Shown: in pieces, positions 1-64,000 of the stretch
How the letters are laid out: each line of letters begins with the position of its first letter
Numbering within the stretch: position 1 is the first letter of the stretch
NCBI GenBank assembly: GCA_032718475.1
Contig: JAUCBJ010008861.1
Coordinates: 8,088-72,087 of the forward strand
DNA length: 64,000 nt
Source: Nemertoderma westbladi
Lineage: Eukaryota; Animalia; Xenacoelomorpha
Direction of reading: 5' to 3'
Notes under the pieces: model-generated
The model's database searches: none
What the model saw: the letters and a program-made list of their open reading frames with translations, nothing else
Told to the model about the DNA's origin: nothing
Made by a program: the position numbers and the translations under genes

Positions 1-350
1 GTTGTTCGGTACATGTCTACTATGATGGGATAGATGAGCTTTAAACACTCAGGTATTTTAAAGACCTCAGGGGGAACACCATCTACTCCACTGGCACGAT
101 TGGTCTTAATGCTCTTTGCAGCAGCCTTCACTTCTGCAAAGGAGATATCGCCAATGGGAATATCTGGAAGTACAGACTCAGACACTTTTACTTCTATAAA
201 GTTATCAGGCAATACCCTGTCATTATTGAGGAGCTTTTCAAAGTGGGCTTTCCAACCATTGAGGCGATCGGCTGGTGATTCAGCCTTAACCTTGGTGGTT
301 GGTTGGCTTTTCCGCCCAGTAAGCAGATTGATTGATTTCCATGAGTTTCA
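1..350 (-). mobile_element. Non-LTR (LINE, RTE/CR1-like) ORF2 fragment just upstream of the RT core; runs off the window start
   Basis: Minus-strand translation ...WKAHFEKLLNN...ISFAEVKAAAKSIKTNRASGVDGVPPEVFK... matches the LINE 'KApGpDGip.E' pre-RT motif. Confidence 0.75.
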
Positions 351-374
351 CCAGTATCACGATGAATATTTCTG

Positions 375-2183
375 ATGTGGCTGATGATAGATACGTCCAC
401 GCACTAGTTGACAGATCAGTGGAATTATCGGTAGTGAATCCTTGACAGGTCACCTCCCTCGTGCTCACTTGCCCGTCTTCATCCGACGAACCTGGTTGAT
501 ATCCATCGTCTAGGATGCCGGCGTACGTATTCTTCCTTATTGTCACAGGATCTCTACTTACCTTCCTTTGGGGATTCCTTTGTAAATAACGGTCTGTTGG
601 AGTATGGAAATCTGCATGTAGCAGCTTGTGATTTAATCTACCGCACTCCACACATCCGTCTTTACTATTCGGGCACTGGCATCCACACATCCGTCTTTAC
701 TATTCGGGCACTGGTGTCGTACGTGACCTGGAGCAATTCATGCCCAACAGGTGTCTAATGTCCGCACTTGAACCCTTCGCTGTTCTGAACTTAGCTCCTT
801 GAAGCGTCTACAACTGTCCAATTTATGATCGTCTGATCTTATTTCCTTTAGTAGGCAAATTGATAACCTACAAATCCGTCTGGCAACTCCTGTTGCTTCG
901 TCCTGGGACTATCTGACCTCTCACCTGACCATACTCTGAAGGCAGGGTCTGGTCTGAAGGCAGGGGTATTCGGATTGTATTTGTCGATCGAGTTAAACGT
1001 CACAGTTGGTTTGTCTTTGTCGAAACTCACCATTGACCTTCCAATGGCAGGCCTCTCCCTCATGTTCTTTTCTGAGAAGTTCGACTTCAACTCTGCTACA
1101 GCGTCTGTGGCTATCATGTCGTGGATATGTCTGAGCATCAACACCTTGTCCTGACCCTCCAGTTTATTCTCTAATTTTCTCCACTTTTGTCGATAACTTA
1201 TGTTTAGGCGTCTTATTATACTCTTCAATACCTCTGAGTGATCATCATGATGGGGTAGATTCACCATCTTTAAAATATCTAGGGCGTTCGAAATGGCGTT
1301 GGATAAGTTCAACAGCTCCAATGGGATCGTAATTTTTCCGCCCTTGCCCAAATCCTCTACTATCAACTATTCTTGCTGCGCTATCTTCCTCCAATCGCGC
1401 CTTCTCTTTGTATAACAGTCGCCTTTCTCTCTCAAGCTCGAGTTCGCATTCTTTACATTTGCATTTGAGTTGAAATTCATGCTCCTTGTGCTCTCGTTCT
1501 TTCGCTTCACATTCGAGTTGAAGTTCGCATTCTTTCCGTTTGCATTCATCTTGAAGTTTGCGTTCCTTACATTCGTGTTCGACTTGAAGTTCGTGTTCCT
1601 TACGTTCGCATTCGACTTGAAGTTCGCGTTCTTTCGGTTCATGTTCTAGTTGCTCGCACTTACTTTTGTCCTCCAACTCTTGCAGATTCGCCTCCACTCT
1701 GCAGCGGCGCTCCTTTTCTCGTTCGTCTTCCTTCCTTGCTTCCGCCGTGCGTAAAATCTCCTTTTGTTGTTCATCCAACCGCCGTCTTCTTTCTTCTGCG
1801 GAGTTGTGAGAAAGAAGGGATCTAGTGCATATGACATTTCCTCGCACATGAGTAACCAATGAGTCTTCAATGTTTCTGGATGCATCGTCGGGTGGAGTAA
1901 GTGGCCTCCACTGGATATTCTCCATTGTCAGCAGTACCTCAGCTGGCACTACTACTCCACTCTGCATCAGCGAATTGGTGACTTCTCTCTGGTATCGGCA
2001 CTCCTCTTTGTCTTGAGTCTCTTCTAATTCTACTAGATCTCTTAATTCCGCATCACTTACTTGATTCATCTGTGCTTGTGAACCCCATAATAGCCAGTTT
2101 TCTGTCCTAACCCGTCGGAAACACTCTGATAGTGTACTGTGCTCCAATAAGGTTGGTAGGGCCTTATCGTATATCCGCGTCAC
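375..2183 (-). pseudogene. Degenerate BEL/Pao gag fragment (coiled-coil E/K/C repeats, DUF1759-like region, zinc-knuckle remnant)
   Basis: ORF 848-1366 (IVEDLGKGGKITIPLELLNLSNAISNAL...QKWRK) and ORF 286-690 (CVECGRLNHKLLHADFHTPT) align by eye with Gag of ORF 54110-61165 (VIEELCKGGAITKPVDLLKLADEIKNA...REWRK; CPSCGRNHDGLLHTDSHTPT); frameshifted. Confidence 0.8.
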
Positions 2184-2550
2184 TGTGATGGGATCAGAGA
2201 TCCCGACCGGGTTGTTAAAGTATGCATCACCGTTCTGCTGGGGATCGTGCAACTAGCTTTGGCCGAGGCCGTTTGGGAAAAACAGTGAAAGTTTCTGTTG
2301 TCTTTCGATATTAATTAATATGGACGATAATAGCATGCCAGTAAATGAGCAGAAAATACAGATTAATTGTTACTGGTATGGCGGTGGCGGTGATTAACTA
2401 TGACCAGTCTGCACTGACTGAACTGAATAACACAACTGACCGGTAAACCAGTAATGTAAGATAATATATGATTAACACATTGAATATTGGTTCACCTCCT
2501 ACTCTACTTTGGCCCTCTACCCAATGGATGCTTTCCTGTTCCCTATCACA
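2184..2550 (-). repeat. 3' LTR of family A
   Basis: Termini TGTGATGGG...CCCTATCACA (TG..CA with short inverted repeats); similar to 11937-12296 and to the inverted copy 20372-20687. Confidence 0.85.
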
Positions 2551-2563
2551 TGCTTCCCTCCCC
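2551..2563 (-). promoter_or_regulatory. Polypurine tract (PPT) of family A
   Basis: Minus strand reads GGGGAGGGAAGCA immediately before the LTR start TGTGA. Confidence 0.8.
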
Positions 2564-3553
2564 ACTATTGGCTAATATACTACTTGTCACTTTGGCACTC
2601 CCTGGGAGTGTTTCCCCTCCGCTGCTAGCCTCCACTAGCTGTATTCCCTCCGAGGTGATTTGACCTCTCACCTTTCTCTGTGGCTTTGGGGCTTGTGTCG
2701 CCCCCCCCCCCCCCCCCAATGTTGGTTATGATACGAGATTAATATTGGAAATCTCGTATCCCCAACATATTGCTAAAATGCCACTAGTCCCATTTTCTGG
2801 TGGGTAATGAAGTGGAATTGAATCCGCTTACACTCCCCCCATGCTATTTTCCCGGTGTGAAGATAGCATCAACCTTAAGTGCGCTTCAATTCCGCTGGAA
2901 CCCAATCTAATATCGGGTGTGGGGTGGAGTTCTATTCTCGGGGTTGGCTTTCCAGGCAGCCCACCCTGGGTGTGTTATTGCTAGCCCTCTTTGGTGCAAT
3001 CGAGAGCTATGTTGCACCAAGATATCTGACGTCTCTGTTAGAGACAATTGTGGACTCTCTTTCCACACAATTTTATACGACTTCGCTTTAAATTCACTCT
3101 AATCTCACTCTACTCTTTCTCTCACGGACCCTATTGTCCCTTACTCTCTCTCTTACTGCTCGCTCCCCACACTTGAATTGCACTCCTCTAGTTTCTACGC
3201 ACGTCAACACCTCATCTCCATACTTCCCTCATACTCCTATACTCAACCCATGCTTGTTTCACTCCACTCACCCCTGACGAGCCTCACCCTCCCCTTTTGT
3301 GCCATCGCACTCAAGAAATGTTATTCGTCTAGTGTCCCTTCTCCTGTCATAGTCAATTGGTCCCCAGTCCCAGTAGCTAGTTGGATAAAGGTTATATATG
3401 ACTATAGTATTTAGTTTGATTATATTCATTCTGATTATATTGATTATTACATACGTACATACTAATTGCACTTAATTGCTTTTGCACTTAGGAGTCCGTA
3501 TTATTTCCACATGTGGTGCCTTCCAGGCACACCCACATCTCCCCCTCTGAGTC

Positions 3554-5434
3554 CTAGTTCGCTCCTCCCATCTTCGGGAACCATCTTAGTTCTTTCCCTC
3601 TATCATTGTCCTGTCTGGGCCGCTTCCTTCCCTCTGGCTTGTACTCTCTGAGACTCCTCATTCTCGCCGTTACTGCCTTGCTTATTCCTGTGGTCGATTC
3701 TTTGGGCGCTGGTGTTATTAACTCCCGGTAACGCTTTGCAGGTGGCCCTTCCGAATGACCCTTCTGCTTCCCCCTGGTAGCGTCCCACAAGATCATTTTC
3801 ATGGTTTGCGGCACGTGTTCGCCAGAAAATCCCTGAACTCGCCTCTGTTTTCTGGTGTCCACCTGTCCAAGTACCTCTGTGTATTGATGACTCCTCCATA
3901 TGACGCCGATATCGCTACCTCTTGGTATGTAAATGGCAGTCTCCTCTTGATAATCTCCAGATGGGCTTCCTGATTGATGTTGAAGAAACCCTACCGGAAC
4001 TCCTGGGACTTCATCCTCTGTTGCCTCATAACGCCGACGTCGGCCCAATCCTCGAAGATCTTAAACTTCTCCTCGTCGTCCATCCAGTTGCACCGGCACC
4101 CATAGTGCCCTCGGAAGTTACACTTTGAGCAGCGGTTGTGCAGCCTCAGACATGCCCCCATTCTATGGCTCGACTCGCGGCAGTAGAGGCAACTCGTCCC
4201 CTTCTGAAATCGATACAAACAGCTCTTTTCCTGTTGAGTCAGCCTCCCGCAGTAATCACAGCCGTGTATCAACGCATCCCGCACCAAGTCGTCTTTTGCC
4301 CCGAGTGGTCTCCTCAGTCTGTGGAGCCGTTGGTAAGCAAACTTCTGGACATTAACGTCTCTATCCATATCCACGTCCTCCTCCCGCCTTGGCATCGTCT
4401 CCCCAAACACTACCTGTGGTGCCGTTCCTGGTTGCCCGCCCAACCTGATGATGCTCCCCGCCAAATCCATCGTGCTCCTCGTGCACCCAGGTCCGCTTGC
4501 CGGGTTTATCCCAGAAGGCCCTCGCCCCACTGGACGTCACCACTCTCCCACCCACCCAGTCTGTATCTGAGTGGCTGATCCTCTCGATGGGCGGCATCTC
4601 CCCGAACTCGTCATCATCTTCCTCCCTCGCTGGGAGTGGATCCAGACCAAGTATCCCAGTAGACCCACTGTGTCCTTTTCCGCCTTGGCTTCTACCCGTA
4701 ACTTTCCATCCTTCCTGTTCCCTCGGTCTTTTTCTTGCGGAATCGCCCTCAGAGCCCGCAGGCATGGGCATCACTTGCAATCCTGATGTCGACTGTTTCG
4801 GCGATTCTTCTGTCCATCCCTACTCCTCCCCCAGATACTCGCACGAGCTCCCTGATCCCCACCTCAGCTCGTCCAAGTTCTGGACCTCGAACCCGTAATA
4901 CTCCCCCCTTATCTCTACCTCTCTCTCATCCGCTTCTCTCCTTTCTTGCCTGGCGACTTCTTCCAGTCGCTTCTCTTCAAGTCTATATGCTTCCAGCTTC
5001 TCCCATCTCTTGTATGGTGTATCCTCCTCCCTGTCTACTAGGTGCTGGCTGTTGTAGTACACCAACTCCTTCAGCCCCAGGTGGACACCTTCGGAGGCCA
5101 CCTTAAAGGCTCTTCCGTAGTTTGGAGGTGATCCTGATAGCAGAAACGCCATCGGCTCTCTTCCGATAACCACGGCCATGAATAGGTTTAGTAAACCTAT
5201 CATTACCCAATCCTCCTGTAGGATATATCTCTTCTGATATATCTTTAATGCTCCTCTTCGGAACTGATGCACCTCCTGTTTCCCTGGCCTCGCTCCCCAC
5301 TTCAGCGAGTTCACCAGCTCCGCTCCGTACTCCTCCCGGAACTTGCCCCAGTCCATCGGCTTGTGGCAGACAAGGCCCATGAGCTGGCCCATCCCCACTG
5401 CTCCACAATGTCCTGTGTTCTCTACCACTCCCAA
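3554..5434 (-). pseudogene. Accessory (env-position) zinc-knuckle gene of family A, interrupted by stops and frameshifts
   Basis: ORFs 4820-5434 and 3991-4530; CLYCRESSHRMGAC and CSKCNFRGHYGCRC knuckles; homologous to 51746-53447. Confidence 0.7.
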
Positions 5435-5499
5435 AGTGCCAATTTTTCTTGGTTTTATTTTATTTTTCTAATGTTACCCCTGTCTGTGCTATCATCCTA

Positions 5500-6200
5500 T
5501 CTACCTTGCTACTTACTATGTACCCTACCACTACTATGCTATGCCTACATACCCTTTACTTTCTTACTACGTGGCACTCTCGGTGCCCACAACTTCTAAC
5601 TTCTATGGTACTATGTACCCTAATACTGGTACTATGGTATACCAAAATACCACTCCCTTCACTCTCTCACTACGTGGCGCTTTCGGTGCCCACAACCCTT
5701 CTGCTACTACCTCTATGGTATACCTACATACCATACCCTCTACTCTCTTACTACGTGGCGCTCTCGGTGCCCACAACCCTTCTGCTACTACCTCTATGGT
5801 ATACCTACATACCATACCCTCTACTCTCTTTCTACGTGGCGCTTTCGGTGCCCACAACCCCTAACTCTCTCGGTACTATGTACCCTACTACTACTCTCTT
5901 GGTATGTCTATATACCACACTCCCTAATCTCTAACTTCTAACTCTCCTCTTACTCTTACTGACTTCTACTAACTTTCTAACTTCTTACTCTTACGGTACT
6001 ATGTACCCCGCTACTCTCGTGGCATGTCAATATACCACACTCCCTAACTTCTAACTGCCTACGGCACTATGTACCCTGCTACTCTCGTGGTATGTCAATA
6101 TACCACACTCCCTAACTTCTAACTACTTACCTAGTGCTACGTATTATCTACTACTATTATTTTCTACTATCTCACTACTTATTTTATTATTTTCTTAATC
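5500..6200. repeat. Pyrimidine-rich imperfect tandem repeats (~81-bp and shorter units) between pol and the accessory ORF
   Basis: Recurring ctacgtggcgctttcggtgcccacaaccc and tatgtaccct / tataccacactccctaacttctaac units; partial inverted copy at 22860-23070. Confidence 0.8.
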
Positions 6201-6857
6201 TTAATCTTAAAATCCACTTTGTGTGGGAAGGGCGTCTTGCCCTCATTCCCACCCCCGTCAGTCCAACATATTGGACGACTAAACTTCAAGGGCGATTCTT
6301 CCAGCAGGCACTCTCCCACTGCCCCCTGTATGTCCTCTTATCCTTCGCCACACTCTCCTTGTCAATTCCAACTCTCTAGGAATTTATTCTCCCTCCTCCA
6401 CCACCCTACAATCGGGTCTTTTGGTCGCCTTCTTGATTTCCTCATGGCCACCTGGCATCAAAATGCCACCCTTCATCTTGTCGTCACCTGGCGGTAGAAT
6501 GAAAAGAAATCAAAAGAATAGATAAAACAGAATGGATAATAGTAATCCTATCCCTTTCCACCCTGTCTTCTTGTTTGACCTCCCCCTTTTCGGTATGCCA
6601 CTCAACCGGACTGGCGTCTCCTCCAGACACTTCTCCGGACATCTCGCCGTCCACTCTTCTCCATCCTCATACCGATACTTGCTGGGAACATCCTTGTTCC
6701 ATCCCATCGTCTCTAAGTCTTCCGCGTCAAATCCATTCTCCTCCGCCCACTCTCTTGCTGTTGCTTCCCCTCCTAACTTATCAACCGATGGTATTTCTCT
6801 GGAACTATCCTCTATCCTTTCACCACGCTCCACTATGCATGGTTCCAGATTCCATAC

Positions 6858-7123
6858 TACTAGGATCGGCATGCTGCATTGCAGCTGCATTTTTAAGAAT
6901 GCTGTGCTGGCTTGTCAACAAAATTGTGCACCGCCACAACTCCCTATCACCCATGACACTTGCTAGATCATCCGCATCTTTAAGGCCAGTGTCCTTTAAG
7001 ATGCGTCTCAAGAAAGTCATGGGCTGTCCACCATGCTTATTCACTCCATGAGGCTGCCAAAGTACAAGATTATGCACTGGCTGGTCCTCACGGCGAAAGC
7101 AATGTCCTGCAAAGCGGAGGCGA
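6858..7123 (-). mobile_element. Short RTE-like LINE 3'-end insertion with (TAG)n tail
   Basis: Encodes RLRFAGHCFRREDQPVHNLVLWQPHG...DRELWR (RTE C-terminus); 15-bp TSD TTCCAGATTCCATAC at 6843-6857 and 7124-7138. Confidence 0.85.
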
Positions 7124-7210
7124 TTCCAGATTCCATACCAAACTCCTGGTATCCTTCCCCAGGCTGCTTCTCATGTGGGACCTCCCCATCGCCCGTCTCT
7201 GGTTTCTCCT

Positions 7211-10200
7211 TTACGTCCTTAACAGTGCCTGATAGCATGCACCGTGATGTCTCCGACACCCTGAATGTAATCTTGGTTTTAATTGGGCCACTAAGCGTCC
7301 ATCCGAACAGCGTGAGAATCGCCGTCGGATCCCGCTGCTTATTCTCTCCGAATATGTCCGTACTCTCTTGTGGGCCGTCGGACAATCCATTCCGACTATG
7401 ATGGATACCTTCGAGACGTCCACTTCTGGTATTGAGAAATCGATATCGTCCAGGAACCAGTATTGCTTGACCTCGATCCTGGTGGGTAACCTGGCTTTTA
7501 TATTAATCGATTCTATTATCTGAATGGGGTCGATGATCGCCCCATAATCACATCCTGGTGCTATTGCTGATATCTCGCACCGTCCCGTCCTCATCTCCAG
7601 GACCTCATCCTTACTCAAGATAGTAGTTACCGCCATCCTACTCGGCCTCGTCTGTAACCCTATCTCCTCGGCCACCCAATTCTCCACCAGCATGAAGGCT
7701 GCTCCGCTGTCGACCAGCATCAATGTCGTGACTGATCGGCCGCCCTTTCGTGTTATCCTCACTGGTACTACGCCGAGTAGTACTTTCCTCTTTCTCCTTG
7801 CTCCCGTCGTGCTCGTAGCCATAGTTTGGCCTCCAGTCTCATCGTCTCCTATCGGTGTTTCTCTACACTCTCCGAATCTGTGTCCTTCTACCACGCATCG
7901 ATGACATAGTCCGTTTGTATCCGCGTAGGCTACACGATCTTGTTTAGGCAACGCTTGCCAATGCTTACAACTCATGGTCTTATGGGTCCCATCCCTATGC
8001 AATTGACATTCGTATCCTGGATTGTAGCACTCCCTGTATAGCCCTTCACGTATTGCGCGTAGATTCATATCTACCTGTTTAGTGTTTTGGTTATTTGGAC
8101 TCGGCCTACTGGGTGTGTTGGGATTATATTTATTCGTGTTGTTATTTTGTTTCGGTCCCTGCCATGGTGTGGCCCTACTTCCAGCTAACTGTGGACTTGT
8201 AGTCCCCTGCGTGGCTGCATGTGGTAGCGACTGTCTCAATCTTGGGAATGCATCTGCCGGATTGTGTTCGGGTTTTGGCCTGTTGTATTCGGCTTTCGGC
8301 GCCTTCCCCAAACTATCCTCACTGTAGACTCGGTCTGTAATCAACTCCGCTTCATAATTGAGGAAGTTCGACATTTCCTCTAGACCCGGTTCCGCACCTT
8401 TCTTCTCCCGGGTGGAGAAGGCGATCTTCCTCCATTTGTTTCTTAGCCAGATTGGCAGTGCCTGCACTATCGTGGTGATGTTATTTGATGCGTTGAGTTC
8501 GTATGGCGCATCCAAGGTCTTTAGCATGATTAGCGCCTACTCGACCTTATTCGCAAAAGTCTTTATACTGACAGGGTTATCCTGTAGGTCACCCGATGTT
8601 ACTCCCCTCAAGGTCTGCCAGATGATCTTGGCAGGGTGTCCGTATTCCCTGTCTAGGGCCCGCCATGCAGTCGTGAAGCCACCCTCGATGCCCTGATACT
8701 GCCTCACGATGTCGTACGCTGGGCCTCCTGTGTATACCTGTAGATATTTTAGGTACTCTGCCTGCGTCAGGTTTTTAGTTAATATTTTGTTACTGTACAT
8801 GCGCCGGAATTGCAGGTATTCTTCCGGCCTGCTTCCATCGAATTTAAATGGCTCTACAGGTGGTAGCTTGATTCTGGTCTTGAGTGCATCGATAAGTGTT
8901 GCCATTCCCATCGCCTGTGCTTCCAATGTGTTTGACGGATGCTGTACAGGCTCTTCTGTTGTTGGGTGCGGTCCGCCCGTCGGTCCTGTCGACCTTTTCT
9001 GTGTCGGATATATCATTGGGGGTAACGGCCCCCTCGATATCTCCGTATCGCACGATCTATTCTGATCCAAGGGGTTCGGGGTTTTTATTCTCGGCTGGGT
9101 GTATTGCTGATATTGTAATGGGGGAATGTCACCCTGCCCCCCCCCCCCCCCCTCACCGTTGTTATGTTTGGTACTGGGGTTGATGTTAATATATTGGGGC
9201 CCACACACCTATTGGCAATAACTCCCTCCTCCCCTGGGTATATGTTATATCCTTGCATATTATAGTCATACTGGTGTGCAGGTACCGGTATAGGCCTATC
9301 CATCTCTTGCCTACCTACCAGTATGTACACCGCGACTTCCGGATCTAATCCCGTTGTTAGCGCTACCCTATCGCCTACACTATCTCTTCCAGCATGGCCT
9401 ATAGTATGTGCAGTAAGGCCTACAGTATGTCCTGCAGTCTTCCTGTGTCCTTCCGGACCGAAGTTTAATCTTCTCGAATATTCCAAGAAGTCGTCCCCGC
9501 GACCACCGTACTCTTGATCGGCAGCTATATCCCGTCGGGAAGTTTCTCTTCGATCCCCTCTTCTGTCCTCGTCCTCGTGCCGGTATATCCTGTACCCTTC
9601 TCCCAGTGTATGGTATATTTCACCAGGCTGCGTCTCTCCAGGGCGAGGCAATCTCCCGGAGTTCGACCCCACTGACTCTCCAACTCCATTTCTGCTACTG
9701 ACGGATCGCTGTCCGTCCTTGCTCTCCAGTTGCTCATAGCAATGCTTCTTCTATTCTCTTCACTTCTTCTCTCTTCAGTGTAGCGATCCCTTTCGTGAGA
9801 CCTCTCTTTGACCTCCTGGATAAACTCCACTGTTCTTCTTCCGTCTTCCGACTGTGCTCGACGTCTCATCGCTTGCCTGCTCACAGCGCCAACTTCTCTC
9901 TCTTTACCCGGTTGGACGCTACTGGGGATATTCGCAATCCCCCTACTATTCTCTGTCATCGGGTGCCGCGGTTCACCTAACTTGGCCCGCGCATTATCCG
10001 CCGACGTTTGTGGGACATTCTCTACCCCCCCCCCCCCTCTTGCCACTAATCTCTCGTGGTGGGGCGCCCGTAGCCCCCCCCCCCCCCCCCATTCGCCACC
10101 TCTTACTTCGCTACCTCCTACTTCGCCTCTATGCCCCTCTCTAGTTGACGCACTATCTCTACTCCGGCTGGGTCTGCTCACCCCCGCCTCTCCCTGTGCG

Positions 10201-10771
10201 ACTGCATGGCCTTGCAGGCTCCCATTGGGTTGACTCACTCCCGCTACTCCCTGCCTAACTACTTGGCCTTGCAGGCTCCCATTGCGGTGACTCACCCCTG
10301 CTACTCCCTGCCTAACTACGTGGCCTTGCAGGCTCTTGCTGGTCGGACCACCTGTATCCCCTACATTCGTATTAATAGCAACGTTATCAATAGTATTATT
10401 GTCCAAATTATTTAAATTATTTTGTTCGGAATTGGGGTTATTATTACCAGGTAAAATATTATTTCCTACAACAAAGGTTTGATTAGGGTTGTCTACAACG
10501 GTACTATTAATATTAATTCCTTCTAATGTGTTATTATTACCCCCCCCCGCCCCCTAAGGTTACACCAGTCCTGGGTCTGTCGTCCGGTGCCTGTAAGTGG
10601 GGTATTAACAAACATTTCCATTACTTCTGGCTCCTGGTAAACACTACCCGAACCAGCCTCACTCTCCGATAGTTCCCAACTTTGCCAGTTCTAACCAGCG
10701 CTTTTGCTTCGCCTGGTATTGCATAAGCCCCCTTAGCCAGGTATGCATATCATCCCGCATACGCTTTCCAG

Positions 10772-10802
<31 letters not shown>

Positions 10803-11900
10803 CTCTCTCAAACTTTGGTCGGCCAACTCTGAAGTGGGCAGAGGCCAACTCTCAACCCTCCTCACCTCACGCTCTTTGCGCTCGTCCATCTCTCTCGCCT
10901 CTCGCTCTTTGCGCTCGTTCATCTCTATCTCTTCCCGCTCCCTACAGTTTCTCGACACCCTCTCGGCCCTCTCTTTATACTCCCTCGCTAACTCTCTCTC
11001 TTTCTCTAATAATGCGGTTCCCACGTCTAGTTGCCTCTCCAACTCCTGCTGATCCAGCGCCACAAGGTCTAGTTTACACGCCAGATCTATCTCTAACACC
11101 CTTCTTGCTCTTGCGGAGGATGTAGCGGACTTATCGGTCGCGACGGACTCCCGTCGCCTCTCTGTCCTACTAACTTTCCCCCGCTTTCTGGGGTTCTTGC
11201 TAACCAACGACACCAAATCCTCGGGGTTAACCTCGGGTTCGCCGTCGTGCGGGTCCCCCCAACCCACTAACTTAATTCCCCTAGCATCCACTAAGTAAGG
11301 CCCTACGTACACTACTTCAGGCTCCATTACCCCGGCCCGCCATAATTCAAACAGTTCCGTGGCGACCCCCCTTGGTCTCTCACTCGCCAGTTCTCCCTGT
11401 CCAAAACGGACTAAATATCGAAAATGTTTATTCGACTCACCTTGCCTCTGATGTAGTTTAGGCTGGTCTACCTTTCTCCTTTCCTTGGCCTCCTTAAGCA
11501 GTTTCTTGGTGGCGTTGTAGGCCCGTTGTAGCCGATCACTCGTCCCGATGTCCTCTTCACCAACTCCTCCTCCTCTCCTCGTCCGGCGTCGTACCGGCGG
11601 CTCCACCATCGCCGTTCTGGTAGGCCGTCCGCCACCCTCGACCTGTGGCTGGCCGGCAACTTTGGTACTCCGACCGCCGTCGTGCGTCAACTCGTCTCTC
11701 CTTCGTGGTTGACGGCCGCCCTCCGCTTGGGCTACCGGATCGTCCCTTGTCGGCGAATCCGGCATCGCTGGCCGATACCATCGCGTCGCAGCCTCACGGA
11801 TCGTTTGGTTGGTGTCATCCGGGGTCCGCGGCGGCGTCCTCTCTCCCTCTGATAATCGGGCGTTCCTTCCTCCGCCATCCTTCTATTTTTCTTTGTTCTT
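7211..11900 (-). pseudogene. Family A gag-protease, frameshifted over several ORFs
   Basis: KFDGSRPEEYLQF...YLQVYTGGPA (DUF1759-like), CHRCVVEGHRFGEC knuckle, protease LMLVDSGAAF, ILTLFGWTLSGP. Confidence 0.85.
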
Positions 11901-11926
11901 GCAGTCACAGTTTATTGGTAGGTGGC

Positions 11927-11936
11927 AGTTAATGAC
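11927..11936 (-). promoter_or_regulatory. Non-tRNA PBS of family A (GTCATTAACT), complementary to LTR segment 12136-12145
   Basis: Directly abuts the LTR end ...TCACA; no TGG; perfect reverse complement lies inside the LTR. Confidence 0.7.
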
Positions 11937-12296
11937 TGTGACGGGATCAGAGATCCCGACCAGGTTGTTAAATTACGCGTCACCGTTCTGCTGGGGATCG
12001 TGCTACTAGCTTTGGCCGAGGCAGAAAACAGTGAAAGTTTCTGTTGTCTTTCGATATTAATTAATATGGACGATAATAGCACGCCAGTAAATGAGCAGAA
12101 AATACAGATTAATTGTTACCGGTATGGCAGTGGCAGTCATTAACTATGAACGGTCTGCACTGACTGAACTGAATAACACAACTGACCGGTAAACCAGTAA
12201 TATAAGATAATATATGATTAACACATTGAATATTGGTTCACCTCCTATTCAACTTTAGTCCTCTACCCAATGGATGCTTTCGTGTTCCCTATCACG
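11937..12296 (-). repeat. 5' LTR of family A
   Basis: Direct repeat of 2184-2550 with scattered substitutions and a small deletion. Confidence 0.85.
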
Positions 12297-12709
12297 TCTA
12301 GCTCCCTTTCGCTTACCTGACTTACACTCGGTGGACTTGAGGGATTATTACGGGAACTCCGGGTGCTCCTCACAGCCACTGGGACCACGGCACTGACCAG
12401 ACTCACGGATCTGGAAACCGGGCTTTGGGCTCTTGCTCCAGCTAAACTGCCCTCCTTACTACTCACCTTGGGTTGGGCTGCTGTGCAATCCTTCTTTACA
12501 GTAGTAGTAGGGGACCCTATTAATATTACCTCACCTTGATCTTCTTCACTGGTCATTGTCTCATCCTCCTGTTCACTTACGTCAGCGTCACTCGCTGCAT
12601 CGTCATAGTCGGCATGGTCGTCAACAGTTATGTTGACACTGTCATCATTCGGTGATCCAGACGCCGTTTCATAGCTGTCCTCTAGTGCCTCCTTCTCTGA
12701 GACTCTCAT
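12297..12709 (-). pseudogene. Acidic, Ser-rich ORF N-terminus, probably the start of another gag cut by the family A LTR
   Basis: ATG after an AT-rich leader; composition resembles the gag N-termini at 28913 and 61165. Confidence 0.4.
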
Positions 12710-12940
12710 TGTTAAGTATATATTTTTGCCTTCCGGCTGAAATCTCGCAAAAATTCGAGATATAGTAATTTAATCGAATATTCGAATACATTTTTTGTCA
12801 AATAATTTGTTTTGTCTCAAATGTCAAATACGAAATTGGTTAATTCACAATAAAATAATATGAATTTAATTGTATAGTTACAGCAAAAACCAGTATAATA
12901 TTTAAACAAAATTGTAGCTCTATAGCTATTATACAGCATT

Positions 12941-15900
12941 AGTAGTATACATTACATGTCCCCCCGCACAAGGTCACCCGTAGCCCATCATTACCATCCA
13001 TTTCTAGTACTGCAGCCAATCAGAAGCCACCATTTCAACCATTAGCAGTGGTCGTTATTATTTCAACCAATCAGATTACAGCATTTCAACCGTAACCATG
13101 GTAACTTCTCAAGTTCCCGCTTATTCCGCTAGAGGCGTTATTAGTCCCCCGACGCTAGTACTGCATCCAATCACCAACCTTTATTTTACAGGTGTTCGGG
13201 TGTCTACACTTAGCATCAGGTAACGTCTACTATTTTTCAAATCGCTATTTTTCACCAGTAACTAAATTTAATTTTGCAATTTTTCAGATAACAAAATATT
13301 CAACAGGGTTCGAACCCGGGACCGATATAACTCCCCACATTTCTCCACTCACTCTCCCATCCAACCACGAGAGAAAAAGGCGATAAATATCCGAGTTATA
13401 GCTGTTGAATGCCAAGTAATAATTATTCAATATCGATTTATTCATCATAACTGGTCGCAGATGTTTACAAATAGCTTGTGGTAGTATCAATTATAAATTA
13501 TTGTTCATTGAATTCTATACTATAGCATATACCACCAACGAGATCCAATTATTCTAATGATTTCGATAGCATAAAATGCATATTAATTAATACGAAATAC
13601 ATCTAACTAATAATAATAATATACTTGTTCTACATACATTATCAGTACAATATTGACAGGTTAATTACGTTTGAATATAAGATGGAATGATAATTAATGT
13701 TTAGATCTAGGGTATTGATTGTTGTGAGTATGTGCTAGATATAGCAGTAATAGTGTTATTCGATATGTAACATTATGAAACAATGTCTCATGTATACACT
13801 GTAGTGTTGCAACTATGTGTAGGTAAGTCAATGTGTCAGTGTTAATATAGTATATTACATTTTTTTATAATATATTGGTTCTACAGAGTGATGCTGGGTT
13901 TTAGCACTATTAATTTGACATTTTTTTTATTGCGAAATTAGATTCACTGAAAAATTCCATTAATAAACTTTGCGAGACATTCCTTAACTATTCTTTGACA
14001 ACAAATTGTCTATCTATCTATTTTGAGTAAAAAATGTGAAAATTAAAATGCAAGTCTTAAAAACTGAGTAAGTACTGTTATATATTTATTTAAAAATATG
14101 AAATTTCGTCAGTAAATGCGAGACTGCTGTAATCATCTATTTTTTTAGTAAAAAATAATAAACTTACTGTATATATGTTTAAAACCAAGCATCATGCTAC
14201 AGAAAAAATATTAACTTAAAATTCTTCACAAACTTAATAGAATTTGATGTCATGTTGCAGATCATCCTTCACATGCTGCCTATGGCAACTGATTTCACTT
14301 CTCTGCAAAATATTACACGTATTTCCAGCATCTTTGAAATTTAGGTCTCCAGTTGTGATACTCGGAGCCAGCTTAAAAACGATTCCTAGCCATATGACTT
14401 CTGTTGGATCGGTTGTAATACCTGTTGTCATAGGTTATGTCACATTGGTCATTACTGGGGTACGAGGTATGTTCAGATTGGTCTCTTAGATGAGGGTTTG
14501 GGAAGTGTTGATGTGGATAATCGTGTCTACTCACTCTGTGCTTCTGATACTGCTGGTATGTTTGACTTTGGTATCGAGATGGTTCTGGGGTATGTCTCCA
14601 AGAGTTCCTCACATACTCAGTATACCTATTATTATCTTGCGGGATAGATTAATATTGATTACCATTATAGTTAGCTTGATTGTTATTGTGCCAGTATGAT
14701 TCCCTAGAGGTTTTGTAGTGTAGATCAAACCCTTTATTATTCCGCTTCATATCTGTGCTGCTTCTACTGCTTCCGAAGGGGTGCTTCGTTGGGTTTCTTG
14801 TTCGTATCTCGTTTGATGTTGCTTAAAGATGTTGTGTTCATTCTTGTTACTACCTTGTGATTTTCTTAGATTGACAGTTTCTTTGGAAACATTATTTAGA
14901 TTTGCCAAGAAATCAGTCTGTTGTTGTAGAAGTATGGCAATTTTGGTATCATTATCTAGTTCACTATATTTGTTTTCAGTCCTAATGTTGTGCAGCATCT
15001 GGATCTTTGATTTGAAGGTTGGTTTGGCAGGTCTTTTTGGTTCTTGCTAGGTGTCTTTGTTTTTGAGGACTTGTTCTAGAGTAGAGAGACATTTCATTGA
15101 TGGGTTTGTGATTATTACAGAGTCTTTTCTTATGTTTGTTGGTACCTGACTTCCTTGCAGGGATTCACCTTTCTTTTCCTTTATGCTGTATGAGTAAGTA
15201 GGATCTATTTCAGTTTCATTTGGATTGTCTGATATATTATCTACTGTTATATACTCATCAGTCTCTGATGGCGAAGATATGTCAGTTGTAGAAGTTGTGG
15301 ACTTCTAGATATGTCAATTGTAGAAGTTGTGGACTTTTTCTAAGCCAAGTGGCACTAGGGACCTAGCAAAAATTTCTTTTGGATTTTGCATGATGCTCTC
15401 CACCCTGGCTGTTTCAATGAATTAATATGATGTCATAGCTTTGCTGAGTTTTGTCAGAGTCATATTCAGTGCCTCTGTTGATGTTTCCTTTGGTTGTGTC
15501 TTCGGGGAATTCATAGTTGGATTCCTCGGATTTGGTTCTTGATAAATAAACTGCTGCCTGAGCCTAATACTGTATTATTATGTGCTTCACTGTCACAGCC
15601 GATTTCAATAGCAACAGGCTTTGTGTAGGGAAGGTTATCTAATGAATTGGTGCGACGATGATTGCGTTGGTTAATCTTGCTAGCCTTTCAAGTGTTATGA
15701 TGTTCCGTTCCCTTCTTTTGGGAAGCAGATTGAGAAGTGTATACTGGTTGTGTAATTCGAAAATCTTTCCTACATGTTCTTAGCCACCCAGTTTCGAACA
15801 GCTATGCTTCTCTCCTTGGGATTGATTGGAGGGCAAGATGAATGGCTTTTCAAGAAGAATGAATTTTTTTTGGCTTATGAAATTTCTTCAGTAAATGCGA

Positions 15901-17330
15901 GACTGCTGTAATCATCTATTTTTTTAGTAAAAAATAATAAACTTACAGTATATATGTTGAAAACCTGTTTTCAGTTAATAAGTTTGTGAAGAATTTTAAG
16001 TAAATAGTATATAAGTTAATATTGTTTCTATAGGGTGATGTTTGGTTTTAAACATATATACTGTAAGATTATTATTTTTTACTAAAAAAATAGCTGATTA
16101 CAACAGTCTCACATTTACTGACGAAATTTCATATTTTTAAATAAATATAACAGTACTTACTCAGTTTTAAAGCTTACATTTTAATTTTCACATTTTTTAC
16201 TCAAAATAAATACTGTAGATAGACAGTTTGTTGTCAAAGAATAGTTGAGGAATGTCTCGCAAAGTTTATTCATGGAATTTTTCAGTGAATCTAATTTCGC
16301 AAAAAAAAATATCAAATTAGTAGTGCTAAAACCCAGCATCACTCTGTAGAAACAATATATTATAAAAAATTTAATATTGTTGCCAAACGACCATACAAGT
16401 AAAGGTGGAAATAGCTACTTTCCAACAAACTATGGAGAAATTATTGAACGGCATTTCAACTGACACTACAGTGTATACATGAGACATTGTTTCATAATGT
16501 TACATATCGAATAACACTATTACTGCTATATCTAGCACATACTCACAACAATCAATACCCTAGATCTAAACATTAATTATCATTCCATCTTATATTCAAA
16601 CGTAATTAACCTGTCAATATTGTACTGATAATGTATGTAGAACAAGTATTATTATTATTAGTTAGATGTATTTCGTATTAATTAATATGCATTTTATGCT
16701 ATCGAAATCATTAGAATAATTGGATCTCGTTGGTGGTGGCATATGCTATAGTATAGAATTCAATGAACAATAATTTATAATTGATACTACCACAAGCTAT
16801 TTGTAAACATCTGCGACCAGTTATGATGAATAAATCGATATTGAATAATTATTACTTGGCATTCAACAGCTATAACTCGGATATTTATCGCCTTTTTCTC
16901 TCGTGGTTGGATGGGAGAGTGAGTGGAGAAATGTGGGGAGTTATATCGGTCCCGGGTTCGAACCCTGTTGAATATTTTGTTATCTGAAAAATTGCAAAAT
17001 TAAATTTAGTTACTGGTGAAAAATAGCGATTTGAAAAATAGTAGACGTTACCTGATGCTAAGTGTAGACACCCGAACACCTGTAAAATAAAGGTTGGTGA
17101 TTGGATGCAGTACTAGCGTCGGGGGACTAATAACGCCTCTAGCGGAATAAGCGGGAACTTGAGAAGTTACCATGGTTACGGTTGAAATGCTGTAATCTGA
17201 TTGGTTGAAATAATAACGACCACTGCTAATGGTTGAAATGGTGGCTTCTGATTGGCTGCAGTACTAGAAATGGATGGTAATGATGGGCTACGGGTGACCT
17301 TGTGCGGGGGGACATGTAATGTATACTACT
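12941..17330. mobile_element. Non-autonomous Polinton/Maverick-like element with ~1.3-kb TIRs
   Basis: Termini AGTAGT...ACTACT; 6-bp TSD AGCATT (12935-12940 and 17331-17336); mirror ORFs 13192/16885 and 13284/16781; no pPolB, integrase or capsid genes. Confidence 0.85.
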
Positions 17331-17339
17331 AGCATTTAA

Positions 17340-19185
17340 CCCTATTAAAGTATTAAACCCGGGGGGGGTGACCACCCCGTGGTTTTTTTTATTATAATAC
17401 TGAAACTAACGCAGTTGGGAATCTGAAATTTTATGACTTTTCCTAAAAATCTATTGTCTTCCTAGTAGTGAAAATCGTTTTAAAAAATATTGTGTAGTTT
17501 TCGAGTTATAGCACCATTTTTTAACCCTACATTTGGCACTTTTTTTGAGACGTTTTTTGAAAATTACATTTCATTAAATATTAATTGTAACATCTCTATT
17601 TTTGATTTACACCGGTTTTTTGGTGTTAGCAATTGGATGGAATTCATATAAATTGATTTAGAATTTTCAAACTTGTTTTTTTCGGCGGGTGCCAAATTTT
17701 GGTGCCAGCACCAAATTTTGAAATATGTCAATTTTGTAAATTGATTGTTTGAAACTTGTTTTTTACGCAATTGGGGTTTTTTGGGGTTCTGGTTTTGATG
17801 AAATATATACGAGTTGCACCAAGCGTATCAAACTTGTATTTTTCGGTGCTGTGTGCAAATTTTGGTGCTAGCACGAAACTTTGAAAATCCACTCAACAGA
17901 TAAAATTGGTTGTGACAATTTATTTCTTGCATTTTAGAGTTTTATGGCAGTTCTGAATTCATTGGACTATATAATTATCGAACTAGACATCTCAAACTTG
18001 TATTTCTCGGAAGTGGGTGCAAAATTTGGTGCTAGCACCAAATTTTGAAAACCATCAAATATATCAATTGATTGTGTCATCTTGTTTCTTGCGTTATACG
18101 GGTTTGTTAGGGTTCTGAATTCAATGGAATCAGTAAAAATTTCATAAGAATTTTCAAACTTGTATTTTTCGCCGGTGGGTGAAAATTGTTGTTTTGCACC
18201 AAATTTTGGAAAATGAGTAAATTGATCAATAGATAGTATCATCTTGATTCTTGCGTTATACGGGTTTATGAGAGTCCTGAATCCGATTGAAACAATAAAA
18301 ACAACACTGGACATCGCAAACTGGTACTTTTTGGTGATGGGTACGAAATTTGGTGCTAGCACCAAAATTTGCCAAATTACGCCGAAAAATACAAGTAGCA
18401 ATGATCTGGCATATTTGAAATGTATTCCATTAGAATCAGCGCCCTAGAAAATCGAAAAATGTGAATTTATGGCATCGTATAAGTGAATTAAAAATTTTGT
18501 GTTCTAACTGAAAAGTGCTGGTTACTTGTTTTTTTCATTTTTTTCGTACGCATAGAGGACTAAACAGCCATTTATGGTAATCATATCATTTTTAAATGTT
18601 TTCCAATGTATTTTGCGCCCCAGAAAACCTGTATTGAAAAACAATTAGCCGAAAAATGTAACTTGATCGTAAATGAAACATATGATCTGGCATATTTGAA
18701 ATGTATTCCATTAGAATCAGCGCCCTAGAAAACCTAAAAATGTGAATTTATGGCATCGTATAAGTGAATTAAAAATTTTGTGTTCTAACTGAAAAGTGCT
18801 GGTTACTTGTTTTTTTCATTTTTTTCCTACGCATAGAGGACTAAACAGCCATTTATGGTAATCATATCATTTTTAAATGTTTTCCAATGTATTTTGCGCC
18901 CCAGAAAACCTGTATTGAAAAACAATTAGCCGAAAAATGTAACTTTCAAATTTTGTGAAAAATGTGCACTACTTGTAATTTTGGTGCTGCAATATTACCA
19001 CCCCAGTACATTTTTTCGAAAATTTTTTTTCTCGGTCGGATCCAGACTAGTGATACCTAAGTACAAACAAAAAATCAGACGTTTTCGTTAATATTTGGAG
19101 ATTTTAGAGGGATGGGTCAATATGACCCCCCCCCCCCCCCCCCCCCGGTATTTGTACAGCATTTTATAGCCCGGTACTAATAGGG
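17340..19185. mobile_element. piggyBac-like non-autonomous element (MITE)
   Basis: TTAA|CCCTATTA...TAATAGGG|TTAA; internal ~120-bp subrepeats (aaacttgtattttt...ttttggtgctagcacc) and a ~260-bp tandem duplication (about 18402-18663 / 18683-18943). Confidence 0.85.
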
Positions 19186-19511
19186 TTAAATACCGGTATG
19201 ACACCAAAATATTTCTTGAATCTAATTCAAAAAATTCAAAAAAAATAAATCTGTCACCCAATAATATTTCCAATTGTATATATATATAGCCCAAATCAGC
19301 CTAATTTTATTTTTAAATTTTATATATCCACTGGCGCGTGGCTACACCTTCAGGTTGCGACACTCTCTCCTTCCTCCAACTGAGCGATCCAAAACACCAT
19401 GGCCGGCTGAACCTAACTAACCTAACTAATAAACTGAGTTCAGTCTCGCAGTCAAACAACCGGTAATTTTTTACTGCTTCCTCAAATACAACGGTACCAA
19501 CAGAACAACTA

Positions 19512-20315
19512 TAATTATTATTATTATTTAATCACAAATGTTTAAAAGAGAGGAGAAAAACATGGTAATAAAAAACAACTAGTTTATTGCACGAGTATAA
19601 ACAGGTACAAGGGAAAACTTACAGTTGTCGCCTCTCAATAAGACACAGATAGAATTGGTATGACGAAATATGGCACAAAATACGAAATAAAAATAAAAAC
19701 AGACTCATATTAAAAAACAGACAAAATCAAAAAGTTAAAGAGGTTTATACTACTTTATAGATTCCTGTTAAATTTACAAAAGGGTAGCAAATCAATGATA
19801 TTAAGGTTATGTGAAAATACGTCTAAGCTGTGCGATTTTACAACTTCACTTGGAAGCGAGTTCCAAATATCAACTACACGAAAAGCAAAATAATTTTTTA
19901 CACATAAGTAGACGAGACTGCCGATGGTGCAGTTTGCGAGATTGACCTCGAAGTCCAGATCTCAAAGCTCTAGTAAAGAACTAATAAAAATTTAAATCTA
20001 CGGAGCCTGTAAAAATTTGGTAGGTCATTTTTAAATCAAAGATTATTCGCCGGGATTCAAGCGGTTCTAGATTTAGAACCTTTAAATGATCATCATACGG
20101 CAAATAATCATACTTGCAGCGAGTAAATAAACGGCGAGAAAAATATCTTTGGACCCTCTCAACAAGGTCAATACTTCCCAAATGATAAGGCGACCAAACT
20201 GGTGAACAGTATTCCAAAATTGGACGAACATAAGATATAAAGGATGTAAGCAGAGAGCAGTGCGATTTGCAGTATAAAATCACTTAAAAATCATATTTAC
20301 CAATTTAAAAGCTTT
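19512..20315 (-). mobile_element. 5'-truncated CR1/L2-clade LINE 3' end
   Basis: YVRPILEYCSPVWSPY...LVERVQRYF...LNLEPLESRR and FRVVDIWNSLP motifs; (TAA)n tail at about 19512-19530. Confidence 0.9.
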
Positions 20316-20371
20316 AGTGGGCTGAAGACGACAGTGCTTATCAAAACTGAGATTACTACACTTACTTACAC

Positions 20372-23070
20372 TTACAATATTAAATGTGTTAATCATATAT
20401 TATCTTACATTACTGGTTTACCGGTCAGTTGTGTTATTCAGTTCAGTCAGTGCAGACTGGTCATAGTTAATGACCGCCACTGCCATACCGGTAACATCTG
20501 TATCTTAATCTGTATTTTCTGCGCATTTACTGGCGTGCTATTATCGTCCATGTTAATTAATATCGAAAGACAACAGAAACTTTCACTGTTTTTCCCAAAC
20601 GGCCTCGGCCAAAGCTAGTAGCACGATCCCCAGCAGAACGGTGACGCGTACTTTAACAACCCGGTCGGGATCTCTGATCCCGTCACAGTCATTAACTGCC
20701 ACCTGCCAATAAACTGTGACTGCAAGAACAAAGAAAAATAGAAAGATGGCGGAGGAAGGAACACCCCGATTATCAGAGGGAGAGAGGACGCCGCCGTGGA
20801 CCCCGGACGACACTAACCAAACGATCCGAGAGGCCGCGACGCGACGGTATCAGCCAGCTACGCCGCATTCACCGACGAGGGACGATCCGGTAGCCCAAGC
20901 GGAGGGGGGCTGTCAACCACGAGGGAGAGACGAGTCGACGCACGACGGCGGTCGGAGTACCGAAGTCACCGGCCAGCCACAGGCCGAGGGTGATGGACGG
21001 CCCACCGGAACAGCGATGGTGGGGCCGCCAGTATGATGCCGGACGAGGAGAGGAGGAGGAGTCGGAGAAGAGGACGTCGGGATGAGTGATCGGCTACGAC
21101 GGGCCTACAACGCCACCAAGAAACTGCTTAAGGAGGCCAAGGAAGGGAGAAAGGTAAACCAGCCTAAACTACATCAGAGGCTAGGTGAGTCGAATAAACA
21201 TTTTCGATATTTAGTCCGTTTTGGACAGGGAGAACTGGCGAGTGAGAGAGCGAGGGGGGTCGCCATGGAAATGTTTGAATTGTGGCGGTCCGGGGTAATG
21301 GAGCCTGAAGTAGTGTACGTAGGGCCTTATTTAGTGGATGCTAGGGGAATTAAGTTAGTGGGTTGGGGGGTCCTGCACGACGGCGAACCCGAGGTTAACC
21401 CTGAGGATTTGGTATCGTCGGTTAGCAAGAACCCCAGAAAGCAGGGGAAAGTTAGTAGGACAGAGAGGCGACGGGAGTCCGTCGCGACCGATAAGTCCGC
21501 TACATCCACTACATCCGCTAGTTACGCAGGGAGTAGTGGGGGTGAGTCAACCCAACGGGAGCCTGCAAGGCCACGCAGTCGCACAGGGAGAGGCGGGGTG
21601 AGTAGACCCAACAGGAGTGGAGATAGTGCATCGACTAGAGAGGGGCGTAGAAGCGAAGTAGGAGGTAGCGAAGTAAGAGGTGGCAAAGGGGGGGGGGGGG
21701 AGCTACGGGCACCCCACCATGAGAAATTAGTGGCAAAAGGGGGGGGGGCAGAGAATGTCCCACAAGCGTCGGCGGATAATGCGTGGGGCGAGTTAGGTGA
21801 ACCACGACACCCGATGGCAGAGAATAGTAGGGGGATTGCTAGTATCCCCAGGAGCGTCCAACCGGGTAAAGAGAGAGAGGTTGGCGCCGTGAGCAGGCAA
21901 GCGACGAGACGCCGAGCCCAGTCAGAAGACGGAAGAAGACAGTGGAGTTTATCCAGGAGGTTGAAGCGAGATCTCACAAAGGGGATCGCTACACAGAAGA
22001 GAGAAGAAGTGAAGAGAATAGAAGAAGCGTTGCTACGAGCAACTGGAGAGCAAGGATGGACAGTGAATCGTCGGCAGTAGAGATGGAGAGTCAGTGGAGA
22101 GTCAGTGGGGTCAAACTCCGGGAGATTGCCGTCGCCCCGGAGAGACACAGCCTGGTGAGATATATCACACACAGGTAGAAGGGTACTGGAAGTACCGGTG
22201 CGAGGACGAGGACAGAAGAGGGGATCGCAGATTGTGAAGGGGCATTAAATGGTAAGCCATTACGTGTACCGAAGGATGACCGGGGGTCATCAGGGGCCTT
22301 AATGCCGACGCACATATTGAGGGGGAGGCTAGCAGAGGTAGCATGTACCAGTGAGGATGACATGAAGGGTGGCATTCAACCGCCAAGTGACGACAAGATG
22401 GAGGGTGGCATTTTGCTGCCAGGGGACCAAGATGAGATCGGTGAGATGACAGAAAGACCCGATTTAACAATGGAAGAGAAGGGAAGGTCAGTTGCAAGAG
22501 AGTTGGAATTGACAAGGAGAGTGGGGCGAAGAATAAGAGGACCTATAGGGGGGCAGTGGGAGAGTTGCCTGCTGGAAGAATCACCCTTAGGTTGTTGAGT
22601 CGTCCAAAAAGTTGGACTGAAGGGGGGTGAAAATGGAAGAGTCAGATCCGTGGAAGTGAGAATAGGAGGCAAGATAGGAGCCAAAGATAGGAAGACCTAC
22701 AGGAGGGCTGTGGGAAAGTGCTGCCTGTTTGAAGGGGCACCTTAGAGTTTAGTCGTCCAATATGTTGGACTGAGGGGGGGTGGGAATGAGGGCGAGACGC
22801 CCTTCCCACACAAAATATAAAAAAATAATAAGCAAATAAAATAAGAAGCGAGATAGTAGAAAGTTAGAAAATAATAGTAGTAGATAGTACGTAGCACTAA
22901 GTAGTAGTTAGAAGTTAGGGAGTGTGGTATATTGACATATCACGAGAGTAGTAGCGGGGTACATAGTACCCTAGCAGTAGGGTAAATATTACAGTAAGAA
23001 GCCAGAAGTTAGAAGTTACGGAGTGTTGTATATTGACGTACCACGAGAGTAGTAGCGGGGTACATAGTAC
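20372..23070 (+). mobile_element. Second, internally deleted copy of BEL/Pao family A (partial 5' LTR, PBS, gag pieces, intergenic repeats)
   Basis: Inverted homology to 11100-12235, 9600-10320 and 5990-6500; LTR end TCACA at 20687 followed by GTCATTAACT. Confidence 0.85.
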
Positions 23071-25940
23071 CGGATAGACTTCCCTTGGAAAAGCGCGGTG
23101 CAGTCATTGACTACACGCACCTTGCCAGATTTGTCCGGGTGTTGAACAAAATGAAGTGGCAGGTAAAACGTTTGATCTGTGGTTACCTCTGGATTTAACA
23201 TCCTAATGGCGTATCCCTTTTGGAGATACATCTGAAGTTGCGCACTGTATTGCATATCATCACACAACAGCCGCTGCCGTATTGACTTAAGTCGTCTCAA
23301 AGCAAGCGGGTAGTTGTTAACGAGCTTAGGTTGTCCATGCCGCCACAATATGCCAACTTCGTAGTGGCCATTCGCTTCATAATCTTTAATGACCGTTTTT
23401 CCTGTTCTGACATAGCAGTCTCGTAACTACCGGGTTCTGCTGAGTCCTGTTCCAACCACTTAATGGTCTTCTCAGTCAGCAGTCGGTCAAGCGCTGCTTG
23501 CGCTGTGCCATAGTCCTCGTCTATGTCGTCCTCCGCTGCAGTGGCTAGTGTCCATGAGGCTGGTAGGCTCGCAAGCCTTCCGGTGTCACTAGTCAGCGTT
23601 GAAACGTCGTAAGGAGGTTCGACAACCTTTTGATCTATCAGTAGGCTCGCAAGCCTTCCAAGATCAACGACCGATTTTGAAGCCTGGTGAATGGGGTCAA
23701 TGGCCTTCAGATTTGTCGGTAGGCTCGCAAGCCTTCCAAAACCCTCATTCATCGAGTCATCCACAGCAACAACCCTTTGGTCTTCGGTAGTCAATACAAC
23801 CTGTTTCGCTGCAAGTAGCTGTAAGTCCGTGTGGTCTCATCCAGATCTATTACATCAGTATCAGTTACGTCAGTGGTAGCGACGCAAGTCTGTCGTAGTA
23901 CAGTCTGTACAATTGGACCATAGGAGTGTGAAGGAGAATTAGCTATCATAGTAGTCAATAAACTACACGTGCTCAATACGTCGTCCTCCTGATCACTTAC
24001 CTCTAGTGAATGCACAGGTGCTCTAGTATACCAAACTTTGGGAGTTCTACATGCATAAGGGTTGCCCGCTGTTATAACAGAAGGGCGTGTCTCCCATACT
24101 TTATGCAAGTTAAACTGGTTCGTCCCAATTAACATCGCAATTGAGTGATAATTAACAGGACATTCCGGTATTCCAAGATGTCGGATATACTTACGGTCTT
24201 CAGGTGATTGCTCTGGCACAGGGCCGAGCAGGTTACTAAAGTCCTTCGTAGCTGCAAAGGTCAAATTTCTTACCGAAAGTATTGAGCGTTCCTCCTTGCT
24301 GTGTTCCGCTTTGGAAAGAAGAGTATCTAAGGTTAATTTAACTCTCGTCCACTTTCGTCCTACTGGGCTCCTTCAGCTAAAGGCGCACCCACGAGGCGGA
24401 CGTGTTTCAACCACCCCTGGGGCCAGTCCGACTGATGTTCTTATCAGACCGGGCTGGAGGGTGGCCTGATGCTTCCCGGGTTCTGTTTTCAGTCCCCCGA
24501 TCAGGCGATCACACTGGCACAGCTCGTCGCACGTGTAGCCAGATGTTCGGCTACTGTCTACTTACTGTGGCCTGACTGTACATTGAGCCAACTCAGAGAG
24601 TCAACAAGCAGGTGAACCAGTCGATAGCGATCGAGCACCAAGGTCGCCCTTGGGTCTAACCAACAGTCTTGTCCCACGTGGGTTTGCGCTACCCAACATT
24701 GGAATTTTGACTCGTTTTCACCCGCCTCGCCGGCAGTATTGAGGGGAAGTAAGTTCCACAACAATACTAACTAGCTCGAAAGCTGGGAACAAGTAACCAC
24801 TTACCAGTCACTGTACACATGTACTCAACAGATGTTCACAATATCAAGTACACAACAGAAAACACAAAATCGAACATATACCTTGCACACACAGAGGACA
24901 AAATCGGGAAAGACGAAATCGGGGTCAAAATCAGAGGGGAGAAAATCAGAGGGGAAAAAATTGTATCGACTCATAAGAGAGTTGAGAGTACCTTATTTTG
25001 CCATCACGGCAAAATAACTTTGTGTGCACAAAGTATGCTGGGGCGCAGTAGAGATATGGTCCTACTAATACCAGCGGCATCTGGACCAACTGGCAAGGGA
25101 TACCATACTCATTCGCAGTGGCCACACATACACTCACGTGTACCATGTACCCACAGCAGCAGAAAGCTCAAAGACTCAAACAAATCCCAAAGACCAATCA
25201 GCTGAACATGGAGGCAATAACATATAGTATCAAAAAAACGGAACAACTGATGGCCAAAGGAACCCATCCAAGCCCCAAGCAAACTGCCACTGACGCCTAC
25301 ATACTCATCATAGTTCACACCACATGAACCACAAATCACGCCAAGCCACCACCCCTACTGTGTACAGAACTAGCAGTACGGCAACAGGGCGACTAGATGG
25401 TACCACGGCACCATGTCGATCCATGATTTGTTAGACAATGCACTCCCTTGCACTCAGAGCGATTTAACGTGCCCCTAGACCCTCACGAGTCCACCGCCGC
25501 CTGCTCCCTGCACCCCTATAGAGACCTCACCTCTTTAGGTACAGGGATCGCTCTTTTACCATGCATGCTCCTTACATTATACTGAGCAGTCTTACCTTTA
25601 CGTATAAACGCTTGCTCCCTTGGGTTCCGGTAATCTTTATAGGAATCACGCTAAACCCTTTCAATTGGTTCTGTGTGAGGAGTGTTATCGATGGTTGTTC
25701 CTCCCCTGCATGCATGTAAAAGGTGTCATCTTCCTCCTCATCCTCGTCCGGCGATCCTGATTGATCCATACAATCGGCGTAGAAAGTAAGGATTTCGCGC
25801 GGTGCGCGCTCTTTATAAAGCGCGTCGCATCTAGCCGCTTTATCTGGATGCTCTCATCGAAAGCGTTTAGTTAGAGTATGACTATTCGTGTGGAGTAACG
25901 CGTCGTGGTTATGTCCACATAGAGGACATTGTTGCTGCAG
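23071..25940 (-). pseudogene. Degenerate BEL/Pao gag-end/protease/RT-start fragment related to the 48927-63931 family
   Basis: TFAATKDFSNLLGPVP...WYTRAPV nearly matches ORF 54110-61165; Pao RT N-terminal motif FYLPLHFVQHPDKSGKVRVVND in ORF 23016-23348. Confidence 0.85.
24352..25540. mobile_element. Unclassified ~1.2-kb insertion splitting the protease region
   Basis: Homology to 57150-57200 stops at ~24351 and resumes at ~25541; no recognisable domain inside. Confidence 0.55.
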
Positions 25941-25949
25941 GCATAAATC

Positions 25950-28912
25950 CTGCCTTTAAAATTACTTATTTACCAATTTATTCAAATAACTGTATTTTTA
26001 TCAGTTACGGTATTATTTCAATAATTTAGTAAGATTATTCCCCAGTAAAAGGGTTCTCACGCCATCTAGTGCTATCATGCCTGTATTGAACTTATTGCTA
26101 CATAGAACGTCCAACGAGCAAGTGATCTCTTATTGGCTTATAACAATTACATTCATCCCCCTAAAGTATATAATATTATAATACCTGTTGATTCATTACT
26201 GTTTGTTTGGAGTTCTGCAGGAGATTACTTCTCATGCAGACGTATTATACCCCTGGTTGATCGTAGCCAGCGGTATTTATTACATGTCTTATGTACCGAT
26301 AATTGAATTATAATTTGTACTCGTAATCTATTCTGTCGTTAAATATAATTTGTTCTCTCATCGCTGATTATACCGCCGATATTACGTAATCAAGGAGATT
26401 TTACACGCGCCAAATACAAGGTGGGTCTATGCAATTAAGTATCAGTGGTAATCTGGACAATTGTAATAGAAGCTTGTTGTTCTATCTCTGACTCGCTAAA
26501 TAATTAATATATGGCGATATACCAGACCATTAATATAAGAAAGGCTCTTATTATTAATTGTACCACGATTGAGAGTTGTCATAAATTAATTACGATATAA
26601 ATATTTGTATAATCGTACACAAAGGCAAGTCACTAAACGTTTCTCCTAAAGAGAAACACAAATACCGCCACAGGGTGTTGTCACACCCTCCCGGCATCGT
26701 ATCTCAGTGAAATACAATAGATAATCAAATACCATAACAAACCAACTTATGAGAGGAAGGCAAAGGGGAAGCTACGATCGATACAGTAAGTGGCCCTTGT
26801 TGACAGGTACGGTACACTAGCGCAATCCCGTTTATTGTGTCAGACCAGTGGTTTATACGTCATAGATGCATGAGTTCTCAGCTCCAACTATTATAAGCTC
26901 CAAATTACACAAATTGAGATTGAATGAACATAATTTACTAAAAGCGCTAACAGTAATAAATATTTTAACACCAGCCCTCCTCTCTTTTTGACTGTTTTGG
27001 TTTGCTTATTCATTATTAATGTGCTTATATTTCTCTAATTTCGACTGATCATCGTAATTGATAGGGATTTGGTGCATAAATATTTATCAATTTATTGTAA
27101 ACACTGATCCCGTTTATTGTTTTTGTTGCAAGAATTTGATAAACTTATTTACTGGTGTATGTATAACTGGAGAGTGTAAAGAAGTACTTTATATACCATT
27201 ATTTATAATTGGTGTATTTGTTGCTTTTTGCTTTCACGTATTTTTGAGTTTTGAACATTAACTGACAGCGCCCTACGTTTTGTTGGACCTTGTAAGGCGT
27301 AGACGTTCGTTTTCTACTATAAGCCGGGTACAATAGGTAAATTCCCACGGCAATAATTCTAGATTGGTCGGGTCAGATAATAGACGGAATCTCATATTTA
27401 CCGTAAAACATTTTGCTGCAAGTCTGCCTACTGTGAATTACTGGTATCTGATTGCTTGGCTTCATAGTGTATTAAGTAAATGCGTAATTATTCTGTAGGC
27501 CTCATTTTATCCCCTATTTCATTCCTATTTCCATTATTGGAACACATAAAGTTTTTATCTCCTTGTGGGAGGAAATATAACTTTATTTCTGACGAATTAC
27601 CTTTCATACTTGGTTTTATGAAATTGAGGCGCAGAAGTACGACTGGCCCATCAACAATATCCAAAACATAGTCTCTGGATGAATCGTGGGGCACCCCCGT
27701 TTCTTTAATCGAGTTTCGAACTGTTATTTATCGACTTACCCTCAGTACAGACTTATTAGTTCGATTTTTTCATTCGATCGGAACCATTTTCTGCGATCTT
27801 AGCCGATCAACTGTTCGTTATACCCGACATTAGGCGACGTAACTAAGAGTCCTAATTAGCGTATGCGGCAATAGCGGGGACGCATTCTACTAACTGTATC
27901 TATTGTTTTATTTGTGCTATTAACGTTTGCCTCTTGTCTGGTTTCGACTTCCAAAACGCTCGAAACATTTACAAACCCCCTGTTAAATTCCCACTGTCTT
28001 ACCGTCCTATTAATTTGTTTTATTTGCGTACTACCCAGAAGTAAACTCAAAGTTTACACCCCCATTTTGTAACATAGGTACTTTAGGTATAAGTAACGTT
28101 TTTGTACTAATTTTATAATTGTGCGGTTTTTTATTCCGATATTATAATTCCATAATAAATATAAAAGGAACATTTAACCGATATTCATACATATTATCGA
28201 GCTATTTAACATTTTCAGCTCATTATTGCCACTTCAGATCCATTATTTGCAACTTGGACCTCTGTCAGCGTAATATTTGAAAAACCAATATATTTCTTGG
28301 GTGGAATTATTTGTCGATTTACAGGCAATATCAGTCACATGACCAGTCCTCTCACAGAGTAACCCTGACAACCCGATAGGTTAACGTTATCTGCCTCAGT
28401 AGCTGTAGACAGGTATGCCACATTGCAGTGATAGCCATTGTACCTTAGCCCGCTTGCTCCAGCTTACACAACTGATTGGTGATTGGCTGTGTTACTCCAA
28501 GGCAAAGCATACCCTCTTCCTAGTAATGGTATACTACCTAATCCGGCCTCACCTTCATTGCTGCTTGGTTGTGTTAATCTCTGAACCAATTGGAGATCAT
28601 TATTGCTCTTAGTGATACTTTTGCCCGTAAAGAGTTAAATCCGATAATTCTCCCCATCTAGCGGTGAAATAAAATATCTATCACGACATTATTCTACACA
28701 AATAAATTGCCAGTCTCATTTTTATTATTTACCGGTGTTTGGCGATTTGTGAGATTGAATATAGTGCCGTGTTATTTATTTGGGTGCAATTGTAATAACT
28801 ATTTATAATATATTATTGCTGTTGCAATAAAAGGTCGATAATAAAGGGAAGGCATAACAATCACAAAAGGGTTTAATAAAATAAAATTTCGTTGAAATAA
28901 TATTTAACAAAA
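25950..28912 (+). other. Putative LTR/5' leader of a third BEL/Pao-like element
   Basis: About 3 kb of non-coding sequence upstream of a gag-like ATG, the same layout as 61166-63931; termini not identified. Confidence 0.3.
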
Positions 28913-30310
28913 ATGTCTTATCGCTCAAGTGCTAATAAAAGTGCTTCAGACAGTTCCCTTAGTGACCAAACTTCCAATCTTGATGTGACTGCGATACCAA
29001 TGCATTCTGACTCAGACAGATCCCCGACTAGAGAATTGCACGAGCCGGAGCGCCCTGGTTCCAATCAATTAGAAAACCCTATTATGCCCTCGAAATTAGA
29101 TCGACCACCCCCTGTCACCCGAACTGACCAGTCCACTGCTGGCCTCGAAATACAAATGGACCAACTGACAGCGACTTCCGACTTGGACCGGACGGAAGTT
29201 GACACAGCCACAGGATTAAACCTGCCGATAGGGACGGACCCATTAATGGCCCCTTCCCCAGGTTTATTAATCGGTCTACTAAGGGCTATTGACAATTACA
29301 GAGCCTCCGAAAGGGGTTTGAAAGTACAGATACTTTCAAAGACCGTTCCAGAGATGAAACAGAATGTATTGCAATACTACAATTATCCTTCAATGGATAA
29401 GTTGTTTCCATTACATTCTGCCACCTCTGACGAACTAACGGAGTTGAAGGTACCAGCTGACCCCACTAATATTTCCAAGGTGGGAAAGACCCTGAGAGGA
29501 TTTCAGACCGGATTTATTAAACAAATATCCGGCTTTGAAGCCATCTTAAGGGACCCCAATGTAGACAACACCCCCTCTCTCTTATATGACATCAAGGAAA
29601 GAATCATATGTATTCGTATCATTCTTTCGGCCTTCCACCAATCCGCGGTCAGGACAGGAGCCACAGTCATAGAGACCACGTCCCTTGAGAACATAAGAAA
29701 ATTCGCCACCTCAGCGCAAACCTGCCTCTCCTTCCAGGATGAACCTTCTCAATCCGTAGAATTAGATTCAGACCATCCGTCCATAACTGTTGCCTGTGAT
29801 GTTGAAGGGTACACTCAAACCGAACCTGAGACTCAAATGGCACAAGAAGACGCTATTCGCCAACACTTGGGAGAATACATAAAGGCAGTGGGGTAGCAAG
29901 AGTTGATAAAAAGATTGCGCGGACACCGCCCAACTAGACCCACCACTAAAAGGATCCTAAAAGAAATCGACCAAGATATGGATTTACAAAGCCAAAAGAA
30001 AGGCGGATCAAGGAGAAAAAACAAAGTAGATTAAAACAATTAGACAATCAAGTGGATGACGAATGATTAAAGCATGAGTATAAGGCTGAGGAAAGGGAAG
30101 CCGAGGAACAAAGATGCAAATTGGAAGCGGAGGAACAAAAACTGAAGGCGGAGGAACAAAAACTGAAAGCGGAGGAACAAAAACGCAAATTGGAAACGGA
30201 GGAACAAAAACTGAAAGCGGAGGAACGAAAACTGGAAGCAGAAAAACAAAGGCATGAGAACCAGTTTTTAGCAGAACAGAAAAGAATACAAGCAGAAAGG
30301 GAGTGAGAGA
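28913..30310 (+). pseudogene. gag-like N-terminal ORF with KAEEQKL coiled-coil repeats, truncated by a satellite
   Basis: 327-aa ORF followed by frameshifted E/K heptad repeats; layout like the N-terminus of ORF 54110-61165 (GFQTGFIKQI vs SVGGYMAHI). Confidence 0.55.
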
Positions 30311-30318
30311 TTATACTA

Positions 30319-33300
30319 AGCTCATGGATTCAATTTAACTACACGAGTTAGTTAAATCGCCTCCGCTTTGCAGGACATTGCTTTCGCCGTGAGGACCAGC
30401 CAGTGCATAATCTTGTACTTTGGCAGCCTCATGGAGTGAATAAGCATGGTGGACAGCCCATGACTTTCTTGAGACGCATCTTAAAGGACACTGGCCTTAA
30501 AGATGCGGATGATCTAGCAAATGTCATGGGTGATAGGGAGTTGTGGCGGTGCAATTTTGTTGACAAGCCGGCACAGCATTCTTAAAAATGCAGCTGCAAT
30601 GCAGCATGCCGATCCTAGTAGTAGTAGTAGTAGTACACGAGTTAGCCTCATGGATTCCATTTAACTACACGAGTTAGCACTCATGGAATTCCATTTAACT
30701 ACAAGAGTTAGCGCTCATGGATTCCATTTAACTACACGAGTTAGTGCTCATGGATTCCATTTAACTACAAGAGTTAGCGCTCATGGATTCCATTTAACTA
30801 CACAAGTTAGCACTCATGGATTCCATTTAACTACACGAGTTAGCGCTCATGGGTTTCATTTAACTACACGAGTTAGCCTCATGGATTCCATTTAACTACA
30901 ACGAGTTAGCACTCAAGGATTCCATTTAACTACATGAGTTAGCCTCATGGATTCCATTTAACTACACGAGTTAGCCTCATGGATTCCATTCAACTACAAG
31001 AGTTAGCACTCATGGATTCCATTTAACTACACGAGTTAGCGCTCATGGATTCCATTTAACTACACGAGTTGTCGCTCATGGGTTCCAATTAACACTACAC
31101 GAGTTAGCGCTCATGGATTCCATTTAACTACACGAGTTAGCGCTCATGGATTCCATTTAACTACACGAGTTAGTGCTCATGGATTCCATTTAACTACAAG
31201 AGTTAGCGCTCATGGATTCCATTTAACTACACAAGTTAGCACTCATGGATTCCATTTAACTACACGAGTTAGCGCTCATGGGTTTCATTTAACTACACGA
31301 GTTAGCCTCATGGATTCCATTTAACTACAACGAGTTAGCACTCAAGGATTCCATTTAACTACATGAGTTAGCCTCATGGATTCCATTTAACTACACGAGT
31401 TAGTGCTCATGGATTCCATTTAACTACACGATTAGCGCTCATGGATTCCATTTAACTACACGAGTTAACCTCATGGATTCCATTTAATTACACGAGTTAG
31501 CGCTCATGGATTCCATTTCACAACAAGAGTTAGCGTTCATGGATTCCATTTAACTACACGAGTTAGCACTCATGGATTCCATTTAACTACACGAGTTAGC
31601 CTCATGGATTCCATTTAACTACACGAGATAGCCTCATGGATTCCATTTAACTACAAGAGTTAGCGCTCATGGATTCCATTTAACTACACGAGTTAGCCTC
31701 ATGGATTCCATTTAACTACACGAGTTAGCGCTCATGGATTCCATTTAAGTACACGAGTTAGCCTCATGGATTCCATTTAACTACACGAGTTAACCTCATG
31801 GATTCCATTTAATTACACGAGTTAGCGCTCATGGATTCCATTTCACAACAAGAGTTAGCGTTCATGGATTCCATTTAACTACACGAGTTAGCACTCATGG
31901 ATTCCATTTAACTACACGAGTTAGCCTCATGGATTCCATTTAACTACACGAGATAGCCTCATGGATTCCATTTAACTACAAGAGTTAGCGCTCATGGATT
32001 CCATTTAACTACACGAGTTAGCCTCATGGATTCCATTTAACTACACGAGTTAGCGCTCATGGATTCCATTTAAGTACACGAGTTAGCCTCATGGATTCCA
32101 TTTAACTACACGAGTTAGCCTCATGGATTCCATTTAACTACAAGAGTTAGCGTTCATGGATTCCATTTAACTACACGAGTTAGCACTCATGGATTCCATT
32201 TAACTACACGAGTTAGCCTCACGGATTCCATTTAACTACACGAGATAGCCTCATGGATTCCATTTAACTACAAGAGTTAGCGCTCATGGATTCCATTTAA
32301 CTACACGAGTTAGCCTCATGGATTCCATTTAACTACACGAGTTAGCGCTCATGGATTCCATTTAACTACACGAGTTAGCCTCATGGATTCCATTTAACTA
32401 CACGAGTTAGCCTCATGGATTCCATTTAACTACAAGAGTTAGCGCTCATGGATTCAATTTAACTACACGAGTTAGCCTCATGGATTCCATTTAACTACAC
32501 GAGTTAGCACTCATGGAATTCCATTTAACTACAAGAGTTAGCGCTCATGGATTCCAATTAACTACACGAGTTAGTGCTCATGGATTCCATTTAACTACAA
32601 GAGTTAGCGCTCATGGATTCCATTTAACTACACAAGTTAGCACTCATGGATTCCATTTAACTACACGAGTTAGCGCTCATGGGTTTCATTTAACTACACG
32701 AGTTAGCCTCATGGATTCCATTTAACTACAACGAGTTAGCACTCAAGGATTCCATTTAACTACATGAGTTAGCCTCATGGATTCCATTTAACTACACGAG
32801 TTAGCCTCATGGATTCCATTCAACTACAAGAGTTAGCACTCATGGATTCCATTTAACTACACGAGTTAGCGCTCATGGATTCCATTTAACTACACGAGTT
32901 GTCGCTCATGGGTTCCAATTAACACTACACGAGTTAGCGCTCATGGATTCCATTTAACTACACGAGTTAGCGCTCATGGATTCCATTTAACTACACGAGT
33001 TAGTGCTCATGGATTCCATTTAACTACAAGAGTTAGCGCTCATGGATTCCATTTAACTACACAAGTTAGCACTCATGGATTCCATTTAACTACACGAGTT
33101 AGCGCTCATGGGTTTCATTTAACTACACGAGTTAGCCTCATGGATTCCATTTAACTACAACGAGTTAGCACTCAAGGATTCCATTTAACTACATGAGTTA
33201 GCCTCATGGATTCCATTTAACTACACGAGTTAGTGCTCATGGATTCCATTTAACTACACGATTAGCGCTCATGGATTCCATTTAACTACACGAGTTAACC

Positions 33301-35222
33301 TCATGGATTCCATTTAATTACACGAGTTAGCGCTCATGGATTCCATTTCACAACAAGAGTTAGCGTTCATGGATTCCATTTAACTACACGAGTTAGCACT
33401 CATGGATTCCATTTAACTACACGAGTTAGCCTCATGGATTCCATTTAACTACACGAGATAGCCTCATGGATTCCATTTAACTACAAGAGTTAGCGCTCAT
33501 GGATTCCATTTAACTACACGAGTTAGCCTCATGGATTCCATTTAACTACACGAGTTAGCGCTCATGGATTCCATTTAAGTACACGAGTTAGCCTCATGGA
33601 TTCCATTTAACTACACGAGTTAACCTCATGGATTCCATTTAATTACACGAGTTAGCGCTCATGGATTCCATTTCACAACAAGAGTTAGCGTTCATGGATT
33701 CCATTTAACTACACGAGTTAGCACTCATGGATTCCATTTAACTACACGAGTTAGCCTCATGGATTCCATTTAACTACACGAGATAGCCTCATGGATTCCA
33801 TTTAACTACAAGAGTTAGCGCTCATGGATTCCATTTAACTACACGAGTTAGCCTCATGGATTCCATTTAACTACACGAGTTAGCGCTCATGGATTCCATT
33901 TAAGTACACGAGTTAGCCTCATGGATTCCATTTAACTACACGAGTTAGCCTCATGGATTCCATTTAACTACAAGAGTTAGCGCTCATGGATTCCATTTAA
34001 CTACACAAGTTAGCCTCATGGATTCCATTTAACTACACGAGTTAGCACTCATGGAATTCCATTTAACTACAAGAGTTAGCGCTCATGGATTCCATTTAAC
34101 TACACGAGTTAGTGCTCATGGATTCCATTTAACTACAAGAGTTAGCGCTCATGGATTCCATTTAACTACACAAGTTAGCACTCATGGATTCCATTTAACT
34201 ACACGAGTTAGCGCTCATGGGTTTCATTTAACTACACGAGTTAGCCTCATGGATTCCATTTAACTACAACGAGTTAGCACTCAAGGATTCCATTTAACTA
34301 CATGAGTTAGCCTCATGGATTCCATTTAACTACACGAGTTAGCCTCATGGATTCCATTCAACTACAAGAGTTAGCACTCATGGATTCCATTTAACTACAC
34401 GAGATAGCGCTCATGGATTCCATTTAACTACACGAGTTGTCGCTCATGGGTTCCAATTAACACTACACGAGTTAGCGCTCATGGATTCCATTTAACTACA
34501 CGAGTTAGCGCTCATGGATTCTATTTAACTACACGAGTTAGCGCTCATGGATTCCATTTAACTACAAGAGTTAGCGCTCATGGATTCCATTTAACTACAC
34601 AAGTTAGCACTCATGGATTCCATTTAACTACACGAGTTAGCGCTCATGGGTTTCATTTAACTACACGAGTTAGCCTCATGGATTCCATTTAACTACAACG
34701 AGTTAGCACTCAAGGATTCCATTTAACTACATGAGTTAGCCTCATGGATTCCATTTAACTACACGAGTTAGCCTCATGGATTCCATTCAACTACAAGAGT
34801 TAGCGCTCATGGATTCCATTTAACTACACGAGTTAGCGCTCATGGATTCCATTTAACTACACGAGTTGTCGCTCATGGGTTCCAATTAACACTACACGAG
34901 TTAGCGCTCATGGATTCCATTTAACTACTCGAGTTAGCGCTCATGGATTCCATTTAACTACACGAGTTAGCGCTCATGGGTTCAATTTAACTACACGAGT
35001 TAGCGCTCACGGGGGTTCCATTTAACTACACAAGTTAACGCTCATGGATTCCATTTAATTACACGAGTTAGCGCTCATGGGTTCCATTTAATTACACGAG
35101 TTAGCACACATAGATTCCATTTAATTACACGAGGTAGCGCTCATGGGTTCCATTTAATTACACGTGTTAGCGCTCATGGGGATTCCATTTAACTACACGA
35201 GTTAGCACTCATGGATTCCATT
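30319..35222. repeat. 32/33-bp satellite (roughly 150 units) with higher-order structure
   Basis: Unit ctcatggattccatttaactacacgagttagc(g); variant marker tcatggaattcc recurs at 30681, 32511 and 34049. Confidence 0.97.
30352..30633 (+). mobile_element. Second short RTE-like 3'-end insertion, inside the first satellite unit
   Basis: Near-identical to 6858-7123; (TAG)n tail; 12-bp TSD TACACGAGTTAG at 30340-30351 and 30634-30645. Confidence 0.88.
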
Positions 35223-35639
35223 TTAAACTTTGTAAGAAAGTAAATTTCTCACCACCGGCTGTGGACTGTATCTGTAAATAATATTGTAATGATCCCTGCC
35301 CATTGATCCTTCATGCCAAACTGCAATGTTCTAGTGAATCCCGGGTTGTGCTATGTCGACAAGTTGCGTTAACACTACTTAACTGCATATTATTTAAATT
35401 ATTTTAGTTAACTCTTACTATATCTGTCAAGTACCTAGATCTGCCTAACTGTTTCATGCCGAAGGGTGCCTTAAATTTTAGAATTATATTTATTTTATAC
35501 TAGAAAGCATGTAGCCCTTCGGGCCGCAGCTTTCTAGTGCACGTGCAGAGGATATATGAATTTGTGTGGAGAAATGTGTCGCAGATTGGAGAACTACAAC
35601 GAAACAGACACTATCGTAAAATAAAACACTGCTACTGAT

Positions 35640-36560
35640 AACTATCAAATTTCAACTTAAGCTTCAGCTTATTGTAAATAACAAAATTTCGAGAAAATGT
35701 TCACATTCAGACATTTTACCCTCTACCTGCACACTGCGACTGTTGAAATGCAAATGGCGCCGCAGTTCTGTAAAGATGGAGTTTATGGTGAAGTAAGATG
35801 CCTGCTTGTCAAGTTTCAGCTTAAACAGATTGTAAATAACAAAATTTCGAGAAAATGTTCACTTTCAGGCATTTCGCCCTCTAGCTGAAGACAGGGGAAC
35901 TATAGATGACTCAGTGACTCCGTAAAGATTGAGCCTATGCTGTAGTTAGAAACCTGCCAAGTTCCAGCTGAAAAGGATTAAAAACAACCAAATGAGATCA
36001 GGTTTTCACTATCCGACATTTCGCCATCTAGCGGCAGACTACGGATCTGTAGATAATGCCACGACTCCGTAAAAGATATAGCATATACTGAAGTAGATAC
36101 ATACAAAGTTTCAGTCTACGCGGATTGTAAATCACCAAATGAGATCAGGTTTTCACTATCAGACAATTCACCCTCTAGCGGCAGACTGGGGAACTATAGA
36201 CGACTCTGCGACTCTTTAAAGATATAGCCTATGCTGAAGTAGATGCCTATCAAGTTTCAGCTCAAAAGGATTAATAACAACCAAATTAGATCAGGTTTTC
36301 ACTATCAGACAATTATTATAGACGACTCTGCAACTCTTTAAAGATATAGCCTATGCTGTAGTAGATGTTTAAACATTTAAACCGTTTAAACCAAGTTTAA
36401 ACCTAAGCGGATTGCAAATAACAAAGTTGGAGACGATTTTCACTTTAAGACAATTCGCTCTCTAGCGGCAGACTAGGGAACTGTAGACTACTCTGGGAAG
36501 AGGTAAGACAGTTCGCCCTCTAAAGGCAGAATGGGGAACTGTAGACTACTGTGGGAAGAG
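35640..36560. repeat. Degenerate ~130-150-bp tandem repeat carrying cgccctctagcggcag motifs
   Basis: Recurring tttcactatcagacaattcgccctctagcggcagact...aagtttcagct units. Confidence 0.75.
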
Positions 36561-39134
36561 GTGTCACTTATGACACCCCTTGGGCAGCTTTGCGACAGTT
36601 GGACATCACTGATAACCATTGTGTGATTGTATGTCAGGGTGCTAATCAGTCTGATTAATTAGGATAATCAATTAAACCCTAATTAGGATTCATAAGACAC
36701 CTATTAGGGATTCAATGTACTAATTAATTATAATGAATAACGTATCGTATACTAAATTTATTGTGTATTTTTTTTATAGTCAAATTCAGATTATAATAGA
36801 CATCCAATGAACTTTAATGACTATTAGTTTTTTATTACATTAACACAAAAAACCTTATACTTACAATAATCAAACTGTAGGAGGATATCTAACATTTAAC
36901 ATTACATATATGTACATACTAATTAATTGATGACACCTGTCAATTAGGGTCTAATTTGCCTAATTATGAGGTGTCACCCAGACACCTCCTGAGTAGACCA
37001 GAAGTGACCTACTGTATCATATAAAATAGCCTATCATAATGTTCCACAAGAAATCACAGTTAATTTGGCATCAGGTCATTCCAATGAAATTCCATACGAA
37101 TTTAATATATATAAATATGACTTGAATCTATCGGTTGTATTCAATTCGCTTGGATTATTTAAAAGGCGTGACAATTTAATTGATTCTAAATATGTTTTAA
37201 AGTTTAAAGTTTTAATGTTCTAAAGAATATTGTTCTAAAATATTAATTTGTTGAAAACAAAGAGCACAAAAAACTGAAGCACAAAAAGTCGTAGATTCCG
37301 CCTGTAACTAACTGTCTGTATAATTTATTGAGTATGACCATGTTTTTTTTATACAGAATGAAAAATTTCTGCCCATGTTGATTCCTAAATTAGAGAAATA
37401 AGAATTGAGAATAACAAATTATGATACGAAGTTTATCAAGGGATTGTTATATATTGATGTTTTATTTTATATTAATATTAATACAGTCCCGCTCACCAAC
37501 AGAGTGCCATCGGATCCGATCGGATCCAACACACTCCGACAGCTTCAAACAAGCACAATGCTAACCTACGGAGATTTAGTACTGTTTGATTCTGTTGGAG
37601 AAAATATTTCCAACAAGTTTAGTCTGTTGGAGCCCATCTGAATCTGTCTGAAATCCGTCGGAAAGTGTTTGAAATTTCTGTTGGATGTTGTTGGAAGCTA
37701 TCTGAAGTTGTTTGAAGTTGTCTGAAGCTGTTTGAAATTGTCTGAAACTGTTTGAAGTTGTCTAAAGATGTTTGACGCCATCGGAATTTGTTGGAATTTG
37801 CCAAATGCCTTACAAAAGCGTAGTTCATTAACAAAATGTCAATCACTTTAACTCTCAATTTGGAGTGATTGTGAGGGTGTGCTATTGTCAATTATAAACC
37901 GAAACAAAGATTTGTTTCATTTAACAATTTTTATTTACATAATTATGTCGTTAATTATATCAATTAATTAATTAGCATGCATAAACGAATAATAAATTCC
38001 TATAATATAAATTCCGATAAATGGATATAATAACACCAACACATTTTTAATTCCTTAATTTAATTAGAAATGTAAATAATGCTATAAATATATTAGTTTC
38101 TTTGACGTAGGGCACTAAATACTGCACATAAACAGATATAATCACAAACAGATTAAGCAAACAGTAAATATAATTACAATGAGTGAAAAAAATATTTTTG
38201 GTTAATTTTATTAGTTGTGTTGAAAGAGCATCGAAATGAAAAGGTTTGCACGTAATACTTCTAGCCCAACTATTTTTTCCTGCACCTACCCTATTTGAGT
38301 AAATTACATTCACACACTCAAAAGTTATTGCAACTTTAGTCTCAGCAAGGCGAACTTCGAAACGGAACTCCATATCCAATATTGGTTTGTAGTTAAGCGG
38401 TTCCCTAGTTACGAAATAAATATTCGAGAACAATAAATTATTTAACATTGAGTAAGGCAGCATTTAGGCAGAATTTAGGAACAAACAATTACCTATTTAA
38501 GAATAAAATTACCTATACATGGGAAAACTTATTTTGAATATTATCACTACCCTTTAGTAATGATGGGTCGAAAGTCCCCCCTAGCCCTTCACAAGGGAGG
38601 GTGGACGTAGGGACGGGGCCCAACGCCAACATATCGTGATAGTTTGTCACATTGGAAGGGGGGGGGGGGGGGGGGGGTGATGAAACGTATGGCTGTTAAT
38701 GTTAAACGTGAATGAATTAATATCATAAAGTAGTATTGAGCATTACGCACAACCATAATAGATTAGATAGAGAATTGGGAATGTGAAGGCCCTTGTTTTC
38801 ACGTGACTGCCATGCCATATTATGATGATGTGCCAATTGGATGTCTCCACGAGAAAGAGCACAAAATGTTAATTGAGAAGGTATTTTTTTATGATTATTG
38901 GACCTACTTGTCAATTTATAAGACAACTTCAAGTTTCCGGAATGAAGACAGGACTCGAATAAGTGACTCTGCGGTCTTTGCGGGATTACACGGAATAGAC
39001 TTATCTTCAAAATGAGATCTTCAAAATGTATAATCTCCAGTTTTAATGGTCGTACGAAGTTCGTTTTAGGCTCATTTGAAAGCTCTTTTCTTAGAGAACA
39101 AAGTTACCATTTGATTTAAGATAAAATGCTTGTG

Positions 39135-39815
39135 AATGTTACCAATTAAGGGAAAGGTGCAGGTTACAAGGACGCTCTTTCTAACCAAAACAATAAACGA
39201 TGTTGTTACCAATTGAGTGAAAGGAGCAGGTTACAGAGGCGGGCTTTTCTAACCAAAACAATAAATGATATTGTTACCAATTGAGGGAGAAGAGCAGGTT
39301 ACAGTGGCGGGCTTTTCTAACCAAGACAATAAAACGATATTATTACCAATCGAGGAAAGGAGCAGGTTACAGGTACGCTCTTTCGAACCAAAACAATAAA
39401 CGATGTTGTTACCAATTGAGGGAAAGGAGCAGGAACAGGGACGCTCTTTCTAACCAAAACAATAAACGATGTTGTTACCAACTGAGGGAAAGGAGCAAGT
39501 TACAGGGACGATCTTTCTAACCAAAACAATAAACTATGTTTTTACCAATTGAAGGAGAGGAGTAGTTTACAGAGGCGGCTTTTCTAAACAAAACAATAAA
39601 CGTTGTTTTTACCTACTAATTGAGAGAAAGGAGCAGGTCACAGCAGCGGGCATTTCTAACCAAAACAATAAACGTTGTGTTGTTATCTACCAATTTAAGG
39701 AAAGGAGTAGGTTATAGAGGTGGGCTTTTCTAAACAAAACAATAAAAGTTGTTTTTACCTACCAATTGAGGGAAAGGAGCAGGTTACAGCAACAGGCTTT
39801 TCTATCCAAACAATA
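39135..39815. repeat. ~59-bp minisatellite
   Basis: Unit ttgagggaaaggagcaggttacag...ttctaaccaaaacaataaacgatgttgttaccaa, about 11 copies. Confidence 0.9.
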
Positions 39816-39829
39816 TACATTGTTATTCA

Positions 39830-41955
39830 CATCTTCCCATATTCCCATCAACCTTCTCACCTTCCTACAATCCCATGAACCTTCCCATCTTCCCACCCAG
39901 CCACCATCCCACATTCCCATCCACATCCCTACATTCCCATCGTCCTACAATCCCATCCACCTTCCCACATTACCAATTTCCCACATTCCCATCCACCTTC
40001 CCATCTTCCTACATTACCATCCACCTACCCACATTCTCATCCATCTTACCATCTTCCCACATTCCCATCCACCTTCCTACATTCCCATCTTCCTATATTC
40101 CCATCCACTTTCCCACATTCCCATCTTCTTACATTCCCATCCACCTTCCCACATTCCCATCTTGCCACATTCCCATCTTCTTCATTCCCACCCACCTTCC
40201 CACATTCCCATCCACCTTCCCATCTCCCCACATTCCCATCCACCTTCCCACATTCCCACCTTCCTACATTCCCATCTTCCCACATTCCCATCAACCTTCC
40301 CATCTTCCCACATTCCCATCCAACTTCCCACACCCCCTTCTTCCTCATTCCCTCCCACCTTTCCACATTTCCATTTTCCCACATTCCCATCCACCTTCCC
40401 AAATTCTCATCTTCCCACATTCTCACCCACCTTCCCATCTTCCTACATTCCCATCCACCTTCCCATCTTCCTACATTCCCATCCACCTTCCCAAATTCCC
40501 ATCCACCTTCCCACATTCCCATCTTCCTACATTCCCATCCACCTTCTTATCTTCCCACATTCCCACCTTCCTACAATCCCACAAACCTTCCCACATTCCC
40601 ATCCACCTCCCCATAATCCCACATTCCCATCCACCTTCCCACATTCTCATCTTCCTACATTCCCATCCATCTTCCCACATTCCCGTCTTCCCACATTCCC
40701 ATCCACCTTCCCACATTCCCGCATTCCTCATTCCCACCCACCTTCCCACATTCCCATCCACCTTCCCATCCACCCTCCCACATTCCCATCTTCCTACATT
40801 CCCATCCACCTTCATATCTTCCCACATTCCCATCTTCCTACATTCCCACACACCTTCCCACATTCCCATCCACTTTCCCACATTCCCAGCTTCCCACATT
40901 CCCATCTTCCCACATTCCCATCTTACCACATTCCCATCTTCCTCATTCCCACCCACCTTCCCACATTCCCATCCACCTTCCCATCTCCCCACATCCCCAT
41001 CCACCTTCCCACATTCCCATCTTCCTACATTCCCATCTTCCCACATTCCCATCCACCTTCCCATCTTCCCACATTCCCATCCAACTTCCCACATTCCCAC
41101 CTTCCTCATTCCCTCCCACCTTTCCACATTCCCATCTTCCCACATTCCCATCCACCTTCCCCAATTCTCATCTTCCCACATTCCCATATTCCTACATTCC
41201 CAGCTTCCTACATTCCCATCACTTTCCCCCCATTCCCATCTTCCTACATTCCAATCCACCTTCCCGCATTCCCATCTTCCTCATTCCCATCCACCTACCC
41301 ACATTCCCATCATCCCACATTCCCATCTTGCCACATTCCCATCTTCCTCATTCCCACCCACCTTCCCACATTCCCATCCACCTTCCCATCTCCCCACACT
41401 CCCATCCACCTTCCCACATCCCCATCTTCCTACATTCCCATCTTCCCACATCCCCATCCACCTTCCCACATTCCCATCCAACTTCCCACATTCCCATCTT
41501 CCTCATTCCCTCCCACCTTTCCTCATTCCCACATTCCCATCCACCTTCCCACATTCCCATCTTCCTACATTCCCATCCACCTTCATATCTTCCCACATTC
41601 CCATCTTCCTACATTCCCTCACACCTTCCCACATTCCCATCCACCTCACCATATTCCCACATTCCCATCCACCTTCCCACATTCTCATCTTCCTACATTG
41701 CCATCCACATTCACATCTTCCCACATTCCCATCTTCCTACATTCCCTCACACCTTCCCACATTCCCATCCACCTCACCATATTCCCACATTCCCATCCAC
41801 CTTCCCACATTCTCATCTTCATACATTGCCATCCACATTCACATCTTCTCACATTCCCATCTTCCCACATTCCCATCTTCCCACATTCCCATCTTCCCAC
41901 ATTCCCATCTTCCCACATTCCCGTATTCCTCATTCCCATCCACCTTCCCACATTC
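39830..41955. repeat. Low-complexity (TTCCCACA/TTCCCATC/CACC)n array
   Basis: Plus strand almost G-free; long His/Pro ORFs in all frames. Confidence 0.95.
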
Positions 41956-42484
41956 ATTTTTTTTCGCTGGGAACGGGAATCCTGGGAAACTTCACATGGG
42001 CGAAAAATACAAAGAAACTTAAAAAAAAAATATTGATATGAACCTATTTGTTTTAAAAGATTGTAGGGCCTTATCGCCCCTGCCCCTTATCGCCCCCTGG
42101 GAACTTATCGCTCCTCAAATGGTCCTTTATCGCCCCTTTGGGAAGATATCGCCCCTGGGTCTTTATCGCCCCCGGGTCTTTATCGCCCCTGGTAACTTAT
42201 CCCCACTGTGACAATATTAATTTTGAATGGGAATATATATTGTTATTGCTATTGTTTATTAGTGTAATAAAAGTCTGTATCCATATACTGTACAGTACAG
42301 TAGTTAAATTACGAGACACATGACATACATTGAATTGCCTAAGTAGGCCTACAAATGTTATAAATAAAAACAATATTTTATAAAATATGTTTAAAATAGA
42401 GTATTTTAAAATCATTAATAATTAAACTGCATGTTTACTGGCATAGGTAAAATTTGAATAATAATGTAGGCCTACAAAGCTCTA

Positions 42485-42890
42485 CACGTTCGTGGGGCCT
42501 TCGCGCAGCACGAGGCTCAGTTATGAGATACAAATTAAAATTGTGCGACTGTATCACAAAATCAGGTTATGAGAGATTAACCCACACCACCAATTAATCA
42601 CAGAAAGGGGGACAGTACGTGTTCACCCCTTTTAATCTGCACCCCGACCCCCCCCCCCCCCCCCCCCACCCACCAATACATAACCGCGACATCTACCACC
42701 CACGGAAGGGTAGCACGAACTTATTTTCAAACGCACGTTCAATATGCAAAGCCAGGTGGTTTATAGGAATATAATTAATGCAGTACTCGTCTTCATTATA
42801 AGCCTCTTTGCGTTCGACCTGTTTTGTATTAAAATATATTTATTAAACGCAGGCTGACGCTCTTTATAATAATAATACCTAGGGATGCCA
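42485..42890. repeat. Interspersed ~400-bp repeat, copy 1 (other copies at 46026-46605 and 48031-48570)
   Basis: Shared start acacgttcgtggggccttcgcgcag, poly-C tract and aagccaggtggtttataggaat module. Confidence 0.85.
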
Positions 42891-44167
42891 GCTTCCAGAC
42901 TTTCAACCTTTACTGCCGCGCAAACCCCACAGAGGAAGTTTTGGTTTCAGAGATCAAGCCCATCGGCAATTGGTGTTTCAATTTCGGTCCAGGAACTCTG
43001 ACAATGGGAGCATTCAATCTTAGCTGTGGTCCATTCCCGTGGTTTCGGCTTCCTTTTCTTCGTCCCAATGACAGATTCTTCTGAAGACGTTCGATTCGCT
43101 TTCAGTTTATTGTTGGCATTTGTGTTTTGAAGTTGTATTCGAGTGGACAGTTGCGCCGGTTTCGAGGTAACCATACCGACCTGTGATAAGCGTTGGTTTT
43201 GTTGAGTGCCGGTATTCATCTTCTCTCACCTCTTCAATGTCAGATGTTGCAAATACTGATAACACGAATAACGGTATATATTTCAATACTTGTCAATAGT
43301 AATATATATAATATAGTTAACTATTTTATATCTGTACTGTTGAGCAAACTCTACATAAATTCCAACCTGTGTATCGCCGGTAGTGCTGTTGCTGTGCAAG
43401 TGCTGAAGTGCTAGTTGCCACCGGTCAGCCGGTACCGGTAGTAGGGTGGTACCTACGGTGCGCACTACAACGGCAGTACAGCAATACGGTGTACCGTGCC
43501 AATGACTGAATGATTAGCGGTAACTATCTAAACTATTATATTATTATTACCGGTGCCGGTACTGGGCTAATTAGGCCTAAACTATAATGAATGCCCCGGC
43601 AAGGGTTGCCGGGGCCATGTTTAATTAGATTACATGATATGGCATGGTACCGGCTGACCAGTATTGCAGTATTGACTGATTGCAGGATTCTCGATTCAGG
43701 GATTGAGTACAGCCTGACAGTACCGGTACACATGGTACATGCAGATTGGCAGACAGCCCCAATGTATTGCAAAATTTGTCAGAAACCCAGCTGATTTATC
43801 CTACAGTAATAATAATTTAACGCATTTTAAATTTGGATAAATAAATTTATTATAACTGCAATAACAGTTACACTGATGCTGCACGAAGGCCCCACGCAAA
43901 TTCTACTTGGAAAATTTTCAAACTTTTGTCAAACAACATGTGTACCAAGTTTGGATTGATTTCATCAAGGATTGGCCGAGTTATTAACGTTTAAAATAAA
44001 ATACTGAAAAAAAACGCGACAGAACAACAGGTTGATTAATGCTACCCCTACGCTAAGGCTCACTCACTTCGTGGCTCGTCCCACAGTAGTGCAAAAAATA
44101 CGTTAAAATAAATCGAGTTGATTAAAATAGTAACATTTAGGCTCAGTAAGCTAGCGAATGCCTGTAG

Positions 44168-45156
44168 GGTGATCTTCCACATTAAACCATTCCACTCTGT
44201 TTCCCAAATGAATGCCTGTTCACCACTATGGGAGATCTTCCACATTAGACCCTTCCACTCTGTTTCCCAAAGGAATGCCTGTTCACCACCATGGGTGATC
44301 TTCCACAGTAAACCCTTCCTCTCTGTTTCCTAAAGGAATGCCTGTTCACCACCATGGGCAATCTTTAACAGTAAACCCTTCCACTCTGTTTCCCAAAGGA
44401 AAGCCTGTTAACCACCATGCGTGATCTTCTACATTATACCCTTCCACTGTGTTTCCTAAAGGAATGCCTGTTCACCACCATGGGTGATCTTCCACATTAA
44501 ACCATTCCACTCTGTTTCCTAAAGGAATGTCTGTTCACCACCATGGGTGATCTTCCACATTAAACCCTTCCACTCTGTTTCCCAAAGGAATGCCTGTTCA
44601 CCACCATGGGTGATCTTCCACATTAAACCATTCCACTCTGTTTCCTAAAGGAATGCCTGTTCACCACCATGGGTGATCTTCCACAGTAAACCCTTCCACT
44701 CTGTTTCCTAAAGGAATGCTTGTTCTCCACAGTTGTTGATCTTCCACAATAAACCCTTCCACCCTGTTTCCTAAAGGAATGCTTGTTCTCCAAAGTTGGT
44801 GATCTTCCACAATAAACCCTTCCACCCTGTTTCCTAAAGGAATGCTTGTTTTCCACAGTTGGTGATCTTCCACAATAAACCCTTCCACCCTGTTTCCTAA
44901 AGGAATGCTTGTTCTCCACAGTTGGTGATCTTCCACAATAAACCCTTTCACCCTGTTTCCTAAAGGAATGGCTCTTCTCCACATTTGGTGATCTTCCACA
45001 GAAACCCTTCCACCCTGTTTCCTAAAGGAATGGCTGTTCTCCACAGTTGGTGATCTTCCACAATAAACCCTTCCACCCTGTTTCCTAAAGGAATGGCTCT
45101 TCTCCACAGTTGGTGATCTTCCACAATAAACCCTTCCACCCTGTTTCCTAAAGGAA
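44168..45156. repeat. 61-bp minisatellite
   Basis: Unit ggtgatcttccacaataaacccttccaccctgtttcctaaaggaatg..., about 16 copies. Confidence 0.92.
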
Positions 45157-45275
45157 ACTTAGGTTTTGGATTAACCGGAACGACGTTTTACGTGGCGTAT
45201 TCATAATTACGGGATTAATAAAGGCAAGGAAGGGTCTTTCACCACGTGGATATATAAAAAATGAAGTTAATTATT

Positions 45276-45317
45276 TACCGTATGGCCATTTCACCCTCGC
45301 GGGCGTCTTCAGCGGTA
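45276..45317 (-). ncRNA. Minimal type I hammerhead ribozyme (Penelope-like)
   Basis: UACCG CUGAAGA C GCCC-GCGA-GGGU GAAA UGGCCA UA CGGUA: intact core, 5-bp stem I, GNRA-capped stem II, palindromic stem III, AUA cleavage triplet. Confidence 0.85.
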
Positions 45318-45756
45318 TATTCAATTAAAATAGCGTTAAAATATAATTAAATTTAAAAATTAGTTCACAATTTAAAAGTTTAGGGTACTGCCTGTCATCA
45401 GGCTGCATACGTGTACCGTACACGTATTTCGAAAAGTTGCCTGATACTTTTATGCAGGGTGGCTATCTAGACACCCACAGGAAGTTTCAGACTAATTACT
45501 CAAAAATTGTAGAAGTAGTAGGGTTTTGAAGTTGACAATTTCATGAAAAAAATATTTGGAGATAATCGACCTTTCATTATACATAGTAATAGTAATTTCA
45601 ATAGGATTCCGTAAATGGAAATTTACATATCTTGAAAACTAAAAGAGCTATTAAATAGCGGTTTTCAGATTTGGAAACACCATTCAATGGTGCATTACAA
45701 TAGACCATAAAAAAAATTTCGACATATTTTGGACCAAAATGGTGTACCCCCCCCTT

Positions 45757-48570
45757 AAGTATAATTATTTAAATCTTATACTGTAAAACAATTAATTTCC
45801 TTTAAAAGGCAGGTTGAAAATGGTGTTTTCACCGTAATCAACTTAATTAACTAATTAACTGCTATTATCTTAGCTTCTCGAAGGCCACACGGAAATTCTA
45901 CTTGGAAAATTTCTAAACTTTTGCCAAACAACATGTGTACCAAGTTTGGATAGATTTCATCAAAGATTGGCCGAGTTATTAACGTTTAAAATTGAACACG
46001 ACAGAACGACAGAACGACAGAACGACACGTTCGTGGGGCCTTCGCGCAGTACGAGGCCCAGTTATGAGATACAAATTAAAATTGAGTGACTGTATCACAA
46101 AATCAGGTTTTGAGAAATTTACCCACACCACCAATCAATCCAAGAAAGGGGGACAGTACGTGTTCACCCCTTTTAATCTCTCCACCCCCCCCCCCCCCCA
46201 CCCTTCCCAACCACCAATACATAACCGCGACATCTACCACCCACGGAAGGGTAGAACGAACTTATTTCCAATCGCACGTTCAATATGCAAAGCCAGGTGG
46301 TGTGTAGGAATATAATCAACGCCGTACTCGTCTTAATTATTATAAGCGTCGTTGCGCTCGTCCTGTTTTGTATTTAAATATATTTCCTAAACGCAGACTG
46401 GCAATCTTTATAACTATGGATACGTGCAATATGCGAAACCAGGAATGGTTTATAGGAATATAATCAACGCCATACTCGTCTTAATTATTATAAGCGTCGT
46501 TGCGCTCGTCCTAAGATATTTCCTAAACGCAGACTGACAATCTTTATAATTATCGATACATTCAATATGCGAAGCCAGGTATGGTTTATAGGAATATAAT
46601 CAATGCAGAACGCAGTACTAAATTCAGTCGATGCAGGCACACAAGACTGTATATTTTTTGTGGCGTTTCGATCACGGGGTCACTGAAAAATAGCGGTTTT
46701 GAAAATTTAAAGTCGAATTTCACCGATTTCAACTCGTCGAGTATGCACCAACTTTTTTATTTGAGATATTCAGTTATCTGAGCAACATATTTGAGCCTTC
46801 AGAATCTTTTCAAATATCGCCAATCTCGCACAGAACGTCGCCAAAATTTGTTAGTCCGGCAAAAAAACGCACAAATTCGTCTAAAAGAGTAAATTATTTA
46901 GTTGCGGAATAATATGATTCAACTAGAAAAGCCAGCCATCTGGCTGTAAGGAGACCCTCCATAGACAAACGTAGTGTTAGTTGGGTCCCTCCTCATTCAT
47001 TATCATCAACTCCCTCCCACATAACAGCACTGAGATGATTCACTGGGAAGAGCTATTCATCTGGTGTGGTAATACATTATACAAACATATAGTTGATGTT
47101 TGATTACTGTCTGGGTTAGAGTGAGATAGTAATAAATTTGGCAAGTAATATACTTCTCTGCAGTTTGGGCTATCCATTCAATAAATAGTAGTAGCTTACT
47201 AGGCCCACATGTACCAGCAGCTGGTGTTTCTATCGTTGAGTTGATGGCAATTATCGTGTTTTCATTTTCGCTCACTCATGGTACTGGTTTGAGGGGCAGG
47301 TTCGTTTATAGCCAGCTTGCTGGCTTTCTAGTGAGGAAAAAACAAGTATGGATATGAATAAGTCTTCTGCAGTGGTAAAATGTTATTGACTGACATTTAT
47401 TAAACGAGATCTGTCTAACACGGCAATAACACAATAATAGACTGAATAGTAGGGAATTCAGATTTCCATCTCGTTAGCTAGCTATGGCCAATCTGTCTAC
47501 CGGCCTGTACACATGTGGTTACTTACATTCGCATTCCCATTGAAGAGCAACTGGCTGTTCTACACACACCAAACATCCTTCCCATCCTATGTACCAGCAC
47601 CGAGCCAACTTGGATGTTAACCAATAAATGAGCAGTATTTAATGAGAATCAATTTTTTATACCGTTTTAATTACTTTAGATCAATTAAAGACACAATTAT
47701 TAAAGCAAATCACTTGAACTAATTAAAAACTATAATAGAATGGAGTATATGAATGGATTACATCTGTATAATTTTTAAGTATAATTATTTAAATCTTATA
47801 CTGTAAAACAATTAATTTCCTTTAAAAGGCAGGTTGAAAATGGTGTTTTCAAAATGGTGTCAACTTAATTAACTAATTAACTGCTATTATCTTAGCTTCT
47901 CGAAGGCCACACGGAAATTCTACTTGGAAAATTTCTAAACTTTTGCCAAAAAACATGTGTACCAAGTTTGGATAGATTTCATCAAAGATTGGCCGAGTTA
48001 TTAACGTTTAAAATTGAACACGACAGAACGACACGTTCGTGGGGCCTTCGCGCAGCACGAGGCCAGTTATGAGATACAAATTAAAATTGAGCGACTGTAT
48101 CACAAAATCAGGTTTTGAGAAATTTACCCACACCACCAATCAATCAAAGAAAGGGGGACAGTACGTGTTCACCCCTTTTAATCCCCCCCCCCCCCACCCT
48201 TCCCAACCACCAATACATAACCGCGACATCTACCACCCACGGAAGGGTAGCACGAACCAATCGCACGTTCAATATGCAAAGCCAGGTGGTTTATAGGAAT
48301 ATAATAAACGCAGTACTCGTTTTCATTATAAGCCTCGTTGCGTTCGTCCTGTTTTGTATTTAAATATATTTCTTAAACGCAGGCTAGGACGATCTTTATA
48401 ATAATAATAACTAGGGATGCGATCAATATGTGAAGCCAGGTGGTTTATATAATAATTTAGTCAACGCAGTACTCGTCTTCATTATATGCCTCGTTGCGCT
48501 CGTCGCTTGTCCTGTTTTGTCATAAAATATTTTTCCTAAACGCAGACTGACGATCTTTATACAGTTATAA
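45757..48570. repeat. Local ~650-bp direct duplication (45757-46400 / 47776-48400) of composite non-autonomous repeats
   Basis: Near-identical aagtataattatttaaatc...acgacagaacgacacgttcgtgggg blocks; upstream module also partly present at 43885-44030. Confidence 0.8.
46922..47332. mobile_element. ~410-bp MITE-like element with ~28-bp imperfect TIRs
   Basis: ACTAGAAAAGCCAGCCATCTGGCTGTAA ... TTATAGCCAGCTTGCTGGCTTTCTAGT; no TSD seen. Confidence 0.6.
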
Positions 48571-48926
48571 CTATGCGAAGTTTCGAAACTGTGCGAGTAA
48601 CTGTTGATACATCTATGTGGAGATGTGTGATATGTGGAGATGTGTGATAGCACGCCAACGCATCTTATGCCGATGTAGTAATATGGGTATTGAAATAATA
48701 TTAAATCAATGTACACTCTTAAAGCTGCAGCAAAAAAATGTAGCTAATTTCCTAGGTTACATATCTCGTCATATAAAATAATAATATTATTTTTAAGAAC
48801 ATTAATTTTACTACTTTGCAAAAATTCAATTAAAAAATAACCAGACATATACATTGTGGAATAAACTATTTCAGAAGCCTACAACAGCCATGCCATGGAT
48901 TGTATTTATGTTATTAGATTAGTGCA

Positions 48927-50846
48927 TAAATTGGAGAGATACGCCTATTCCTACTATCGGAAGAGACGGTAACAATACCTGCAATATCCTACTGTAAAGC
49001 TTGTAAATCAAATCATAAATCCGACCTTCTCACCAAAACAGTAAACCCCAAGTAAGCGAATATATTGCAGTATCGATCTCTTTTAACCGGTGAGGCAGAA
49101 AACAGTCTACGAGCAGACAAACTTCGATAAAACAAAATCCCGCGCAGCGAATCCTAAAATCAGGCTGACTCACTGACGGACTAAGAGGCTCGTATACTTT
49201 GCCGCGGTGTGATTTATATGGTTGGGCAAAGAGACGCTAGCTAGGTACAGAGCAGATTTAGAGATGTCTAACTAGCGGGCAAAGTGCAGTAAGGACGAAA
49301 GTTAATTTTATATATTTTGAGGTGTAAATAATTTCTAACGCGCGTGTGTTAATTCTGAACAGTCAAAGCAGTTTTGCTCCTTCACATATATAATTACTGG
49401 GTACGGTGTGCATTTTACGAATATTCTAATTTTATAACTTGTAGGTCCAATACTCACGAATGATAAGGTTCCTTCCCCTCTTGCGTATCTCCAGGACTCA
49501 AATTCAGGCATAAGGTTAATACTACGCCCAGAATTCGGCAATTTTAGGTACCAGGTCCCTGATACTAAGAAGAGATGTGTTAGTTTACTACTGTAGGCGT
49601 ACGGGTACTAATAGCTATCCTGGTTCCTATCTAGAATTTTAGTCACCCAGGTAGTCCGGGTAACTTCCTATTAGGGCGTTGGCGGGGACACGGTAGATGT
49701 TAGTATATCCCTGATAGCCTCAATTTATTTGCGCCTAGCGTAAACTGCCCTACCGCCTGAACGGTACAATCCCAATTCAGGTGAAAACACAGCAACCCCC
49801 TAGCCTACAAGTTCTGATGTAATAGACACGGTCGTACTGCAAATAGTCGCACACACACCTGTACTTAGCAAGAGTTAAGCGTACAGTTTGCTGCACCCTA
49901 ACCAATGTGTATGCCTTGTACCGGTGTGCCTACGTCCTATCTGCGTACTAGTATCTGCTCTCTCTCCCTCTCCCCCCCGTAGGAATATGAAGGTCTACTG
50001 CGGTTTTTCCTGAATCAAGACAGTACAGTCCCTATGATGTAATTTTGGGCTTACAGCGTGTCACTACGTCTACCTTTTGATCTTTTTGGTCTTACACTTA
50101 GGTAGCAAGGATCGAACGCTGTCTAACCTTTCAGGCGATGGGCGAATAACACTAGATGGTATTGCGGGTTGTCTCTCGTCTACATTCCCGTGATGTTCCC
50201 GTTCATTGCTGCGGCCCGATCTCTAGCCGGCCATCCTGTCCCTGAGTTTGTTCACCGTAGTGAAACCATATTAAAACAGATAGAAAGGCTGAGAGATGTG
50301 ACTAGTATTTCTGACTTTATTACAAAACATATAATAACTATTATACAATAAACAATGTAATCTGAAATAAGACAGAAAGTGAATGATGGAAATTGATGTG
50401 AAGTGAATAACTAATGAACAAATCGCACCTTTATATACTAAATTTGTGCCGCAATCAATCGAGAAAATTCTCGATTGTTCTATAGATTCTAACAAGGTTT
50501 TAAAGATAGCTATTGGTCCAGCTAATATATAACTTGCACGACATTGGTTACAATCAAATAACTACAGCCTTATTGGTACAGACAAATGCAATTAATTTGT
50601 AGCGGTTAATTTAAATGAGTTGAAATTCTACACAAAAAATAATTCGCACTTACTAGGATTCGAACTCGATACCTACTACACATATAATTTCCAACGCTCT
50701 ACCAACTGAGCTACTGAACCACTTGACCGATAGATGCATAATAGATAGAACCAATACTAATGAGAACTCAAAGCAATCTTTACAAAGTTAATTCGAATAA
50801 AATAAAATTTTGAAAATCCACGGCATTTAGGGAATATAATTCTATA
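48927..50846 (-). repeat. 3' LTR of family B
   Basis: No difference from 62012-63931 spotted by eye; identical small ORFs at the same offset; preceded on the minus strand by a short purine run GGAGCGG. Confidence 0.95.
50634..50720 (-). ncRNA. tRNA-derived Pol III-like cassette in the 3' LTR (A box, B box, T6)
   Basis: GGTTCAGTAGCTCAGTTGGTAGAGCG...GAGTTCGAATCCT...TTTTTT; D arm intact, acceptor and anticodon stems do not pair. Confidence 0.65.
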
Positions 50847-51745
50847 CCGCTCCATGAAAACAGGATATTATCGTGCATAAAATATACGGTTTTCACCAAT
50901 AATCAATCAAACTATAGAATACTTAGGGCGTACTTACATATTTACAATTAAGTTTCAAACAATACTTCCTTTCTACGTAATGATTCGATACAAAATAATT
51001 ACAAATTCAAACTTTACGTATTTAAGGCTTTACTAAGTAAGTACAATATAAATCTAAATTAAATTCACCAATATAAATCTATTGCATCTCAAATATTGCA
51101 TAAATTCAAACAATTACAAATAAATGAAAACAATAAGAAAGGCTCGCAAGTCTTCCATCTACTATTGCATCCCAAATATTGCATAAATTCAAGTAATTAC
51201 AAATACTTTCATACCTAAATGTAGATTGCATAAGTTTGGAATAATTACAAATATGAGTCTTTCTGAGCACAAATTTTTCTGTCTATAAAACTTTCTCTTT
51301 AGGTACAAATACTACTTATAAAATATAAATTGCATAATATTCGGAACAATACAAATTGCATAAGTTTGGAATAATATAAATTGTATAAGTTCGGAATAAT
51401 TACAAATATAAATATAAATTCTTACAAATATAAACTCTCTTTTTGGGTAGTCTTACTAAATATAGATATAAACTGCATAAGTTTAGAACAATATAAACCT
51501 TTGCATCTCAAATATGAAACATAAATCTTTCAAATATAAGTTCCTTCTAAACTTTCTAAATTTCATAAATTCGGAACAATACAAATTGCATAAGTTTGGA
51601 ATAAACACAAATATAAAATATAAGTTTTTACTAAATATGAGTCCCTTTCAGAATACAAACTTTCTAAATATAAAACATATAATTCAAATAAATCACAAAT
51701 CATAAGAAAGGCTCACGAGTCTTCCGTCCACCCTTGCCCTCCCTT

Positions 51746-52945
51746 TTATCGTTTAGTTGATCGAGCCCTGCCGCGTCCTCGAAAACTGCGCACAGGTGAC
51801 TTTGCTCGCGATATGGGACTTGTGGGGCGAGTCACTGGTTTACTTGGGACGTTGAGAGACGGTGCAACTATTTCCTCACAAATTCGTCTATTTGGCATCC
51901 CAAAACCTCGACCGATTCCTCGTGACCGATCAGTCGTCACTACAGTTGGTAGAACGTCTGGGAACTCGCGAAAGGCGGACGACGCAGACCCAAGAGTAGC
52001 TTGCGCCCCCTGTTGATCAGCTGGTGTATGTCCCGATCCTCCTACTGGTTCTCTTGGAAGTGATACCGTATCCCGAGTAACTCGAATAGTCGGCTCAACT
52101 CCCTTGCGTTCTTCTACATTAATAATTTTCTTCAATTGTTGGCCCACTTTCTGGACCCGTATGATCCTACCCTGCCCGTCCTCCCGAGGGTGACGTGCAG
52201 ACGGCGCAGCCGGAGTGGCTGGTATATTCGTCGCCTCTAGGACCTCTTCTTCCTCGAATACGCTCGCTCGTATACGTTTGTGGTAAAACGCAGCTCGGTA
52301 CGCCCATGCGACGGTTAACCAAGCTCCTTTATTCCGCTTTTCGGTTCGGAAACGATCAAATTCACCATACGTGATACGATTTACGACTTTCTGAAAATTC
52401 CACGTGTTTTTGTTATCTGGGTGAATCTGTAACAGATACTCGCGCACCACTCGGAATCCGCTGTCGTGGGGCAAAATATCGACAACCTCGATAAGTTCGT
52501 CATATTGGGGCATAGCGGAGATGTATCCTTCCGACATCATCGTCTGGGGATTTACCGCCCAAAATCCGAGATGCGCTCTCATCGGAAACCGTCTTCTTTG
52601 TGCTGATACATGTTCATCGGCTAAATCTTCCCACTCATCAAATAACTTCCTCACGAGTTTTACAGATTCGTGTTCATAAGGTATGTCCCTTAGTTGGCAT
52701 TCAGATGCTCGATGTCCCTTTATATTGCAATAAGTACATTGAGCCATAAATCTCCAGCAAGTATAAAAGGTATGAGACCCTTGATCCCCACACCATCCAC
52801 AGATTAGCTGAGTCGTAGTAATGTGCTTTCCACTGCACTTTGCCATATGATGTCCAGCGACGCCACATTTACTACACATCGTATTGGCAGGGTACCACAC
52901 TCGTTCGTATATAAGATCTCCAATCGGTCGAGCGCTTCCTCCCAT
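51746..52945 (-). CDS. Accessory triple CCHC zinc-knuckle protein (frame open upstream to ~53120)
   Basis: CSKCGVAGHHMAKC, CGWCGDQGSHTFYTC, CTYCNIKGHRASEC; basic C-terminal tail; 399 aa uninterrupted. Confidence 0.8.
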   Translation of the reverse strand: MGGSARPIGDLIYERVWYPANTMCSKCGVAGHHMAKCSGKHITTTQLICGWCGDQGSHTFYTCWRFMAQCTYCNIKGHRASECQLRDIPYEHESVKLVRKLFDEWEDLADEHVSAQRRRFPMRAHLGFWAVNPQTMMSEGYISAMPQYDELIEVVDILPHDSGFRVVREYLLQIHPDNKNTWNFQKVVNRITYGEFDRFRTEKRNKGAWLTVAWAYRAAFYHKRIRASVFEEEEVLEATNIPATPAAPSARHPREDGQGRIIRVQKVGQQLKKIINVEERKGVEPTIRVTRDTVSLPREPVGGSGHTPADQQGAQATLGSASSAFREFPDVLPTVVTTDRSRGIGRGFGMPNRRICEEIVAPSLNVPSKPVTRPTSPISRAKSPVRSFRGRGRARSTKR

Positions 52946-53072
52946 ACTATAATCGTAATCATCTGGGTCTATGGGTTGGTAGGTTTCTGAAGGTTGTATA
53001 CAAACTATAGCATCTGTTGCTTCAAGTTGTCGAATCTCCGTCTGAGATTTCTTCGGGAGGTTCCTTTCTATT

Positions 53073-53447
53073 TCAAGAAGTTCCTCTAAAGGATCGTCGG
53101 CAATCGTAGTAGTTACTTCGAATCATCACCAAGGTGACCGATAGGCGCACGCGTCTGCCGTGATTCATCCGTAATCTCCACGATACGTTCTCCTTCATAG
53201 GGTAACAATGTAAACATAGATGGTCTTTCGATAAGAGATCCCGCACAGCGAAGATACACGTCTCGAAATATACTAAATCCTGCTCGAGTAAAGGCATTGC
53301 TGTCTTTGCGAGCTTCGCTGTACTTTCTGATAATTCCTTTATACCAAATATAGTGTAGTCTTTTGCTCCAAATCGTTCGAATGAAGCTGCCGCCTCCTCT
53401 TGGATATCATATCCCCATCTCGGCTCTCCTTGTATCCCTTTCTCCAT
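53073..53447 (-). CDS. Accessory ORF N-terminal part, function unknown
   Basis: WGx10FxRx3KxY motif shared with ORF 4820-5434; overlaps the open upstream frame of the zinc-knuckle ORF. Confidence 0.6.
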   Translation of the reverse strand: MEKGIQGEPRWGYDIQEEAAASFERFGAKDYTIFGIKELSESTAKLAKTAMPLLEQDLVYFETCIFAVRDLLSKDHLCLHCYPMKENVSWRLRMNHGRRVRLSVTLVMIRSNYYDCRRSFRGTS

Positions 53448-54109
53448 AATTAGGGTGTAGTTACATAATCATTACTACTAGAGGGAATACAACAGAGTTT
53501 GTAGTTAGTTGTGAGGAGACGTGAGAGTTTCGTCTGCCTTTTGGGCTTCGACAACGCTCTAACCTCCTACCCATAGCCTAAGATCTAGGGTTTCTTTAAT
53601 GACACGCTGCTTCTTATCTAAAATTTTTTGCCGAAGTAAAAACGAATTTGGGCTAAACTGGCCGTGAGTCTAAAATACTCACTTTTTGATCCCAAACTAT
53701 CATCAGAAAATAAGCAGTCAAGAATTAGTAATAAATATAGGGGAGTCTATTTATTTGATGTAACTTATTGAAACAAGACCGTGTAAAATTTAATTAAAAT
53801 TTTAAGAAAGGCTCGCAAGTCTTCCTCTCTTGTTTCTCTAATTTTAAGTTCCACCCGACTGTACCCTGAAATCTATTCACTGGAGAAATTTTTAAAAATT
53901 TTTCAAATCCAAATGGATTGTCTAAAATTTCGAAAATGTCTCAATATTGTGAGTTCCAAGTAGAATTCCATTTCTTATACCTACAAATCCCGCTCCTATG
54001 TGACACATAAGGGTACTACCCTCAATGTTCACATATAAAGACAATGGAATTCTACCGCTGTCCTTACTACGGTGTACAGGTACGTGGAAATCTATTTGTA
54101 AACTCCTAA

Positions 54110-57100
54110 TTATTTACTAGTATTAGGTGGAGATTTGTAGTCTCCGGACTCGTTACGAGTCTCTTCAAGAAGTACGAGACGTTGAGTCGGTCTGTCTACT
54201 GTACGACCGTCAATTGTTCGTACCGTCACAGTTCTTGTCACTCCATCCATAGATGGATGTGTGGCTAAAATGACACCTGTTATCCAGAAGCGTCTTTTTA
54301 GATTCACTTCTGCCAACAGCACGTGATCTCCCGGCTTTAATGCGCGGGTGTTATTGTACCAGTTTGTTCTGGCAGAAATAGAGGGCAAATAATGGTTTTG
54401 CCATATTTCCCAGAATTTGTTAGCCAGTAGTTGCGTGATTTTCCACGCTTTTCTTCCGTAACTATCGCTTTCTAGTGGAATAGAAATAGGTGTCAAAGTT
54501 GTCGGTGCCTGCATTAGCAGGTGTGCCGGTGTTAAAGCAAACTGGGATTGTTTGTCATCGGGTACTAATACTATTGGTCTAGTATTTAGTATTGCCTCGA
54601 TTTCAACAAACAATGTTGTCAGTTGGTCGTCTGTTAATATGTGGTTTACTGGAATGACCTTTGCCATGGCTGTCTTTATAGATCTAATCAATCTCTCCCA
54701 GACTCCGCCTCTCCAAGGACTATCTGGAGGATTAAACTTCCAAACAATCTTGTGAGGTTGTAGTTCGTTCGAGATTTGATCATGATCTAATTTCTTAAAG
54801 GCTCTAGCAATCTCATTCCGAGCACCAACGAAGTTTGTCCCTTGGTCTGAGTACAAGCATTTTACTAGTCCGCGTCTAGCGATAAATCGCCGCAGTGCTA
54901 GTATAAACGCGTTGGTGGAAAGATCCATCACACGTTCAATGTGAACTGCCCTACTGGACATACATGTGAAAATCAGTCCCCAGCGTTTTACTAGTATACG
55001 TCCACGTTTCGTATGTATGGGACCAAAGCAATCAATTCCAGTCTCTGTAAAAGGTGGTCTGAATGCTTGAAGTCGTGCTTGTGGTAGTTCACTCATTTCT
55101 TGGGTACCTATTCTAGAATGTACCTTTTTACAAATAATACACGTACGTGTCACTGAACTCAATGCTTTACTGGGTCTAATTAATACAAATCTAGTACGTA
55201 AGTAGGAAAGACAGTGGTGTCTTCCAGCGTGTTTCAGATGTAAATGTGCGTCCAGTATCATTGCACGTTGTAGTTCGTGGTGTTGCGGTATTATTATTGG
55301 GTACCTAAAGTTTGTGTTAAAGTCAATGTTTTGAAGCCGAGATTTATGACAAATTAAGCCATTATAAATAATCGGACTCCAACTCAGTATCGGTGACGAC
55401 TTGATTGGTTGACCTTGATTTATAGATGTGAATTCGCGCGCGAAATATCGCAGTTGGTAATGGCGAATTAATTTAATCTCACACCTGTCAATCTCAGCCA
55501 ATGTAAGTCGACGTGTAAAGTCACGTTTGCCTTTAACGTATTGTACGAAACGTACAATCCACGCTAATTTTCGGCAAGCGTTCGACCAAGAGTCTGTTAA
55601 GTTTACAATTCGGTCGACGTAAGTATTTGTGACGTCATCAGGTAAGTCAATGGAGATTTTGGAAGGTTTTGAATTACTAGAAGGGCCCACGGGTCCGCCG
55701 GTAAGTATTCCCTTGTTGACTGTTGATCCGTCCGGGTCTACAAGTAATTTGTCCTTCTTCGTCTTCTTACCTTGATTGTCGGTACTTTGTAAGTCGATCG
55801 TTAATGGTGGTTTGAACTCTATGGGGTCAGCAGGTTTTGGTAAACTTAATTTTCTGCCGACATTAATCCCAGGTCTCACCGTAGGTTGTAGGTTCGGTAT
55901 GTCTCTTGAGCGCAAAGTAACACCTGTATTTACATTAGCGTAGGTACTACCCACATCTGTAATACATGAGGTTTCACCGTGCTTATGGTTGCTCAAGTGT
56001 GTCAAAATTGGTAGTTTGTCAATACAAGGCCGCTCCAATAGGGAAACTGCGGCTTTATTGTTAGTCAATACATTACTAGTGTCTAGTCGACTGTCTAGTA
56101 GTGTGTCTGGCGATACGTCTGGTAACGTATCTGGTTGTTTGTCAATAGAAGGCCGCTCCAATAGGGAAACTGCGGCTTTATTGTTAGTCAATACATTACT
56201 AGTGTCTAGTCGACTGTCTAGTAGTGTGTCTGGCGATACGTCTGGTAACGTATCTGGTTGTTTGTCAATAGAAGGCCGCTCCAATAGGGAAACTGCGGCT
56301 TTACTGTTTGTCAGTGCGTTACTAACGTCTGGTGGAACATTTTGTGATATGTCTGGCAAAATGTCTGGTTGACTGTCTAGTAACGTGTCTGGTTGACCGT
56401 CTGGCGATATGTCTGGTCGACCGTCTGGCGATATGTCTGGTGTAGAAAGGCTCGCAAGTCTTCCTCTCTTGACCTTTGAAGTTATATCTTTCCATTTCGC
56501 CTTCGGTTTCTTCTTGAGTTTAGTTGCCGTCGTCCTTTTCTTTGTATCGACGGGCATTGTTGAGGTTATTGGGGTAGGTAGACTCGCAAGCCTATCATCT
56601 GTCGTCGATGGAATCTCTAGCTGACTCGTCTTCCCCCCTAGTTCTAAACTCACCTTGTGGGTTAGCTGCTCCTTGTGACTTATCATACTAGTTACACGTC
56701 TGTCATGTTTTGTCGACTGTAGTGTAGTATGGTTCACGTCGTGTGAAAAGGAATGGATTGAATTTGTAGTTAATAAACTACATGTACTCTGTACATCGTC
56801 TTCCTCGTCACTTACGTCTAGTGTGCGCACAGGCGCTCGAGTATACCACCCTATCGGCGTTCTGCAGGCGTATGCGTTTCCTGCTACAACTGCCGATGGT
56901 CTGGTTTCCCACACCTGATGTAGGTTGAATTGGTCCGTCCCGATCAGCATTGCTACCGATCTATAATTGGCAGGACATTCGGGTACACCAAGGTGTCTGA
57001 AATACTTACGGTCCTCTAGAGATTGTGCCGGCACTGGACCTAGTAGGTTACTAAAGTCCTTCGTGGCCGCAAAGGTTAGATCTCTAAAGGGCAACAAAGA

Positions 57101-60100
57101 CCTCTCCCTCTCGCTGTGTTGCGATCTTGGAAGAAGAGAGTCTAAGTCCAACTTAACTCGTGTCACTGGTATTGCACGCTGTCCGTGCATACTACTTACT
57201 GTATAACTGACGTGCTTACCTTGTCTAAGATCTGTTACGACGTCAGCGATCTTTTCATCCACGTAACTGTGAGATGAGGCTGAATCTAGAATCGCGTAGA
57301 TCCTCTTACTCCCTTTTGTGCCAGTAACTTTAATCGGGATTACACTGAATCCCTTCAGTTGGTCAGTGGTCAGGAGCGCGATTGACGGTTGTTCGTCTCC
57401 ATTTGAATATTCGTCGTCTTCTGATTCTTCGTCCGACGATCCGGATTGTTCTGAAAAGCAATCCTCTATATGGGTCACGAAAGTCGGAGTCGTTTTCGAT
57501 TCCCGTTTTCGGTAAGCCGCATCACATCTCGCTGCTGCTTCCGGGTGTTCCCTGGCGAAGCGTTTCGTCGGCGTGTGGCTGTCTGTGTGGAGCAGACCGT
57601 CGTGGTTGCGTCCACAGGATGGACAAGTGTCAGTATTTGGGCAATCCTTGCGCACGTGTCCGTGTCGCGTACACCGCCAACAAGAGTCCAGTGGCCGTAT
57701 CTGCAGCCGTCGTTCTTCTGAGTTCAACTCGCGAAATTGTCGACAACCTCGTAACTTGTGACCAATATACCGCTTACCCAAATGTTCGCAGTATTGGCAT
57801 CCGTTGAAGTCGGCGCTGAGTTGCTGTCTCGTCTGTTTCGTTCCAATGGGCGCAGATACTCTATTACCGTCTGAGAATTGTCGTGATTCCGTCGGTGTGG
57901 CGTAAGTGGCCGTCTTTGTGGATGTTGTCTGGGGTTTTTGTCGGTTAGAGGATGGCAGTGTGATCCCTTCTGCCACGATGTGCTGGTCGGTATAGTTAGA
58001 TCGAGTCTCTACTACCGCCTCCCTGGATATTAAAAGGTACACATCTTCTAATTTTAGGAATCCTCCTCGCTCCTCTCGCTGATATTCGACCTTCCTCCAC
58101 TCCCGACGAAGTCGATGGTGGAGTCGTCCTATTATCTTTAATAGGACTGTAGGCGTATTCCCGTAATCAAGTTGTCCAATTGATCTTAAGGTAGTGATAG
58201 CGTTCTTAATCTCGTCAGCCAGTTTTAGTAAGTCGACGGGTTTAGTGATAGCCCCTCCCTTACAGAGTTCTTCTATTACTGACCTGGCCATACTCACTGT
58301 ACCTCCGTATATCGAAGTCAAACGATCGTACGCTAGTTCGAAAGCGTCCGGTACACCAACGAAAGTCTCCGCCAAACGTTTAGGTTCTCCTGACAACGTT
58401 TGGAGCAAGTAATTGAACTTCTCTCGTGACGTAAAGGCGCACACGGCGATCTGGGATTCAATATAGTCTACGAAGGTATGCCAGTGTTTTGAGCTACCGG
58501 AGAACTTCGGTGGTTGTTGTACCGGCAATCCCTGTCTGGCTGCGAATTTCGCTATCTCCTCGGCAACGTTCAGAGTTTCGCGTCCTTGGTTGGTAACCTG
58601 GTTGATGTTCTCCCTTCTTGGCGCTTTTCCCTGATACGATGTGGGGTTTGAAGGTACCGGTCTTTGTGGTCCCTTCGGGTGTCTATTGTGTTCGAATTCG
58701 GAATTTCTCGAACTGTCGGTGTAACCTTCCTCCAGACGTTCCTCGATCTGAGCCAACTTGTTGACAACTGGTCGCAGAATGTCGGCGAACTGTTGTGTAC
58801 TAATTGCGTCCGTTGGTTGTAACGCCTTCTGTGTTGGTGTATTCTGTGGAGGATTATCTGCAAAAGAGTTGTCTGAACGCTCGCGTTTATATTCATCGGC
58901 CGCCCCCGTTCTAAATACCTCGCGTTTCGGGTAATCCGATTCGCTCGAAGTACTACTATCATCTGGATATGGTGGTCGACGTGCTCGCGTCCGTTGCGTC
59001 GTACTAATTCTAACGGTTCGTTTCGGAACATCGTCTCGCTTTCGTTGTTCGGTAGGCTCACAAGTCTTCCTCGAAGTCGTAGATTGCGATGTAAACTGGT
59101 TGAACGGTCGCGTCTCTGTTCTCCGTTGTTCGGTAGGCTCACAAGTCTTCCTCGAAGTCGTAGATTGCGATGTAAATTGGTTGAACGGTCGCGTCTCTGT
59201 TCTCCGTTGTTCGGTAGGCTCACAAGTCTTCCTCGAAGTCGTAGATTGCGATGTAAATTGGTTGAATGGTCGCGTCTCCACTGTTCTCCGTTGTTCGGTA
59301 GGCTCACAAGTCTTCCTCGAAGTCGTAGATTGCGATGTAAATTGGTTGAACGGTGGGCGAATGACAGCATTTGAATCCAAAGGCCTTGTTGGTCGAAACG
59401 TCATTGGGTAATCGTAGTGCGTAACGGGTTTTGGCGTCAAAGGTGGACTCACCTGTTTAGTCGTCAGTAGCGCAGGTCCGGTCAATAAACTACTACGATC
59501 TGTAATCGGTGGGTTACTTACCTTGACTCTCGGAATAGGCGACGACGTTGCTCTTGGCGGTATAAACTCGTTCGGAATAACAAACCTGTGTTCCGTCGCA
59601 CCATGGATAGGAGAAATATCACTACTACCCGCAATCGAAACAGGTTCCTTAGTCGTAACCGGTGCAAACATATGAGTTACCTGTGGGAATCGTTGACACA
59701 CGTCTTTTACTAATTGCCGTTCCCGTCCGGGTGCTCCTACGCTTCCTTCCTTCTTCCGTTCCTGAATTTGGCGATGTCTTACCTCTAACTGGTCCAAATC
59801 ATGTCCGTCACGAGATCTCATCGATCGATCGCGGGCCTTTTGATCCAGATCTTCCTCAGCGTTCGCTAATTCTCTCGCCTTCTTCTCAAGTTCGAAATGA
59901 AGTTTAGCTGTCTTCTCTCGTTGTTCCGTTTGTCGTTGTTGCGCCTCAAATTCTGCTTGTCGTATGGCGGATTGAGCTTTTATTTGCCGTGTTTTCATTT
60001 CGGCCCGTGCTTCCGAAACTAACCTGTCTCGTTCTAATTCCGCCGCTGCCGCTGCCGCTTGTCGCTCTGACTCGGCCGCTGCCGCTGCCGCTTGTCGCTC

Positions 60101-61165
60101 TGACTCGGCCGCTGCCGCTGCCGCTTGTCGCTCTGACTCGGCCGCTGCCGCTGCCGCTTGTCGGGCAATGTCTACCTCTAACCTTTCTACTTCAGCTGCT
60201 TCTAATTCAGCTTGTTCCTGTAGATGAGAGATTCTTGCTATATTCGCAACGCGTAGCTTCTCTTCTTCTACTGCTGCCTGCATCACTAGAAGTTGAGCTT
60301 GTTCCTCCATTTCTCGTCGTTGTCGGTAGAATTCTTGCTGTTGTCGAGCAACTTCTGACGTAACCATACTTCCCTCGCAGATTTCGCTACGAATACTTAC
60401 CAGTGATTGATCCAATATTCCCGGTGCCGATTCGATTTGTGCGAGCGAAGTTTCCCTCGTAGCCTCCGGCACGGTTTCCCAATCTCCGACGTCCTCGCCG
60501 CACATGCGTAAGTGATCCGTCAGGTGTTTCAATTGTCCATCCAGTCGGTACAGTTCCTGTTCTTCCTCGGGCTGTAATAATTCGTCCGAAACTGACTCAC
60601 CTAACAACTGGTCCGCTTGTTCCTGTTGTATCTGTCTAATCGTCGACTTAAACTGAATCAGTTTCTCTCTAGTGATCATTAGTTTCTCGAGGATTCTAAG
60701 TTGAGTATCCATGTCCTGTCTCTGTCTAGCTAGATCTTGTAGGCCCACTAGATTATCTACGGACTTATATACTTTACTCTGTACTCTAACCTGGAGGGTG
60801 TAGAACTCGAATCGAGACATCGGAGCGGTCAACCCGTCTAATATGCGTTGGCCTTCTCCAATGCTCCTGGTTATATGCGCCATGTAACCTCCGACGCTTC
60901 TAACCACACTTTCTGTACTTCCTGCTGAACTTACCATTTCCGTTTCCCTGTATCTAGGTTGCGGAACAGTTAGAAAGTCCTCGGTCCTGCCGTCGCCTCG
61001 TACTACGGCATCCGGTACTCCCGTTGGATGTACTGGTGACGCACACGGTGTAGGTTCGGTAGGCTCGCGAGTCTTCCCCTGTTGTTCTTCCGCTGCTGAC
61101 TTATCCGCGTCACATGAGTCATAGTCGGTTTGTGTGTTCTTCGTATAGTCTTGTTTGTCACTCAT
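54110..61165 (-). CDS. BEL/Pao Gag-protease-integrase polyprotein (2351 aa) without RT/RNase H
   Basis: KFSGSSKHWHTF...YLLQTLSGEP (DUF1759-like), CWRCTRHGHVRKDC, protease AILDSASSHSY, integrase HHCC and D-D-E (GIDCFGP, SDQGTNF, WERLIR); no YxDD RT motif between PR and IN. Confidence 0.95.
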   Translation of the reverse strand: MSDKQDYTKNTQTDYDSCDADKSAAEEQQGKTREPTEPTPCASPVHPTGVPDAVVRGDGRTEDFLTVPQPRYRETEMVSSAGSTESVVRSVGGYMAHITRSIGEGQRILDGLTAPMSRFEFYTLQVRVQSKVYKSVDNLVGLQDLARQRQDMDTQLRILEKLMITREKLIQFKSTIRQIQQEQADQLLGESVSDELLQPEEEQELYRLDGQLKHLTDHLRMCGEDVGDWETVPEATRETSLAQIESAPGILDQSLVSIRSEICEGSMVTSEVARQQQEFYRQRREMEEQAQLLVMQAAVEEEKLRVANIARISHLQEQAELEAAEVERLEVDIARQAAAAAAESERQAAAAAAESERQAAAAAAESERQAAAAAAELERDRLVSEARAEMKTRQIKAQSAIRQAEFEAQQRQTEQREKTAKLHFELEKKARELANAEEDLDQKARDRSMRSRDGHDLDQLEVRHRQIQERKKEGSVGAPGRERQLVKDVCQRFPQVTHMFAPVTTKEPVSIAGSSDISPIHGATEHRFVIPNEFIPPRATSSPIPRVKVSNPPITDRSSLLTGPALLTTKQVSPPLTPKPVTHYDYPMTFRPTRPLDSNAVIRPPFNQFTSQSTTSRKTCEPTEQRRTVETRPFNQFTSQSTTSRKTCEPTEQRRTETRPFNQFTSQSTTSRKTCEPTEQRRTETRPFNQFTSQSTTSRKTCEPTEQRKRDDVPKRTVRISTTQRTRARRPPYPDDSSTSSESDYPKREVFRTGAADEYKRERSDNSFADNPPQNTPTQKALQPTDAISTQQFADILRPVVNKLAQIEERLEEGYTDSSRNSEFEHNRHPKGPQRPVPSNPTSYQGKAPRRENINQVTNQGRETLNVAEEIAKFAARQGLPVQQPPKFSGSSKHWHTFVDYIESQIAVCAFTSREKFNYLLQTLSGEPKRLAETFVGVPDAFELAYDRLTSIYGGTVSMARSVIEELCKGGAITKPVDLLKLADEIKNAITTLRSIGQLDYGNTPTVLLKIIGRLHHRLRREWRKVEYQREERGGFLKLEDVYLLISREAVVETRSNYTDQHIVAEGITLPSSNRQKPQTTSTKTATYATPTESRQFSDGNRVSAPIGTKQTRQQLSADFNGCQYCEHLGKRYIGHKLRGCRQFRELNSEERRLQIRPLDSCWRCTRHGHVRKDCPNTDTCPSCGRNHDGLLHTDSHTPTKRFAREHPEAAARCDAAYRKRESKTTPTFVTHIEDCFSEQSGSSDEESEDDEYSNGDEQPSIALLTTDQLKGFSVIPIKVTGTKGSKRIYAILDSASSHSYVDEKIADVVTDLRQGKHVSYTVSSMHGQRAIPVTRVKLDLDSLLPRSQHSERERSLLPFRDLTFAATKDFSNLLGPVPAQSLEDRKYFRHLGVPECPANYRSVAMLIGTDQFNLHQVWETRPSAVVAGNAYACRTPIGWYTRAPVRTLDVSDEEDDVQSTCSLLTTNSIHSFSHDVNHTTLQSTKHDRRVTSMISHKEQLTHKVSLELGGKTSQLEIPSTTDDRLASLPTPITSTMPVDTKKRTTATKLKKKPKAKWKDITSKVKRGRLASLSTPDISPDGRPDISPDGQPDTLLDSQPDILPDISQNVPPDVSNALTNSKAAVSLLERPSIDKQPDTLPDVSPDTLLDSRLDTSNVLTNNKAAVSLLERPSIDKQPDTLPDVSPDTLLDSRLDTSNVLTNNKAAVSLLERPCIDKLPILTHLSNHKHGETSCITDVGSTYANVNTGVTLRSRDIPNLQPTVRPGINVGRKLSLPKPADPIEFKPPLTIDLQSTDNQGKKTKKDKLLVDPDGSTVNKGILTGGPVGPSSNSKPSKISIDLPDDVTNTYVDRIVNLTDSWSNACRKLAWIVRFVQYVKGKRDFTRRLTLAEIDRCEIKLIRHYQLRYFAREFTSINQGQPIKSSPILSWSPIIYNGLICHKSRLQNIDFNTNFRYPIIIPQHHELQRAMILDAHLHLKHAGRHHCLSYLRTRFVLIRPSKALSSVTRTCIICKKVHSRIGTQEMSELPQARLQAFRPPFTETGIDCFGPIHTKRGRILVKRWGLIFTCMSSRAVHIERVMDLSTNAFILALRRFIARRGLVKCLYSDQGTNFVGARNEIARAFKKLDHDQISNELQPHKIVWKFNPPDSPWRGGVWERLIRSIKTAMAKVIPVNHILTDDQLTTLFVEIEAILNTRPIVLVPDDKQSQFALTPAHLLMQAPTTLTPISIPLESDSYGRKAWKITQLLANKFWEIWQNHYLPSISARTNWYNNTRALKPGDHVLLAEVNLKRRFWITGVILATHPSMDGVTRTVTVRTIDGRTVDRPTQRLVLLEETRNESGDYKSPPNTSK

Positions 61166-61999
61166 TTCGGTAGTTGTAAGTCAAGTAAAGTGAGTGTCAA
61201 AGTATCGAGTTTACCGTATTTATATAAAACGGTACTAATTACAGTCATATAAAATTAGCCTACCGGCCGATTTTATAGCAGATGGATAAAATTAGCCTAA
61301 AACGGCCAATTTTACAGCAAATAAATGTCACGGAATAAGTATATAATAAAATTAGCCTAGCGGCCAATTTTACAACAAATAAATCGGATAACGATATGCG
61401 TTATCAAAAGGTAAATTAAATACAATAATACGGACTAATTCAGCAATGAACAAAGAAATCATACGGAATGCATAAATACTTGAGACAGTGGAACCCACAA
61501 TAATTTTAACTAATACGGTAATGCCTAACTTATTTATGCAACTTTTCGAACTCACCCACTCCAATAATTCTCCAGAAAAACAGATTCCCAGATACAAACC
61601 GGACGTGAACCTTTCCGTTTTTAACGTTGCGGACGAAACGCGATTTTCCCAACCAAAGTTGTTGAGTTATCTATCTCCCAAACTTGCTAAACACGGTCTT
61701 GCTCCCGTTACAGTCTAGAAATGAGTTCTGAATCCTGAAAAAACAAAAGAGTTAGGTTTTACTTTACGAAAATTTTGTACCGGTACAATATGGTATTTAA
61801 ACCCTTTTAAAACACCGGTATTCAATTCCAAAGATATTTTACACGCGGTTCAAATCAAATTTTATTTCAAAAAATTAGCACTTAGCTAATCAAATACAAA
61901 TTTTTACCTCAAAATACAAAATTTTCAAATAACTTTAGTCCTACCGAACCGTAGTTCAGTAAAACATATTCCTACTAAATTAGGAAATATGTTAAATAA

Positions 62000-62011
62000 T
62001 CATATTCCTAC
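62000..62011 (-). promoter_or_regulatory. Non-tRNA PBS of family B (GTAGGAATATGA), complementary to LTR segment 63064-63075
   Basis: Abuts the 5' LTR end; no TGG; 12-nt perfect reverse complement within the LTR. Confidence 0.7.
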
Positions 62012-63931
62012 TAAATTGGAGAGATACGCCTATTCCTACTATCGGAAGAGACGGTAACAATACCTGCAATATCCTACTGTAAAGCTTGTAAATCAAATCA
62101 TAAATCCGACCTTCTCACCAAAACAGTAAACCCCAAGTAAGCGAATATATTGCAGTATCGATCTCTTTTAACCGGTGAGGCAGAAAACAGTCTACGAGCA
62201 GACAAACTTCGATAAAACAAAATCCCGCGCAGCGAATCCTAAAATCAGGCTGACTCACTGACGGACTAAGAGGCTCGTATACTTTGCCGCGGTGTGATTT
62301 ATATGGTTGGGCAAAGAGACGCTAGCTAGGTACAGAGCAGATTTAGAGATGTCTAACTAGCGGGCAAAGTGCAGTAAGGACGAAAGTTAATTTTATATAT
62401 TTTGAGGTGTAAATAATTTCTAACGCGCGTGTGTTAATTCTGAACAGTCAAAGCAGTTTTGCTCCTTCACATATATAATTACTGGGTACGGTGTGCATTT
62501 TACGAATATTCTAATTTTATAACTTGTAGGTCCAATACTCACGAATGATAAGGTTCCTTCCCCTCTTGCGTATCTCCAGGACTCAAATTCAGGCATAAGG
62601 TTAATACTACGCCCAGAATTCGGCAATTTTAGGTACCAGGTCCCTGATACTAAGAAGAGATGTGTTAGTTTACTACTGTAGGCGTACGGGTACTAATAGC
62701 TATCCTGGTTCCTATCTAGAATTTTAGTCACCCAGGTAGTCCGGGTAACTTCCTATTAGGGCGTTGGCGGGGACACGGTAGATGTTAGTATATCCCTGAT
62801 AGCCTCAATTTATTTGCGCCTAGCGTAAACTGCCCTACCGCCTGAACGGTACAATCCCAATTCAGGTGAAAACACAGCAACCCCCTAGCCTACAAGTTCT
62901 GATGTAATAGACACGGTCGTACTGCAAATAGTCGCACACACACCTGTACTTAGCAAGAGTTAAGCGTACAGTTTGCTGCACCCTAACCAATGTGTATGCC
63001 TTGTACCGGTGTGCCTACGTCCTATCTGCGTACTAGTATCTGCTCTCTCTCCCTCTCCCCCCCGTAGGAATATGAAGGTCTACTGCGGTTTTTCCTGAAT
63101 CAAGACAGTACAGTCCCTATGATGTAATTTTGGGCTTACAGCGTGTCACTACGTCTACCTTTTGATCTTTTTGGTCTTACACTTAGGTAGCAAGGATCGA
63201 ACGCTGTCTAACCTTTCAGGCGATGGGCGAATAACACTAGATGGTATTGCGGGTTGTCTCTCGTCTACATTCCCGTGATGTTCCCGTTCATTGCTGCGGC
63301 CCGATCTCTAGCCGGCCATCCTGTCCCTGAGTTTGTTCACCGTAGTGAAACCATATTAAAACAGATAGAAAGGCTGAGAGATGTGACTAGTATTTCTGAC
63401 TTTATTACAAAACATATAATAACTATTATACAATAAACAATGTAATCTGAAATAAGACAGAAAGTGAATGATGGAAATTGATGTGAAGTGAATAACTAAT
63501 GAACAAATCGCACCTTTATATACTAAATTTGTGCCGCAATCAATCGAGAAAATTCTCGATTGTTCTATAGATTCTAACAAGGTTTTAAAGATAGCTATTG
63601 GTCCAGCTAATATATAACTTGCACGACATTGGTTACAATCAAATAACTACAGCCTTATTGGTACAGACAAATGCAATTAATTTGTAGCGGTTAATTTAAA
63701 TGAGTTGAAATTCTACACAAAAAATAATTCGCACTTACTAGGATTCGAACTCGATACCTACTACACATATAATTTCCAACGCTCTACCAACTGAGCTACT
63801 GAACCACTTGACCGATAGATGCATAATAGATAGAACCAATACTAATGAGAACTCAAAGCAATCTTTACAAAGTTAATTCGAATAAAATAAAATTTTGAAA
63901 ATCCACGGCATTTAGGGAATATAATTCTATA
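62012..63931 (-). repeat. 5' LTR of family B
   Basis: Direct repeat of 48927-50846; sense termini TATAGA...AATTTA. Confidence 0.95.
63719..63805 (-). ncRNA. tRNA-derived Pol III-like cassette in the 5' LTR
   Basis: Identical to 50634-50720. Confidence 0.65.
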
Positions 63932-64000
63932 GTGCAATATATTAGTGTTTATTACGTACATAATTACTTATAATATATATTTAGTGTGACGGCAAGAAAT

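Follow-up and report, generated by a model that had tools for sequence, protein, structure and literature searches.

In the Belpaoviridae, the only third gene recorded is env and replication is poorly understood, according to the ICTV profile (PMC8742986). A survey of BEL/Pao elements, in its accessible part, also names env alone as a third gene (PMC3118150). Extra ORFs downstream of pol are known more generally in LTR elements (accessible parts of PMC6431247, PMC7264820 and bioRxiv 10.1101/2025.03.14.642691). In the Gypsy/Ty3 element Cer1 of C. elegans, the env position is occupied by CERV, a tested, spliced, Cys-rich gene that is not an Env (accessible part of PMC10309623).

Here we analysed a 64,000-nucleotide stretch of Nemertoderma westbladi DNA (the window), on which an earlier note had reported a zinc-knuckle gene carried by two BEL/Pao families, A and B. 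This accessory gene is a real third-position gene of an LTR retrotransposon, selected in B and apparently undescribed: a zinc-knuckle third gene of BEL/Pao elements was not found in the accessible parts of the literature searched, mostly open-access and outside Repbase Reports, and the accessible parts of PMC12440569 and PMC3601003 contain nothing on such an accessory gene.

Two BEL elements with a gene in the env position

The window is repeat-rich and eukaryotic. Element B spans 48927–63931 on the minus strand (~15 kb) and is flanked by a 5-bp target-site duplication. Its main parts are as follows.

48927..50846, minus strand: 3' LTR of element B, 1920 bp, termini TA..TA, same sequence as the 5' LTR
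62012..63931, minus strand: 5' LTR of element B, 1920 bp, same sequence as the 3' LTR
54110..61165, minus strand: gag-pol of element B, 2351 aa, a single open frame, with the pol stop at 54110

The gag-pol frame comprises Gag, three BEL-type knuckles, a protease-like motif, a low-complexity linker and the integrase. It matches DUF1759 in Gag and Integrase_H2C2 and DUF5641 in the integrase, which is the last domain. A search with the integrase retrieved 1785 proteins among 5133 candidates, and the 120 listed are BEL/Pao-type polyproteins of 32–41% identity. Element B shares with the Belpaoviridae an LTR-flanked gag-pol with a target-site duplication, a BEL-type Gag and a terminal integrase; RT and RNase H, which also belong to the definition of that family, are absent from the Pol of this copy. 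In ten of ten homologues tested (of the 120 listed), about 620–850 aa between Gag/protease and integrase are unmatched in B, and the YVDD motif present in the four homologues checked is absent from it. Lacking RT, this copy cannot be placed in an RT-based clade. Element B is therefore a young derivative of a BEL element that has no RT or RNase H and whose ORF is still open.

Several further features of B were observed. Its LTR ends (48927, 50846, 62012 and 63931) read TA..TA instead of TG..CA, and the target-site duplication is clean. At 55600–56800, a low-complexity linker and 123-nt tandem repeats replace RT and RNase H; the RT-less element nonetheless has identical LTRs and an integrase under purifying selection. 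By eye, its U3 (about 63735–63805, and the equivalent site in the 3' LTR) contains tRNA/SINE-like A-box and B-box motifs, at which ARAGORN predicts no tRNA. A decayed relative of B at 23019–25955, 69% identical in the protease region, keeps the pre-RT segment that is missing from B.

Element A (about 2182–12295) has also lost most of pol. It is older than B by LTR divergence, its LTRs being identical at 339 of 359 aligned columns, and the Gags of the two elements are ~21% identical. In both, the accessory gene lies after pol and before the 3' LTR, as the earlier note had it. It is a single ORF in neither element: three frames are used in B, and in A the reading frame meets two stops and changes at least twice.

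53073..53447, minus strand: first frame of the accessory gene of B (ORF1, 124 aa), coding support over 53447–53330
53123..53406, minus strand: middle frame, open for 94 codons, coding support over 53182–53123
51746..53122, minus strand: knuckle frame, 458 aa from stop to stop, with a core rich in synonymous variants
53119..53123, minus strand: frame break in the window copy of B, near 53121, its length varying among copies
3554..5434, minus strand: decayed accessory gene of A, interrupted by stops (near 4821 and 3992) and by changes of frame (within 4536–4364 and near 3800)

The knuckle frame encodes, in order, an acidic linker, three knuckles, a predicted helical region and a basic tail of ~160 aa that is rich in S, T, P and R and closes with an RG-rich basic stretch.

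Other repeats surround these elements. An inverted, internally deleted copy of family A at 20375–22970 retains LTR, Gag start and integrase tail, and a third BEL Gag (289–2252 and about 12296–12770) was apparently split by the insertion of element A. A long, near-perfect inverted repeat with ~1.3-kb arms lies at 12940–17331 and is foldback- or DNA-transposon-like. Minisatellite arrays occupy 30568–34600 (33-nt units), 39718–42038 (8–36 nt) and 44041–45159 (63 nt), the first of them following a 331-aa ORF (28901–29893) and family A-like DNA.

Zinc knuckles and homology between A and B

Two segments of the knuckle frame were compared between the families.

52697..52876, minus strand: three CCHC zinc knuckles of B, matched by Pfam zf-CCHC at E 0.0026, short of the gathering score
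52544..52648, minus strand: post-knuckle FxxWxD..QR..GF segment, common to A

In B, the first knuckle is C-X2-C-X4-H-X4-C (aa 83–96 of the 458-aa frame), the second C-X2-C-X5-H-X4-C (aa 108–122) and the third again C-X2-C-X4-H-X4-C (aa 129–142). The tandem of three reported for both families is intact in B; the first knuckle of A is degenerate and lacks its His. The accessory proteins are related above chance: tblastn aligned them at E 3.7e-6 (26.5% identity over 132 aa), and their local alignment score of 104 was reached in none of 2000 shuffles (32.4 ± 5.0). The FxxWxD..QR..GF motif that follows the knuckles is significant by itself, its score being reached in 12 of 2000 shuffles. The WGx10FxRx3KxY motif listed with it in the earlier note is visible by eye, but we rejected it as evidence of homology: the alignment of the N-terminal ORFs does not exceed that of shuffles (27 against 29 ± 4.8, reached in 1324 of 2000). 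Marginal similarity was seen in the LEE segment, where 132 of 2000 shuffles reached the score, and in the tails, where 56 of 2000 did. At the DNA level, the accessory genes of A and B show no similarity (best blastn E 0.39), and a recent exchange can therefore be set aside.

The knuckles of the two accessory proteins scored 72 against each other, a value reached in 0 of 2000 shuffles, whereas each scored only 36 (179 of 2000) and 39 (88 of 2000) against the Gag knuckles of its own element. The accessory gene is thus not a simple duplicated Gag nucleocapsid. In both A and B the protein also has a basic C-terminal stretch. CCHC knuckles are established nucleic-acid-binding modules, here pointing to RNA; together with the basic tail they suggest that the accessory protein likely binds nucleic acid, probably the RNA of its own element.

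Selection among copies of family B

Copies of B were compared as contigs, short and unphased, from four public sequencing runs (four studies, of nine runs listed), one of which may be the source of the window itself. A 3.7-kb stretch of the B region was represented by 4355, 1571, 292 and 18 contigs in the four runs, from less than 90% to more than 99% alike, and from these numbers and this spread of identity we conclude that family B is multi-copy. The variants listed are the best-supported 40 of 146 rows for the 3.7-kb stretch and the best-supported 40 of 46 rows for 52650–53500.

Of the best 40 of 146 rows, the accessory gene accounted for 22 variants, 15 of them synonymous, and the integrase end for 11, of which 9 were synonymous; the other 7 were non-coding. 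Among the best 40 of 46, 39 were classed and one lay upstream of the ATG. Over 52650–53119, 16 of the 20 listed variants were synonymous in the knuckle frame; the two other frames gave 2 and 5 of 20. With five further sites added, the core of the accessory gene had 21 synonymous variants among 25 listed (expected fraction 0.285, p 1e-8). The N/S ratio in the listed rows was about 0.08 for this core and about 0.10 for the integrase, which served as a control (9 of 11 synonymous). Upstream, ORF1 had 9 synonymous variants among 12 listed over 53447–53330 (expected 0.27, p 7e-4; other frames 3 and 2 of 12), and the middle frame had 5 among 7 listed over 53182–53123 (p 0.03; other frames 1 and 0 of 7). 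The basic tail was less constrained (4 of 8 listed variants synonymous). Four non-synonymous variants of the core were listed, at residues 2, 2, 8 and 60, and no knuckle Cys or His was changed among the listed variants. Residue 60 is the first Met of the knuckle frame; since it varies, this Met is not a fixed start. The purifying selection among copies that had been proposed as a check of the gene is clear in family B, as read from unphased contigs.

One run, labelled as a second organism, contained pieces 95–99% identical to element B (e.g. 2 differences in 376 nt). These could come from a close relative, a mixed sample or a transfer.

Frame switch within the accessory gene

The break near 53121 is not fixed in family B. 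A length variant occurs there in all four runs, and among the best 40 of 46 rows it is the only one inside the coding region. Between ORF1 and the middle frame, the switch (53342–53183) appears to be family-wide, and we infer that it predates the synonymous variants flanking it: no length variant was found between 53123 and 53447 in the best 40 of 46 rows for 52650–53500. Diverged relatives of B cease aligning in the switch stretch, with loose ends at 53186–53308. We considered the lack of variants across 53183–53342 as a sign of extra constraint and rejected it, as gaps of 100–128 nt occur elsewhere in the same variant table.

A knuckle-bearing product would require a frame switch between 53342 and 53183. 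Our first guess would be a −1 ribosomal frameshift; alternatively, the switch could come from a short intron, or the middle frame could have its own start.

53274..53280, minus strand: G-GAT-TTA heptamer, in phase, the sole slippery-like site of ORF1 and a weak candidate for a −1 frameshift site

The related G-GAU-UUU is termed a typical slippery motif in a published abstract. A slippery-like site also arose in ORF1 in 1177 of 5000 codon shuffles (24%), and no downstream stimulator structure was detected at the heptamer by pseudoknot-free folding (z-scores −0.36 to +2.2 against shuffles). For a short intron, 15 GT-AG pairs are compatible in phase, all of them weak at both ends. A start in the middle frame could be the ATG at 53217, whose context is weak (pyrimidine at −3).

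The spacing between the WG motif and the LEE segment agrees between A and B (111 and 109.3 codons), and in A both lie in a single frame, which favours one ancestral accessory gene. The alternative is that there are two genes, an ORF1 of 110–125 aa and an independent knuckle protein of ~490 aa started in the middle frame, perhaps with different jobs (e.g. chromatin or DNA binding). The family-wide switch and the ATG at 53217 would suit this arrangement, as would the absence of significant A–B similarity in ORF1, but the shared spacing and the weak ATG context argue against it, and we hold it to be quite improbable.

Predicted splice signals

53478..53509, minus strand: predicted 3' splice acceptor with a branch-like motif, pyrimidine tract and TAG, the accessory ATG following 31 nt downstream

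By a crude ad hoc score, this acceptor-like site ranks second of 941 AG sites on the sense strand of B; the top two are 61735, in the leader, and 53478, directly before the accessory gene. Four full-consensus donors lie within gag-pol. Between the acceptor and the accessory ATG there are stops in all three frames, so the product would not be a Gag fusion. From these signals we predict that the accessory product of B comes from a spliced mRNA of the env type, on which translation has a start of its own. In A there is no such acceptor near the accessory ATG, the best one by the same crude score lying ~1 kb upstream, at 6488.

Searches for Env features, homologues and folds

The claim that the gene is not an Env held: no Env family matched, and B has no hydrophobic segment. 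The companion claim, that a transmembrane segment is lacking, was checked with hydropathy windows, as was the signal peptide; it stands for B (best 19-residue Kyte-Doolittle mean at most 1.07) and fails for A, where the N-terminal ORF has a borderline window (mean 1.65). The two B frames tested contain no furin-type site and at most one N-glycosylation sequon each, and no homology to viral fusion proteins was found in family, protein or PDB sequence searches.

Homologues were similarly scarce. A word-indexed search confirmed 0 of 124 candidates of near length and 0 of 16 of shorter length; metagenome scans gave 87 and 135 pattern matches and a viral scan 2, none of which was confirmed. Of the 120 listed BEL polyproteins, none resembles the accessory protein, the best E being 0.29. 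Against 1.84 billion representatives, phmmer returned only three matches, all to generic Gag-type knuckles (E 1.8e-8 to 1.5e-4): two span the knuckles only and the third stops at residue 142, and one of the three also has the 6-residue gap that separates knuckles 2 and 3 in B. Family searches found no capsid, protease or RRM domain flanking the knuckles, and an NCBIfam VOC match was rejected as far below its cut-off. Among PDB sequences the best E was 0.36, the nearest, non-significant matches including retroviral nucleocapsid (E 0.36–0.42). In an atlas of language-model features, where scores below 0.9 are leads only, the best row was a fungal DUF8363 (0.89), one row had AIR2-like knuckles (0.79), and nothing was returned for the post-knuckle part. 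Single-sequence AlphaFold2 models reached pLDDT 36 and 42 and are unreliable; they are all-helical after the knuckles, and Foldseek on the second, low-confidence model (pLDDT 42) gave no match at E 0.001.

Possible functions of the accessory protein

HIV Rev licenses nuclear export of the unspliced genome. Our first choice is that the accessory gene encodes an export factor like Rev and CERV, a tentative reading that we consider somewhat likelier to be wrong than right. The protein would be translated from a subgenomic RNA spliced to the acceptor at 53478, its three knuckles would bind the element's own RNA, the basic C-terminal stretch seen in A and B could direct it to the nucleus, and it would let the unspliced genomic RNA leave. 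We rank export first because of the strong splice signals in B and the precedent of CERV; where an element's RNA is spliced, the unspliced form must also be exported. Selection, homology in two families without DNA similarity, the splice signals of B and the basic tails of both proteins are in its favour. Against it, CCHC knuckles suit every rival equally well, and A has no acceptor near its ATG. None of our results tells export apart from the two other functions that the earlier note had proposed, a chaperone for the self-primer and a silencing suppressor.

The primer-binding sites raise another possibility.

62000..62011, minus strand: PBS of B, adjoining the LTR, with an exact 12-nt complement in its own LTR at 63064–63075 (1 of 5000 shuffles)
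11927..11936, minus strand: PBS of A, with an exact 10-nt complement in its own 5' LTR at 12136–12145 (4 of 5000 shuffles)

These self-complementary sites are Tf1/Tj1-like, and short hairpins flank both. In B, however, the PBS-complementary segment (63075) is preceded by a TATA-like motif (63522) and an AATAAA (63406), so it may or may not be the RNA 5' end, where self-priming requires it (accessible part of PMC4600332). The accessory protein could then be a second nucleocapsid-like chaperone in the particles, annealing an LTR-derived self-primer to the PBS or aiding strand transfer. Complementarity of both PBSs to their own LTR, apparently in place of the 18-nt Belpaoviridae PBS complementary to tRNA-Arg or tRNA-Gly (PMC8742986), would fit such a role, as would retroviral nucleocapsid among the nearest, non-significant PDB sequences. 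However, Gag retains its own three knuckles, already available for annealing, and self-priming Tj1 is drawn with only Gag, PR, RT and IN in the accessible part of PMC4600332. The ~150 constrained residues after the knuckles would also exceed what a chaperone needs, and the co-occurrence of such a PBS with the accessory gene rests on two families only. We regard the chaperone role as unlikely, if worth keeping in mind.

Host cells possess zinc-knuckle adaptors of RNA decay, of the Air1/2 and ZCCHC7/8 type. An accessory protein that mimics these adaptors or binds small RNAs might shield the element's RNA from silencing. Family B, multi-copy and recently active by its identical LTRs, would have use for such a counter-defence, the AIR2-like atlas row points the same way from below the threshold, and fast divergence between A and B would fit an arms race. 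The selection within family B is purifying, though, rather than diversifying, and no host protein matched significantly, the atlas row being a lead only; on balance we are doubtful of this reading.

It could also be argued that the gene is cargo without a role in the element's cycle, captured as a fragment of a Gypsy or Copia Gag, a LINE ORF1 or a host ZCCHC gene. LTR elements do capture ORFs downstream of pol (accessible part of PMC6431247), the sole database matches are generic Gag-type knuckles, one with the same spacing of knuckles 2 and 3, and both copies of the gene in the window are interrupted. This is hard to reconcile with the excess of synonymous changes in the core and with retention in two families without DNA similarity, and the database matches end by residue 142, with no flanking capsid, protease or RRM domain. 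The gene could still have originated by capture; the claim that it has no role is largely refuted, and we give the cargo reading as a whole a slim chance. A highly diverged Env, for which there are only the position and the one borderline hydrophobic window in A, is barely credible given the cytosolic-type knuckles, the lack of an Env match and the absence from B of transmembrane segment, furin-type site and more than one sequon per frame tested, and for B it is effectively refuted.

The export reading can be extended, speculatively, to an undescribed BEL/Pao lineage in which self-priming replaces tRNA priming, a Rev-like triple zinc-knuckle regulator, its RNA-binding form rationed by a programmed frameshift, fills the env slot, and is needed so much that a still-amplifying RT-less derivative, borrowing RT in trans, keeps it under selection along with Gag, protease and integrase. 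We think it improbable that all of these parts hold together.

Comparison with known systems

A selected, non-Env zinc-knuckle gene in two deep BEL families offers a handle on the regulation of element RNA. An export factor would add one more Rev-like invention, independent of HIV Rev and CERV; a silencing suppressor would be among the few known from animal LTR elements. The presence of the gene in a young RT-less copy also bears on how non-autonomous elements and their helpers share work.

Element B resembles the Belpaoviridae in its DUF1759 Gag, its integrase with DUF5641 (32–41% identical to the listed polyproteins), its domain order and the position of its third gene. It differs in size, at 15 kb with 1.9-kb LTRs compared with 4.2–10 kb and 0.2–1.2 kb in the family profile (PMC8742986), and in its third gene, which is not Env-like, apparently in its self-complementary PBS, and in its TA..TA ends and the lack of RT and RNase H in this copy. 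The additional ORFs of plant LTR elements (PMC7264820) and the sORF2/FAST-like genes of insect Gypsy elements (bioRxiv 10.1101/2025.03.14.642691) are, in the accessible parts of these sources, mostly membrane- or Env-like, antisense or very small, and zinc is unmentioned in the two main texts.

The accessory knuckles share the C-X2-C-X4-H-X4-C pattern of retroviral and Gypsy nucleocapsids and, like them, probably bind single-stranded nucleic acid. Unlike nucleocapsid, they are encoded outside gag, do not stand at the end of a capsid protein, are followed by no protease and score below the Pfam gathering threshold. CERV belongs to another superfamily and, in the accessible part of its description (PMC10309623), features a C4 loop, an M domain that forms rings and a G-like domain, and has N-terminal exons in common with Gag. 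The C4 loop, the G-protein-like domain and the fusion to Gag exons are not seen here, so the likeness is one of analogy. The accessory gene of B has three CCHC knuckles, begins at an ATG of its own that is preceded by stops in every frame, and switches frame internally.

Follow-up and report, generated by a model that had tools for sequence, protein, structure and literature searches.

A very young Bel/Pao retrotransposon copy in Nemertoderma westbladi with an open Gag-protease-integrase frame and without reverse transcriptase and RNase H

LTR retrotransposons normally end in TG..CA and carry a primer site for a tRNA. BEL/Pao elements are usually 4.2–10 kb long with LTRs of 0.2–1.2 kb, according to one survey (de la Chaux and Wagner, 2011; PMC3118150), and Tf1 and Tj1 are known to prime themselves (PMC4600332). 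Elements that have lost part of pol are known from several systems. Internally deleted, non-autonomous derivatives exist for Troyka (PMC12440569), sugar beet families keep Pol remnants and the TR-GAG elements of plants are termed “semi-autonomous” for keeping Gag (PMC13570524), and identical LTRs in non-autonomous copies have been discussed for roo together with a non-autonomous scenario (PMC3087523). No description of a Bel/Pao element that lacks reverse transcriptase (RT) and keeps integrase (IN) was found in the titles and abstract openings of the openly available papers listed, and family tables may still contain such cases.

The element presented here is located on the minus strand (63,931 -> 48,927) of a 64,000-nt stretch of Nemertoderma westbladi DNA, the whole of which is called the window, and spans 15,005 bp. 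It possesses the paired LTRs and target site duplication (TSD) of Bel/Pao elements (Table 1). An earlier note on this DNA had described the LTRs as identical in appearance, the TSD as perfect and the element as recently mobile, and all of this holds: the LTRs agree at 1,920/1,920 positions, GTGCA stands on both sides, and the zero differences place LTR divergence below 0.16% at 95%, if the assembly is right, so that the copy is very young. The termini are TA..TA rather than TG..CA (48,927, 50,846, 62,012 and 63,931), yet the 5-bp TSD is perfect. Both LTRs also harbor a stretch that resembles a tRNA, in which A- and B-box-like motifs are seen by eye (window 63,730–63,807), and ARAGORN returned no tRNA genes.

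Table 1. Features of the element and of its decayed relative in the window (positions of the window; aa, residues of the main ORF).
Feature	Position	Strand	Remark
TSD GTGCA, right copy	63932..63936	+	Flank sequence
5' LTR	62012..63931	-	1,920 bp, TA..TA ends; identical to 3' LTR
Candidate self-primer site, LTR nt 857–868	63064..63075	-	Pairs with primer-binding-site position; putative function
Primer-binding-site (PBS) position	62000..62011	-	12 nt complementary to site within LTR
Gag-PR-IN ORF, single	54110..61165	-	2,351 aa from first Met, without stop
DUF1759, Bel/Pao Gag domain, aa 888–1025	58091..58504	-	Pfam E 5.7e-11
Gag zinc knuckle (zf-CCHC), aa 1161–1177	57635..57685	-	Pfam E 0.081, below cut-off; one of three Cys motifs, aa 1123–1195
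Aspartic protease (PR) region	56816..57373	-	Catalytic Asp1294; homologue alignment
Post-protease spacer, aa 1480–1540	56546..56728	-	One RLASL motif, as in RT-bearing relative
Break point	56545..56546	-	Likely site of in-frame RT-RNase H deletion; sibling contigs diverge on both sides
Low-complexity tether ahead of IN	55631..56545	-	305 aa, common to siblings; contains 123-bp repeats
Pre-IN segment, HHCC, DDE core, DUF5641	54146..55618	-	Pfam and alignment
Second ORF (ORF2) with CCHC knuckles	51746..53468	-	458-aa open frame 51746–53122; appears broken near 5' end
Candidate PPT (weak)	50847..50855	-	Short purine-rich stretch adjoining 3' LTR; read from sequence
3' LTR	48927..50846	-	1,920 bp
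TSD GTGCA, left copy	48922..48926	+	Flank sequence
Decayed relative	23016..24372	-	PR (74% aa identity), three RLASL motifs in the spacer, RT start, then truncated

The main ORF is uninterrupted, as had been claimed, and its Pfam matches at E up to 1 are DUF1759, zf-CCHC, Integrase_H2C2 and DUF5641, which gives it the DUF1759 Gag and the H2C2/DDE/DUF5641 integrase of Bel/Pao. All top matches in protein searches are Bel/Pao polyproteins (32–43% identity), and the best 120 of the 1,793 homologues retrieved with the IN region carry Bel/Pao domain sets at 32–41% identity. PR precedes IN in the element, and PR is followed by an RT start in the relative within the window. The catalytic residues of PR and IN are indeed present: Asp1294 agrees with all 14 aligned homologues (60 tried), H1974, H1979, C2009, C2012, D2045, D2107 and E2157 agree with 60/60, and 92 of the 111 near-invariant IN columns are kept. 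Additionally, the N-terminal region of Gag is swollen by in-frame tandem repeats of 81 and 33 bp (59,043–59,354 and 60,042–60,163).

RT and RNase H (RT-RH) are absent from this copy. Neither RVT_1 nor Peptidase_A17 gave a Pfam match in the element at E up to 1. A custom RT-RH profile of 801 positions, running from the PR end to the IN start, was built with no more than 50 of the 120 Bel/Pao homologues, and 114 of these 120 cover at least 600 of its positions; the element matches it at positions 10–115 (PR end) and 691–800 (pre-IN) only, and no other frame of the element scores. The core left blank holds the motifs that we take to be RVVFD (209), YxDD (333) and RNase H (556–652). A divergent RT hidden in the linker was considered and is ruled out by Pfam, the six-frame custom profile, the motif search and composition, so that the profile scan proposed in the earlier note upholds its observation that no RT or RNase H motif is present. 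Lengths agree with this picture, with 606 aa from the PR end to the IN core in the element vs a homologue median of 854 (765–979, n = 130 of 267). An autonomous LTR element encodes RT and RNase H; this one encodes neither.

Between the PR region and the pre-IN segment lie 380 aa (aa 1480–1859) rich in P, D, S and T, as the earlier note had reported, with 42–45% of these residues, 0–1.6% W+F+Y+C (vs 9–10% in PR and IN) and a 123-bp tandem repeat present 2.6 times (56,009–56,324). Such a composition suggests disorder. A protein search with the spacer and linker matched none of 977 candidates at E 0.01 (candidate lengths 107–343 aa). The earlier note had further proposed that this linker replaced RT-RH, and here we part from it, because variant contigs cover the linker in all runs and contigs diverge at 56,545 without bridging. 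If RT-RH is missing at that break, about 60 aa of the linker would be post-PR spacer and about 305 aa the native tether of the family, and the bulk of the linker is therefore likely the family's own unusually long tether, with no replacement of RT-RH. In homologues, the distance between the PR-end and RNase H end motifs has a median of 601 aa (n = 130 of 267); in the element, 102 aa lead from the PR-end motif to the break. From the break to the IN core it has 504 aa; in homologues 231–317 aa separate the RNase H end motif from the IN core (153 of 267). The tether would thus exceed that of each of these 153 by about 250 aa, and a tether of such length, itself unusual, counts against the explanation that we favor.

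The decayed relative bears on where the loss took place. Its fragment at 23,019–23,426 matches RT-RH profile positions 115–220 (E 4e-26) and stops short of YxDD, which bears out the claim that it retains the RT start. In this relative, a block ahead of RT begins about 30 aa from the last RLASL motif (profile score of the block weak, 3.1 bits). The break in the element is located 16 aa from the start of its spacer RLASL motif, and at about that distance the RT-bearing relative continues into the pre-RT block. The element contains 10 copies of a 16-nt quasi-palindromic motif, in coding and non-coding parts alike (61,077, 59,070–59,316 (four sites), 56,577, 56,464, 53,825, 51,725 and 51,156; up to 2 mismatches, counted without a shuffle control), the relative has three (23,581–23,737), and the rest of the window has none. 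This motif, which encodes the RLASL repeats, is a candidate cis signal. The window also harbors more decayed Bel/Pao-like Gag-PR pieces (286–2,252, 7,000–11,882, 20,375–22,970 and 25,599–25,955), two of which form an inverted pair at about 93% identity, as well as an element with long near-perfect inverted arms (12,940–17,331; 598 bp at 100%) and satellite arrays with units of 33 bp (about 140 copies), short C-rich units and units of 63 bp (30,634–35,223, 39,826–41,955 and 44,167–45,156).

Public contigs from five runs (X1–X5) contain this stretch with word shares of 0.35–0.67. The source individual is probably absent from these runs (best word share 0.67), and several alleles of the window stand at 0% in them. 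On 51,000–59,000, X1 gave 10,221 contigs and X4 4,151, and the many variants among them spanned all of Gag, PR, linker, IN and ORF2; X5, which may be RNA (a guess), has a depth below 10. The many variants show a multi-copy family, depth itself giving no copy number, and the siblings are 90–100% identical to the element. In X3 the ORF2/3' region (51,000–53,400) stands at about 10–40 times the Gag depth, unlike X1 and X4; depth of this kind cannot rank parts of the element. Every run compared yielded variant contigs over the tether, which one X3 contig (55,421–55,825) joins to IN. At 56,545, PR-matching contigs end and continue into other DNA (two in X2; one in X3, by 238 nt), while tether-matching contigs end at the same base and continue the opposite way (one in X3, by 36 nt; two in X4), so that loose ends at this base are seen in three samples from three studies. 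Facing loose ends at one base indicate that siblings hold extra DNA where the element has its join, at least 238 nt by length, although they have the spacer, the tether and IN in common with it.

Depth at the junction tells the same story. In X3, the bin 56,531–56,577 has a depth of 667.3 and the two non-bridging contigs alone predict 667.29, which leaves 0 of 27 X3 contigs to bridge the junction. The same bin dips in X2 (33,937 vs 94,861 and 103,253) and X4 (12,389 vs 50,380 and 32,666), equally deep dips being found within the 123-bp repeats too. No bridging form occurs among the 24 pieces listed, beyond which stand 1,903 further pieces and 78 loose ends; contigs lose rare variants, and a minority bridging form may exist in X2 or X4. 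From its position, we infer that the extra DNA of the siblings is RT-RH, which would amount to about 500 aa or more in a family organized as its homologues are. Since the break sits where the relative proceeds towards RT and where siblings hold extra DNA, RT-RH was likely lost by one in-frame deletion. The earlier note had itself named a one-off deletion, with other copies that differ, as the case against its model; the contigs point towards that case, the position of the break suggesting RT in the siblings.

Considering the above, we regard the element as probably a young, internally deleted copy that lost RT-RH in frame and whose linker is mostly native tether. A multi-copy Bel/Pao LTR family has here left a very young copy that is devoid of RT and RNase H, likely through a single in-frame deletion at base 56,545 (aa 1541). 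Template switching in reverse transcription and deletion in a source copy are established mechanisms for such joins. Here the deletion may have arisen by template switching during the element's own cDNA synthesis, or in the source copy shortly before, and its in-frame outcome would be a chance of one in three. The copy could still produce Gag, PR and IN, but any renewed movement would require its RNA to enter a particle together with the Pol of an intact sibling. In the public contigs, no evidence of repeated movement of the deleted copy was found and no second deleted locus was seen.

Two other readings concern the join itself. One is that the assembler dropped an RT-RH stretch or joined two copies, making the LTRs identical in the process. 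The unbridged junction in all listed public contigs, the multi-copy nature of the family and the repeat-rich window are compatible with such an error, which we nevertheless judge improbable given the perfect TSD, the frame that remains open across the join, the lack of a tandem repeat at the break and the copy-specific alleles on both of its sides. The other supposes that the whole abundant family lacks RT, that its siblings merely have a longer linker and that RT is provided by a distant helper, for example the lineage to which the 23-kb fragment belongs. We find this most improbable. Protein searches retrieved no RT of this Bel/Pao family, which says little as the collections hold no close relative (best identities 41–43%). 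In X1 and X4 linker depth is about that of Gag, and even depth is expected with a native tether as well; the break, moreover, falls where the relative goes on to RT. An RT-less family had also been read from the even linker depth, and this reading of the depth was dropped as contigs diverge on both sides of 56,545.

The earlier note had concluded that the element is semi-autonomous, making its own particle and integrase and taking RT and RNase H in trans. The observation beneath this conclusion is confirmed and the interpretation is partly supported: the copy cannot make these enzymes and any further movement needs them in trans, but its assignment to a semi-autonomous kind is unsupported. The corresponding rival to a single deleted copy is a helper-dependent subfamily, which would give Gag, PR and IN, take RT-RH from intact siblings and have inserted more than once; we hold it to be unlikely. 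All cis signals appear to be present in the element, and its LTRs are identical despite the deletion. Near-fixed differences between the element and the runs, counted from the best 47 of more than 300 ORF rows, fall on third codon positions at 12 of 15 domain sites (P = 3e-4), which suggests that the parent lineage was under selection on Gag and IN, at a time that cannot be dated relative to the deletion; this bias is compatible with both an autonomous parent and a semi-autonomous lineage. Second-position changes occupy 3 of 5 near-fixed PR sites and none of the 10 sites of Gag and IN (P = 0.02). Together with the apparent break in ORF2, they hint at damage older than the last insertion, hence at one hop or more with borrowed enzymes, and this is the best support for the earlier model. 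Against the subfamily stand the absence of a bridging contig in X3 and among the listed X2 and X4 pieces, the limited share of rows behind the site counts, and the break in ORF2, which could be an assembly indel. As for ORF2 itself, it is not env-like by Pfam and it is related to frame 3,991–4,536 of another element in the window (26% over 107 aa, E 2e-7). A homologue search returned 0 of 80 candidates for it, and its best Atlas score (0.88), to fungal CCHC proteins, is a lead only.

We studied the recurrence of such losses among 267 homologues, 222 of which are informative in that they span the PR end to the IN start. Thirteen of these lack more than 30% of the RT-RH core and ten lack at least 85% of it in frame (P0004, P0066, P0075, P0119, P0126, P0139, P0140, P0166, P0182 and P0234), although one of the two homologue queries was itself without RT and may enrich RT-less rows. 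P0004, P0119, P0126, P0140 and P0234 are NCBI gene models, whose apparent loss may be an artifact of a called intron. A quick IN tree was made of the element, the ten RT-less polyproteins and 45 others; the branch of the element is long in this tree, the RT-less label needs 9 changes, at least 7 of them forced, and 100 of 500 shuffles are as low as 9. Losses of RT-RH thus recur in Bel/Pao and are not special to this element. Four unrelated-looking RT-less cases resume at profile positions 642–659, around the RNase H end motif. In the cluster of P0075, 7 of the 15 listed members share one junction without RT-RH and 2 continue into RT, the full-length members with the junction differing by 3–5 aa. 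This cluster, from another lineage, lends support to the helper-dependent subfamily, but one locus with several alleles, or the splicing of RNAs, may account for its members. A common junction is also present, on two contigs, in P0140 and P0286, both of them gene models.

The PBS position of the element is complementary to a site in its own LTR, and with this and its TA..TA ends the element departs from the norm of TG..CA termini and a tRNA primer. An 11-mer of the PBS/LTR match was present in 12 of 20,000 LTR shuffles. The match site in the LTR is preceded, at about 450 nt, by a TATA-like box, and the match motif is repeated about 36 nt downstream. The pairing makes this Bel/Pao element a candidate for self-priming.

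A single deleted copy carries little weight, such copies being common by-products of retrotransposition. The element nonetheless points to a Bel/Pao family that is active and divergent and has an uncommon anatomy: very long LTRs, TA ends, candidate self-priming, a tether of 300 aa and an extra CCHC ORF. The bolder proposal is that a Gag-PR-IN subfamily shed exactly RT and RNase H, kept IN under selection and shared particles with intact siblings, and that RT-less, IN-keeping forms are a recurrent undescribed class of Bel/Pao, represented here by a lineage that primes itself and depends on borrowed RNase H even for making its primer; we consider this proposal doubtful. If the deleted form proved to be multi-copy, it would offer a natural test of cis and trans Pol functions, and one overlooked by RT-based surveys.

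Compared with known systems, the element resembles BEL/Pao (Belpaoviridae) in its one Gag-Pol ORF, DUF1759 Gag, PR ahead of IN and HHCC-DDE-DUF5641 integrase. It differs in its size of 15.0 kb and LTRs of 1.92 kb, set against the 4.2–10 kb and 0.2–1.2 kb given in PMC3118150, and also in its missing RT-RH, long tether, TA..TA ends, 3' CCHC ORF and long branch on the IN tree. The RT-less public polyproteins are likewise in-frame fusions of Gag/PR and IN that lack the RT-RH core, but with short joins instead of a 300-aa tether, and on the quick IN tree they form no single clade with the element. Like Tf1 and Tj1, the element has a PBS position complementary to a site in its own LTR (12 nt); those two are Ty3/gypsy elements with the match at the RNA 5' end, whereas here the match has a TATA-like box some distance upstream. 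With Troyka, the sugar beet families, TR-GAG and roo, it shares young LTRs with a TSD, a partly lost pol and a presumed need for an intact partner. Those systems, as described, keep Gag, Gag-PR or decayed remnants and are shown as families, whereas this element is seen as one copy that holds Gag, PR and IN in one open frame.

Follow-up and report, generated by a model that had tools for sequence, protein, structure and literature searches.

A non-autonomous BEL/Pao element of Nemertoderma westbladi that likely primes its minus-strand DNA with a stretch of its own LTR

Mature tRNAs carry a terminal CCA, and hence need TGG in the primer-binding site. Among BEL-type elements, Cer7 of Caenorhabditis elegans encodes its own tRNA-like primer. 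According to the ICTV profile of the Belpaoviridae, host tRNA-Arg or tRNA-Gly pairs with an 18-nt site, the LTRs measure 0.2-1.2 kb and the genomes 4.2-10 kb, and replication is poorly understood (PMC8742986); the statement in the initial annotation of this DNA that BEL/Pao elements are generally described as tRNA-primed agrees with this profile. The annotation had also drawn on Tf1 of Schizosaccharomyces pombe, correctly so, as the available part of the Tf1 source describes the RNA's initial 11 bases as the primer, which is freed by an RNase H cut (PMC7175516). The available portions of other sources cover self-priming by Tj1 (PMC4600332), a “pretzel” structure (PMC10085805), and the start sites of Tf2 (PMC5341516). 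Outside this group, PMC6317226, in its available part, distinguishes three primer types and gives a screening rule for self-priming (at least 10 nt of complement, 0-5 nt from the LTR end), by which self-priming was predicted for the plant TAR (Houba, Osr-1) Ty1/copia and Tcn1 lineages. In fungal GalEa elements, a hairpin stands in place of the primer-binding site, with a mechanism given as unknown in the available text (PMC5445492).

The window analyzed here (64,000 nt of contig JAUCBJ010008861.1 of N. westbladi) contains a BEL/Pao LTR element of 15,005 bp on the minus strand, and the putative priming signature sits at its 5' end. The 5' LTR (62012-63931, minus strand) is 1920 bp long and 100% identical to the 3' LTR (48927-50846, minus strand), which has a short purine-rich stretch in front of it. 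A 5-bp target-site duplication (63932-63936 and 48922-48926) flanks the element, and together with the identical LTRs it indicates a recent insertion; in the contigs of run X4, a different insertion begins at 63931. The LTRs end in TA...TA instead of TG...CA, and those of a distant relative (L015, 5186-5890) in TA...AA; in both cases, the 5-bp target duplication is clean.

An open frame of 2356 codons (54110-61180, minus strand) encodes a BEL/Pao gag (DUF1759), zinc knuckles, a protease-like motif, repeats, and an integrase (H2C2, DUF5641), with DUF1759 and DUF5641 scoring above their cut-offs in a profile search. The best integrase matches are 32-41% identical, and all of the 120 listed contain DUF5641, most of them also PF05380. 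No chromodomain, as found in Ty3/gypsy chromoviruses, was matched in the polyprotein, and its domains are those of BEL/Pao. Neither a reverse transcriptase (RT) nor a Pao RNase H family was matched by profiles anywhere in the element, so that the protease-RT-RNase H-integrase order of a Belpaoviridae pol is not present; the initial annotation had left this out. Likewise, the YVDD and DAS motifs are absent here and present in both relatives checked (n = 2), and four full-length relatives align with the gag-protease and integrase regions, none of them across 56579-55630. About 1.3 kb of in-frame repeats (55507-56825) stand where RT and RNase H would be. Judged by its coding sequence, the element is a non-autonomous BEL/Pao derivative and not a full member, and must move in trans, since it encodes no RT or RNase H. 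That the frame has been kept open despite this loss suggests selection on a gag-protease-integrase protein. Thus, the element resembles the Belpaoviridae in its DUF1759 gag, zinc knuckles, protease before integrase, DUF5641 tail, LTRs and 5-bp target duplication, but departs from their profile in its 1.92-kb LTRs, its length of 15.0 kb, and its lack of a TGG site and of RT and RNase H. Behind pol lies an accessory frame of 458 codons (51746-53122, minus strand) with a weak zinc-knuckle match and no database relatives (all Atlas leads below 0.9), a distant copy of which (26% identity) is found at 3958-4311 within another element of the window. A search of IMG/VR retrieved no relative of the element.

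Directly behind the 5' LTR, the primer-binding site (62000-62011, minus strand) begins with GT. The initial annotation had pointed to this 12-nt site and to its exact complement in the LTR, the predicted self-primer (63064-63075, minus strand; ending in AC), and we confirmed both. We also confirmed that there is no TGG at 0-5 nt from the LTR end, and hence no 18-nt site for a host tRNA 3' end as in the Belpaoviridae. The LTR limit at 62012 and the target duplication place the start of the primer-binding site at the first base behind the LTR, which bears out the proposed geometry, with the 3' end of the would-be primer pairing with exactly this base. By the screening rule above, the complement (12 nt at offset 0) predicts self-priming. 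Elsewhere in the window, an exact match is found only in the corresponding segment of the 3' LTR (49979-49990). In dinucleotide shuffles of the LTR, a complement of at least 12 nt was never found at offset 0 (0/5000) and was found in 4/5000 when offsets of 0-5 were allowed, while an 11-nt complement was found in 1/5000 and 22/5000, respectively. In the real element, 4 of 13084 positions, the primer-binding site itself included, have a complement of at least 12 nt in the 1920 nt upstream.

The primer-binding site is repeated 36 nt downstream (61965-61975, minus strand), which the initial annotation had omitted as well; this second copy has an 11-nt complement and is part of a 36-nt duplication. 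Between the two copies lies an inverted imperfect copy (61980-61992, minus strand), which could form a local hairpin with either of them. These hairpins (-6.8 and -8.4 kcal/mol) are weaker than the 12-bp primer/site duplex (-15.6 kcal/mol; -13.7 for the 11-bp version). Five GTAGGA-type repeats and an inverted copy crowd the LTR end. Site-like repeats at 62077 and 62039 hint that the LTR may have grown by successive duplication of the primer-binding site.

ARAGORN and Rfam identified no tRNA in the LTR (two weak, unrelated Rfam rows were returned). In U3 of both LTRs, a tRNA-type A box (63798) and B box (63750) are followed by a T run (63798-63721, minus strand); this stretch was called by neither program, is not complementary to the primer-binding site, and may derive from the capture of a Pol III or SINE piece. 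With a self-encoded primer, this BEL-type element would be similar to Cer7, but the predicted primer is a plain LTR segment instead of a tRNA-like unit.

We compared the element with 36 other BEL/Pao loci, 35 of which (L002-L036) lie inside bacterial and archaeal genome records (MAG), most likely as animal host contamination. Seven loci were too short, nine had no direct repeat, four had only contig-end overlaps and four had satellite-like repeats, leaving 12/36 with a usable LTR pair; L026 was dropped (integrase identical to that of L027), and 11 were tested. In five elements from four families (L014, L027, L031, L033, and L035), a TGG site follows the LTR at 0-5 nt, and self-pairing with the LTR reaches 3-5 nt only, which was equalled by 110-394 of 400 shuffles. 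In contrast, all six relatives of the non-tRNA type (L001, L006, L007, L010, L015, and L021; integrase identity 33-37%) pair with their own LTRs over 11-15 nt, one contiguously and five across a predicted GT-AG intron. The difference (6/6 vs. 0/5) gives p = 0.002 in Fisher's test, or 0.008 for 5 vs. 4, with kin that are not independent.

The contiguous complement, in L001, is 15 nt long and flush with the LTR end (0/20000 shuffles). The other complements measure 14 nt across a 318-nt intron in L015, 11 nt across 76 nt in L021, and 11 nt across 338 nt at offset 1 in L007 (0/400 shuffles each), all three with GTRAG donors and pyrimidine-rich acceptors, and 11 nt across 697 nt in L010, whose donor was the sole match of those scanned. 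In L006, which comes from the same record set as L007, an 11-nt complement was found across 1022 nt, at an LTR end that the signature itself had served to select out of 42 candidates. These splice sites are consensus matches; in each of the five splice-joint relatives, 7-8 nt of the primer come from behind the acceptor. L021 has a TGG at offset 1 of its primer-binding site.

Counting the window element, the duplex terminates at or one base from the LTR end in 7/7 self-pairing elements, and a final AC in the primer goes together with an initial GT in the site in 6/7 (the window element and five of the six relatives). Beyond these first bases, the site letters differ among all seven, tracking each element's own LTR. 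The initial annotation had suggested looking for such covariation, and among distant relatives it is indeed seen, the letters differing yet pairing (for the window element's own family, see below). A blind scan recovered the sites of L006, L007, and L021, each as the sole match in the upstream region, and returned no match on four circular contigs. It also returned an 11-nt complement across a 399-nt predicted intron at a candidate LTR end in L019 (about 200-630). Unanchored inverted matches of at least 11 nt were rejected as evidence, because repeat-rich flanks yield many. In an integrase tree of 22 rows (27/49 rows were left out, and L034 and L036 were left out of both sets), the seven self-pairing and the five TGG rows are split by one change, at a weak support of 57/64 and with the window element on a long branch.

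A TATA-like box lies some 450 nt upstream of the primer segment, at 63522, and is followed about 25-31 nt downstream by initiator-like bases (predicted promoter by pattern match and sequence, 63484-63522, minus strand), and no further TATA-like site was found by pattern between it and 63075. The start at 63075-63072 predicted in the initial annotation thus has no TATA box in front of it. Such a start appears doubtful, and the primer is probably internal in the transcript instead of forming its first bases. The annotation took a start far from 63075 as a refutation; it would not be one, because the primer may be an internal segment. In the relatives, a TATA-like site lies more than 200 nt before the donor in L006 and L007 and 56 nt before the primer in L001, while L015 and L021 have none upstream by pattern and may have a tiny first exon. 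A sigma-70 promoter scan was set aside as irrelevant for an animal promoter. An AATAAA upstream of the primer (63401-63406, minus strand) would be a problem for self-priming if transcripts end there, although a weak donor-like site at 63408, which overlaps it, could possibly mask this poly(A) signal; the signal that the model requires is the first AATAAA downstream of the primer (62809-62814, minus strand). A splice joint was also sought within the window element's own primer, but none was found (the best reached 6 nt). The distance from primer to site is 1052 nt, vs. 45-194 nt in the relatives.

The primer/site duplex is dominant in 2/4 whole-region folds, with a pair probability of 0.82-1.0 in the two that begin at 63075 and of 0 in two longer ones; it vanishes if the RNA begins at 63489 or runs on to 61700. 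A purine tract directly behind the primer (63043-63063, minus strand) can pair with 62018-62024. This second helix was striking at first, but was rejected when 69/982 LTR windows were found to pair as well or better. As for a three-duplex “pretzel,” the second helix can form here, and the relatives show nothing consistent.

Variation within the family was read from the contigs of runs X1, X3, and X4, which cannot link primer and site. The family is large (5639 contigs of X1 on the LTR region). Joints and loose ends in the contigs of all three runs reveal copies without the 36-nt duplication, in which the complement is 11 nt, so that pairing across the family is probably over 11 nt. A variant at 63072 makes up 20% of the depth in X1, 24% in X3, and 94% in X4, and disrupts the ninth pair from the primer 3' end unless 62003 also changes. 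This matching change had been predicted beforehand, and none was found among the 40 of 227 rows listed, and at an X4 joint with 17 shared letters one contig seems to retain the primer-binding site unaltered. The covariation evidence within the family therefore leans slightly against perfect pairing. Run X5, guessed to be RNA, does not cover the primer and was not used. In X4, one contig has 94 differences at 62183-62883, and T>C changes (A>G in the sense strand) are listed at 108 places of the run, a pattern like that of ADAR hyper-editing. X4 was guessed to be DNA, but it may be RNA, since the flanking repeat is nearly absent there.

With this evidence, we consider it likely that the element primes its minus-strand DNA with its own LTR RNA segment instead of a tRNA, as the initial annotation had proposed. 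The comparison of relatives upholds the proposal, while the Tf1-like details that accompanied it are unsupported. A strict Tf1-type version, with a start at 63075-63072 and the first 11-12 RNA bases as primer, shares the self-priming claim and forms a small part of the probability given to it; we regard it as rather unlikely, and as less likely than an internal primer. The segment 63075-63064 does begin with initiator-like bases, 11 nt is the primer length of Tf1 (available part of PMC7175516), an RNA begun at 63075 forms the duplex with high probability in two folds, and a transcript with such a start would not contain the 5' LTR copy of the AATAAA at 63406. These points are countered by the lack of a TATA-like site between 63522 and the segment, by the relatives, in which the primer spans a splice joint or lies about 25 nt behind the predicted start, and by the unsupported flanking helices. 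Another reading takes as the true LTR only the first 579 bp (63931-63353), which hold a TATA, initiator-like bases, and an AATAAA, and are followed by an ordinary TGG site at 63352, the remainder being an extra repeat. However, LTR identity continues for another 1341 bp to 62012, where the target duplication lies, and contig depth in X1 and X3 is similar across the 1920 bp apart from a dip at 63348-63515 (depth cannot rank LTR parts, and was not used to do so). For this copy we regard the short-LTR reading as contradicted and very improbable; at most, the 579-bp portion records an older, shorter LTR.

Alternatively, the pairing may be a structural element that acts in packaging, dimerization, or as a translation or splicing switch, with priming by something else, such as a half-tRNA or some other small RNA of the host. 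Half-tRNA primers, which need no TGG, occur in Ty1/copia (available part of PMC6317226), and hairpins replace the site in GalEa elements (available part of PMC5445492). We nevertheless consider this unlikely, as a conserved host RNA would not permit the site letters to vary among seven elements with their own LTRs, and only priming requires the duplex to lie at or one base from the LTR end in all of them. The match could also be a relic or by-product of local duplications, fold-back, or an old inverted repeat, serving no function today in an element that is defective and copied passively. This would accord with the GTAGGA-type repeats and inverted copy at the LTR end, in which family copies differ, with the possibly uncompensated common variant at 63072, and with the many unanchored inverted matches in repeat-rich flanks. 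However, the identical LTRs and target duplication show recent reverse transcription that ended exactly at this site, no alternative primer site is offered at the LTR end, and the relatives share the anchored geometry, which makes a relic improbable.

Under self-priming with an internal primer, transcription would start near 63490 and the transcript would pass the AATAAA at 63406, reaching that at 62814. Because the primer is internal, only a cut behind it would be needed: a nuclease, probably the RNase H of a helper element, would cut behind the final AC at 63064 and free the 3' end. The helper RT would then copy about 1050 nt and jump via an R region ending near the AATAAA at 62814. The primer could be supplied by the same RNA, a second packaged RNA, or a short LTR transcript. 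From the sequence comparison, the contiguous primer of the window element is probably the intron-less form of the primer that its relatives appear to assemble by splicing, and it is difficult to account for a site complementary to a splice joint unless it pairs with spliced RNA or was copied from it. A broader reading, which we regard as evenly balanced, is that an old and broad BEL/Pao branch primes with an internal AC-ending RNA piece, usually assembled by the spliceosome from two LTR exons, and that the window element is an intron-less, RT-less descendant with a ready-made primer and a copied leader stretched to about 1 kb.

The element is similar to Tf1/Tf2 and Tj1 of the Tf1/sushi group in that it has no tRNA site, and 11-12 nt behind the LTR pair flush with its own LTR (available parts of PMC7175516, PMC4600332, and PMC10085805). 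Unlike these Ty3/gypsy chromoviruses, it belongs to another superfamily, its primer is probably not the first RNA bases, the two helices that flank the Tf1 duplex are unsupported, primer and site are about 1 kb apart, the copy lacks RT and RNase H, and its relatives would build the primer across a predicted intron. It shares with TAR and Tcn1 a prediction of self-priming by the same sequence rule, but those belong to other superfamilies and hosts, and a splice-built primer is not mentioned for them in the available text (PMC6317226). We found no publication that describes self-priming, or primers built by splicing, for BEL/Pao elements, nor is BEL/Pao self-priming mentioned in the available portions of PMC3601003, PMC6934838, PMC3286476, PMC554778, and PMC3118150; subscription journals, Repbase, and GyDB lay outside the search, and prior notice is possible.

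If true, our proposal would extend self-priming to a third LTR superfamily, in animals, and in a form unlike that of Tf1, with a primer that lies inside the RNA and is often assembled across an intron. It would account for BEL/Pao elements overlooked by an annotation based on tRNAs, and may imply independence from tRNA supply and from control by tRNA fragments. If primers are built by the spliceosome, splicing would gate retrotransposition, and a further cut would free the primer. The LTR end, the GT start, and the own-LTR complement together offer a direct sequence test.

Elsewhere in the window, 568-11882 and 20375-25955 are occupied by decayed BEL/Pao pieces, nested and from at least two other families, with no readable LTR pair for the window element's family among them. 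A related fragment at 23016-25955 belongs to a close family (74% in the protease region) and retains the start of an RT at 23016-23426. In addition, the regions 12940-17331, 30568 to about 35000, 39818-42040, and 44041-45159 contain a pair of inverted repeats of 99% identity, with arms of roughly 870 bp, as well as tandem arrays whose periods are close to 33, 8-36, and 63 nt.
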